DNA from: Octopus sinensis
Lineage: Eukaryota
DNA length: 64,000 bases
Assembly: GCF_006345805.1 (NCBI RefSeq)
Contig: NW_021833026.1
Coordinates: 186,001-250,000, forward strand
Direction: 5' to 3'
The first letter of the stretch is position 1; every line of letters starts with the position of its first letter. Position numbers and translations under genes: made by a program. The notes below the pieces were generated by a model, which was given only the letters and a program-made list of their open reading frames with translations, was not told the DNA's origin and searched no databases. Below, piece after piece: positions 1-64,000 of this stretch.

Positions 1-519
1 TATTTTTGCTTTCCATCAATCGAGAACTAAAATATTTGCCAACGATAACAAATAGCTCTCTTTGCATGGTTTTTTTATTAGAATCAGTCGTTTCTAAAAC
101 TTTCCTTTTATCCAGAGTTTTTTTCAAACGGCACAGTTAAATATTTGACTTTTTATGCAAAGGTGTTCAACTTCACTACGATTTCTCTTCCCTTCTTATT
201 TACTAACATCATTTCACAAAAAAGTCAAGGTAAAAGTGTAACGCTTAAAATTGGTGTAACCTGCATAGAGCGCGACAATATTAATTTCAAAGAAAATGCA
301 TTAACATCAACTTCAGTATTCATCTGACATTGAAAAATCGATTACAGGAACTTGTTTTCGATTTTTTCAGTACAAATTCACGTTGGATTTTCATCAGATT
401 CAATATTGACAATTCATTTACATATCAGTATCGTATTTGTAATATGATATTTTTATTATATTTTATCTAAATTTCTAACCGTGATTTCTATTTATCTTTA
501 TGGATTGTGTAAAAAAAGT

Positions 520-660
520 CACAATGTATAAAGATGAATATATTTCTGTTGTATTTATTAACGATAATCCTAATAAACCACTTGGTCTTCAATTTGCTGC
601 AATTTTTTCGATTGAGGCAATGAAAACGTCAGGTTTGATTAAATAGCTCTCAGCTATTTT
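520..660 (+). mobile_element. Degenerate hAT transposase N-terminal fragment
   Basis: Reads MYKDEYISVVFINDNPNKPLGLQFAAIFSIEAMKTSGL, resembling the BED-finger N-terminus of Buster/ZBED5-type transposases (KPxCxxC...EAMKPSxL) with the Cys residues lost. Confidence 0.4.
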
Positions 661-677
661 TGGGTGATCGATTAAGG

Positions 678-1978
678 CAGTGGTTCTCAAACTGGGGTAC
701 GCGTACCCCTAGGGGTACGCGAAATTCTGTAGGGGGTACGCGAAAATTTTTTGAAAATCTATTTAATTTTCGTTTCAACATAAAAAAGTTATTAATTCTA
801 ATTATAATAAAAATCATAATTAATTAAATAATTAATAATAAAATAAATCTCCACGCTACTAGTTTTTCTTATGAGTTTACCTGTTAACAAGATTCGAAAA
901 TACAACGATAGTTATCTCAACTATGGATTTTATTTTGTGATTAAAAACGGTGTGCCACATCCGCAGTGTATTATTTGCCAAAAGATTATTTGCCCTGAAT
1001 CCATGAAACCTTCATTACTTTCTCGGCATCAAGTTTCTAATCATTTCGAAACTATCGGAAAACCAAATGACTTTTTTAAGAACAAAAAAGATAATATTCG
1101 GAAAATAGACGATTCTTTCAATTTTGACATTAATTTTTTACTATCAAAACTCTCTTACATGATTTCATATCGGATCGCAAAAGCCAAAAAACCACATACA
1201 ATTGCCGAGAATCTTATTATACCGTGCATTAAGGACATGTTTAATGTTTCCCTGGCAATAAATTGGAGCATATTGTTCGAAAAATTCCATGTTCAAATGA
1301 TACCGTCAATAGAAGAATACGAGATCTATCCGAAAACATAAAAGAACAAGTTATTTTCTGGTTAATTATTATTAGGTCATTACTGAAATAAAAGTGCTGC
1401 TTTAAAAAATTTTCAATTCAATTGGATGAATCAACAGATGTAGCAAATTGCTCTCAGTTACTCGTTTTGTGCGATATATTTATATGGAAAATATTAAGGA
1501 AGAATTTTTGTTCAACTATTCCTTACCTTTAAACACAAAAGGGTTCTGATATTTTCGATGCAGTTAATTGTTTTTTTGAAACAGAAGGTACATTTTTGAT
1601 TTTTTACTTATGATAGGCCTATTGTGGCAAAATCTTAGTGCATGCACCACAGATGGAGCACCAGCTATGCTTGGATGTAACTCTGGTTTCCGAGGTAGAG
1701 TACAATCTGTCAATCCAAATGTAAAACATCTTCACTGTATGTTGCATCGTTATGTTCTTGCTGTGAAGACAATGCCTCTTGAACTTAAAAATGTTCTTGA
1801 CGATGTTATTAAAATTGTCAATCATATCAAAAAAAGTCCTTTAAATTCGCGAATTTTTATTCAATTTGTGAAGAATTTGGTTCAGATGAGAAGGTTTTAC
1901 TATATCCACAGAAGTTCGATGGTTATCAAAGGAAATGTTCTTTCCAGAGTGCACAGTTTGAAGAATGAAATTTTATGA
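678..1978 (+). mobile_element. hAT (Buster/Charlie-type) DNA transposon, 3'-truncated, frameshifted transposase
   Basis: 5' TIR CAGTGGTTCTCAAACT at 678 followed by palindromic GGGGTACGCGTACCCC; ORFs with PQCIIC..ESMKPSLLSRH, KPHTIAENLI, LDESTD-like, CTTDGAPAMLG, HCMLHR motifs. No 3' TIR found. Confidence 0.9.
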
Positions 1979-2428
1979 ATAACCTCACCTTAATCATTAA
2001 GGCCATAATTTTTTATGTAGTTTCAATTAGTCCTCGTTTTACACGCAAAAGACAGATAACCTGATTGGGAAGCATACATAATATTTGAAATCTCGATTCT
2101 CTAAGAAGAAGTCTTAATATATCGCCAAATATAGCGGTCCCTACAGCATTCCCACTTTAATAAATTTCCTGTGTATTTAATGAGTTGTTTTCTGGGACTC
2201 TCTTGGCATACTTTTTTACATTCTCGATGTGTACATTTGGTTCCTCAAGACAACTTTTAAATTTAAAAATATCAAAATCGCTAGAATTAAATTTTATTGG
2301 TTTTGGCTAATCTTTCTGACTTTATCGGCCTACTTTAAATTGATCAGTTTTTTGATATTACACAGATCCATGTTTTATCTTTATCAAAAAGAATTTAAAT
2401 AGCATAAAATCAAGAAAAACAAACAGAA

Positions 2429-3038
2429 TTAGTTAGCCTTGCCTGCTTTGGGACGTCTATGTTTGGCAGACCACTGATGGCGAAGAGCCTTGAAGGCATC
2501 GAAATTCTTTTCGGCATCAGTGACAAGTCGAGGAGGTTCGGACTTGGCCTGTGTGATGGGGATTATGTCCTTGGAGACATTCACGCTGATCTTTCCTTGA
2601 GCGTGGAGCTGGAAGTATCTCAGAAACAGAAAATACAGCACTGATGGAGACATTTTTACTCTTCACGACCAACATGGACAAATATTCCCGGAGACGAGCC
2701 ACGTTAGCAGTGAGACCTTCCACAGACTTGTTCTTCCGTCTGTAGTCCACAGATATTCCCACAGTAGGGGCGTAGTACTTGTTGAGGCCAACTGCCTTCA
2801 GTTCCTGTAGACTGAACCCTCGGCCTCTTCGGACACGGAAATTATAGCGCCTGGTGGGACACCTCACAACGGGGCGGAGAAGGGAAGTTGGCTGTAGAGG
2901 ATTGGCTGCCTTCTTTTCGGCACGAAGACGTCTCCTCCTTATTTTTTTCATTGGCTGATCGAAACATGTCTTTATTCGTCTGGTCCAGTGTTTACGTCTA
3001 TGGTCATTTGGCAGAGGTTGACTTCCAGCAAAAGGCAT
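2429..3038 (-). CDS. RPL13: 60S ribosomal protein L13 (2 exons; inferred 28-nt intron 2609-2636)
   Basis: W..RIKTCFDQP, LRPVVRCPTRRYN, GRGFSLQELK, GISVDYRRKNKS, C-terminal EKNFDAFKALR; GT..AG intron 2609-2636 joins ORFs 2517-3038 and 2429-2653. Confidence 0.95.
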
Positions 3039-3329
3039 TCAACAACAACACAAAACAATAAGCGTGTGTGAAAATTTATTCAATTTTAATTAACATTATA
3101 TATTAACAGATAAATAATAAAATCTTCAGAGGTGATGAGAAAATTAAACAAATGCATTTCAAAGACTTTTTTTGTATGAACTTAACTCAAGCTTTATGTA
3201 GTTTTTGCACTTGATTCACAATTGTGCATCAAGAATGAAATTAAATTATCTCGTAGTAGATCACTTAATTGCCTCTATAAAATGATTTGTTTTGAAAAAT
3301 AATAGTAGAAGGCAGCTATTTGCTAAAAT

Positions 3330-3545
3330 AGGACTACCTCCAGAACTTATCGTTAATAAATGGAGAAGCTGCCTCCGAGCAACCAAATATTATGCGGAAA
3401 AAATTTCTTAGAGTGTTGGAAATATGCAATTCGCTAAAAGGAAAATTCACATTGATTCAGAGAGAAAAAAAATCCCGTGAGACCCAATGGCTGTTTCAGC
3501 ATCTCTCAATAGCGATCATCCGGGAGAGCTGCATTAGCATTTTTC
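3330..3545 (+). mobile_element. Degenerate CRE-like retrotransposon 3' fragment
   Basis: Reads RETQWLFQHLSIAIIRESCISI, matching the C-terminus of the CRE copies in this window (PREFSWLLERLSIAVIRGN). Confidence 0.5.
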
Positions 3546-4581
3546 TTCTTTTTTCGATTAAATAAATTATTGAATGTATTCCCTAAAAATTATTTTCAAA
3601 AAATCGTTTTAGGTTTACATTTTGATCAATTTTCTTTTTTTGGATCAATTTTGTTGACTTTTGTGAGATCGATTTTTAGATCAATTTTGTGTTTGCCCTA
3701 GTTATTAATAACAGAAATGTCCTTCATACCTTAGAAATAAAATCTTTTCCGCCTGATTGGGATACTTTGAGTATTGTTTTTTATTAAAGTTGTAAGTTCA
3801 AACCTACTCCAGAATTAAATGTCACTGGTTTTATGTCGGCTGGGGCAACGCATAATTTAGAATTGTACACTCACGAGAACTCGTATCTGATACAACCTTA
3901 TGGCATTCCTCTTATGTACAGCATGAATAGGAAAGCATTTAACTATTTTAGTTATTTCAAACTTTTTAGAATTTTCAATACATTAAATTCTTCTTATCTT
4001 TCATTAATTGTCACCGGCCGCGAAAGCGAAAGCTCTCTGAATGATTGCGTTTTTGCGTCCACGTATCCAATAATTTATCTAAATTTGATTAGATTTATGT
4101 TTGATTTATCTGATTCTTCTGACTGACCCCGGGTCTACGACAGTCTAAATCGATCAACACCCTTATTTTGACTGACTAATACTTAACATTGTGAATAAAA
4201 AATTTATCTGATTTTGATTAAAATTATCAATAGTGCGGTTCTTTATGATAAACGGTGATTTTTTAAGTCAGATCTATGACAAAAATTACAAAATACAGAA
4301 AATTCCTCAAAATCCGTTATTTTCAAAAATTCTAGTTATAACAGGGAATTGCAAAAATTTTTCAAAAATGCAAAAAAAATTAGGTTTTATAAACCAATTG
4401 CGCCTTTAAATTTCTGTTGTATCTAATAAATAGACAAGGAATGGATAGTTTGCTTTTATTCGACAAGTTTAAACTTTATGGGGTTTGTTTGTAACAAAGT
4501 TAGATTAAAATCATCAATTCATAAAATATGATTAATAAAAGCCCAAATAAAAAAGAAACCAAAGAAATAAGAATTAATAAT

Positions 4582-5890
<1,309 letters not shown>

Positions 5891-7091
5891 CTGAAAAAAA
5901 TATTTTATTTTTTTTCTAATCTATTTTGGTTAACAAATAGTTATTAATATATCTATAATTCAAGTTTTCTAAAAATGTAGTTAAATATTAAATTTTTCTT
6001 AAATAATAAAAATTATTGTTTTTTATATAAATTTTTGAGAATTCTCAATATATTAGTTTTTTCTTTTCTTTTATTAATTACAAAAATTCAGATTTATCTT
6101 TGAATCTAAAAATTTTAAAGAATTTCGAGACTAACTTTAAAAAATGAGTTAATTTTTCACATATTTGTGGTTTAAATATCCCTAATCAATTTTATACTTG
6201 ATTTTTCAATTTAATTTTCCTTCAAATATTTGAAAACTTAATTTTACAAAAAATTTATCTCTGAAAAGAGATATCCATCAGGAAGTTTCCTATTCATGCC
6301 GTCAAGGACAACTGCTTCAAACATTGATATAAATCCTACTAGTAATTTTTTTAACATGTCGATGATTGATGTAGGTGGAGGAAACTTTTTTTTAGTATTG
6401 TGTTAGCACGAAAAGGGCATGAAGACTATTCACCCACAAATACGACGCTCGGGCTGGTGAAGATATCAAAAATATTAATTTTAAACTTTTAGAAAATTTT
6501 GATCTTTAAAATTTTCCCATGTTTTATCTGCCATATAAGGATATTATTAAGATAAGCCAACTTTCCTTAATAACAATCAGATAATTTTTTTATTAATCAA
6601 TTTTTTTGAAGTCAAATATAAAAACACAGACAAAAATTATATTAAATTGCCGGCGCATAAGATGACCTGGCTGTTCCCCCGGACGATCGCCAACCAGACT
6701 CTTTGGACAAGATGTCGTTGGGGTTTTTACTTTTTTAGCGATCTTTGTCTCCAGCCGACGAAGGAAAAAAGTGATTTCAGACCGATGACCTCTGATGTCT
6801 CCATGGCTATTGGAGCAAAAATTTGATCAGATAAATTAGCCCAAAAGAATTAGAAACAAAGCCGTTGATAATGATACTATATTTCAGTATATTTTTTTTC
6901 TTTGCTTTTATTAATCGAGAATACTCAAAATGGGAGAATATATAAAAGTATATTTTAAAATTAATTTCCTCGGTTTCCTCGATTTTTATAAGGTCTAGTA
7001 TTTTTTACGTTATGTATAACAAATTATTAAAAATAGACCAGAACTCTAAATGCAAGAATACATAAGAAACCGAGACAGTAAAATTACTAAA

Positions 7092-8060
7092 TTAACGAGA
7101 TTCGGCAAAACCAATACGATTCAGATCAAAGTCAAAGATAGTATAGTAACGACGTATAAAGAAATCTCCAAATATCCAGAAATAATCTCCAAAATCATTT
7201 ATTCCAAAAATATTGACCCCGCACACTGGAGATGATTTAATCTAACCAATCAAAACAATGCACTCAACAGGAACAATATAGTCATCAGGTTTTAACACAA
7301 ACTTGGTATCCCCAATATTTATTACCAATGAAGGGAATCTTCCGATTGGCCGACAAGATAAAATAACTGGCTAAACAGTGCTTATAACTTTTTTACCATA
7401 TTATCAATGTAGATGACTCCTAACAATTTGTGTATTAACTCCACTTTATGTTTAGGACCATACAGTCCAGCAGTGCCCGTATCAGCGATGGCCTGGAAGT
7501 TGTAAAAAATCAGATTCCCAATAGAAATACTGCAATATAAAAACAGGAAAAGACCTATCAACTGCAAACTGCCAACAGTATAGAAAGGTAACATTCACAT
7601 AGGTAATATTCCCTCTATAGTGCCGATGATCGATAAATTCGATTGTCAGTTCTCCTCCCAAGAAGATATCTGGATCACTACTACTCGGAAAGTGAAATAA
7701 GCTCGAAAGATAGAATGCAAAGATAGAGCGATTTATTAGTCCCTGTCGTCTCATTTGCTGAATTGGGGGTATTAAATAACACTACAATAACACCTGTTGA
7801 TTTTAAACTGTTAATAGTACGGAAAACTAACATCCACATAAGTAATATTCCCTTTATAGTGCAGAGGATCCAGGTATCCAATTGTCAGTTCTCCTTCCAA
7901 GGAGGCTTCGGGATCTCTGTTAGTTAAAAAATCAATCAACTTTGCAAAATAGAATGTAAAACAAGATCGATCTATCAGTCCTTTCTGTCTCATTCGTTGT
8001 ATTGGTGGAGTTACATAGTTGATTTCCTTTATAATGATTAAAATAGAGAAATCCGATTGT
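7092..8060 (-). pseudogene. Partial aspartic protease copy B (C-terminal half plus an extra internal fragment)
   Basis: 7092-7790 is near-identical by eye to copy C (59460-60138) in inverted orientation; contains AIADTGTAGLYGP and ends GFAESR*. 7800-8060 repeats the PPIQRMRQ..GELTIG segment. No N-terminal lobe. Confidence 0.8.
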
Positions 8061-8519
8061 CAGTTGTGCATGGCCCGCATGTGAAGAACAGAATTTTTCC
8101 TCCCAGGTTAGGAGTCAACACTTTTTTAACCACTTACATTGCTAGCATCTAATTTTGTTTTTGATTTACGCATTCAAGAGATTTGTTTATTACGAAAACA
8201 GAATTTACGGGAAGCCGACGCGATCGCATTCAATAGAAAGAGATTATTAAATTTTACACAGATCGTAATTTAAAATTAGAAACTTTTGAATAAATAATTA
8301 TGTTATATGCACGTTTTCTTGTAATTTTGTGTTGTTGGGTATTTTATCGCATATATGGCATGTTCATTCGACGAATGAATCATCTGAATATGCAACATTA
8401 TTTTCTTGATTGCAACTCTCATTATATATATTTTGAGATACTTAACAAGATACATTTTTTGTGCTCTGTTTCATTCATGCTACTTAACAATTTAAGATAA
8501 TGAGTCATATTAATTTAGA

Positions 8520-8640
8520 ATTTTTGAGGATTGGAATCTGTCTAAGCCTCGGTTTGAAAATTTTCCATCCTTGTGGGTGTGTGCCTCCGGACCGTCGCCC
8601 GATATGCTCTTCATTCTCCACGCGCAAGCATAGGACATTG
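8520..8640 (+). mobile_element. Degenerate CRE-like fragment
   Basis: Reads LRIGICLSLGLKIFHPCGC, matching LRFGICLRLGLPICNPHSCRCG of neighbouring CRE copies. Confidence 0.45.
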
Positions 8641-8670
8641 AATATTGAAATTTAATTTTAACTAAAAACC

Positions 8671-10401
8671 ATGGGCCCATTATTATTTGCCCTTTTTGTG
8701 GATTTTATTGCCCGTAAGAATTTGTCGCCTCTGAATATTTGGTATTTGGATGATTGTATTATTGGTGGTCCGCCCGATATTTTGATAAAGGACTTGGAAT
8801 CTCTAATCCCAGCTTTGTCATCCATTGGTCTCGAAATTAATTTTCTCAAATCTGAAATCGTAAATGTTTACATCGATCGTGTTAGTTTTCAAAACATTCT
8901 TTCTCAGTTTCGAGGCCTTTTGCCCGATCTGAGACATACTTCCACTGCCGATCTCGAAATCTTGGGTGCTCCGATCTACGACCAATCCGCCATCCGTATT
9001 CTTAATTCCAAGAGGAATGCCCTTTCTTCCCTTTGTGATAAACTTGCAGATATTGATCCCCACCCTGCTTATTTCATTCTCAAAAATTATCTTCTGATCC
9101 CGAAAATCAATTATGTCCTAAGGAGTTCCCGCTGCTTTTCTATTCCTATTGCCCTGGATTCTTTCGACGCTCTGGTGCGTTCTTCCGCTGAGAAGATTTT
9201 TAATGTCAAGTTTGATGACGTAGGTTGGTGTCAGGCCAAACTTCCTGCATCTTTTGGCGGTCTGGGGCTTCGCTCCGCGCTCGACCTTTCTCTTCCCGCT
9301 TTCCTTTCATCTTCCTCAGGATTGTATCTTCTTGTCCATAAGATTCTTGAAAAATCACCCGAATCAACTTTGGACTCTGATATCAATTCTGCACTCTTGC
9401 TTTGGAAGGAAAAGGATTTCGTCTTACCGTCAGAACGATCTCTCCAACGTGATTGGGACAAAATTATTTGTGAATATCACGTTGACTCGTTGGAGCGTCT
9501 CTTGGACCAGCACAGACTAGCTTGCTTCCGTGCCAGTCGCCAACCGTATTCTGGCTCCTGGCTTAACTGCCTTCCCACGACCCATTTGGATACCTGCCTC
9601 GACTCTGATGCCCTCCGTTTTGGAATATGCCTTCGTCTCGGACTACCGATTTGTAATCCCCACTCCTGCCGGTGTGGATCAACGATGGACACATACGGGC
9701 TCCATGCCCTTTCCTGCAAGAAAAGCGCAGGTCGCATACCTCGTCATTCGGCTCTTAACAAGATCATTCTCCATGCCCTCGAAAAGGCAGGGTAGCCTTC
9801 TGTCCTTGAGCCAATTGGTCTTGACCGTGGTGATGGAAAAAGGCCTGATGGCTCGACGTTGTTCGCTTTCGACGCTGGTAAACCACTAGTTTGGGATGCC
9901 ACGTGTGTTGATTCCTTCTCTAAGTCGGCCATCAACGAATCCGCCTCTCTGCCCGGGTCCCGTGCTAATAGGGCTGAATATACAAAATCCGAAAAATACC
10001 AGGGCTTGTTAGACGGCTTTTGGTTTTGGCCAATTGTTGTTGAGACTTCGTGCGTCTTTGGCACAAAGACAGTTGGTCATCTGAAGAAACTTGGCCACCT
10101 CTGTTCATTACGCTCCAAGATCCTACATTCCTAATCCAAAGGATCCTGTTGGCCGTTTGCGTGGGAACAGCTGTTCCATCCGGCTTATATTACGCAACAT
10201 ACGGAATCATATTAGTTATAATTACCGTGCAGCATTAAAAACATCCTTTGAACCAGTCCTCATCCCTGTTGAGCGAGTTTCGCTGTGATCGTGGAACAGC
10301 TGTCAAGTCCGGCATCCGTGCTCGATTCCATCCGGCTTGGGCCGATTAATTTCTGATTAATTTATCTTTCCTAGTATTTTTGAATAATATAACTTTTACC
10401 T
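8671..10401 (+). mobile_element. CRE-like RLE non-LTR retrotransposon copy 1, 5'-truncated
   Basis: GPLLFAL, WYLDD, zinc motif CRCG..GLHALSC..RIPRH, RPDG, WDATC, VETS endonuclease motifs; flanked by direct repeat ACTAAAAACCAT (8661-8672, 10402-10413). Confidence 0.92.
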
Positions 10402-10604
10402 ACTAAAAACCATTTATCTTAATTGTTAATAAAAAAACATCTCACTAATTTTAAAAGTTTGTACTTAACATCAAACAATACACTGAGTCAATTCATTAAT
10501 GATGCCAAAATATCAGTGACGAGCATCAGACTTGAACTTGCGCCAATTTATAGCATTTTCTAAATAGTTTTTAAAAATTATTTCCCGTTTGTTTAACAAT
10601 CAAA

Positions 10605-12188
10605 ATGTCTCGTCGAATCGGAAACAACTTTTTGCAGATTTGGATTGCTTCTTTTGGATTTCTGTTTCTCTACACTGCGTTTCAGACAATCGCCTTGCTG
10701 TGCGTATATCTTTCGTCTAAGCATATTTAGCAAATCATCATTGACACCCACGGACATAAAAACGTCAATGGCAATATCAGGTGTTCTTAGTCTCTGAATT
10801 CTGTACTTAGTCTTGGAATTCTGTTTTCGACTATACTTTTGTTTTTTTTAGCGATTCCACAAATTATCCACAAATTCGGAGTACGCACCACTTTAGTTGT
10901 ATCCTCGTTTTTATTTCAGTTTTTTTAATATTATATACATAGTCCATACATATTCTCGTTTATCGCCATGAATCCGTTGTCTTTGTATATTTCTTCAGCA
11001 TTCAACGGTTTATCTACTGTGGGTAGAATCCTAGTTTTCATTTTAGGACTATGGACATGTCACGGGACGTTGATCACTGAATTATCCGACGAAAAAAACA
11101 TCGATAGAAACATCGGGACTTTTTGGATGATTTATCAAACAAGGTTAGTAATATAATAGAGTCTGAGTTTTTTATGGGGAAATATTCTTGTTTTTGGCCT
11201 CTTTAACACTTCCAATGACTCTCCACAAAAAATACAGGTGCTCGTGTCGGTTATGGGCTCTTTGTCGATTCTCGGGAGTCTGCTTTTGTCCACACTCGTT
11301 TTGCCGCGTTTCCGGACGACAGAAAGCCGTATTGACCATTGGACCGGTTTAGTAATGTTTGCTAAATTTCAGTTTTACAAGACTTGAAAAGTTGAGTATT
11401 GTTAATAAACATAGAAATGGCATCACTACTGAGAAGTGGACTAAATCTGTTGTTTTACGTCTTGTTTGTATATGTAGGTAAATTTTCTTGTGGCTTATTT
11501 AAGGAATCGAAGTCGCTTTTCTGACAGGAATTTTTGAGACTTTTGTCTCACGAACTGAATGCTTTGGGGAGAATAGGCGAGGCTTAGTAGGAGTGATAGG
11601 ATGCTGCATTGGAATCGGCGAAATAGCTGGTTTTCAGTGTTTAGTAGCTTTCTAGCTGCTATATTCACAATGTTTACCAAACTTGGAAGCAAGACTGTGA
11701 TTAGTTTTGGATATGGTAGCCACGTGGTAGCTTATGTCATTTGTCTGGTCACGTTGCCCAACAATTCGAGCTTCAAATCCTCGAAACACGAGACAATCCT
11801 GTTTTCCTACATTGGCAGGTTGTCAATTTTGATTTATTAAAGCGATGCAAAGTATTTTACAGTGCTCTGCGGACTATTGCTTGGATTTGGAGATGGTTGT
11901 ATATACAATATGGTGGATTAGTACTTATTAATTTAAGATCGTCAAAACAATCAGCTGCCAGTTTAAAAAAGACTCGGCTTCACTGTTCTCCATATTTCTG
12001 GTTTTGCAGGTTTGGGTTAAATCGACTTTGAATAGAGCATTGGGTCATTGTCTATATATTTTACAGCCAGTCATATCACAGTCCGGCAGAACTTGACTAT
12101 CTGTCTCGTATTTTTGCATCTTGGGTTAACTGGGTTCTGTATATTTGATACAAAAATCAACAAAAACTCGAGAGTAGTGAACATTTAG
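10605..12188 (+). CDS. MFSD11: MFSD11/UNC93-like MFS membrane protein, multi-exon
   Basis: Start MSRRIGNNFLQIWIASFGFLFLYTAFQT; LWTCHGTLITELSDEKNIDRNIGTFW matches the UNC93-like LWTAQG..SD...IGRNSGIFW motif; many hydrophobic segments split by short introns. End approximate. Confidence 0.8.
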
Positions 12189-12259
12189 ATACTAAAATAT
12201 TTGTCCGTTTTTAACAATTTTTAATGACTAAAAACTGTTTTTTTTAAATCAAATCAAAA

Positions 12260-13420
12260 ATCAAAATTTATTCCAAAGACCACCGTTAACCAAAAGAAAA
12301 AACTAACTAGGTGATCCCGACGAATTTGATCATTGCTCTCAGCTTCGCTCTGTGCTGCTCTCTTGAGCCCACACAAGATCGTTGAGGGCGGATCGTTTCT
12401 TTATACCATTGATGCCCTTTTGTATTCTTCTCAATGAGAGTTTCGAAAAAGATTGGTGGTTTGATAGCTTCACCTGTATGCCACCTTTCGGTAAGTGTGA
12501 AAGCTCTTTTCTGGGTTGCGGAGATTTTACGGATGTTTGTATTCGAAATCAGTGGCCCCCATGAGGCACAAACATATGAGATACATGGTTCGATATACTG
12601 TGAGTAGAGTGTTTTAAGTATAGGGTGATTTCCCATTTTCCATAGACCAGTTAGGCATTTCAGGAGGTTGATTTTCTTTTCACATTTGTTCAGCACATCT
12701 GCGACATGTTTAGAGAAGTTCATGTGCGTGTCATAAGTTAATCCCAACATCTTTTGCCATTTGCTGAAAGGTAATACTCTTCCCTCCACAACAACTTCGA
12801 TTGAAGTTTTCGATAGTCTTTTGACTGAGGAGTAGAGAGTTGTGACAGATTTTTCTGTGTTGATCGACATCCGGTTTACGTTAAACCACTCAACTAGGTG
12901 ATCCAGGTTTTGTTGTAATCTTCCTTTTGCTGTTTGGATGTTCTGGTCCCGTGATGCCAATACAATGTCATCTGCATAGGCCAGAAGCAGATCGTCATCG
13001 CCATTAGGCGTCGGAATATCGGCCGTAAACAAATTGAATAGGGAAGGTGATAATGGTGAGCCCTGGGGTACACCATTTGGGAATAGACGGGAAATGGAAC
13101 GAATGTTTCCAAAGCATACTCCTTTTCTTCGACCGCTGAGGAAGTTAGTCAACCAGAGCTTGAGGTCTTCGGGGATGTTTGATTGGTAGATTTTCCATGC
13201 TAGGTTTTTTCTAGACACAGCGTCGAAGGCTTTGTGGATATCCAGCGAACAAAGTACAGTTTTCTGATGTCTTGGCTTGCACGAAATGCCAGAACAGATA
13301 AAGTCAGTCAAGAAGCTAAGGAAGCTTGCAGTGGAACAATCTTTTTTGAATCCATGTTGGAAAGCCTTGTTGGGAATGCTGTTAATGATTTTTGTGAGGA
13401 TGAGTTTTTCCAAAGATACA
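12260..13420 (-). mobile_element. I/Jockey-like LINE reverse transcriptase, 5'-truncated ('GIT-end' family)
   Basis: QHGFKK, LDIHKAFDAV, GVPQGSPLSPSLFN, YADD, MLGLTYD; ends H..KLR....VGIT*. Confidence 0.88.
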
Positions 13421-14444
13421 TTAATTGATGATTTTGTTATTTAAATATTTTTTAATTGAATTTATTTTTGGTTTAATACAATATTATACACTTTTCGAGG
13501 TGGAATGATCTCTTACCAATTCAACTCAGAAGTTGACATTGAAGAAGATGATTATAACGAATTTAAATGCCACGTAAACTTTGCATCTGACGAAATGATT
13601 CTTATGCCAAATATAACCCGATCTCGAAGTTCGATCTCTCGGTACAGTCCTCATACTAATATATAGCTCATTCGCAGGCTTTCTAAACGAGGGAAGGGGC
13701 GGCACAATCCACCTGGGAATAACCGACGACGGAAGGACAGTCGGAATGCCAATGAACGAGGACAAAGTTTAAAAGTTTTCTCACATAGGCTGACCACATA
13801 TTCCTCAATATTATTGACTTGTGCAGTCGCTATAACCCACCAGTGCCCTCGTTTATGTACTCAGTTGAATTTGTGCCTGTTCTCATGCCGCACGAGGAAT
13901 GTCCCACTGTCCCTCCTTATTCTCGCGTGTATTCTCAGTGGTGTATGTTTGAGGTCGGTTACTGGCAATGAGAAGCAACATTCCTTCAGGAAGAAGACTT
14001 GTTTCTGCCACAACACCGAAGTGGAGTTGATGTCTTATTTGCAGGTAAAGAACCGATGTGTGGTGAGGCTGCACATAGCCAAGTGGGAGAACACGTTGTG
14101 TAGGGAACTTTGTCACACAAAATGTCGTCTTCCCCCTATTTACGAGAACGAGGATGGAGATGTATACATTCGAAGACTGGCTTCTGTTCAAAAGGTAGTT
14201 TGATGGATAGGAGACTGCAGATATCTCATATGGATGTGATTGCCCGCACTCAGTTTATTGTTCGAAATTTTTATGGCGACCAACTGGTCCGGTTTCCTTC
14301 TTTTTATATTTGTAGGCTTAAAAGTCTTGGAAAATAGCGTTTAGTACAATTTGATATCATTTATGTTTTTTATATTCAATAAAAGTTATTTCACCTAATT
14401 CTTTTGACGAATAAGTTTATTTTGATTAATGATAGTAACGATTG

Positions 14445-15140
14445 ATCCGCCTGTCAGCCATACTCAGGCTCCTGGCTGAATGTTCTCCCTTCTCCGCTTT
14501 TGGATACTGTCCTCGATAGGGATTCACTCCGTCTGGGTATCTGTAATCGCCTTGGACTCCCTGTCTGCAGACCTCATCCATGTCGTTGTGGGGATAAAGT
14601 TGACGCCTTTGGGCTACATCCTCTGTCTTGTCGAATGAGCGCCGGCCGATTTCCTCGGCACACCGAAATCAACAGTCTAATTCAGAAAGCTCTGGAAAGA
14701 GCTGGTTTCCCTCCTATTCTGGAACCGACGGGCCTTGTTTTTGAAGATGCAAAACGTCCGGACGGCTGTACGCTGTTCGCTTTTGAATCCGGGAAACAGC
14801 TCGTTTGGGACGTCACCTGTTCCGACTCCTTCGCCAAGGGTGCCTTAAATGCTACGGCTTGTCGACCCGGCTCGTCGGCCGAGAAGGCCGAATTTGCAAA
14901 ACTTTCGAAATATGTTGATTTACTCGATCGATTTTGCTTTTGGGTAATTGCTGTCGAAACCTCCTGTGTTTTTGGGGCCAAGACGCTTGCCCATCTCAAG
15001 AAACTTGGCCGCTTGTGCACCCACCGCTCCAGAGATCCGAGGGAATTTATATTCCTGATTCAGAGAATCTCGCTGGCTGTTTTACGCGGGAATTGTCTTT
15101 CAATCCTGCGAGCCAGTTCATAATAGCTAGTTTTTTTTTT
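14445..15140 (+). mobile_element. CRE-like retrotransposon copy 4, 3' endonuclease portion only
   Basis: CRCG..GLHPLSC..RFPRH, KRPDG, WDVTC, VETS, QRISLAVLRGN. Confidence 0.9.
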
Positions 15141-16889
15141 GATTTCGTTATTTTTTTAAATTAAATCATTTATCTCAGTTGTCTCTTCAGTAAAAGAATT
15201 CTGCATTAGGTCGTTAATTTCTAGAAAAATAGTATTCCTTTTGAATCAGTTTACAAAATAACAATTTATAAAAAAGTGTCTTTTCTCTGAATATTTGTGA
15301 GATCTTTCCATTTTGAGTTGTTGGTAAATATTTTCAAAGTTTTTAAAGATGTGAAATGAAGCAATTAAATTGAGATCTGACAAGTCAAAACTTGTTATTG
15401 TGGCGATTTAAATGAATTTAAGAAAAATAAGTATTGATTGTAAGAATGACTAGTTTTTGACCACGGCACTTGTTTTTGTTACCTAAAAGTAAAACGAAAA
15501 CAAACACTTAGTTAGTGGGACGAAAACATACTTATTTTTGCTGATAGTGTTGTGACAGTTGCTATCGAAATGCGACTCGTGGTTGAAACACTTTAAAATA
15601 GTTAGTTTGACGTTTCGTGTAATGTCGATATCAAGTATGTCATTATGATATAGAAACGTCAATTCAGATGGAACATTTAAAAAGATTAAAAATATATTCT
15701 CGTCGAAAAAACCCCAAAACAGAGATTTGTCCACAAAAAAGGACAGGCTCGGTAATCCTTGGGTAGTCAAAACATCACCGTTCAGCGAAAATCTCAATCT
15801 GATGACCAAAGCAGAACAGTCTCTAGAAAAATTAAAAGTCAACTTATCAGCCAGCAAAATGCATCTAACAAAAAATAACGATTTCTCTAAAAATGAGTTA
15901 TCCTGTATTAAAAATATATAAAAGAATCTTCAAACCAGACGAAATTTTCCAGAGTAGAACCAACAAAGAGAATTCCCATTTATTGAATAACAAGTATAGT
16001 TAGCCCCTATTTCCCACTCCTTTTACTATTTTTTTTTATTGGTTTAAATATTTACTCGGTTTTTCTATTCTTTGCTAGAGAACCCACTTTTGGAGGACAT
16101 CAAAAAATGAAAAAAGCTGATAAAACCACACAAAATAGAATCCACGCAAGCTGGCACAAATATAAGACCGAAAAAGAATTTGAACTCGAAGTTAAAGACA
16201 AATGTGGAGATCTTGTATGTTCTATGATCTAAGTTGGTCAGAATATTGAAAGAAGACGAGGTCACACCAGACAAATTAACAAAATCATAAACGAATCACT
16301 TGGTCTAGAAGACTCAGAGGACAGTTATGTTGACAGGAGAACGTCTGTTTCTGTATTTGAGTGCTGATATTGCAGTCTGTACAAACTTTCACTCATTGCT
16401 TGCAAGCCAATTCGGTGAGACGACTTTCCGAACGACTCGAGGAATTGTGTGAACGCTTAACAGTCATGATTTGGTCTCGATTTAGAGTCAATTATAGCCA
16501 TACGATGACAGTGGAACGTAAAGATTTTTACGGGAAAGTGACTACTCAGACAGCCAATGTGATTCTCAATTCGGTGACAGAAAAACTTAGATATTGTGAA
16601 TTTCTCTTAAAAAGTACATTTGATCACAAATAACCAAAAATAGATATTGAGAGAAAACTAATTATTAATGACAAACTATCAAATTCCACAGAATTCTCTG
16701 CGTGCCAACTCCCCTAACACTTACATTTATTGTTTGTCAATAAAATTGTTTTCTCAAACGGAGAAGGAAAACTACGTGTAGTACTGCTTTAATTATTAGT
16801 TTCACTTAATAACTAAAGTTAATATCATTATTTAGGAATAAAAAAATTAAATATTTTAAATTCAAATTATAAACACGAAGCTTTGTTTA

Positions 16890-18815
16890 ATGTTGGACCT
16901 GTTTTCGATATTCACCAAAGGAGGAATTGTATTACTCTGTATAAACAACAACCACGCAAAATTCGAGAAATCTATCAACAAAATGATAAAAAGTGCAATC
17001 ATTGAAGTATTTTACACAATTCCTCATTTTTCAGCAAAGAGTAGACCAATACAACTTTGAGCAGGACTCCCATTTATTTAAATTCCGCATTGACAATGAA
17101 CTAAACATAATCCATACAGTACCCCAACACCCTAACAGCACAGGCCGGCTACAGAAACGCACTAAACCTGCCTTTTGTGGACGTTCTGTTGGACGACGTC
17201 AAACTGAGGTTCGCCGAACAGTACAGAACGGAGATGGTTGGAAACACGTTTTGGAATGCCAATTTCGACCTGTTCAGAACGATATTTTCCCAACTTTATA
17301 AAAACAGAGAAGACGAGTACAAATCCACTCTAAGTGTGCCTCGGTGGGACTCCAATGTTTATAGAATAGGAAAATGCGGACATTTGAACAATCGGAAAAG
17401 TCGCAAAAAACGATTGCGTCCATAAAAAAGCCAATAAACCCCAAAAATGGTGTCCCCAATGGAAGGAACCACCTCAAAGTGCCCAAAATCTCAAAACCAG
17501 AACCCAAAAAGAAAAATAACCGGAAATGGGACGAATTTGACACGGAGGTGACTGACGGACAAGTCCTGGATTACAGCAAGGATCACGTAGAGTCGACTAT
17601 TCCTCTGTCCAACGTGGAGATTGGAGGAATGAAGGGGGAATTGGCCCCTTTGGACGTCTCTTCCGAGGAGGACAATGACAGAGGGAGTGTTCAGAACACC
17701 CCTTCTCTGTTCAATCGGATAATTTCGGCCTCCAAGGGTATTTTGGAGGGGAGGGCTGTGGAGGAGGACGACCTGACCCCAATCGTGAAGACAATGCACC
17801 GCCATCTGACTGGTCTGTCCACTCAAATCACCTTTAACAGGAAAGAATGTGGCTGTGGACGTCTGTGATAAAATATGTGAATCTGTCAAGTCTAATTTGG
17901 TCGGAAAGAGACTGTCCACGTTCACAAGTTGTGGGTTTTCTGTGAGTCTTAGCCATGAAGAGGGCCATGAAGGATGCCCTCTACGACTGCTGTGTACAGA
18001 TACTGACTCCAAACAGACGAATAGACGTCCTTCGGGATGTGTTGCAGAAAAAACAGGACATGAGGCCTCCATACTCAATCGTGTTTTGTGGGGTCAATGG
18101 AGTCGGCAAATCCACCAGTCTTTCCAAAGTGCTTTCTTATTTGAATTGGAGGTGTGTTTTTGGTTGATAGAGAATGGCTATCGTGTTATGATTGCTGCTT
18201 GTGATACATTCCGTTCAGGGGCAGTGGAACAACTACGTACTCACTATCGGAGGATGGCATCCCTCTATCCACCACAGGACATGGGAGATGGGGTCGAGGT
18301 CGAATGTGTCGCTCTCTACGAACGGGGATATGGTCGGGACGCTGATGGAATCGCTTGTGGGGCTATTTCTGAGGGTTTTGGGCTTTGGTCATTTTTAGCT
18401 CGTAGCCGCAACTTTGATGTCGTTTTGATAGACACTGCAGGGAGAATGCAGAACAATGAACCACTGATGAGGTCACTTTCGAAGGCAATGATAGTTTATT
18501 ACGTTGTAGTTGGTGCACTCCAATCAGCCGGACTTGCTCTTGTTCGTGGGAGAGGCGTTGGTGGGGAATGATGGAGTGGACCAACTGGTTAAATTCGACA
18601 AAGCCCTGCAACAGTTTTCGGGTGGTAGACGGCCTCGTCATATCGATGCTATATTTCTGACAAAGTTTGACACTGTGGATGATCAGGTCGGTGCTGCCCT
18701 CTCGATGACCTATGTGACTGGGCAGCCCATCTTGTTCGTCGGGAATGGACAGACTTACAAAGATTTGAAGAGATTGGATGCTCGTGCTGTTGCACACTCT
18801 TTATTAAAAAACTAA
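16890..18815 (+). CDS. SRPRA: Signal recognition particle receptor alpha subunit, multi-exon
   Basis: N-terminus [15 protein letters not shown] (SRX domain); [58 protein letters not shown]. Confidence 0.95.
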
Positions 18816-18869
18816 TAATTACTATTTAATCCTTTTTATTCTATTATATGGTTATTTAAATTTCACAAA

Positions 18870-19243
18870 TACGATCTGCTTGCAAACGAACTGTCGATTA
18901 AGCAAAAGTACAGATTATTCCAATTGTCCTGACATGGGATGGAGTTGTCTCAAAGTTCTATAAAAGTCACACGGATAAGTTATCAATTGGAGAAGGAACT
19001 AGTACATACATCCAGTCGGTTGTGCTAAAGAAGACGCTGGAAAGTATGCTCATTGAACACAGACACGGAGTGGAAGTAGACATTGAAGAGTACGCCTCTG
19101 CTGCCAATCAACTTGTGGAGCTGGCATGCCGGGAGGACACTCAGCTGAACAATTACTTTGACGCAGAAATGGAAAATGAAGAGAAATTTGTGGCAAACTC
19201 TTATTTCAAGCAAAGAGAAATCACTGACGATCTGGATTCTTAA
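18870..19243 (+). mobile_element. R4/Dong-like RLE retrotransposon 3' relic
   Basis: YDLLANEL, IIPIVLTWDGVVSK, TYIQSVVLKKTLES: C-terminal endonuclease region typical of R4/EhLINE-like elements. Confidence 0.65.
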
Positions 19244-19304
19244 TTAAATAATTCAAGATAGAATTTACATAATTGAGTCATAATAAAATTTTATTAAAGA
19301 GAAT

Positions 19305-19960
19305 TGTCCACACTGGGATAACGTACCTGATGCCTAAAAAATATGATTGGCAGACACCGGAAGACTTTCACTTTAAAAACTTGTTAATGAAAAATTTTCA
19401 GATATTGTGGATGTGTTTGGGATAATGTCTGATAACCAGCTAAAGACGAGGAAGCCGTTTCAAATGCTAAAAAACACGGCTTTATAAATTAATGCTTAAC
19501 AGAGAAACATGGAAATGATCTTACTCTGCCTGGCTTTCGATTATTTCGATCACGATTTCTTATTTCATTTATTGCATTTTTTGGATACTTCTTTGGATTA
19601 TAAATTTTATGAAAGGGATAGTCTGCAAGCAAAATGTAAAGAAAAATTGGCTTTGAAAAAATAGTCGGGAATTTTGTAGGGACATTTATTATCTTCACAA
19701 CTATTCCTGACGGTAATAGTTCCTTTAGGTAGGATCCATAACTTTATGCTTCTAAACTCTAAATTAATCTGGTGGATAAAAATATGTTGAAATATTCCAC
19801 AAATCATTTGCTCTAAAAAATGTTATTAAAATGATAGAAACGGTAGATGAATGGATTGGAGATAAATCTAAAAAGACAATAACAAATGTTAAATAATTAT
19901 GAAACTTTGGAAAAAGTAAATGGATATCGTTATTTGGGTGTACTTGAGATAAGTAAGTAA
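19305..19960 (+). mobile_element. R4/Dong-like reverse transcriptase relic, heavily degenerate
   Basis: Fragments TGITYLMPK, FDYFDHDFL, YSTNHLL, YRYLGVLE appear in RT order. Confidence 0.5.
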
Positions 19961-20029
19961 TTTTATAGATTTCATTCTTGATAATGTCACAAATGAATAT
20001 GTACACTCTATAAAATTACTGTCAACGTC

Positions 20030-21600
20030 GATAAAGGTTACCAATGGAGGAACCAAATTAAACGAACCTGGGAACAAAATTCAACCAAAGGGACTAGAAG
20101 AAATCGTGAAAGAAAACGGTGGAGACCTCAGGAAAAAAGTCCATGTTCTGGACCCCCGACCTCTTAGACCAGGGGTGTCAAACTCATTTCGCTTTGAGGG
20201 CCGCATTTATAATAATTTCTCATTAAGGGAATATTAGTTCTGATATTTATTATGATGAATAACCAAAATAAGAGAAACTAAATTATTCAATCATCGCCCC
20301 TTAATTTTGGTGAGAGCTGCTTCCAGAGGATTGACATCTTTTTTTAGATACAATTTTTGATATGTCAGGCTGAGCTATTCGTGTAGTTCCGACTTTTATT
20401 AAAGAGAATAAATGTTCATCAGTTAGTCCTGTTCTTTGAGCAGTTTTTGTGCTTTTCATAAATGAAAAAAGCTGTTCACACACATATGTCGAACCAAACA
20501 TACCAATGATTTTTGTTGCAAACTTTTTAAAGTTTTTAAACTTTCCAGAAAGATATGAAAAGAAAGCAGGTATTCCAACCTCCAAATATTTAGCTTTAAG
20601 TATAGAATCTGGTTGGATTTCCAATAGTTCCATTTGTAAACTTTCATCTGCATTGGAAACATTAAAAGAGAATGGTGATGCGAATAATGAAAATTGTTGT
20701 TCAAAAGACCAAAAATCATTAAATCTTTCTTGAAATTCCTTTAACAACGATTCTAGTTGTTTTTCATACTGAGAAAAATTCATTACATTATGTGCATCAA
20801 CAGTACTCCTGATCCAAGATTGGCTTTTCATTTCGTCTGTGTTTTGCCCTTTCATCTCCATAAATAAAATTATTTCCGATCTCAACAAATAAAATCTTTT
20901 AACAACTTTGTGAAGTGATAACCAGAGGACTGGAGTATAAAAAGGAATGTCGCTGAACTGTTTACTAAACTGCCGGTGGTTGAGGGGATGACCTCTGATA
21001 TAGTTTACTGTTTTCGTGACCAAACTAATGGTATTTTCCATTTTTAATATCTTTGAGCACAAATATTGCTGATGAATAATATAATGAAAATGAGCAAATG
21101 ATGACCCGGGATTTACCTTTTCTATTTCAGTTCGCAATTTAGCGGCAACGCCAGCATGTCGTCAACCATATTCGAAGCACCATCAGTGCATAAACATACA
21201 AACTTCTTCAAATCAAACCCATATTCAAAGAGAATTTGTAGTAGTTTTATAAAGTTATCTTTACTTCTCCGTTCATCTTTCAAGCACCGTTTCTTTTTTA
21301 TTCCAGAAGAAGCACGTGACATTAACAAACACGATTTATAAATACAATTAAAAAATTTAATTAAATGTAAAAAAAATAAAAATAATTTTTTGCATTTTAT
21401 ATCCATTAAATCAGACCGCACTTATGTTTGGCAAAGTACGCTGAGGGCCGCGGGCCGCATGTTTGACACCCCTGTCTTAGACGATGCGCTGTAGAACACA
21501 AAGAAAAGCTGCGAAGGTTTCTAAAAGATGCTGGGATCACCTGAAATAGTTAATTATGGTTATGAAGGTGTTTTTGCTCCTAAATAAATAAATAAATTAG
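20030..21600 (+). mobile_element. 3' fragment of 'GIT-end' LINE interrupted by hAT
   Basis: Removing the hAT joins LDPRPLR to RCAVEHKEKLRRFLKDAGIT*, homologous to the ends of the 12307 and 47630 ORFs; followed by a (TAAA)n tail. Confidence 0.65.
20170..21474 (-). mobile_element. hAT (SPIN/GTF2IRD2-Buster type) internally deleted transposon
   Basis: TIRs CAGGGGTGTCAAAC (20170) and GTTTGACACCCCTG (21461-21474); 8-bp TSD TCTTAGAC (20162-20169, 21475-21482); ORFs with LCTDGASNM, HYIIHQQYL, FGSTYVCEQLFS. Confidence 0.95.
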
Positions 21601-21609
21601 ACTAAAACT

Positions 21610-21950
21610 ATAACGATGTGACTGTTCCTATTTTATTACTGTCCCTCGACATTCAATTCTTATTCTCCAAGCATATTGACAATCTTCAACTAAACTATCG
21701 AGAAGATTAAATCTTTTAAAGGTCTTTTTTGGTTCATGCAGGGGAATACAACAACCATGGTTTAACACTATATACAAACAATATATCGAGCCTCTATTGG
21801 TTATGCCTGTGGTGTCTGGGGATCATATCTGGCCCAAAAAATTCTGTAAAGGATCTCGAACCTACAGGTATAACTGGAAAGTATATCTCCAGTTTCACTT
21901 AACGGCTTATAAAGACAACTGCTTTCGAAACACTTGTAAAAACGACGGGT
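21610..21950 (+). mobile_element. Additional degenerate 'GIT-end' LINE fragment
   Basis: YIEP.IGYACGVWGSYLA matches YIEPCISYVCASW (12307) and FIEPTIGYACAAW (47630). Confidence 0.5.
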
Positions 21951-21959
21951 GCTGAGTTC

Positions 21960-24485
21960 CATGTTAAAACATAATGGCAACTGCTCAGACCCTCAGATCC
22001 TCGCTGAATTAGAAGATGCGTCGGATCCCTAGCTGAATACTGTTCGAAATTTTTATGGCGATATCATTTATGTGTAAATTGATTGAGAATGTCCGGATTA
22101 TTATTAACACATTCCGTAGGAACATAAACAAAGTTATAATCCCACACGTGTCACAAGCGAAACAATCTTCCGGAAAATAAGTACCGGACGCAAATCTGGA
22201 ATGGTTTCTATCATTAATGTTTATGCCCCTCAAAGTGGTAGGATTGCCAAGAATCTCGACGAACTAGACTCCTTTTACAAGAAGCGAGCCAGGACACTCA
22301 CAAGCCTGGAGGATTCGTCCACTCTATTCATCGCGCGAGACTGGAATGCCAAAGTTGGCATCCGCTCTGGGGACGAGCAGTTTATTGGCAGATATGGCCG
22401 TGGGTACAGGAACTTTCCGGGCACTCTTCTGGTCCATTTCTGTGAGACCTTTTCACTATTTTTGTGTAACACGGCTTTCTGCCACGCTGCATGACATCGG
22501 ACCACATGGACTGGAAGTAGAACAAATGGGATCGGTGAAACTACATCAATCTACAACCAAATCGATTATATTTTTTGTCGACAGGCCGATAAGGCTGCCT
22601 TATTCGACTCCCGATCATATGGAGGATCTCGGGTTGACAGTGATCATAAAATGGTCGTTGGACGTTTCAACATCAAGAAACACCATGCGCCCCTCAACGC
22701 GCGAAGACTCCCATCTGCTACAAGAAAAAGATATCTCACGGAAAAACTGTTGTACTCCTCCCTCATCCGGGAAAACTATCAAAAATCATTGGAGAGCTAT
22801 ATCTCTTGTATAGGAACGGGTCTTTCTTGTATAATCCATTATGAATGGTATCCATACGGCTGCTGACGAGTACATCTGGAAGCAACCAAATAATAATCAG
22901 TCTGGGAGATGTTGCCACCCGGATGTTCGGGTGGTAATCGTTGAGCAAAAGGATCTAAAGTTCAGAATCGAAAACAAGAACGATCATAATAACAAACAGG
23001 CACTGAAGAGGGAACGTACCAGAATACAACGACTCATTAAGAAACTAAACCGTCAGCACGAAAACAACGACTCATTAAGAAACTAAACCATAGACACTCT
23101 GGAAACCTTTCTAAACGAAATCGAAGGGCTCAAGGACAGCGCACAAATGTTTCAGGCCATGCGTTTTCTCAAAAGAAGAAAACCCATTAAACTCAAAATT
23201 ACCGATGGCATAAGAAAAACCATTTACAAACCTGCTGAGCAAGCCGAAATAATTGCTGATCACTTCGAAAATCAATTTAATCTGAACACTGACAACATTG
23301 ACCCCTTTACTTGCATATCAGCACCTCTCAATAAGCCAATCGCAGTTGAGGAGGTCATCCAAGCTTCCAAGAAGCTTAAGAATTGTCGGGCAGCTGGACC
23401 TGACAATATCGCAACCAATGACCTACTCCCACTGGGCTCAGGCACACTCATCCCGATACAAAAAGCCAACAAAACCTCCGGTCCGGTGGAAAATCTCCGT
23501 CCTGTAATACTACTAAACACTCTGAGAAAACTTTTCTCACTCGTTACACTCGGTCGCATAACCCGAACTGTTAATGAATATCTCTCCCACAGTCACAGCG
23601 GATTCAGGGCTGGAAGATCCACAGCTGATATAGTCTGGAGTCACAGATGGCGCTGCGCTGTCCAGCAAAAATTCAAAAAAGCTACGGCTATCCTTGGTAT
23701 CGATATGTCAAAGGCTTTTGACTGTATTCGTCGTGATCTACTTTCTGGGGTTCTGGAAAGCTTCCTAGAAGTGGATGAAGTGAGAATGATATGATTACTA
23801 CTTGCTAAGACAGAACTTTCTGTTTGTATTAGGTCAGTCTCCTCCAGGCGGATCAAAACGAATGTCGGCACGCCTCAAGGAGATTCTCTCCCCCCTGCTA
23901 TTTGTAATCTATCTGAAAGTCGCCTTGAGAGATTTGAAAACTTTCTATAATGATTCTATCACCGAAATTGTATATGCCGACGATGTGGACTTTGCCTCGG
24001 ACAACATAGATGATCTAATTCATCTACTAAACAATTCCCCACGGGTGCTTAACAAATGGTTCCTGATAATTAATACTTCTAAAACTGAATTGACGGAGAT
24101 AAAACGAATGGACATCAGAATTGGTGAAACACTGAGAAACGTCAACAAACTCGGCTCCCTACTTGGAGACAGTGAAGATATTTCTCGCAGAAAGATGCTT
24201 GCTACCGCGGCTCTGAGCAGAATACGTAAAAAATGGCTCCAAGCTTGGCCGATAAATCGGGCCCTCAGATCAAGGCTATATAATGCATTCGTAAAGCCTG
24301 TTCTACTATATAACTCGTCAACATGGGGGATCTCGGACACTGAACTGAAGACTATAGACTCTTTTCACCGTAAACAACTACGTATCTTACACAAATACAC
24401 TGGCCATCAAAAATTAACAATATCGGGATTACCTAATTTTTTTTCTGGCTTTGACAATGTTCTTGGTTTAAATAAATTAAATTAA
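21960..24485 (+). mobile_element. RTE-like LINE (APE endonuclease + RT), frameshifted
   Basis: INVYAP, DWNAKVG, QIDYIF, DHKMV (APE); GPDNI, NLRPVILLN, GFRAGRST, IDMSKAFD, PQGDSLSP, YADD (RT). Confidence 0.88.
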
Positions 24486-25363
24486 TTACTGTTCCTATTC
24501 TATTAGGCAAGTTCTGTCTATCCGGACCTTAAAATTACTATAGCTCTGCGTAAGGGGATATAGTAATAATTATGCACTTTCACGATGGCATAGATCATGA
24601 CAAAGCTTGTGCAGCCAGGAAACAATAAGAGTTATTAGTTTGGCCCATTTCCCTCTATCTTGGCCGACATTAAGATCGTCCCCGTCTTTAAATTTTTTCC
24701 CCGCACTCCGAAGGTCTCTGTCTCTGTCCATATAAGGCTTTATTCTTTGTAATCAACACAAAAATGTAAAATGAAATAAAAAAATTTTTAAAATAGGCAG
24801 GTATCTGACTGGCTCTAACAAAAAATTAAGAACAAATCTGGCAGAAATTTTTATCAATGAAGACGGAAAATCAACAAAAATTCAAAATAGTGATGGTTTT
24901 AAATTAAGATTCTTCTTTGTTGAAAAAATAAACTGCAGAGTCAAACAGGTCTAATAAAAATCCAAAATAATACATTTTTAACTCCTTTTTAACTTGTCTA
25001 AAAGAGAAAAGTTTCGCATTGGACGGTAACAATTGGGCTAATTAATATTAAACCTTATGAATTTGCTGATTTCGATGACTAAATACGGCAAATCCTTAAA
25101 CACTCAGTATTTCTCAAATCATCTCAAAAAATTTGATCTAAATCTGAAAATTTCTGGGAAAGGACTTACCCATGTGAGAATAAAAATATTCTGAAAAGTT
25201 CAAAATAAAACGCGTGGATATTTGATTAAATGAGACTGTCCTAAAAGCTAGTACTTAAATATTTACAAATTGTTTATATTTACAAAATAAAGATATACAC
25301 ATTTTACTGGAATTAAATAACTAGCAAACACGAGAATACCAAAAAACACAACATAATAAAATC

Positions 25364-27116
25364 CTACAACAGTCCCTGCTTCTTCAAATCCTCATATGTC
25401 TTGCGAGTGACCACATTTCCCATCGAGTCCTCAAACTCCTCCTCAATCTCAGCCTTCCACCGATCCTTGTCCTTTTTAAGCTGTATCTTACCCCACACTG
25501 CAATTGAAAACCGAATAGTACGTTCAACCGCCTCGTTGATTTTAGTCACGTTTGCAAAATGGGACGAGTTAGGAATTCCAAGACACCGCATTCCGTGTGC
25601 ATGCCTCCACTCCTGCAATATAACAACTCCACAAACCGCAAAGTGCATTTGAAATGCTTTGGGCCCCTTATACACATAGTTTCCGCAAATCTCACACGTA
25701 TAACTCAGATTGAGTCCGTGGAGCTTATATAGCCAGTAGGGGATTGGCTTCCCGTCCCAACCGAGAGGGACGTTCTTCGGGTTGTATAGCCCTACTTCTG
25801 GCTCACAATCGTCGTCATCATCCACAACTTCTTCATGGTCTGATAGATCTTCCACCGCGTTGGACTGGGCTTGTTTTCGGTGGATGTTCTCGATCGTGGC
25901 AACTCGATGGTCTCCCAACTGCTCACACAACTCGTAGATCTGAGCCTCCACCCACGCAATCTCGGGAGGCTCATTCTCCCTGGTCCGACTGTCCATTCTC
26001 TGGTCTTTCGTCAACAGGGAGGTTGGGATCACATCTTTCCCTTTTATACTCATCAACCGGGCTGCCCTCTCTTTGACAGTCCTTACAATGAAAGGACACG
26101 AATACCCCCCACATTTGACTCCAATTGCTTTTAATGCCGACTTTAGTCTGTCTCCCCCAAGTGCCTCCAATTCTTCCACAGAGGAAAACTCATTCAGGTC
26201 AAGACGGGCTCCGGAGAACGAGAGTGCCCCAACAGTGCCTTTCTACCACTAAACCACTCTCCTCTACCTCCCATCCCGGGAACTTTTCTTCCTTCCAACT
26301 GACCTCAAACTGTCGCTGCGTGTTCTCAAACATCTACAACACAAAACAAGTCCAAACCTGAGCGTGGTCCACCAAAGGCTTAATCCTAAAGAGATATCCC
26401 TTCAGGTACTCCAGAAGTGTCGTAGAATACCTCAAATAGCCTCAAACAACCACAAACTGCTGGTACAACTTTCCCAGCTTTTTTTCTCTGGGAATGACAA
26501 AAAGTCGGTCAAATGTGCGAAGATATGTCACGTAGTCCACCACTTCGTGCAAATTGATGTACATATTGTGACATTCGTGCAAATCCAGGAATCGGCCAAA
26601 ACCCTCCTCGTCTGAGAAATTGACCAAATCTACGATCTCTCTCAAATCACTACTTTCCAAATCTCGTCCTCCGGTCATCTTTTCCATGTCTGCATAATCG
26701 GAAGAAGGAGGAATGTAGGTCTGAATGTGGGTCTGAATGTACCTTGTTGGGATTCTGTTTGTGGTAGTCCTTAATGAGTTTTAGGCGACGGTAGAACTCT
26801 GAAAACTCGTTGGGACAACTCACTGCCTTTCTTTCCTCCACTCGAGACCTGCCATTTAAAAGGGGCTCAATGACTTGTCGGCGTATAGTTCGGAAAGTTT
26901 GCTTGTTGTGTCGAAATATGACTAGAATATTGATATTGTGGATAACTTGGAGTAAAAGAGCTATTTTGTGGTCGGAGAGTATTTGGTCTTTAGCCTAAGG
27001 GAATTAGTAGTGGTTGATACGGATTTCTTTTCTTGCATCATCTCTTTAGCCATAGCTATGAAGGTACGTTCTCTTTCTTCGTGGTAAAGGCGTTGGGTTT
27101 CAAATACAGACTCCAT
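25364..27116 (-). CDS. SF3A3: Splicing factor 3A subunit 3 (Prp9/SAP61), multi-exon
   Basis: Start MESVFETQRLYHEERER; GRFLDLHECH; NPKNVPLGWDGKPIPYWLYKLHGL, CEICGN, HF.EWRHAHGMRCLGIP; ends TYEDLKKQGLL*. Confidence 0.96.
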
Positions 27117-27402
27117 TCCTGAAACGTGAAATGACACACGAAAACAGAAACGTTATTTAAATTATTTATTATACTTTTCTTTAAAATATATTAAATTGAA
27201 AATTTAAACTATGTGTTAATTGCAAATTCTAATCAAATATAATAAATTAAAGAATCTTTTGATTAAAAGAAGTGAAATAATGACTTTATTCTATAAAACA
27301 TTACATAAATTTATAATATTTGAAAAAATGTCAAAAAGCATGATTATTTAATTTTTTATAAAAAATATATTAAAATAATAATTAAATCAATAGTTGTAAT
27401 GA

Positions 27403-28793
27403 ATGGTTTCTTGTATGCTAATCCCCTTAGAAATACAAAATAACTGGCGCACTCCAGCAATAGCACATGTTTGTAATGTATTCTCAAATATTTTTAAAAC
27501 CCCTTCATTTTCCATTCAGGTAGAGTCTATAACTTAACTGGACTAGCAATTGGAGAAAGCTGTATTGAACGATGCCTATGAAGGAGATAACCTCACCTCC
27601 TCAATAATGACTTGCCTTCTCTCTGGCATCAAGAAACGTCGAGAAACAACGTAAATCACACAAATCAGTGTAGTCGTGACAGTTGGGACTCCTCTCTTCG
27701 CCGACTGGTCCTTACTTTAAAGTCATTCAGAAAAATCAACAAGACAGAACTCCCTTCCAGCTACGAAACCCACGATTTTTACTCTCTTTCCTCATCCGAT
27801 CGTCTCTCCCTAATTTATCTACTCTGCGATCTGAGAGTGGCCAAATTGGACGCCTCCAAATACGCTTCCAAATACCCCCAGGAGTCAGATTCCAAGTTCA
27901 GGATGTCCTGCCTGGGAGAGGACTCCACCAAACACAAATATTGGCAGTTCTGTGGACGTTTATACAAAGAAGACACATTGACTCACCAATTCGAGTTGGT
28001 TTGTTCATCTTTTGGAGACTGGGAAAATTTGGCAAAGAAGTTCTGTTCTCAGAAGAAAAAAGCGAATAAAGAATTGGGAGAGCGAATTAGACTTGATTGT
28101 CTTCCCCACGTGAAGAATTGGATTAATGCCGAACTAAAGAGAACAAACCTCGAATGGGACAGAGAGAAAAAGGTTTGGAGACTATTCGAATGGCAGATCA
28201 CGACATTGAGGGATTTGGAGAGTCAAATATCACAGCAGTTGTCACAAAAGGGGATACTCAACAGGAGGAAGAAGATTGCGAATGTATATTCCTCACAATA
28301 TCACCTCGAATGTGAACGGGCAAAGGCCAGAGAAGGTTATTTTCGAGTAGGGGACAGCTAGAGAGGACTCGTCGGTGGAGAAGACGGTCGGGGATAGAGG
28401 ATGTGGAAATAGAATCAAACTACATGGGGGAAGACGAGTTAAACACGATTTACACAAATATGTTCTCTGGTTGGAGTTTAGTCTTATTTCAGTGCTCTAC
28501 GTGTTGTGTCAGTACAAATCAAATGCCATTTTTATTGAAGAATTGACTTGTTGTTTATAAAAACCCGAAATATTTTATACAAAAATATGCAGCATTTTGA
28601 ATCGGATTTTGAGAGTGTTTTTAAAGAGAGGAATGACTCTCTTGATTTGCTGACTTTGTTTCGAGAGGTGATGGAGGAATGGAAGCCGCGGTCTCCTCCC
28701 ATTGGGGAAGAGATAACGGCTCCCGAATGTGCAGAAGATGCGAGTGCTGTTCCTCCTCCAAAGAGACTGGTGGCGATTCTTGTTAATTTGTAG
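27403..28793 (+). CDS. CECR2: CECR2-like chromatin factor (DDT/WHIM regions, degenerate bromodomain-like C-terminus)
   Basis: NWRTPAIAHVCNVF (cf. WWEVPAIAHFCSLF), DRLSLIYLLCDLR, LGEDS...YWQF.GRLYKE, LVCSSFGDWENL; 27-nt intron 27520-27546. Head-to-head with SF3A3. Confidence 0.7.
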
Positions 28794-28974
28794 AGTGTTC
28801 ATGATCCAATGGCTCGGTTATCCACTAATTTTAAAGTTTTTAAAAAAGATGGTGACCGTCTTGGGCACGCAAGAACCACTTTTGAGGTTGTCAAGTGTTC
28901 GACTAAATAATTATTTCTGGTCTTAATATGAAATTTTTATGTGTCTTTAATAATATTATTTAACCCCCATAAAT

Positions 28975-31900
28975 TGGAAGGGAATGTGGCACGAAAAAAA
29001 CCGACAGACTTCATAAGGTCACACCATAGGATAGGGTTAATCTTGTATGATGGTTATAAAGCGGCAAGGTTTTTGCATTCCAGAGAAGTTGATTTATTGT
29101 GTGTCGTCCGTCAAGGCAGATTGGACAGTCGGATCAACATCCTTGTCTAGTTTTTTTTGGTAGTCGAAGAGTAAAGGATGGTGCCCACAGCGAAATCTTG
29201 CAAGTTCGACCCGATCTCTAAGGCTGAGATCATTTTCATCCGTGTGCGATTGCCTAAATGAAGTTTTGTTCTCGTATATGATTTGTTAAGGCTGAGATCA
29301 TTTTCATCTCTGTATATTTTCCTTCAAGAAAGACTTTGTTAACAGTTCTTTTATGTTCGATGGTTTTTTGTTAGTGAATGCGTTTAGGATGCGATTGTAG
29401 TTCGTATTGTCGTGATATTGCTTAGATGGTTTTTGATTATACACCTAGAGGCGAAAAATTTGGTTCCATAAATGTCAAAATAGTCTGCAAGTTTAAATTG
29501 TTTTGGTTATCTGATGCATATGGTCGGTAGGAGTAGATTTCATACAACCCATAATAATTTTGAGTGTTTGGTTTAGATTTTTTTTTTTTTTAATAGGGTC
29601 AAACTACTAAGTAAAGTCAACAAACTAATAAATTCTCCCAGCGAGACGGAGGGAACAGCTGTTGCCACGCATGACAGCCAGCAGGATCCTCTGAATGAGG
29701 AAAGTAAATTCCCTAGGGTCCTTGGACCGCGAAGAACAAAGATGTCCCAATTTCTTTAGGGAAGTGAGGGTCCCGGAGCCAAAGACGCCGGAAGTCTCGA
29801 CAACGATTGGCCAAAACCAAAAGTCATCCATCAAAGACTGATATTTCCGGCACTTCGAAAGCTCAGCCTTATTAGCACGAGACCCAGCAAGAGAGGCCGA
29901 TTCGTTGATGAAAGACTTTGAGAAGGTATCCACACAAGTGGAATCCCAGACCAAAGGTCTCCCAGAATAAAACGAGAACAACGTAGAGCCGTCCGGCCTT
30001 TTCCCGTCACCACGGTCGAGACCCTTAGGCTCAAGGACAGAGGGTAGCCGGCCTTTTCGAGTGAGTCGAGAATGATTCTGTTAATCGCCGAATGGCGTGG
30101 AATACGACCCGCGCTTTTCTTGCAGGAGAGGGCATGGAGCCCGTATACGTCCATAGTAGATCCGCACCGGCAGGGGTGGGGACTACAGATCGGAAGTCCG
30201 AGGCGGAGGCAAATGCCAAAACGGAGGGCGTCGGAGTCAAGACAGGTGTCCAAATGGGTCGAAGGAAGGCAGTTAAGCCAAGAGCCAGAATGCGGTTGGC
30301 GGCTGGCACGGTAACAAGCCAGTCTGTGCTGGTTCAGGAGAGCCTCCAACGAGTCCGCATGATGCTTACTAAGAATTTTATCCCATTCACGTTGGAGGGA
30401 CCTATCAGAAGGGAACTCAAGCCCTTTTTCCTTCCAAAGCAAAAGTGCAGAATTAATATCAGAGTCCAAACGAGATCCGGGCGATTTTTCAAGAATCTTA
30501 TGGACAAGAAGATACAATCCTGAAGACGATGAAGGAAAGCGGGAAGAGAAATGTCGAGAGCCGAGCGGAGCCCAAGCCCACCAAAAGGAACAGGAAGTTT
30601 GGCCTGACGCCAACCGACATCATCGAACTTGACGTTAAAAATAATCTCGGCTTAAGAACGCACCAGAGCGTCAAAAGACTCCAAAGCAGAGGGAACAGAA
30701 AAGCAACAGGAACTCCTTAGGACATAATTGATCCTCGGAATCAAAAGAAAGTTTTTGAGGATAAAAAAAGCGGGATGGGGATCGATGTCCACAAGTTTAT
30801 CACAAAGAGAAGCAAGAGCATTTCTCTTGGAATCGAGAATACGAGAGACCGATTGGTGGTGGATCGGGGCACCCAGGATTTCAAGTTCAGAATGAGAGGT
30901 CTGCCTCAGATCGGGCAAGAGGCCATGAAACTGGGCAAAAAGGTCTTCGAAGGTGAGGTCTTCGACGTTAAGATTAACGATTTCAGATTTTAGAGAATTG
31001 ATTTCAAGACCAATAGATGACAACGCCGGGAGTAGAGATTGCAAGTCGTTTAGCAAAATGTCGGGCGGACCACCAATAGTACAGTCGTCCAAATACCAAA
31101 TATTAAGAGGGGACGCAATCCTGCGGGCGACAAAGTCCACCGAGAGGGCAAATAATAAAGGACCCAAAGGATCGCCTTGCTGTACGCCACAGGAAGACGA
31201 AATGAAAGAATCGCCAGCAACCAAGAGGCTCGGGTTACCATAAGAAAGAAAAATGAAGGGCAGCAGAGAAGGAATTCTGGCCTTGCAAACCTCAAGAAGA
31301 TGCTTTCTATTGAGCGAATTGAAAGCGTTCTTCACATCCAATTTTAATAATAACTGGGGCCGCTCTGAGAGACGAGCCGATTCAATGAAACACCGGGCAG
31401 CGTGGACCGAGGCCTCGCACCCACCAGGTACCCCCACACCCAACTGAATGGGCTGGAGTTCGTCGCTAATAGAAGGAATTACAAGCTTGCATCCGACCTT
31501 TGCAAACAAGCGACGAAAAACGTTCCCGACGGCAATAGGTCTGATGCCGCCGTCTTTCTTCCCCAAAGCAGACAGGTTCGCAGAGAAGAAGAGCAGTCTG
31601 GCATGCTCGGATATGTCCCCACGGAGAAATAGGTTACAAAGCTTGGCAATGGATTGAGAAAGACGGTTTCCAGCCTCAGCAGTATTGGAGATGAGGTCCA
31701 TTAAGTGAATGGGACGGAGACCGTCAACACCACCACTACTGTTCCCCCTGAAAGATTTCAAAGCAAACAAAAGTTGTTGGACAGATGAAGAGGCGATCGA
31801 GACCTCCTCAGGGGTCCGGGCACAAAAGGCAGGGACATCGCCAGCCGGGTGCTTGGCGCTGAGAATTTTGAGGACATCCGGGGTTATCGAACGGACGGAA

Positions 31901-33190
31901 TCGGAAGACGAAAGAATACGGACCGCAGAGCCGACATCATGCGCCATAAGGCAGGAATTGACACGTTTGCGTAAACGAATACGATTATCTTTAAGAGTAG
32001 TTGGTTCATGGGACTTGCCCAGAAGAGGAGGCAGAATGAAGGAATCCTCCATGAACTTATTAATATTTTCCTTGATGGAAGAGGAAAGGGATTTTACCGA
32101 GCCCAAGCCTTGAACTGGGGAGCCCAGGGCAAATATGGCAAGCAAAACAAACGGTTCCAATTCGGAATGGACTGAACACAAATGACTGACTCGATCAAAG
32201 CAGACAGAGCCTTCGCCGCGGAAAAACGGGCAGAACGAGGAATTCTTATAGGAATACGATAGGACGCCCGGTAATCACGAGCGAGTCTTAAGACAGACTC
32301 TGGATTAAGCAGGAAGGGGTCCGGCGAAGGGATAGGATTAGTAAAATCAGAGGACCCGGTACAGATGGCAGGAGCGAAATATGACGGGGGGAAAGAAGAG
32401 CAAGCAGAGCAAACCCATCGGGAAAGGGAAGAGGCAGATTTCTTAGAAAGCTTGATGCAGGATAAATGGAAAAAGGCATAACAACGGTCACAACGGATGG
32501 TCTTTTTCCGATTATTACGGATATTGCAAACAGAACAGACAGACATAGATATGGAAAATTAGAATTAGCAATAAATGGATTATTGGTGAGATAGAAAGAA
32601 AGAGAAAGAGGAAAAGAAAAACAAAAAAGAGAAAGGGAAGCAACAATGGATTATTGGATAGCAAATAACAATGAAAAGAAAAAGAAAAAAAGTGGTTTAG
32701 AATTGATTTTAATTTCTGGAAAAGTGTTTTTGACAACAGGGGCGCCCATGATGGACTTGCATAGTTAAATATTTGAAGAATATCTTTTTTTGTATAGGAA
32801 TGTTAGGCAGTCTTTATTTTTCAAAGTCGGTTCCTGTGAGTATCAGAGGGAATTCATGTTATATTTACATTTATAAGTCAGGTTTTCAATGTGTTGAAGA
32901 AATCACAGGTCATCTCAAGTATTTGATTTTTTGGTGTGGGAGATTTGAATTTTGTTGGGTGTGATTGTCTAAATGAAGTTTTGTTCTCGTATATGATTTT
33001 TTAGAAGAGTGGCTGATGATTTAGTTGGAGATAGAGATAGGCTGTTTAGAGTAATCCAGTTGTACAGAGTATCAATGAATGGTTAAACATGGTGACATCC
33101 GTTATTTGGACCGTGTTTAATGATTTGATCGTAATATCGTCTGCGTATAAGTACAGATATACATTTTCGGGTGGTGTAGGAATTTATTTA
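28975..33190 (-). mobile_element. Degenerate I/Jockey-like LINE (RT + C-terminal CCHC), split by CRE copy 2
   Basis: IPTPPENVYLYLYADDITI (33100-33180); NYASPSWAPLLSKTLFQKLKSILN joins across the insertion to QTLKIIMGCMKSTPTDHMHQIT; LARFRCGHHP..CP.C..H motif near 29050-29200. Confidence 0.75.
29578..32692 (-). mobile_element. CRE-like RLE retrotransposon copy 2, near full-length, PHD-RT-RLE
   Basis: ATG 32546 with PHD finger CSVC..CDRC..FHLSC..WVCSAC; GVDGLRP, KKDGGIRPIAVG, LDVKNAFN, QQGDPLGP, WYLDD, RPDG; poly(A) tail (T-run 29578-29592); TSD TGGTTTAGA at 29569-29577 and 32693-32701. Confidence 0.95.
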
Positions 33191-33235
33191 TTTATTTTAT
33201 TAAAGACCAAACACGGGTAAGCCAGTTAATTATTA

Positions 33236-33380
33236 TTATCCCCGTGATCCCCGATTCAAGCAAGGGAGATCCTACTGAAAGGTTCGATCCTGCCGACATG
33301 AACGGCCTGAGACGACGATGTCCGAGGGTCAGAGTTTTAGAAGTCCTTTTTTCGGTAGGCATTAAGTGCCTCCTGAGCGT
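33236..33380. ncRNA. Unassigned GC-rich structured island, candidate small ncRNA
   Basis: Several short helices (ATCCCC/GGGAGAT, GCCG/CGGC, CTGA/TCAG, AGGCA/TGCCT) and a U-run TTTTTTCG before the last hairpin, set in AT-rich DNA. No family recognised. Confidence 0.3.
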
Positions 33381-33703
33381 TTCCATATCCGATTGGAAGG
33401 TGTGGTAAATTGAATAGTTAAATTACTAGTTATAAATTTAAAGATTATAATTTTTTTCATTATAAACATAAACTTTTTTAACATCTAATTAGTATCATCA
33501 CGGCTTGCATTGCACAGTTTTATAACTTGTTAATTAGACCTCGCCCTTAATTTTTGAATTATACATCTGAATAAAATATGAACTGTTTTTTACTGTATCA
33601 ATAAAAATTAATTTTAAAATCAACGTTACACCGCCAATGAAGATAGGGAATTAAATATAATATTATGAGAGAAATTTAAATATGCTAAGAGAGTTCAAAA
33701 ATG

Positions 33704-33775
33704 TCCCCGATAGTATAATGGTTAGTATGCCGCGTTGTCATCGCGGTGGCCCGGGTTCGATTCCCGGTCGGGGAG
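33704..33775 (+). tRNA. trnD-GTC: tRNA-Asp (GTC)
   Basis: 72 nt; acceptor stem TCCCCGA/TCGGGGA; anticodon arm CCGCG-TTGTCAT-CGCGG; T-loop GTTCGATTC. Confidence 0.97.
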
Positions 33776-33781
33776 TTTTTT
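33776..33781 (+). terminator. RNA polymerase III oligo-T terminator
   Basis: TTTTTT immediately after the tRNA 3' end. Confidence 0.8.
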
Positions 33782-34504
33782 GTTCTTCCCAAAGAATTTG
33801 CCTTATCTCATCAACTCATCTTTGGCGATAAGAATCAGTGGGCCACAGAAGTGGTTTACTCTTCCAGCCAAAGATTTGGAAAGATTTCTCGCGATGGCTG
33901 AAAAGTTTGCAACTAATCTTGCAGGGTTGAGTAACAAAGCTACGCTCCTGGCGGGATTTATGACTGTCTTTATTTTCTTTGAGTAATGGAAGACAAGGAT
34001 ATGAGTTCAAAATTGTTGCCCAAAATATAAGTGGAATTCGGGTAACTTAACTGTAAATAAAAAATTGAAGATCTTGGTAATTTATTGATTGGTCTTTTAA
34101 AACAAGTTCAAAAAATTATCTTATTGAAATAAATACAGAAAAGTCGTTCCATTCCATACTTTTTAATTGTTTAGTGGAGACTACTGAGTCTTCTCGATGG
34201 CTTGTACCTGTGACAAATTTTTCTCGAATTAAGGGAATGCTATCTATAGTTTACTTAAGATCTAAATTTATTTTTCAGTACACTGCCACTTTGCAAGAAA
34301 AACTTTCGACCATTTGACTAGAAACTATGGGCGAATGCTTAACAATGAGTACTTGAGAAAGCATAATTAAGTAGTTAGATGATTGTTGGTTCCTGCTTAT
34401 TTGTTATATCTTTTTTATGTTTATTAGTGAAGATGTTTAAAGATTAAATGAAAGGCGTTAATAATTGCGTCAACTTCCATAGAAAAGGCAATATGACCTG
34501 ATTT

Positions 34505-36864
34505 TTAAGTAGAATGAGTCATGGTCAGACTAAAATGATTTTCCACGACTTTGCCCACAACTTTCTAAAACTAATTATAAAAAACAAAAGACTAATAAGT
34601 ATCTGTCGGCATCACAGTACATTGTTCTCAAACTTTTAAAAAGTTCCTCAAAATTGGGTCTCATTTTGGCATCCAGTTGCCAACCTTACAATTTGACTGG
34701 GTAAATACTATAAACTTATGAAAGAGTAAAAATATATCAATCGAAGCCGTTTTCGGCTGGGGAAGACGTCTTCCTCGATTCAAAAAAACTTGAATTTCAT
34801 TGCTTTGTAGATGAGCGTAAGGGATATGTCCATATGTAAAAATCTCCCACAACGTAACCCCAAAACTCCACACGTCTGACTTGTGGGAGTGTAAAGATAA
34901 CTCCAAACACTCCGGGGCCATCCATCTGACTGCAAACTGCTGGTCAGACTGCCCAATCATACCTTTCGGCCATTTTTATATAAATAATGTTTGTTCATCA
35001 TTTTTGACAGTCCAAAATCTGCTATCTTGATGTCATAATTACTATCAACTAAAACGTGTTAAAATTAATTTACGAAGGACATTTCTTGCGGCTAGATCGC
35101 AGTGGACCACCCCAATGAACTCTAAGTAGTTCATCCCCTTTAAATCACAAATATGCATCAAATACATCTGCAATTTGATAGGCCCACTTGAGCATTTGCT
35201 TTGGAGTCAAAGAGTCCCTTTCTTGCTTTATATTTTTGAGGAGACAGCCGTTTTCGCACAATTCCATTATCAGTTTGATGTTTATTGTCATGCAAATTCC
35301 GATAAGTTTGACGCAATGGCAATAGTTGGACGATACCAAAACTTTGATCTCGTTTTCAAAACCAGTAATGTCCTCCATGCAACGGGTCAGTTCTTTCACT
35401 GCGACGCTCTTTCCTTTTCCTTGACTTTTAGAGACCAACGTGGCCTTGAATGTTTGATTAGTTTTATTACTTTATATACAGTTCCAAAAGATCCTTCTCC
35501 AATCTTTTTTTGCAAAATCAAATCTTTTTCGTCAAAGGTCTGCAAGACGGACATGTCTGGGGGGATTCCGGTTTCATGCAGTAACTAGGTCAGATGTAAA
35601 GATATGATTACATGTATGTTTTCTTCATACATGACTTTCCTACGAAGATTTGTTGTAACGACAAGAATCAAAATCAAGCCAATGATCAAAAAACATGAAA
35701 TGGTAGAAACAATTCTTGGATGTAAATTTTGCAGAATTACCTCACTGTTGTCCTTGACTTGTCGTAATAGAAACAGCGGTGTGTTCGTTGGTCTTCTCCC
35801 TCACAAGCCTTACAAGTGTTATCCACTCCTTTGTAGCCGTCTCCACAATCGCTTAGACAGAGACTACTTCTGTAGTCGTGAAAGTAAGGAGCTTATGTAG
35901 AGAACATGAAGTTACGTGGACATTTCTTTACGCATTTTCCATTTAGTTCGTAGTACCCGTCATTGTTGTGCACGAGGTTCCCGTTTATGTCGGGGATTGA
36001 CATTTTCGGACAACTCTCCACACAGGAACCGTTTAGATTGTAATTCCTGCATATCTAAGGAGTGCCTGTAATGGGACTTACATTGCATTCGGAATGATTT
36101 TGACCAAAGCATCCTCCAATACACTGGTCGTGGCAGCATTCGAGAGATTCTTTACCGAAGCAGCGGTTTTCGCACTTTTTGTTGCATATAACCTTCGAAA
36201 CTATTACGTTTATGTACGAATAATGCATTTTTGACAATCATTGACGCCTGGTCCCCAACAGTGTCGTGTAAAATTTAAAATGGGGCAGTGAGAGTTGCAA
36301 AAAACAGGAACGTTGTTATTGTTTTCAAAATAGGCTTAAATATTTCTGGGAAAAATATTGTTTTAAAATATTTTAGCGTGGTCAGATGAACTCGAACATT
36401 TCCCTGCAAAATTGCTGCTAGTCTGAATAACAAAATTACCAGCGAGTTGTGGGAGTTTGAATTCTTCGAAATTTAGTGTAGAGAGGAATATAGCTTGGGA
36501 GTAATAAAGCCGTTTCCCTTCGATGACACGGAGGTTTGGAAGACTAAACGACTGTCCTGTGATTTTATAGAGCATGAGGTAGTCCCGAATCTTAAAATGT
36601 CAGTTTTTGGGCAAACTCGACTTATATTTGCTAGGAAATCCAAATTGTCGTCTTTGTTCAACTCAAGGTTGGAAAGTTCAAGAGCGCCGATAATCTCAGT
36701 ACAACCAAAATAAATTTTTTTATAGAGACTGTATTGCTTTTTGGGAGAACCAAATCTGGACTTTCCCAATTCCCAGCTTTTGCATTCTACAAACATAAAA
36801 TTTTAGATCAGACACCTTTCAAACTTACAAATGCAGCATAAAGTATTATTACATTGGCGATCAT
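34505..36864 (-). CDS. EGFR: EGFR/ErbB-like receptor tyrosine kinase with a single L domain and a single furin-like domain
   Basis: Signal MIANVIILYAAFVSLK; L domain GCTEIIGALEL..LPNLRVIEG; furin-like CCHDQCIGGC; TM IVSTISCFLIIGLILILVV; kinase IGEGSFGTVYK, VAVK, HCDLAARN, DFG, WMAPE..KSDVWSFGVTLWE. About ten short introns; 3' end inferred. Symbol denotes family likeness, not proven orthology. Confidence 0.85.
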
Positions 36865-38013
36865 TTTTGACTATTTACTAATGAATTTTTGCTAATAAAT
36901 GAATTTTTTAAATGAAATTTTAAATTTCAATCGCAAATATTGTTTAGATCACTTAATGAGTATATATATATTTTTGATAAAAGAACCGCAGAGATTATCA
37001 TCGGTTTTCAGTATTATCATTTTTTAAGAATTCAGTCAGAAATTTTTGGAGACAATTTAATAAAACAAAATTTGTTAAAAGTTTATTTTTACTTCTAAAA
37101 CAATCAAAATAAAAATTCACCAATTAGTTTTCTAATTTCTATATTCAGTTGTACGATATAACGATTTCTGTTTCTCATTTGAATTTTTAATATCATAAAT
37201 TTTTATAATTTCTTATCTTAAATATTTTTTTCTAATGTGGTTAGCTCGAATAATCTCTTTTTTGCTTGATCTCATTTACCACTTTTAGATAAAAACTGTT
37301 GACTAAAAATAATCAGACGATCACGATTATAATCTCTATACCGTTTCCAAAACCATTTAAAAAATCATAGCCCCATTTAAAGGTTGCAATTTTTTAAATT
37401 TTTATATTGAATTTTTAGCGTGCACTTATTTATTTAGGAATACTGGATTTAAAGTCAATAAAAAATTATGTTTTAGTTAACAAATTACGCTGTTATGCAT
37501 TAGATTTTTTAAAAGCTGGATGTACAGCTTCAAACAAGTAACAGAGCATCAACGTTACACTTTTTATTCTTTTTTTCAAAATTTGATATTTTCAAATAGT
37601 AATGTAGACACTTTTACGTAATTGAATCTACAAATAAAAATAGTCAGATTTATAAAATTGGAAATCAATGGGAAATAATCCTGATTTTTAATAATTATTT
37701 TCTATGGATGCGTTTTTGGTAAAAATGGCTAGATATTTTGGAAATATCTACCACGACTCGAAAATCTTTAGAAAGTCTTCTGTAGTAAAGGAAATAATTA
37801 CTCTAAATTTAGGAAACTAAGTGAGAATTCATAGCTTTAGTTATTTTTGACAGGTGGTTAGAGAAAATTGACTTCTTGGAGAAAATCTACGTTAAAAATA
37901 AACAACATTTCATATTTCATTATTATTCGAAATTTTTTTTCACAAATAATAATTATGTATTTGAATACAATTTTGTCATGAAATCATTCTGAGATAATAT
38001 TAAGAAACTATTA

Positions 38014-38701
38014 CAGTTGAACTTCTGCCCCAATAGAAATCCGCCCCAGATTCAAATACAGAGGGTATGATAATTTATACTTTTTTTCAAAAAGAGCATT
38101 TAAAAATTAAAAAATCCATTTTATTTATCAATTTAAAAAAGTAATCGCTAATTTTCTCTCCAATATTACTTTATCCGAGTCGTGATATTTCTGGCAATAT
38201 TTTAAATTAAACATTCGGAAATTAAAATCCCACCTTGCCTGAGATTCAATGAAAAGTTCAAACACCAGACGATCAAGTTTCGATGATAGATCCGATTCAT
38301 AGTTTTTGTATAGGACTGCGTCAGGAATAGAATTTGAATCAAATCCTTGTTTAGCTTCTATTTTTATTCTAGATACTGTTCCCTTCCCAACTTTAAACAT
38401 CTTGGATATTTCCCTTTTAAATATGGAGTTTACCAACACTTAAACAAATTTTTGTTTAAAGCAAAGCAAGTTTTTGTGGCATGATCACTAAACTCTACAC
38501 TATAATTTAAAATAAAATAACGTATAAAAATTTTATATAAAATTATTTTTAAAATGCCCCAATAAACGGGGTCAATAATTTTTTAGTATTCTATAGGTAG
38601 AAAATTGAATAAACTGCTATAAAATGGACTTTAGAAATAAAAGTGCTCCAAATATAGAGGGTGTTGTAAGGCTGAAGTTTTATTGGGGCAGGGTCAGACT
38701 G
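38014..38701 (-). mobile_element. pogo/Tigger (Tc5-type) deletion derivative
   Basis: Imperfect TIRs CAGT...CTGCCCCAATA at both ends; TA flanks at 38012-13 and 38702-03; CENP-B-like HTH ISKMFKVGKGTVSRIK..LDRLVFELFIE. Confidence 0.8.
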
Positions 38702-41700
38702 TAATATCAATAAATGTAATTTAGCTTTTCTGCGGTTTAGATTACTTTCCAAATAATAAAATCAATGTTGTGGAAATATGAATTAATTAAAAAAAATAAT
38801 AAATAATTTTTTTGAAAAGACAACAATGATACTTAAACGAATGTGATTAGTTAAATTTTTCAAGTAACATTATTAGCAAAATAAATTCCTTTCTAAATAT
38901 AATCTAAATAATTTCAATTCATAGATAACTATTTATGATTTTATATAATGAAGTCTAATCACATTAAGGTTTAGAAAGATATAAAATACTGTTAATTAAT
39001 GACGAGTAATAGCTGAATTTTAATTAATCCTTTAACGCGTTTTATAGATCGCGAATCCTTAAGTTGTTTTTTGTGTTTCTTGTAATTTCTTTTAATTTTT
39101 AACAGTCTTAGCCGCGAGCGCCATAATATTTATAACTCTGCTTGGGCAGGATACACATTTTATTTTTAATGATAACAGTTAATTTTAACTAATTGTAGAA
39201 TTAAGGAATGATCTTCACTTCATTTTTTCTTTTTCTTGTGTGTGCGTGTTTCCTAGATTCTTGGGTCTTTTCTAAATTTCTTTTGTTTTTTTATTATTTA
39301 AGTATTTTAATTTAAATTTATTAATGAAATAAATTATTAAAAGGATTACATAATTTAATAATCGGTAGTATTTAGTTGCGTAAATCTATAAAATATTTTT
39401 CATAAAAATTTTTTTGTTTTGAAATCTGCTAGAATGTCAACTTATTTTGAAGAAATCAACCAAGAGGTGACTCTCTCAGTCTCAAACCTTAGGTCGAGCT
39501 TTTGCTAAAATCCAAAATAAGGAAACGAATCGACGATCTAAATGATTTCATCAAAGTTTATTTTCCCATCTAAATATAGTCCCCCCTTTTAAAAAAAGAT
39601 CGGAACATCACTGTTAAAACAAAAATCCCGACACCCGAAGCACTATTCCTGACGGTTTTATTTCCTACTAACCACTAGAATTGTATCCCCCAACAGAGAG
39701 AAATAGAGAACTCCAATAACTCTCCAACAAATGAATGCGTACTTTCGAATTTCGGGAAAGAAGTTAAACAGTTTGGCATGAAGTTAAACGATATGTTGTG
39801 GATGCCGCCAAAAGAGAGTGTGGAGACCAATCACGCGATTGGAGAATTGATCAAAATGGAAACCTTATTTACCAATAAAATGATAAAGGATATAATTAAT
39901 GTAAACTTACTGTCCAATTTGTAGATAAAAATGTGGATAAATTTTCTAATTCCAAAGATTGAGGACGGAAACAACTTTGGAGTGGCTATCCAAGTATATT
40001 GACTGCTTATCTTGTAGGAACATGTTTTATCTAAAATCAAGATTTTTGAAAACTATCTTGTAAGCAACAATGAAGCGAGGGGGTACTTCAGCGGCAGAGC
40101 CAAAATTGTGGAAAAAATAGCCCGTTACCCTTTCATTGTAAGGATTATATTTATTTTCAGAAAGACTTTCGGGAGGCCCTGGAAAATTTTGATCGGCGAA
40201 TGTTTGCCGGTATCAAATACAGGGCTGTTTGTTTGAAAAACAACTATGTTTTATTCGAAATTTCATTGTTTAGGAACTCATTCTGGACTTAGTCAATAAG
40301 AATATTGCCAAAATTAAATCCCCCCGAATCACCTACTCAGATTCAATGTTTTAACCAAATTTCTTTTTTAATGTTATCTTTATTCCGATTTAAAAATTGC
40401 CATTAAAGCTATTCATTTGTGGTTTGGAATTGTCTATTGAAATAAATAATGTTATTTATTAGGTAATTATTTAAATAAAAATTGTCTTGTGGCTTAGAAT
40501 AAAACCTCAATGTCTGTAATTATTTAAAGTAATTATTTTCACTATTCAAATCAGTATATGACATGATAAAGTATTCAAGACAAAATTGGCAATCGAATTG
40601 ATCCAAACGATTGCAAATGAAACACTTTGGAATGACCTTTCTCGGATCTAAAGAAAAACTTCAAAGCCTCTATTTCTTGGACAACTTATACAATCTTCAC
40701 TTTGGCCTTTTAATGAGCCACACCAGCTTCCATAATCCAAATTAAATTTGTTTTTCAGCACAATAGTGAAATACTATTATTTCTATCAAGAAAATGTATT
40801 AACTAAACCAAAAGTGAGAAATTAACTAATTCATTGACCCTGGTCTTCTGAGATTTTACTCTTCTTGGGAGAAATATTCACCAACGCACTATTATTTACA
40901 TTTTACGAATCATTCATAATTTTATCCGAAGGGTCTTTGCAAAATCGGTTTTTCATTTCAATCAACTGGATAGTTGGTGTAATGAATTCTTGTCGAAGCA
41001 TATGAATGCCATTCCTATGCTCCACCGCCATGCTTTCTAGTGTCTTCTTCATCACAAGTGCCTGAATGTATGTTCTGGTTTGGTTTTAAACTGATAATTT
41101 TTCCATACAGGCTTGATACAACTTTGAAACCACCCCGTTTCATGTCAATGCAATTAAAATAATCTTCACACAAACTTACAAGTTTTTTTTTTTTTTTTAC
41201 TATTAAATATCAAACTAGAAAGAAAAAAGTAAGCAATTGGGTGGCTAAGGGAATTGTCGAGGGCCTGAGGGTCAGTTCAACGATGCCGCGCTGCGTATTG
41301 AGTGGCAGTTTCCGCGGAGCACAGCAACCGAGATTCGCTGGAACAGCCAGCTCGTCTCCCTCCGGTCGTTTGTTTTTGTGGAGATTTTTCTACCAATGGC
41401 GGTGAGGAGTTGAGTCGCAGCCTTTCCGACGATTCCAGAGGTTCGAAGGCGAGGGGGGCAAACTCAAAAGCGTCCGAAATACACCGGTATTTCGTCATCT
41501 TTGTCTCTTCAGCCAGCGCACTGGCGGAACCCGGGTTTGCGACAGTCCTGGGAAGCATTGTCGCCGAAAAAGAGTCGACACACGTGGCATCCAAACCAGG
41601 GACTTGCCTTCCCTAAAAGGAAAGGTCGTCATCCCGTCGGGACGCTTGCCGTCGCTCCGGGAAAGGCCGACTGGCTCTAGGGTGGAAGGGAAACCAGCCG

Positions 41701-41709
41701 ACTCTAGAG

Positions 41710-44364
41710 CAGAGGTTTCCAAATGGGGAGGCGCGCCTCCCTAGGGAGGCGTTGACTCGTGTCAAGGGAGGCGCGAAAAGTATTTCAGAAACATTTTTAA
41801 AAAATTATATCTATGTAAAAACGTGACTATATTCCGATAATAAGAGTTATTAATTTAAAAATTATATTTTTTCAAAAATTTATTTAATTTATTCATGTGT
41901 TAAAAATTTTAACACATGAATAAATTCTTGAGTGGTTGCAAAAGAAAATTCACGAATAATAAAGATTTTGACGATGGTTCAAAAAATCAAAATGATTGGA
42001 ATATAATCAATACCACTCCAAAGACAAGAAAATACTTTCCATCTTACTTATTGTTAGGATTCACACGTATCTTTGTTGATTCTATGGAAAAACCCCTCTG
42101 TTTGCTTTGCCTCAAAACACTTGCAGCAGATAGTATGAGGCCATGCAAATTAAGAAGACATTTTGAAACGATGCATTCTGAACATGTCCATAAGTCTGAA
42201 GAATTTTTTAAAAGAAAATTAGAAGAGTTTGATAACCAAACGAAAAATTGTTAAAAAAACTTGTTTCTGTCTCTTCAAATGCTTTACTAGCATCGTACAA
42301 AGTTTCTTACAGGATTGCAAAATGCAAGAAACCGCACAATATCGGAGAAACTCTAGTTTTGCCAGCAGCTATCGATATGGTTGAAGCAATGTTTGGCGAA
42401 TCCTATGCAAAACAATTACAGCAAATACCGCTTGCTGATAACACAGTCGCTAGAAGAATTGATGACATATCTGAAGATCTTTGTGATCAGTTGGTTTCTC
42501 GACTACGTAACTGTAATTTTGCTATACAAGTTGATGAGGGAGCTGACATAAATAAAAATGCACATTTAATTGCATATGTCAGATATGCTGAAGAAAGTAC
42601 AATAATAGAAGATTTATTATTTCCTGAAAGGACCACAGGCAATGAAATTTTTAATATAATTGATACTTTTTTGAAGAAAACAACATAGAATGGATCAATT
42701 GTGTTGGACTTTGTACAGACGGAGCACAATAAATGTCAGGAAATAAATCTGGTTTTTAAGCTCTTGTAAAAAACAGAGCACCAGAAATTATCTGGACGCA
42801 CTGCATGCTGCACAGATCAGCACTTGTCTCAAAGAATATGAGTCCAGAACTGAACGATATTTTTGCGCAAATTACAAAAGTTATAAACTACATAAAACAC
42901 AGTCCTTTAAGAGCTAAGCTTTTTGCAAAGCTGTGTGAAGATATGGATTCAAAATACATCGCTTTTATACTATTGTGAGGTACGCTGGCTATCTCGTGCA
43001 AAAGTGATTAGAAGGGTGTTTGAACTCAAAGATCAAGTTGCAGATTTTCTTGATGAAAATGATATTGAAGATGCAAAGTGTTCAGGGATGATGACTTTAT
43101 TGTCAAATTTGCCTATTTAGTTGACATTTTTGGGAAATTGAGTATATTGAATAAATCAATGCAGGGACCACAACTACATTTATTCTCTCAAAAGGACAAA
43201 ATAAAAGCATTTATGAAAAAATTGGTATTATGGAAATCAAATATACAAAAAAATATCTATGACATGTTTCCACTTTAAAACCCTTTGCGCCATAGTGAAC
43301 ATTGAAGCAAACAAAGACATATTTGCTGAACATTTGGATGTTTGTTGAAGCATTTTGCTCACTATTTTAAAGATCTCGACTGTAAAATGTTCGAATGGAT
43401 ACAGAATCCATTTATTGATGAAGAAGATAATCAATTTGCATTGACAACTTTTGAAAAAGAAAAATTGATAGAATTGTCATGCGATACATTATTGAAACAA
43501 AAATTTGAGAGAGAACCGCTAATTTCTTTTTGGTTGAATGTAAGAACGGAATATGAAATTTTGTCGAATAAAGCAATGAAAGTTTTGTTGCCATTTGCTA
43601 CTTCATATTTATGCGAAACTGGATTTTCTGCACTAGCTGCAATTAAATCTAAATATCGAACTCGTTTAGTAGTGACTAATGAGCTAAGAGTAGCACTCTC
43701 TGCGATGACACCAAGATTTGAAAAACTTTGCGCCAAGATAGAAAAAAAATTATCTCATTAACTTTTTGTTTTAAAAAATTGTTTTTGATAAAATAATAAG
43801 GTACTTTTGTCGAAGTGGTCGCAGTTTTTTTAGGCCTTTTAAAAAATCTAATAATTTTGAGGTGGAATATATTATATTTTATTTAAGTCGCTCTATCAAT
43901 AATTTAAATATTATTAAATTTTTTACTAATTTATTTTCTAATTTTTTTAATATTATGGCGAGCATGTACCTAATATTGATATAAACTGGCACTATAGGTC
44001 ACATGGAAAATTCTGTTGGGACTTATGCAACATCAAATTCCGACAGCTCCCAATAAGTAAGGAGGATGCAGTGCATTTTCTGCAAAATATATTCAGAAAA
44101 TTCTTTGTGGATCCAACGACGGGAGTGCACACCCAGACAGTAGAACGAATGTGGGGAAGTGCAAAATGCAAGAATAAAGCTCAAAGAGGAGCTGTACTAT
44201 TTTTCACTAAAAAAATTAATTAATTTTAATTATCTTCTAAAAAAACTGCGACCACTTCGACAAATACCAATAATAATTGTATTATATTATGGAATATAAA
44301 GGGAGGCGCAAGATTGTACTTTTTCTCTAAGGGAGGCGCGTAAAAAAAAGCTTGGAAACCTCTG
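41710..44364 (+). mobile_element. hAT (Buster/ZBED8-type) transposon, near full-length, disrupted transposase
   Basis: TIRs CAGAGGTTTCCAA / TTGGAAACCTCTG; TSD CTCTAGAG (41702-41709, 44365-44372); PLCLLC..DSMRPCKL, QVDEG.D, CTDGA, HCMLHR, VRWLSRAK, FATSYLCETGFS. Confidence 0.96.
43800..44268 (+). mobile_element. Merlin (IS1595/ISXO2-like) non-autonomous element nested in the hAT
   Basis: TIRs GGTACTTTTGTCGAAGTGGTCGCAGTTTTTTTAG and its near-perfect complement ending at 44268; 8-bp TSD AATAATAA; internal FVDPTTGVHTQTVERMWGSAK. Confidence 0.88.
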
Positions 44365-46899
44365 CTCTAGAGCCCTCCTCACAACGTCATTCAGATGAGT
44401 GTGACGGGGAATTCTCCCGGCACTCTTCTTACACGACAAGGCGTGCAAGCCGTTTGACGAAATTGAGGACCCGCACCGGCAAGGGTGGGGCTGGCAGATG
44501 TCCAAACCCAATCGTAAGCTGATCCCAATCCGCAAGGATTCGTCGTCCAGTAGTAACCCCGTACTAGGAGTGGGGAGAGCTTTGAGCCAGTCACCCGTGT
44601 GCGGCTGACAGGCGCAGTTAAGGGTGGCCAGCTGGAGTTGGTCCGACTTGGAGCAAAATTTTCGTAATGTGTTCAAGCAGAGAATTTCGTCCCAGCCCCT
44701 TTGAACTGAAGGGATCGTGGGAAAATCAAGGTCGAGTGAGCACCACGTACGGCATGCAGATGAGAATTCCGAGAGCTCATTAAGTTCGAGAGAGGGAAGT
44801 AGAACTGAGCAAACGGAATTCCTGGAAGCCGACATGGATGAGAGATCAGAGTAGGGCCAGGTCCGCACAAGGCGGATCCCGATCCCCCCGAAGCGAGTTG
44901 GTAAACTGGCACGGGTAAAACCGTCACCAGTGAACCTCAAATTGAGGTGGAATGTTAGCGATTGGTGGACAGGATTATCGATTCTGGATAATGAGTCTGT
45001 GGCAGCGAAACACGGGGAGGAACGGAGAATATAGGTCAGTCTGGGGACGAAAAGAAATTCTTCAACAAGAAAAACGCAAGATGCGAGCCAAGCCCACGGA
45101 TCCGATCAGTGAGTAGTTTAATTTCGTCCCATTTAGACGATAAGGCATTTTCTATGCCTTCAGCGGAAATTGGAGAGCCCAAGATAACTAGATCGCTGGT
45201 GGGCGTTAGCCTTAACCCAACGATCAGGCTGCTGAGAGAGGAGAATGTGTTGCGGAGAGCGGCGGGGGCAAGAGAAATGTTAACGAGTTCGCATTTTTCG
45301 CCGTTAAGAGATAGTCCGATCTTGGAGAAACCGGAAGTGATTCTCTTAACGTCTTCCATAACGACCTCTGTAGGTCCACCAATCGTCACGTCGTCCAGGT
45401 ACCAGAAGTTAACAGTGGAAGAAAGGTTCCGTGCAATGTGGTCAACAGAGAGGGCAAACAGCAATGGGCCCAGTGGGTCACCCTGCTGAATGCCGCATTC
45501 TGACATGATGATCTGATCATGGATCAGAAGGCAGCTTGGGGCAGAGTATGCCAGCTTTACAATTGGGAAGAGAACGGGGCAACGTGCCGAGACCACTTCG
45601 AGCAGATGGTCCCGGCGGACGCAGTTGAATGCGTTGCTGACGTCCAGCTTCACGATGAACTTGCAGTCTTCTGGCTTTGACTGGACAAGTTGGCGAGTGC
45701 CGTGCGCGAGAATTTCGCAGGCACCTTGGACGCCGACACCGTACTGGAAAGGGAGAAACTCCAGACTCAGGGGGGGACCACCCTGCGGGACATTATCTTG
45801 GCCGAGAGTCTCCTGAAAACGTTACCGACCGCAATGGGCCTCACGCCACCATCGGCTTTCGACAGGGCAATGAGGCCAGCAGAGAAAAGAAGATCTCTGG
45901 CGACGGTTGGAATCTCGCCCGAGACAATGTGCGAACAAAGACGAGTGACAGAAGATAGCAGGTCTTTTCCGGATTCGTGGGTCAATGGGCTCAGGAGATC
46001 GCGTAGGTGGATGGGCTTTACACCGTCTATCCCGCCGCTGCTACTGGGCGCAAAAGACCCGAGAGCGGCCGAAACCTCAGACGAGGTTATCGGGTTGGAC
46101 GGAGCCGAAACTAACGTCGGTGTTGCACGGAGGTCGGTGGGAGCTTGGGGGTGTTTGCTGCGGAGTTGATTCAGGACAGCATCACACCGAGGAGCCACAG
46201 AGGAGTTGGATGAAATTGCGCGCACTGCTCCAGAGATATCGCCCTGGAGGAGTTTGCTTCGGACTGCCCGGGAAAAGCGCAACTTACAAGTGAGGTCTCA
46301 GACTATCGATTTATAGCTGTTCTTAAAGTTTCTTAGTGTAGCGTCAAAAATTTTTGTAATAAGGTACAGAAATCTAGTATTCGACAGCTGAATTAGTGGG
46401 TGTTTTTTTTCTATTTTAGTACCCTCGCTTGGAAGAAGCACTAATCTCAAAAAAGTGGAAAAGAACATTTTATGTAAAGTTAAAAAATGTGAATCTTGGC
46501 TGAAAATTCAGTCGCTAACTAACCATTTCTTGGCCATCTCAGGGGAATAAATTCTTCCTAATTTAACTTCATGGAGGAAGTCATCAATGGCGAGACTTGT
46601 CAAACTTAACTTGCTTTCTGTTTAATGACCATATAATCAAATTGGAAGTCATTCAACAATAACCGTTAACATTAGAGCAATAAATAAAATCATTGACTAC
46701 ACAGTCATTTCACCAATAAAACTCGGCACAAGCACTTATTATAGCATTAAAGGTACACTCTCAACCAAACAAAATCTACGATATATGGACTGCGATTTCA
46801 TTTTGGATTTTACTATTCAAAGGCATCGAAAATCGCATTACGTTTTCATTGATGCACGAGTCAAGTAACCATCGTTTGGAATAATTTAACAATAACAAC

Positions 46900-47563
46900 C
46901 AAAAAAGAAGTGCTGAAACAAAGGACTAGTACTTTACAAATACTTCAGGCAGCAAATAACATCACCAACCATCCTTCCGAGTATCCACACACAAAAAATA
47001 AAAAAACTACCACTTGTTTGTCTAACTATACAGTAGTTACGCTTAGTTCTGGCCTTTTCCTGACCTATGCATTCAACGAAAAGAGGTACAAATAAGTTAA
47101 CTGCACAGGCAGGACCAGTTAAACGATTACATCGTTGGAGTAGTGATCTTTCTGCAGGTTCATGCACAGAAATTTTGCTACGACTTGTTATTCTTTTGAA
47201 TTAGCAGACTTGAGTGTTTACTCATATTTTATAACACACATTTAAGTAACTCACCAAATTATTCATCAATAGTAGATGGACGGGATGTGTATTAAATGAT
47301 CTAGGAATTTCACCTCTAACGGAGCAATGTGGATGTTTTCGGATGTTCCTGTTAATCATTACTTTTACTATCGTAATCAATAAAAAATACACATGTTTGA
47401 AGTGGACGTATGCCTCCGTTTGTACGTGATGATATATCCTGTTGACGTAGAATTGTTGGAAGGAGGGCCAGAATTCCTGAAATTTATCTCTATCATATTT
47501 TGTTTTTATACTTTGCTCCGAAGTCTTTGAGCACTCCGAAATATCGATAGTCTTCGACTCCAT
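46900..47563 (-). CDS. Possible multi-exon host gene of unknown function
   Basis: ORF MESKTIDISECS... with candidate short GT..AG introns and a downstream hydrophobic segment; no motif recognised. Confidence 0.3.
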
Positions 47564-47578
47564 TAAGAGTTCTGCGGT

Positions 47579-48180
47579 TATTATTATTATTTAACCCAAG
47601 AATCACCAACAGTTAATTAGGGTAATTAATTAGGTGATTCCAACAATCCTCAAAATCTTTCTCAGCTTTTCCCGATGTTGGACTCTGGACCCAACGCAAG
47701 TGCGGGACGGGCGGGGAGCAGTTTTTGTGAGGAATTGGATTGGGGTGATTTGCTTCTGATTGTTGAAATCTTTTGGCAGGTGGTCTTGTTGGATGGCTAA
47801 GAAACCCTTTCTATCTTTCTTAATAAGTTGGTCAAGCGGAGTTGGGGTAATGTTGTTCAGTTTGGAAATTTTCGTTATGCTAGCCGCGACTCGGCATAGT
47901 GTACTCTCAATTTTAAGGCGGTTAGACCATGAGAGATTAGAACTCCAAGCGGCGCAGGCATAGCCAATTGTTGGTTCGATGAATTGTTTGTAGAGAATGC
48001 CGAGAGCCGGGAACGGTGTCTTTAGTCCACCAAAAATCGATTTGATTAGTCCAATCTTTCTCTGACTGGATCCGATGGCCTTCTCTAAATGGGCAGTAAA
48101 ACACATGTGGGTGTCAAAAGTTCTTCGTGAATGGGATCTTTTCGTTGTCCAGAAAAAGATCAATAGTAAGGCTTCCAAGT
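47579..48180 (-). mobile_element. 'GIT-end' I/Jockey-like LINE 3' fragment with (TAA)n tail
   Basis: FDTHMCFTAH, LYKQFIEPTIGYACAAW, ends QHREKLRKILRIVGIT*; 3' UTR similar to the 12307 copy. Confidence 0.8.
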
Positions 48181-48189
48181 CTCTTGTCC

Positions 48190-48500
48190 AACGTTCGGTT
48201 CTCCAATAATATTAGATTAGTCTTAAACTTTTGAGAATTCATCTCAAGTCTCGCAACTTCAAAGTACTAGACAATAATATTCATAATTTTAATTACAGTT
48301 TCTTATTTCTGAGCAACTATCTTTAAATCATCAACAGAGTATGTCAACATATTAGAATCTTTTTGATCAAAAAGTTAAAATTAAGTATTTTGCTCTGTGG
48401 AACCATTACTAATACAAATAATTGCTAGGATAAGGTGTCGCCTTGTAGAATTCCACGGTTCAATACAAATTAAACGACCACTTATTTGTGTATTTGATAA
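48190..48500 (-). mobile_element. R4/Dong-like RT relic
   Basis: QGDTLS*QLFVLVM and YSVDDLKIVAQK..LEMNSQK. Confidence 0.5.
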
Positions 48501-48651
48501 ATTCATCAAAGCGATGAAATAAAAATAATAAATAAAATAAATATTTAACAGACCCGATCGCAGTGGAGACGTCGGGAGTCCTCTGTCCCAGAACTAAAAA
48601 ATCCTATTAAACTGGAGGACCTCGCCTTTATATTAATTGGCCTTTCGCGTG

Positions 48652-51600
48652 CGCGCGTGTTCTTGTGGTGTTTTTCCTTGTTTGTTTTTTGGTCTTTCTT
48701 GTTGTACATTCTTGTTGTGGTATCGATCTCATTCCATATCAATCTCTTTCCTTATATAATCTTTTTTCTTTTCTGTCCTTTTTTTTCACTGTTTAATTTT
48801 TGATTATTGTAAATTCTTTCATCCTATACGTTTAATGAGTTCTCTATGCTACTCGTTCAACTGTACCAATTCGCGCAAGAGGGGAAGGGTATGCTCCTCC
48901 TGCGGCAATTTTTACCACCTATCGTGTGTAGGTCTATCTAAGGCCTCATCTTCCCGTATTCCTCTATGGAGATGTCTCAATTGTCTAGAGGGTGTTGTTT
49001 TATCTAACACTTGCCTAATCGACCCTCCTAAGCCTACTCCCAGCACTCCTGCTGTCGATTCCTCGTTCAATAGTTATACATCTGCTGTCATTTTGCAATT
49101 TCTTTCGAATTTCCGTCTCTTAAAGAAGATCCCCATCAGACTGCCAAAAGGCTCACGTGCTTCAGCCGCTGAATCCCTATGCACATTGATCCGTAAAGCC
49201 ATAAATACCAACCAAAACGAGGACTGGGCCAAACTTTTCTGTTTCCCCGTATTCGCCCTGAACCTACACATTAGCAAAGGCTCTTCCGAATCCCTGACTT
49301 CGAGGCTTAAGAACTCCATCCTCTTATATCGGAATCATACTATTTCCTTTTTTCTTTCCCAGAAATATGTTTTTCCCAAAACATCGAATAACACCTCCGA
49401 ATGCAATTTCAGTAAAAGAATCCATTCCAAACTATTGGAAGGTGACTTCACTGCCGCTCTAAGAATTCTTTGCAGTAACGACTCATTTGCCTCTATTGGG
49501 GACAAGACTCTCGAGCTGTTAAGGGAAAAACATCCCGACGTTAAAAATGATCTAGAATTCCTTTCTCGTTCTCATTTTACCGAAGTTAAAAAAGTGAGCA
49601 AAGAAGAGCTCCTTTATAATCTCAAATCATTCCGACCCTCCAGTAGTGGAGGGTTAGACGGCCTTCGTCCCGGTCACATTCGCGACCTTATATCACTCAA
49701 TTCGTCTGATGCAGGTGTAAACCTAATTGATTCAATATGCGACCTGATAACCCTTTTCATCAGTGGCCATATCTCTGATTTCGCACGTTCTCTCTTCATG
49801 TCTGGAAGCCTCACCGCCCTTAATAAAAAGGACGGCGGAATTAGACCGATTTCTGTTGGGTGCACTTTTAGACGCCTTGCAGCCAAAATATTATGCAGTC
49901 GTAGCTCCCATTCCTACCCGAGCATCTTTAAAAACATCCAATTGGGTGTCGGTGTCAGAGGAGGTTGTGAAGCATCAGCCCATTCAGTCAGAGAGTTTAT
50001 TGCTTCCAAGAATGTGCCTGACAATTGTGTCATCTTGAAAATTGACATGCGAAATGCGTTTAATTCGATCGACCGTTCCTGTTTCCTTGGAGAGTGTATG
50101 ACTCAGTTACCTGAAATCATGCCGTTCGCTAAACTTTGTTACGAGCACAGTTCCAGCCTCCTTTTCGAGGGTTCAAGTATCCTCTCTTCCACCGGGGTAC
50201 AACAGGGTGATCCTCTCGGACCACTCCTTTTCGCATTGGGTATCAACCCTATAGCAATGTCAGTCAAATCTCCCCTAAACATTTGGTACTTGGACGATGT
50301 CACAATCGGTGGCCCGGCAGATCAGGTTCTCAAAGACGCCCTTATGATATCCTCTCGGCTCGGCCACATCGGGTTATCCTTGAATCCGTCAAAGTGTGAG
50401 CTGACTAATCTTAACGTGGCCTCTTTCGATGAAATCCACAGAAACTTTACCTCACTCATTCCTGAAATCAGAATAACCCAAAAAGAAGACCTTATTATTC
50501 TCGGCTCTCCGCTCCACGGTCAGGCAACGGAAAAAATTTTGATGGAAAAGACATCAAATATGGAACAAGCAGCGAGTCGGTTATCCCAGCTAGATGCACA
50601 TGAAGGCTTGTTCCTCTTGAAGAATTTTTTATCCATTCCAAAAATTCTGTATATCCTCCGTTCATCTCCATGTTTCCTTCATCCTAAACATCTTGGGTCA
50701 ATAGACTCTATCATTCGTCGTCATGCCGAACTTATTTGTAATGTGCAACTTGATGATCTCGCATGGAAACAAGCTTCCCTACCTATTCGTATGGGAGGTA
50801 TCGGTCTCCGTTCACCTACCGACTTGGCTCTTCCAGCCTATTTGGCCTCACGATCATTTTGTAGTCCCCTCATCGGCGTCATTCTCAAGTCTTTAAATGA
50901 ATGTACCCCGTGTCGGTGGATGCAAAACGGTCTCGAGTCATGGAGCAGTCATGGTCTGAGATTCCCCGAAGTGGAATCCTCACAGAGACATTGGGACGAA
51001 ATCTGGTGCAGGGAGACTTACAGAGTTATCGAACTGTGCATGGACCAAGAACGGATCATATGTCTCAGATCGGGTGCACAACCCAATTCTGGCTCCTGGA
51101 TAAGCGCTTGTCCTATTGCGTCTACCGGCTGTAAACTGGACGACGATACCATTAGGATCGGCCTATGTCTACGTCTCGGCTTACCGATGTGCACCCCACA
51201 CCCCTGCAAATGTGGAAGGACGATTGGTCCATTGGGAAGGCACCCACTTTCGTGCACTCGTAGTGCCGGTCGTTTTCCCCGACATTCCGCCGCCAATGAC
51301 ATCATCAAAAGGGCCATGGACGCTGCCGGATTCCACTCTCAACTCGAACCAGCTGGTCTCGATAAAGGGGATGGCAAACGCCCAGACGGCGTAACCATCT
51401 ACCCGTACACGAGAGGGAAATCACTTGTTTGGGATTTTACCTGCCCTGACACGTTTGGACCTTCTTCATTCGGAAGTTCGGCATCCTTTCCTGGCTCTGC
51501 TGCAAAACGTTCTGAAGAGTTGAAGAAAAAGAAATACTCTTTCCTGGCAGACAGATATCTTTTCCAGCCGATCGCTGTGGAGACTTCTGGAGTCTTTGGA
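48652..51600 (+). mobile_element. CRE-like retrotransposon copy 5: uninterrupted PHD-RT-RLE ORF from 48835, last ~35 codons missing
   Basis: PHD C..C..CSSC..YHLSC..WRCLNC; GGLDGLRPGH, KKDGGIRPISVG, IDMRNAFN, QQGDPLGP, WYLDD, CKCG..H..SC..RFPRH, RPDG, VETSGVFG, then an abrupt switch to the leader of copy 6. Confidence 0.95.
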
Positions 51601-51618
51601 AAATTGGGTGGTTTAACA

Positions 51619-54600
51619 CGCGCGTTGTTGTTGTTGTGGTGCACTTTTTATATTCATTTGTTCATTTGCTATTTGTTATTCAATTCAATAATTCTCTTTC
51701 CATTTCTCTTTATTCTCTCTCTTTTTACATTTCTTTTTGTCATCCATTTGTTCATTGTTTTTATCTTGCTCTCTTTTTATGTCTTTCTGTTTCCAACCCA
51801 CTTCTATTCTATGCTCTACTTGCGAAGTTAGTAACAACCGCAAGAAAGGGAGAGTCTGTTCTAGTTGCGACAGATTCTTCCACCTTTCTTGCGTGCGTCT
51901 TTCCAGGCGCGTTTCTGCCTCTCTCTTAATTTGGGACTGTCCTTCCTGCCGCACTTGCCAGCCGGTTCAGTGTTCCAGCCCGCAAGAACTCCCCGAAAAA
52001 CCGCCATTCGCAACATCCCCGTCTGCCGAGGAAGTTCTCAAATCTATCAAGCTCTTCCGTCGTCTCCGGAAAATCCCATCCAGAATCCCAAAAGCTGCGC
52101 GTATCTTTGCAGCCTCCTCCTGTCCGCCGCAATCGATAATGCTTTGGCATCTGATGGCCATTCCGATTGGCTTAAGCTGTTTTGCTTCGCCCCTTTCGGT
52201 CTCGGTTTTGCCCCATTAAGAGCCTGTGTGAAAACCTCCTCCATCTCGCTGGCTACAACCGTCAAACAAGAATTGGCCTTGTACGATAAGAACTTTTTTT
52301 CCATCCGCTGGCTGCGGGACCACCTCGCTAGCTCCGAATTTTCCTCTGGTTCACCATCCCATAATGTGCCCTCTCACGCGAATGACGTCGTTTACCTCAA
52401 CAGAAAGATTAATAGTAAACTCTTGGACGGCGACGTTCGTGGTGCAGTTAGGCTGGTTGCCTCGACAAGTTCCCTTTTGCCCACGACCCCTGCTGTTTTG
52501 AATTCCCTCAGGGAAAAACATCCCCCTCAGCCAAACGACTTCAGGCCTCAGCCATCCCCTGACACCCTCGCTCTCAATCCTTTTGCTGTCTCGGAAACTC
52601 TTGTACTGAATGCCCTGAGGGACTTTTCACCTGGAAGCAGTGGTGGTGTAGATGGGCTGAGACCAGGTCATCTGAAAGACCTGACGTCTCCCACTACCGC
52701 CGAAGCTGGTCGAAAACTCCTACGCTCAATCACCAACCTGTGCAACCGCTTCATCTCCGGTTCCCTCCCCGATTTTGCTCGTGATATTTTCTTTTCCGCC
52801 AACCTTACTGCCCTTGGGAAAAAGGACAACGGCGTGAGGCCCATCGCCGTGGGCAATATTTTCCGGAGGCTCTCCGCTAAACTTCTGTGTCGAGCCATTG
52901 TTCCCTGCTTGTCCTCGAAGTTTCTGCCTGTCCAACTCGGGGTCGGCGTTTCTAACGGCTGCGAAGCTGCTGTTCACTCAATTCGTGATTTAACTGAATC
53001 ATTTGAGGAGTTTATTATGGTCAAATTGGACGTTTCCAACGCATTCAATTCCATCAGACGGGACCACCTTCTGGAGTGCTGTCGTGAATTAGTCCCTTTC
53101 GCCTATCCCCTTGTGCATCTCTCTTATGCTTGCTCAAGTATCCTTATGTTCGACGATGTTCCCATCTCTTCGGCCACCGGGGTCCAACAAGGAGATCCCC
53201 TGGGTCCTGTCCTTTTTGCCTTGGGCGTTAACAGTATCGCTCACTCTGTTCGATCCCCAGTTAACATATGGTATCTGGATGACGCAACCATTTGTGGTCC
53301 CCCCGATGCTGTTTTTGACGACCTTCGCTCTATCCTCCCTTCCCTCTCGGACATCGGCCTATCTATAAACGCCGATAAATCCGAAATCGTGAACATTGCC
53401 TTAAATCCGAGTGACTTCACTGCTTCAATTTCAACGTGCCGAGGCATTCTCTCAGACGTCCGGATTACGGACAAATCAAATCTTACGATCCTCGGTGCCC
53501 CCATGGGGCCTTCTGCCCTCGAATGCTCACTCGCTGGAAAAATTTCCCACTTATCCAAAATGATCGACAAGCTTAAAGTCATCGAGCCTCATGTGGCTCT
53601 TTTCCTCCTCCGAAACCACTTTTCCGTCCCTAAGATCCTTTACACCCTAAGATGTGCACCCTGCTTTCAAAGAGGCGACCTTCTTTCCGACCTTGACAAT
53701 ATCCTCAGGCTCGGTACGAGCTCTCTTTGCAATTTGGCTTTCGACGATCCAGGCTGGACTCAGGCATCCCTGCCTGTGCGCTGGGGTGGCCTTGGCTTGA
53801 GATCCTATTCCGATCTTGCCCTCCCGGCATTCCTATCCGCTCATCACGCTTCTCGTACTCTCTCAGGCATCGTTCTTAGAAACCTCCCCGAACGGAAATT
53901 GTCTGAAGTTTACTTCGCAGCCCGTGGTCGGTGGGAGGCTCGGTTTGGTTCGAAGCTGCCCAACTCTCAATCTGTACAGCGCCAATGGGACGAAATCTCT
54001 TGTCAGGCAATCTTCGAAGGCCTGCTTCCTGTCTCCAATCAACACCGTGTCGCTTGCCTCCGTGCAGGTCGCTGTGAAGGCAGCGGTGTCTGGTTAAAGG
54101 CTCTCCCTCTCCCTTCCATCGGGAACCTGTTGGACAAGGAATGCCTAAGAATTGCAATCTCCCTCCGTGTCGGGCTGAAAATCTGCCAGACGCACAAATG
54201 CCGTTGTGGGGGAACTGTTGACGAGTACGGTTTGCATCCCCTCGCTTGCCGGCGGAGTGCCGGTCGTGCCCCCCGTCACAGTGAACTCAACTCAGTCATA
54301 CAGAGAGCCCTCGCCTCAGCAGGCATCCCGTCAATCCTTGAACCTGTTGGATTGGATAGAGGGGATGGCAAACGCCCTGACGGCATGTCCACCTTCCCCT
54401 ACGAGCAGGGGAAATCCCTTATTTGGGATTCTACCTGCTCGGACACGTTCTCGCTGGGAAATCTCGATCTGTCCGCCGCCAATCCTGGGCACGCTTCCAG
54501 GCAGGCCGAGGAGCGAAAGATTCTCAAGTACGGCCACCTCTCCAACTCGCTGCTCTTTACTCCAATTGCCGTAGAGTCCTCCGGGATCTTCGGTCCCAAG

Positions 54601-54770
54601 ACACTCCGCTTCCTTCGCTCGCTCGACGGATTTCAAGGACTAGTCACGATCCAAGAGAGTTTTCTTGGCTCCTGGAACGTCTGTCGATTGCTGTGATCCG
54701 AGGGAACGGCTTCGCCATTCGCGAGGCCTTTAACTAACTTAGCAATCTTTAATTTCTTTCTTGCAAATAT
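51619..54770 (+). mobile_element. CRE-like retrotransposon copy 6, full-length, two single-base frameshifts (~52115, ~54620)
   Basis: PHD CSTC..CSSC..FHLSC..WDCPSC; full RT and RLE motifs; ends AVIRGNGFAIREAFN* at 54737; no poly(A) seen. Confidence 0.95.
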
Positions 54771-54785
54771 TTATGTTTCCAGAAA

Positions 54786-54931
54786 AATGTGCAAAAGCAC
54801 ACGAAAAAAATACGCCGTAGGACAGCCCGTATGGAACCGACCACACCCAAGAGCGATCCAAAGTGCAATGAATGACTAAAGGATGGGACATTTGCCTAAG
54901 TGATAACAAATATCCACGACCAGGTAAGTGA
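54786..54931 (-). ncRNA. U1: U1 spliceosomal snRNA
   Basis: Minus strand: ACUUACCUG 5' splice-site arm (54929-54921); SL1 AUAUUUG/CAAAUGU with AUCAC loop; SL2 loop AUUGCAC; closing helix GUCG/CGGC; Sm-like AUUUUUUUCG; terminal hairpin UGUGC-UUUU-GCACA. Confidence 0.92.
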
Positions 54932-55439
54932 ATTGCAGAAAATGTCTTTTTCTAAATTTATTATATGAGACAGATAAATAATATTAAATGTAGTCGAAGG
55001 ATAAATTCTGTTTTCTCAAATAAATATCTAAATTAAAAAAAACAATTTTGTTTATTTTTAAATGAAACTCTTTACAAATCATTTTAATCAATTATTATAT
55101 GAAGTCATAAAAATATTAGTAATATGGACTTTTATATTTTTATACGTTCAACATCTCAGTAAAAATATCACAAATAAATGGAATAAATTTAGTAAAAGAT
55201 AAATAATTGAGTTTTTACAAAAAGTAACTACCAAACACCCTTAGTCAAATAAGGAACTTCAATTAGTGTATGTTTTTGTCACATTTCTCAGAAAATTGGT
55301 TCTCACACCATGCAGAACTTGAGCCGAAAAATTCGATTTAGTTTTTAGAGAACTGAATATAAAATTTAATTATAATTTAAATTCTAATTGAGTTGTCATA
55401 ATAATACCTATTTTACTAATTTATAGTCGTTAAAATAAT

Positions 55440-57202
<1,763 letters not shown>

Positions 57203-57521
57203 TATGTCTAGTCACTTACTAACTTAATTGTTTGCTTGGTTTCATTTTATTGAACCACGTTTACGACTGATTAAAAAATATGTGAGTTTATCGACACTCT
57301 AGAGTTTGAAAATATATGTTTAATTCAAATTGAAGTCACTTTGGAAAGCATTTCATCAATACTGTTATTTGTCTTAACTGTCCTATATTTGTTTATTATT
57401 TGTTTAATTGATGAAAAATGTTTCATTCGTGTTTGACTACTAAAAGTATTCCAAAAGAAGTACTTTATTTTTCAAGTTAGCGATTTAGTTCCTAATAAAA
57501 TTTTAATTTTTTCGAATAATA

Positions 57522-58752
57522 TGTGACATGGGCGGCTGGATACGTATGGGCAACCGGTTACATTTTTGACCTTTTAGGTGTCAATTATTGTCACAGGCTT
57601 GAAAGGACCCCCAGGCTTGAAAGGACCTAGGACCTACCCTAATTAGATATTTCATACACTTAATAATAAAAATATCCAAATGGGGGAACAACGAACGAAA
57701 CGAAATTTAATATTTTCTAAAACATAATTTGATAATTATAACCTGCATCAACAGTGTTTATTCCGCTTATCCCTCGTTATCTTTTGAATGGACTCTGATT
57801 TGAAAATGATTGTACAACCTTGTTATAACAGTACACTGCTTTATAAGAATTTCCAGCCACTTTTTTTCATCTGTGTCTATCATTTTGGACAGTTTTCGGG
57901 TGATGGTTTGATCAAAACGTTATACATAAATTGTTGAGAGACGTACTACCAACCTACTATAAACATCGATGACTGTTAAAATCCATTTGTAATTATTATT
58001 TACGACTGAAAACTTTTTTAGATCTACAAGATCTAGCTGAAACCTTTCATTCGGAGAAGAAGCAAAAATATGATGATTCATATCACCAACCTACATTAAA
58101 AATTAAAAAGAATTAAAACTTTCAATGGACAGGCAAATTTACATACTTCACAATTTCGAATGACTTTTCTGATTATGTCATTTTTAACTATCTTTGTCGA
58201 CACTCATATTCAATCTTGTTTATTCCTCCGTGTGAATATTCGATTAGAGATTTAGCTACATGCTCCATTTCAGTTTCATTGTCCAAAGTAATGACGAGCT
58301 GTGGATCGTCAGATTTGAGATACAATCTGATCATTAATCGTAAATCTAGAGTAGCTTTCATTGATTATTGTAAAATTCTCAATCTTTTTTATAAGTCTAT
58401 ATTTTGCTTGCCTATAAAAATCTTCCGGGAATTTATTTTCCAAAGCACCTTTTAAAATTCGATACTCTGAAGAATCTTTGACATAACCTCTATAAGAAGC
58501 CATTACAAGAAACAAATCTAGCACGCTAAAAATTTTCCAATAAGTTTAGGTTTACCAACATTAGAAAAATAACTTTTTTAAATTATTTAGGTACATGAAC
58601 AAAAACTAATTTAAATCAATACAAGGCATAGTTAAACTTTATAATTGCCCCATAAAAATAATATTTGTGATAATCAAAGGATTTAATTTTGACATCTACA
58701 AGGTCAAAAAATGCAACCGGTTGCCCGTGCATAACGCGTTGCCCATGTCACA
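57522..58752 (-). mobile_element. Ginger2/TDD-like integrase DNA transposon, deleted and degenerate
   Basis: TGT...ACA termini with TIRs (TGTGACATGGGC..GGGCAACCGGTT..TTTTTGACCTT); 5-bp TSD TAATA; H2C2 HGGINK..CEVC and rve core ERFQLDLVD..WILTVIDVYS, AVYCYN..SPF. No LTR, RT or gag. Confidence 0.8.
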
Positions 58753-58880
58753 TAATAATCAAATATCGTCGAAATGAGTGATAAAATAAACCATTTGATA
58801 ATTAAAAAATTATAATTAAGAAATCATATATATAAGATATCTAATTGATTACGGACAATAACAATCTACACTTATAAAAA

Positions 58881-60138
<1,258 letters not shown>

Positions 60139-60232
60139 TTTAGTAATTTTACTGTCCGGTTTCTTATGTATTCTTGCATTTAAAATTCTGGTTTCTATTT
60201 TTATATTAGTCTATATATAAAACACTAAGGTG

Positions 60233-60253
60233 TGTCTGTCTGTCTGTCTGTCC
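60233..60253 (+). repeat. (TGTC)n microsatellite
   Basis: TGTCTGTCTGTCTGTCTGTCC. Confidence 0.9.
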
Positions 60254-60302
60254 GTGTACACTTATATATCTAAAAAAGGAAATGTGTAAGATAAAGAAGA
60301 TG

Positions 60303-62340
60303 AATTCAAACTCTTCAAAGAGATCGGTCCCTTAGGAACATGAAATCAATAAAGAGGTTAAATATGATGAGATAATGAAGGTGATTCGACCTCTTCACGA
60401 GATCGGTCCCTTAGGAACATGAAATCAATAAAGAGCTTAAAAAAGATATTCATGAGATAATGAAGGTGATTTGACCTCATGATGAGGTCCCCCAAAACCT
60501 TCAAGCCAAAAAATTAAAAAAAAATTATTTTCTGCGTTTTTGTTAAAATGAACAACAAGAAAGTCCTCGACTCACATGATGAGGTCCCCCAAAACCTTCA
60601 AGCCAAAAAATTAAAAAAAATTATTTTCAGGTGATTCGACCTCTTCACGAGATCGGTCCCTTAGGAACATTAAATCAATAAAGAGCTTAAATAGGATATT
60701 CATGAGATAATGAAGGTGATTCGACCTCTTCACGAGATCGGTCCCTTAGGAACATTAAATCAATAAAAAGCTTAAATAGGATATTCATGAGATAATGAAG
60801 GTGATTCGACCTCTTCACGAGATCGGTCCCTTAGGAACATTAAATCAATAAAGAGCTTAAATAGGATATTTCATGAGATAATGAAGGTGATTCGACCTCT
60901 TCACGAGATCGGTCCCTTAGGAACATTAAATCAATAAAGAGCTTAAATAGGATATTTCATGAGATAATGAAGGTGATTCGACCTCATGATGAGGTCCCCC
61001 AAAACCTTCAAGTCAAAAAATTAAAAAAAATTATTTTCTGCGTTTTTGTTAAAATGAACAACAAGAAAGTCCTCGACTCACATGATGAGGTCCCCCAAAA
61101 CCTTCAAGCCAAAAAATTAAAAAAATTATTTTCAGGTGATTCGACCTTTCCACGAGATTGGTCCCTTAGGAACATTAAATCAATAAAAGCTTAAATAGGA
61201 TATTCATGAGATAATGAAGGTGATTCGACCTTTCACGAGATCGGTCCCTTAGGAACATTAAATCAATAAAGAGCTTAAATAGGATATTCATGAGATAATG
61301 AAGGTGATTCGACCTCATGATGAGGTCCCCAAAACCTTCAAGCAAAAAATTAAAAAAAATTATTTTCTGCGTTTTTGTTAAAATGAACAACAAGAAAGTC
61401 CTCGACTCACATGATGAGGTCCCCCAAAACCTTCAAGCCAAAAAATTAAAAAAAATTATTTTCAGGTGATTCGACCTTTCACGAGATTGGTCCTTAGGAA
61501 CATTAAATCAATAAAGAGCTTAAATAGGATATTCATGAGATAATGAAGGTGATTCGACCTTCCACGAGATCGGTCCCTTAGGAACATTAAATCAATAAAG
61601 AGCTTAAATAGGATTTCATGAGATAATGAAGGTGTGATTCGACCTCTTCACGAGATCGGTCCCTTAGGAACATTTAATCAATAAAAGCTTAAATAGGATA
61701 TTCATGAGATAATGAAGGTGATTCGACCTCTTCACGAGATCGGTCCCTTAGGAACATTAAATCAATAAAGAGCTTAAATAGGATATTCATGAGATAATGA
61801 AGGTGATTCGACCTCTTCACGAGATCGGTCCCTTAGGAACATTAAATCAATAAAGAGCTTAAATAGGATATTCATGAGATAATGAAGGTGATTCGACCTC
61901 ATGATGAGGTCCCCCAAAACCTTCAAGTCAAAAAATTAAAAAAAATTTATTTTCAGGTTTTTGTTAAAATGAACAACAAGAAAGTCCTCGAGGAACATGA
62001 TGAGGTCCCTAAAACCTTAAAAAAAAATTAAAAAGATAATGAAGGTGATTCGACCTTTCCACGAGATCGGTCCTTAGGAACATTAAATCAATAAAGAGCT
62101 TAAATAGGATATTCATGAGATAATGAAGGTGATTCGACCTCTTCACGAGATCGGTCCCTTAGGAACATTAAATCAATAAAGAGCTTAAATAGGATATTCA
62201 TGAGATAATGAAGGTGATTCGACCTCTTCACGAGATCGGTCCCTTAGAAAATTATAATTTTTAAAAAGTCAAAAAAGATACTCATAATAATAATAATGTA
62301 AATGATTCGACCTTTTCGTTAGATCGGTTCCCTTAAGAAA
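60303..62340. repeat. Composite tandem array of an 85-bp unit (A) and a ~97-bp unit (B)
   Basis: A = GAGATAATGAAGGTGATTCGACCTCTTCACGAGATCGGTCCCTTAGGAAC... (period 85, e.g. 60704 and 60789); B = CATGATGAGGTCCCCCAAAACCTTCAAG... (60478 and 60575). Runs of A are interrupted four times by a B doublet; edge units are degenerate. Confidence 0.95.
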
Positions 62341-63152
62341 TCAAAATTTAAAAAAGGAAATTCGTGATTGATTTTTAATGTTTTAAATTAGGAAGTTATT
62401 CACCGAACCTAATCTTTCCAAAATTAGAAAGTTTCACGTATAAATATCAATCTGAAATAAAATCCTACTTCCAGGCTAACTATTTTCATTGCTATCTGTG
62501 CGCGCATGCAAAATTAAGTAATGGTAATTAGTTAACAATTGTGCAAATTTGAATTTTCAACATTACTCATTATAGATATCCACAAAAATAAATACCTCTC
62601 CCCTTAACAGAACTTCAAACGATCAAAAATTTAACAATAACTAACGTTTTTGTCAATAAATTACTTTTTAACAATATTTCATTATTGAGGATGCTATCAG
62701 AGGATTAACTCTATTTCCCTTGAGATATAGAAGATATTAGTTGTTAATTATAGATTGTTTCATTTGTAAGATGTTTAAATCAAAAGTGTTTGTAGAATCT
62801 GCCAACAACATCGCAAGTCGAAACTACAGTCACCAAATTCACTTTGAAATTGTTAATTAATCTTAATAAATTAAATGGATATACGGTCGTATTTATGTGA
62901 ATTCTCAATCATCTATATAATATATGAAATAAATAGATTATAATTTGAAGTAGATAGTTTCAATTAAGGTTTTTCCAGGTTTAGAATTAAAAACTTCCAA
63001 TTTTAGAAAATTTGATAAATATCTAAATTAAGATGTTTCCATTTTAGGAAATTTTATTTGTATTAATATAAAAAGATCCGTAAAAATAGTATAATATAGT
63101 TTGTTACATAGAAAATAAACATTTCAATAGCAATAGTATAATATAGATAAGA

Positions 63153-64000
63153 ATGTCTGAATTGAGAAAGCACAATAAATTCAGAAATACAAAAACAAAA
63201 GACAAGAAATCGGAAGAAAGAGAGTTTGGGGGGAGAGGAATAATCAAAAAAAAATTGGTATCTAATAGTGAGGATTTGGAAATTATAAATGAGCATAAAA
63301 TAACTAATACTAGCTTACTAAATTTTGCAATATGCGCTAATAGTATGGAATTAGAAAGCTTGCACCAAAGCCATAAAAACAAATATCAAAAAATTTCTGA
63401 GAACAGGAATGAAAATAGTGATTTAACAAAAATTGATAAAGTAAATCACAACTTGACAAAGGTAATAAAAATTTTAATCTATTTTAATAGATATTTGAAC
63501 AAAGAAAAGAAATAAACAAAAGACAAATGCAGAAAAAAAAAAAAAGGAAAAAAACGAATCAACAAAACAAAAAATTATTCGAGAAAGAAAACAACAAACA
63601 AAGGAAGACGATTGCAAGAAGTCAAGAAGGAAACAGAAGAAGAAAGAAAAATTAACAGAAAAGAAAACGACAGACAAAGGAGGACGATTGCAAGAAGTCA
63701 AGAAACAGAAGAAAGAAAAATTAACAGAAAAGAAAACGACAGACAAAGGAGGACGATTGCAAGAAGTCAAGAAACAGAAGAAAGAAAAATTAACAGAAAA
63801 GAAAACGACAGACAAAGGAGGACGATTGCAAGAAGTCAAGAAACAGAAGAAAGAAAAATTAACAGAAAAGAAACAAACAGAATAAGAAACGTTACAATGA
63901 GAAGCCAAAAAATCAAGAAGATCGTTATAAAGAATATCAAGAAATTATATCACGGAGGAATACGAAATTATATAATTCTAAATATTGGGAAATCTAGGAT
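63153..64000 (+). CDS. Charged-repeat protein N-terminus, putative Helitron RepHel (frame uncertain across A-runs)
   Basis: ORF from 63153; candidate 29-nt intron 63462-63490; then about four 69-bp repeats readable as ETEERKINRKENDRQRRTIARSQ. Confidence 0.5.
63590..63890 (+). repeat. 69-bp tandem repeat, about 4 copies
   Basis: AGAAAAGAAAACGACAGACAAAGGAGGACGATTGCAAGAAGTCAAGAAACAGAAGAAAGAAAAATTAAC repeated. Confidence 0.95.

Follow-up and report, generated by a model that had tools for sequence, protein, structure and literature searches.

EGFR-family receptors have been described as carrying a pair of L domains in the ectodomain and no fewer than two Cys-rich regions (PMC12963305; PMC4914847). 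Members with just one Cys-rich domain have also been tabulated, in Amphimedon, Isodiametra, Convolutriloba, Macrostomum and Ciona (Barberan et al., 2016, PMC4914847, Table 1). Like the gene reported here, these are kinases of the EGFR clade whose extracellular Cys-rich regions number fewer than two; the entries give counts, several come from models that may be incomplete, the signal peptide being unconfirmed, and their L-domain content, tails and catalytic loops are undescribed (PMC4914847). The gene lies on the minus strand of a 64-kb stretch of DNA (64,000 nucleotides, hereafter called the window), between positions 34505 and 36864, and, judged from its sequence, it is a real member of the ErbB/EGFR family, from a spiralian whose introns are ultra-short. 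With EGFR/ErbB1, DER, LET-23 and EmER1-3 it shares the domain I-II cysteine framework and a single transmembrane (TM) helix, and with EGFR/ErbB1 and the canonical invertebrate EGFRs the length of the juxtamembrane segment and a kinase with C797 and the RYL motif, about 40% identical to that of human EGFR. Unlike canonical EGFRs, it has no domain III or IV, reads HCD in the catalytic loop, has a Met gatekeeper and Thr and His at the positions of I706 and V948, and ends in a Tyr-free tail of 20 residues, its frame being broken twice as assembled. The ligand-less, constitutively extended co-receptor ErbB2/HER2 would resemble it in having a permanently exposed dimerisation arm and no canonical ligand pocket, but in ErbB2 the ectodomain is complete, with all four of its domains, and the docking tail is long, whereas the present receptor would get there by deletion. 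Secreted ErbB isoforms, such as herstatin from ERBB2, comprise the first ectodomain subdomains only, and in this they match the domain I-II ectodomain found here; they are, however, soluble inhibitors without TM helix or kinase, while in the present gene domains I-II are joined straight to both.

The splice model of the gene was built by hand and with a script. It runs from an ATG at 36864, with an in-frame stop 9 nt upstream, to a stop codon at 34507-34505, an AATAAA poly(A) signal (34425-34420) lying 80 nt 3' of the latter, and comprises 15 exons (36864-36816, 36786-36617, 36590-36440, 36414-36227, 36200-36082, 36054-35916, 35891-35741, 35714-35612, 35584-35471, 35444-35166, 35137-35074, 35048-34963, 34936-34714, 34684-34593 and 34564-34505; minus strand, as are all features given below) split by very short introns (24-29 nt). 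Twelve of these introns are GT-AG (24-29 nt), one is GC-AG (26 nt) and one is a TT-AG segment (29 nt), GT/GC-AG ends being thus found in 13 of the 14; the conceptual product, of 662 aa, was reached with one placeholder base and the TT-AG intron. The GC-AG intron (36201..36226) yields CQK|FSKVIC, spaced as in EGFR CQKLTKIIC. A 17-nt GT-AG alternative at CQKC| was dropped, since the 26-nt intron reproduces the EGFR spacing and gives a higher Pfam score for the Furin-like domain (67.8 versus 62.3 bits). The introns at GTVYK|, QIAD|G and GRK|F seem to coincide with the human exon 18/19, 20/21 and 21/22 boundaries.

The predicted layout of the product is a reduced one: a signal peptide precedes L1 and CR1, a linker of 11 residues connects these to the TM helix, and the juxtamembrane segment, the kinase and a tail of 20 residues make up the rest. 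The start codon and putative signal peptide MIANVIILYAAFVSLK (36817..36864) form a hydrophobic N-terminus, and the ECKSW that comes next aligns to the first mature EGFR residues. They are followed by a receptor L domain (domain I; residues 44-133, 36386..36706, with two introns inside; PF01030, 42.6-43.9 bits, E-value 7.5e-11 in the conceptual product) and a Furin-like Cys-rich domain (domain II; residues 163-312, 35773..36299; PF00757, with the match covering residues 163 to about 308 at 67.8 bits, E-value 1.3e-18 with the GC-AG intron and 6e-17 with the 17-nt alternative) in which the cysteines are spaced as in EGFR C166-C309. These domain matches, like that of the kinase, greatly exceed what chance would give. 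In the comparison with PDB sequences the ectodomain aligned to human EGFR 29-335, that is, domains I-II, with CLSDCGDGYKGVDNTCKACEG falling on the last modules and the end of domain II and one further cysteine, C312, after it. Its 24 cysteines fit the EGFR domain I-II framework; according to our own reading of the alignment, the C133-C163 pair of EGFR has been lost jointly and all other domain I-II cysteines are retained. Four N-glycosylation sequons are present. The module equivalent to the domain II dimerisation arm, CPKMSIPDINGNLVHNNDGYYELNGKC (35932..36012, aligned to EGFR C240-C267), has 27 residues between its cysteines versus 28 in EGFR, and the tip residues are not conserved. Between the last domain II cysteine and the TM helix there are just 11 residues, FYYDKSRTTVR; this linker, a 26-nt intron (35740-35715) and the helix IVSTISCFLIIGLILILVV occupy 35657..35772, and the helix (residues 324-342) is the single strong hydrophobic one, with a Kyte-Doolittle maximum of 3.0.

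The order of signal, one L domain, furin-like region ending in CLSDCGDGYKGVDNTCKACEG and TM helix, which an initial sequence-only reading of this DNA had proposed, is therefore borne out by Pfam, the EGFR alignment and hydropathy, and the search with domain HMMs that it had advised recovered the L domain, the Furin-like domain and the tyrosine kinase. Its statement that the ectodomain contains only domains I-II was also upheld by the alignment to EGFR 29-335 and by the searches: Pfam found neither a second L domain nor FnIII domains in the conceptual product, and no domain III/IV-like sequence was detected across the 64 kb by tblastn with full-length ErbB1 and ErbB3 types. The gene encodes one region of each kind, against the pair of L domains and the two or more Cys-rich regions of an ErbB. 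The paralogue and EGF ligand that the same reading had suggested looking for were not encountered, as the 64-kb window holds neither a tandem ErbB paralogue (tblastn) nor an EGF-like ligand gene or motif.

The juxtamembrane segment (35519..35656) aligns residue for residue to EGFR 678-711, with Y352 within VMYEENI, and leads into an ErbB-type tyrosine kinase domain (residues 380-642, 34596..35518; PF07714, 267 bits), the Pfam PK_Tyr_Ser-Thr match covering residues 383-634 with an E-value of 1.5e-79. The identity of the gene as a member of the EGFR/ErbB family, as first read, is supported by this score and by the fact that the 60 best distinct PDB sequences are every one EGFR, ErbB2, ErbB3 or ErbB4; the kinase alone scores 225-230 bits against the best of them. 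Residues 344-646 align without gaps to EGFR 674-980, including juxtamembrane segment, kinase and RYL motif. The residues equivalent to EGFR K745, E762, D837, N842, DFG, E884, R958 and the ErbB-typical C797 are retained, so that all catalytic residues are kept save the HRD arginine. The gatekeeper, equivalent to EGFR T790 in the alignment, is Met (35265..35267), which is common in active kinases. At the asymmetric-dimer positions I941 is kept, M945 is replaced by Leu, I706 by Thr and V948 by His; mutation of I706 or V948 in EGFR breaks the asymmetric dimer, and the activation mechanism of the present kinase may differ from that of EGFR. The C-terminal tail LKVVGKVVENHFSLTMTHST, with a 28-nt intron (34592-34565) and the stop codon, lies at 34505..34595. 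It has 20 residues after the RYL motif and no Tyr, in agreement with the early reading of an end about 20 aa past the kinase fold and no long docking tail, the AATAAA following 80 nt on.

The catalytic loop reads HCDLAARN instead of HRDLAARN, as had been noticed at the outset, with codons CAC TGC GAT; the TGC of Cys501 (35101-35099), at the position of EGFR R836, is one transition away from CGC. With no Arg before the catalytic Asp, this is a kinase of the non-RD class (Dardick and Ronald), in which the plant receptor kinases FLS2 and XA21 read HCD; non-RD status is unusual among tyrosine kinases. FLS2, XA21 and the human EGFR variant R836C share the same change of Arg to Cys before the catalytic Asp. 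Among 393 fetched proteins HCDLAARN occurs in only three kinases, none of them an ErbB, and the ErbB-like proteins in that set all read HRD or HRN. HCDLAARNVL is printed for planarian Smed-EGFR-5 in a supplement alignment, according to a noisy machine reading of it (PMC4914847). A full-text literature search found no papers mentioning HCDLAARN. No close relative emerged when the 93-aa kinase exon was used in a full HMMER search (best match 62.8 bits, 28% identity), a word-indexed search with the whole conceptual protein returned just three distant matches, and no exact match to the 99-aa kinase ORF is on record in public assemblies. The features of this gene are nonetheless less unprecedented than the sequence-only reading implied, because EGFRs with one Cys-rich domain (PMC4914847, Table 1) and R836C, which makes the same HRD-to-HCD change and occurs as a viable human germline variant (PMC8637204), had already been reported.

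As assembled, the gene does not have an intact coding sequence. The spliced sequence consists of three blocks (153, 507 and 58 codons) split by two -1 frame breaks, and the early reading, which implied a single spliced frame, had read across both (at about 36323/36322 and 34714/34713); of its assignment of 34505-36864 to an ErbB gene, the anatomy stands and the continuous coding sequence does not. Break 1 (36322..36323) follows ...FKPILK (TTG AAA), with a -1 shift into NNNVPVFCNSHC, and sits in the exon that ends the L domain, where one A added in the GAAAAC run would mend the frame. Among canonical introns just one bypasses this break, a GT-AG intron of 105 nt (36439-36335), and it takes away the last L-domain rung, AILQGNVRVHLTTLKYFKTIFFPEIFKPILK; the Pfam score of the L domain is 43.9 bits with this rung versus 35.9 without it. 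Break 2 (34685..34713) coincides with 29 nt that look like an intron, TTATAG...TTGTAAG, whose acceptor is AG and whose donor is TT. Excision of 34713-34685 yields IDIFLLFHK-C-WQLDAKMRP, colinear with EGFR IDVYMIMVKCWMIDADSRP, and a canonical bypass exists only in the form of an 83-nt intron (34767-34685), at the cost of LPQPKTASIDIFLLFHKC (helix alpha-H). An exhaustive search gave no GT/GC-AG intron that mends either break without loss of conserved sequence.

Three housekeeping genes elsewhere in the window served as controls. They encode phosphoglucomutase (PGM), with 4 introns, SRP receptor alpha, with 6 or more junctions, and SF3A3, with 7, giving at least 17 junctions over about 1,650 codons. 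They showed zero frame breaks, and every junction tested in them had a canonical solution of 19-40 nt. Since neither the control genes nor the LINE ORFs of the window, which are intact over 943 and 1,023 codons, have such defects, the two breaks are specific to the ErbB-type gene, or at least local. Within the gene, no in-frame stop is found in the 718 codons of the three blocks, and the 507-codon middle block remains open over ten exons, for which the chance probability is about 3e-16.

The source of the DNA bears on how these breaks are to be read. Introns shorter than 30 nt are reported to be known in just two animal groups, dicyemids and myxobolid myxozoans (PMC13644364). LINE and hAT elements abound in the window, whose GC content is 38%; in the genome of Dicyema japonicum GC stands at 36.7% and repeats, many of them LINEs, at 49% (PMC6736024). 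The PGM in the window has its best named relatives in a brachiopod, nemerteans and a mollusc (54-57% identity). From these sequence characters, the ErbB-type gene is most probably that of a dicyemid parasite. A myxozoan origin is unlikely, considering that cnidarians have no EGFR (PMC4914847), that the GC content of the window is unlike the 29% of Henneguya (PMC13644364) and that the best named relatives of the PGM are those given above. The octopus host is, by intron sizes, also an unlikely source of the window. The published D. japonicum assembly was made by merging Illumina and PacBio RS II contigs; the animals sequenced had been pooled, and heterozygosity was 1.24% (PMC6736024). If that assembly is the source of this DNA, residual indels or a null allele are plausible.

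The retention of the architecture, the ErbB identity, the catalytic residues, the cysteine pairs and a long stop-free frame indicates that the reduced ErbB form was kept by purifying selection until very recently, and hence that the breaks would be consensus errors or a null allele, or else reflect a very recent inactivation. We give an even chance to a functional gene in the living animal, in which case the breaks would go back to errors in the consensus or to a null allele, the sample being pooled and heterozygous; against it, there are two frame-disrupting defects in 662 codons and zero in the controls. The Thr and His at the I706 and V948 positions, the unconserved tip of the arm and the lack of an EGF-like ligand gene in the window also count against it. 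That same contrast of two lesions here with none in the three control genes favours a fresh, fixed pseudogene, or a gene being lost in a shrinking genome, in which the 1-nt deletion and the destroyed donor are both real, and we consider this a serious possibility, if below an even chance. It would fit with the donor lesion being in a 29-nt segment that has a good acceptor and typical length, as a mutated intron would look, with the change from CGC to TGC being a single CpG-type transition, with surroundings rich in LINE and hAT elements and containing duplicated aspartic-protease fragments, and with dicyemids having the fewest signalling genes among the spiralians compared (PMC6736024). However, the blocks of 153, 507 and 58 codons contain no in-frame stop (about 3e-16 for the middle one), 13 of the 14 splice-site pairs are intact and the catalytic residues, besides the HRD Arg, and the paired cysteines are all retained, so that any inactivation would have to be extremely recent and the reduced architecture itself selected; furthermore, indel errors could take the place of real lesions if the assembly is the published D. 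japonicum one (PMC6736024). Under the pseudogene account, the HRD Arg-to-Cys change, and possibly the loss of domains III-IV and of the tail, are assigned to the same decay.

Other explanations together leave at most a small share. Two longer introns, 36439-36335 (105 nt) and 34767-34685 (83 nt), are both GT-AG and restore one frame, and the gene could be functional as assembled through them, making a protein without the last L-domain rung and helix alpha-H. Yet the segments that would be skipped are open, show clear homology to EGFR and increase the profile scores, helix alpha-H belongs to the kinase core, and 83-105 nt far exceeds the 22-42 nt of nearly all other modelled junctions, which makes such splicing quite improbable. 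We see even less room for a canonical four-domain EGFR whose domain III-IV exons were lost by assembly collapse or mis-join, the caveat raised in the sequence-only reading. The published D. japonicum assembly, if it is the source, is a merged hybrid (PMC6736024), which would allow for such an artefact, but the end of domain II and the linker are in one contiguous exon, the TM junction after the 26-nt intron is phase-correct, and the window contains no N, that is, no gaps, and no L2/CR2-like sequence. Least credible of all is a different receptor kinase with L domain and furin-like region, for instance one of the insulin-receptor family: these regions are common to both families (PMC12963305), but the best 60 PDB sequences are all ErbB and none is InsR, the alignment with EGFR extends to the juxtamembrane segment, C797 and the RYL motif, and neither the L1-CR-L2 plus FnIII arrangement nor an InsR-type kinase is present, FnIII domains being absent.

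If the gene is intact, its product would be a type I membrane kinase with an ectodomain that ends where domain II does. The lack of domain III would mean no bipartite EGF pocket and that of domain IV no tether; with both missing, the domain II arm would be permanently exposed, and dimerisation would be expected to come from density-driven homodimers or from pairing with another ErbB, not from ligand clamping. Activation of ErbB kinases is allosteric and takes place within an asymmetric dimer, and EGFR needs no activation-loop phosphorylation, for which reason the loss of the HRD arginine could be tolerable and need not kill the kinase. Given that the tail has no tyrosines, signal output might proceed via the juxtamembrane Y352, the activation-loop tyrosines (Y531, Y533), the tail of a partner or direct substrates. 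The untethered, ligand-independent or co-receptor function that the initial reading put forward may follow from this architecture, but it is weakened by the two frame-disrupting defects, given that these may mean a dead gene or unreliable base calling in this region. That a living dicyemid uses a minimal ErbB with domains I-II, a non-RD kinase and no docking tail is a tentative and rather doubtful proposition.

Should the gene be expressed with its frame intact, nature would have supplied a minimal ErbB, the smallest module of this kind that works, and evolution would have run its own deletion test of ligand clamp, tether, HRD arginine and docking tail. Such a receptor would represent ErbB signalling without the domain I/III clamp, the II/IV tether or tail phosphotyrosines, and growth-factor signalling pared down in one of the simplest animals, made of a few dozen cells. 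If instead the lesions are real, the locus would capture the moment at which EGFR signalling is lost in a reducing genome. Either way, a model of the ErbB-type gene has to be curated by hand, since introns as short as 24-29 nt, one of them GC-AG, and the two breaks will be mishandled by automatic predictors.

In the four genes of the window whose splicing was modelled, introns of 19-42 nt account for nearly every junction, with examples at 55674-55702, 56543-56568, 17813-17840, 18129-18151 and 26267-26243. The splice sites modelled in these four genes comprised approximately 30 GT-AG pairs, one GC-AG pair and one TT donor, the latter at an intron-like segment of the EGFR-like gene. Reports of such an ultra-short intron regime are limited to dicyemids and myxobolid myxozoans (PMC13644364), and the introns of the window fit this regime.

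Canonical splice solutions were obtained for three housekeeping genes of the window. The phosphoglucomutase-1 gene (55440-57199, plus strand) is intact and encodes 547 aa, with four introns of 24-40 nt, all of them GT-AG, and its best named relatives are from Lingula, nemerteans and a mollusc (54-57% identity). In the gene for the SRP receptor alpha subunit (16900-18812, plus strand), a canonical solution, including one intron of 23 nt, was obtained at all junctions with defined exons on both sides; where the first N-terminal exon ends, the splicing could not be narrowed to one model. All seven junctions of SF3A3 (SF3a60/Prp9; 25367-27110, minus strand) were canonical, with introns of 22-27 nt; two of these, each of 24 nt, keep the frame and contain no stop, so that the sequence is open whether or not they are removed. 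A 256-codon ORF without a Pfam match (27591-28358, plus strand) adjoins SF3A3, and a ribosomal protein L13e ORF was identified by Pfam at 2520-3038 (minus strand; 180 bits).

A large part of the window consists of numerous non-LTR retrotransposon copies (8662-10131, 12310-13440, 22120-24482, 29628-32802, 44290-46297, 48760-51828 and 51865-54693), with RVT_1 ORFs of up to 1,023 codons and a GC content higher than that of the genes; such sequence is found 1.7 kb from the EGFR-like gene, on its downstream side. Among three hAT-like transposase ORFs, those at 847-1975 (plus strand) and 20304-21421 (minus strand) were recognised only by eye, while that at 41913-43758 (plus strand) gave a weak Dimer_Tnp_hAT match.

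Cathepsin-D-like aspartic protease loci are present at 4400-5920 and 7385-8059 (both minus strand) and at 58900-60220 (plus strand). The middle one contains two similar IPPIQQMR...GLI(D/N)RS segments in different frames and resembles duplicated partial copies, which may be pseudogene fragments.

Rfam and ARAGORN searches over the window gave no match except a tRNA-Asp (GTC) at 33704-33775 (plus strand), 730 nt downstream of the EGFR-like gene. A tandem repeat at 63477-63998, open in several frames, encodes a Lys/Glu-rich unit of 26 aa (…EKLTEKKTTDKGGRLQEVKKQKK…).
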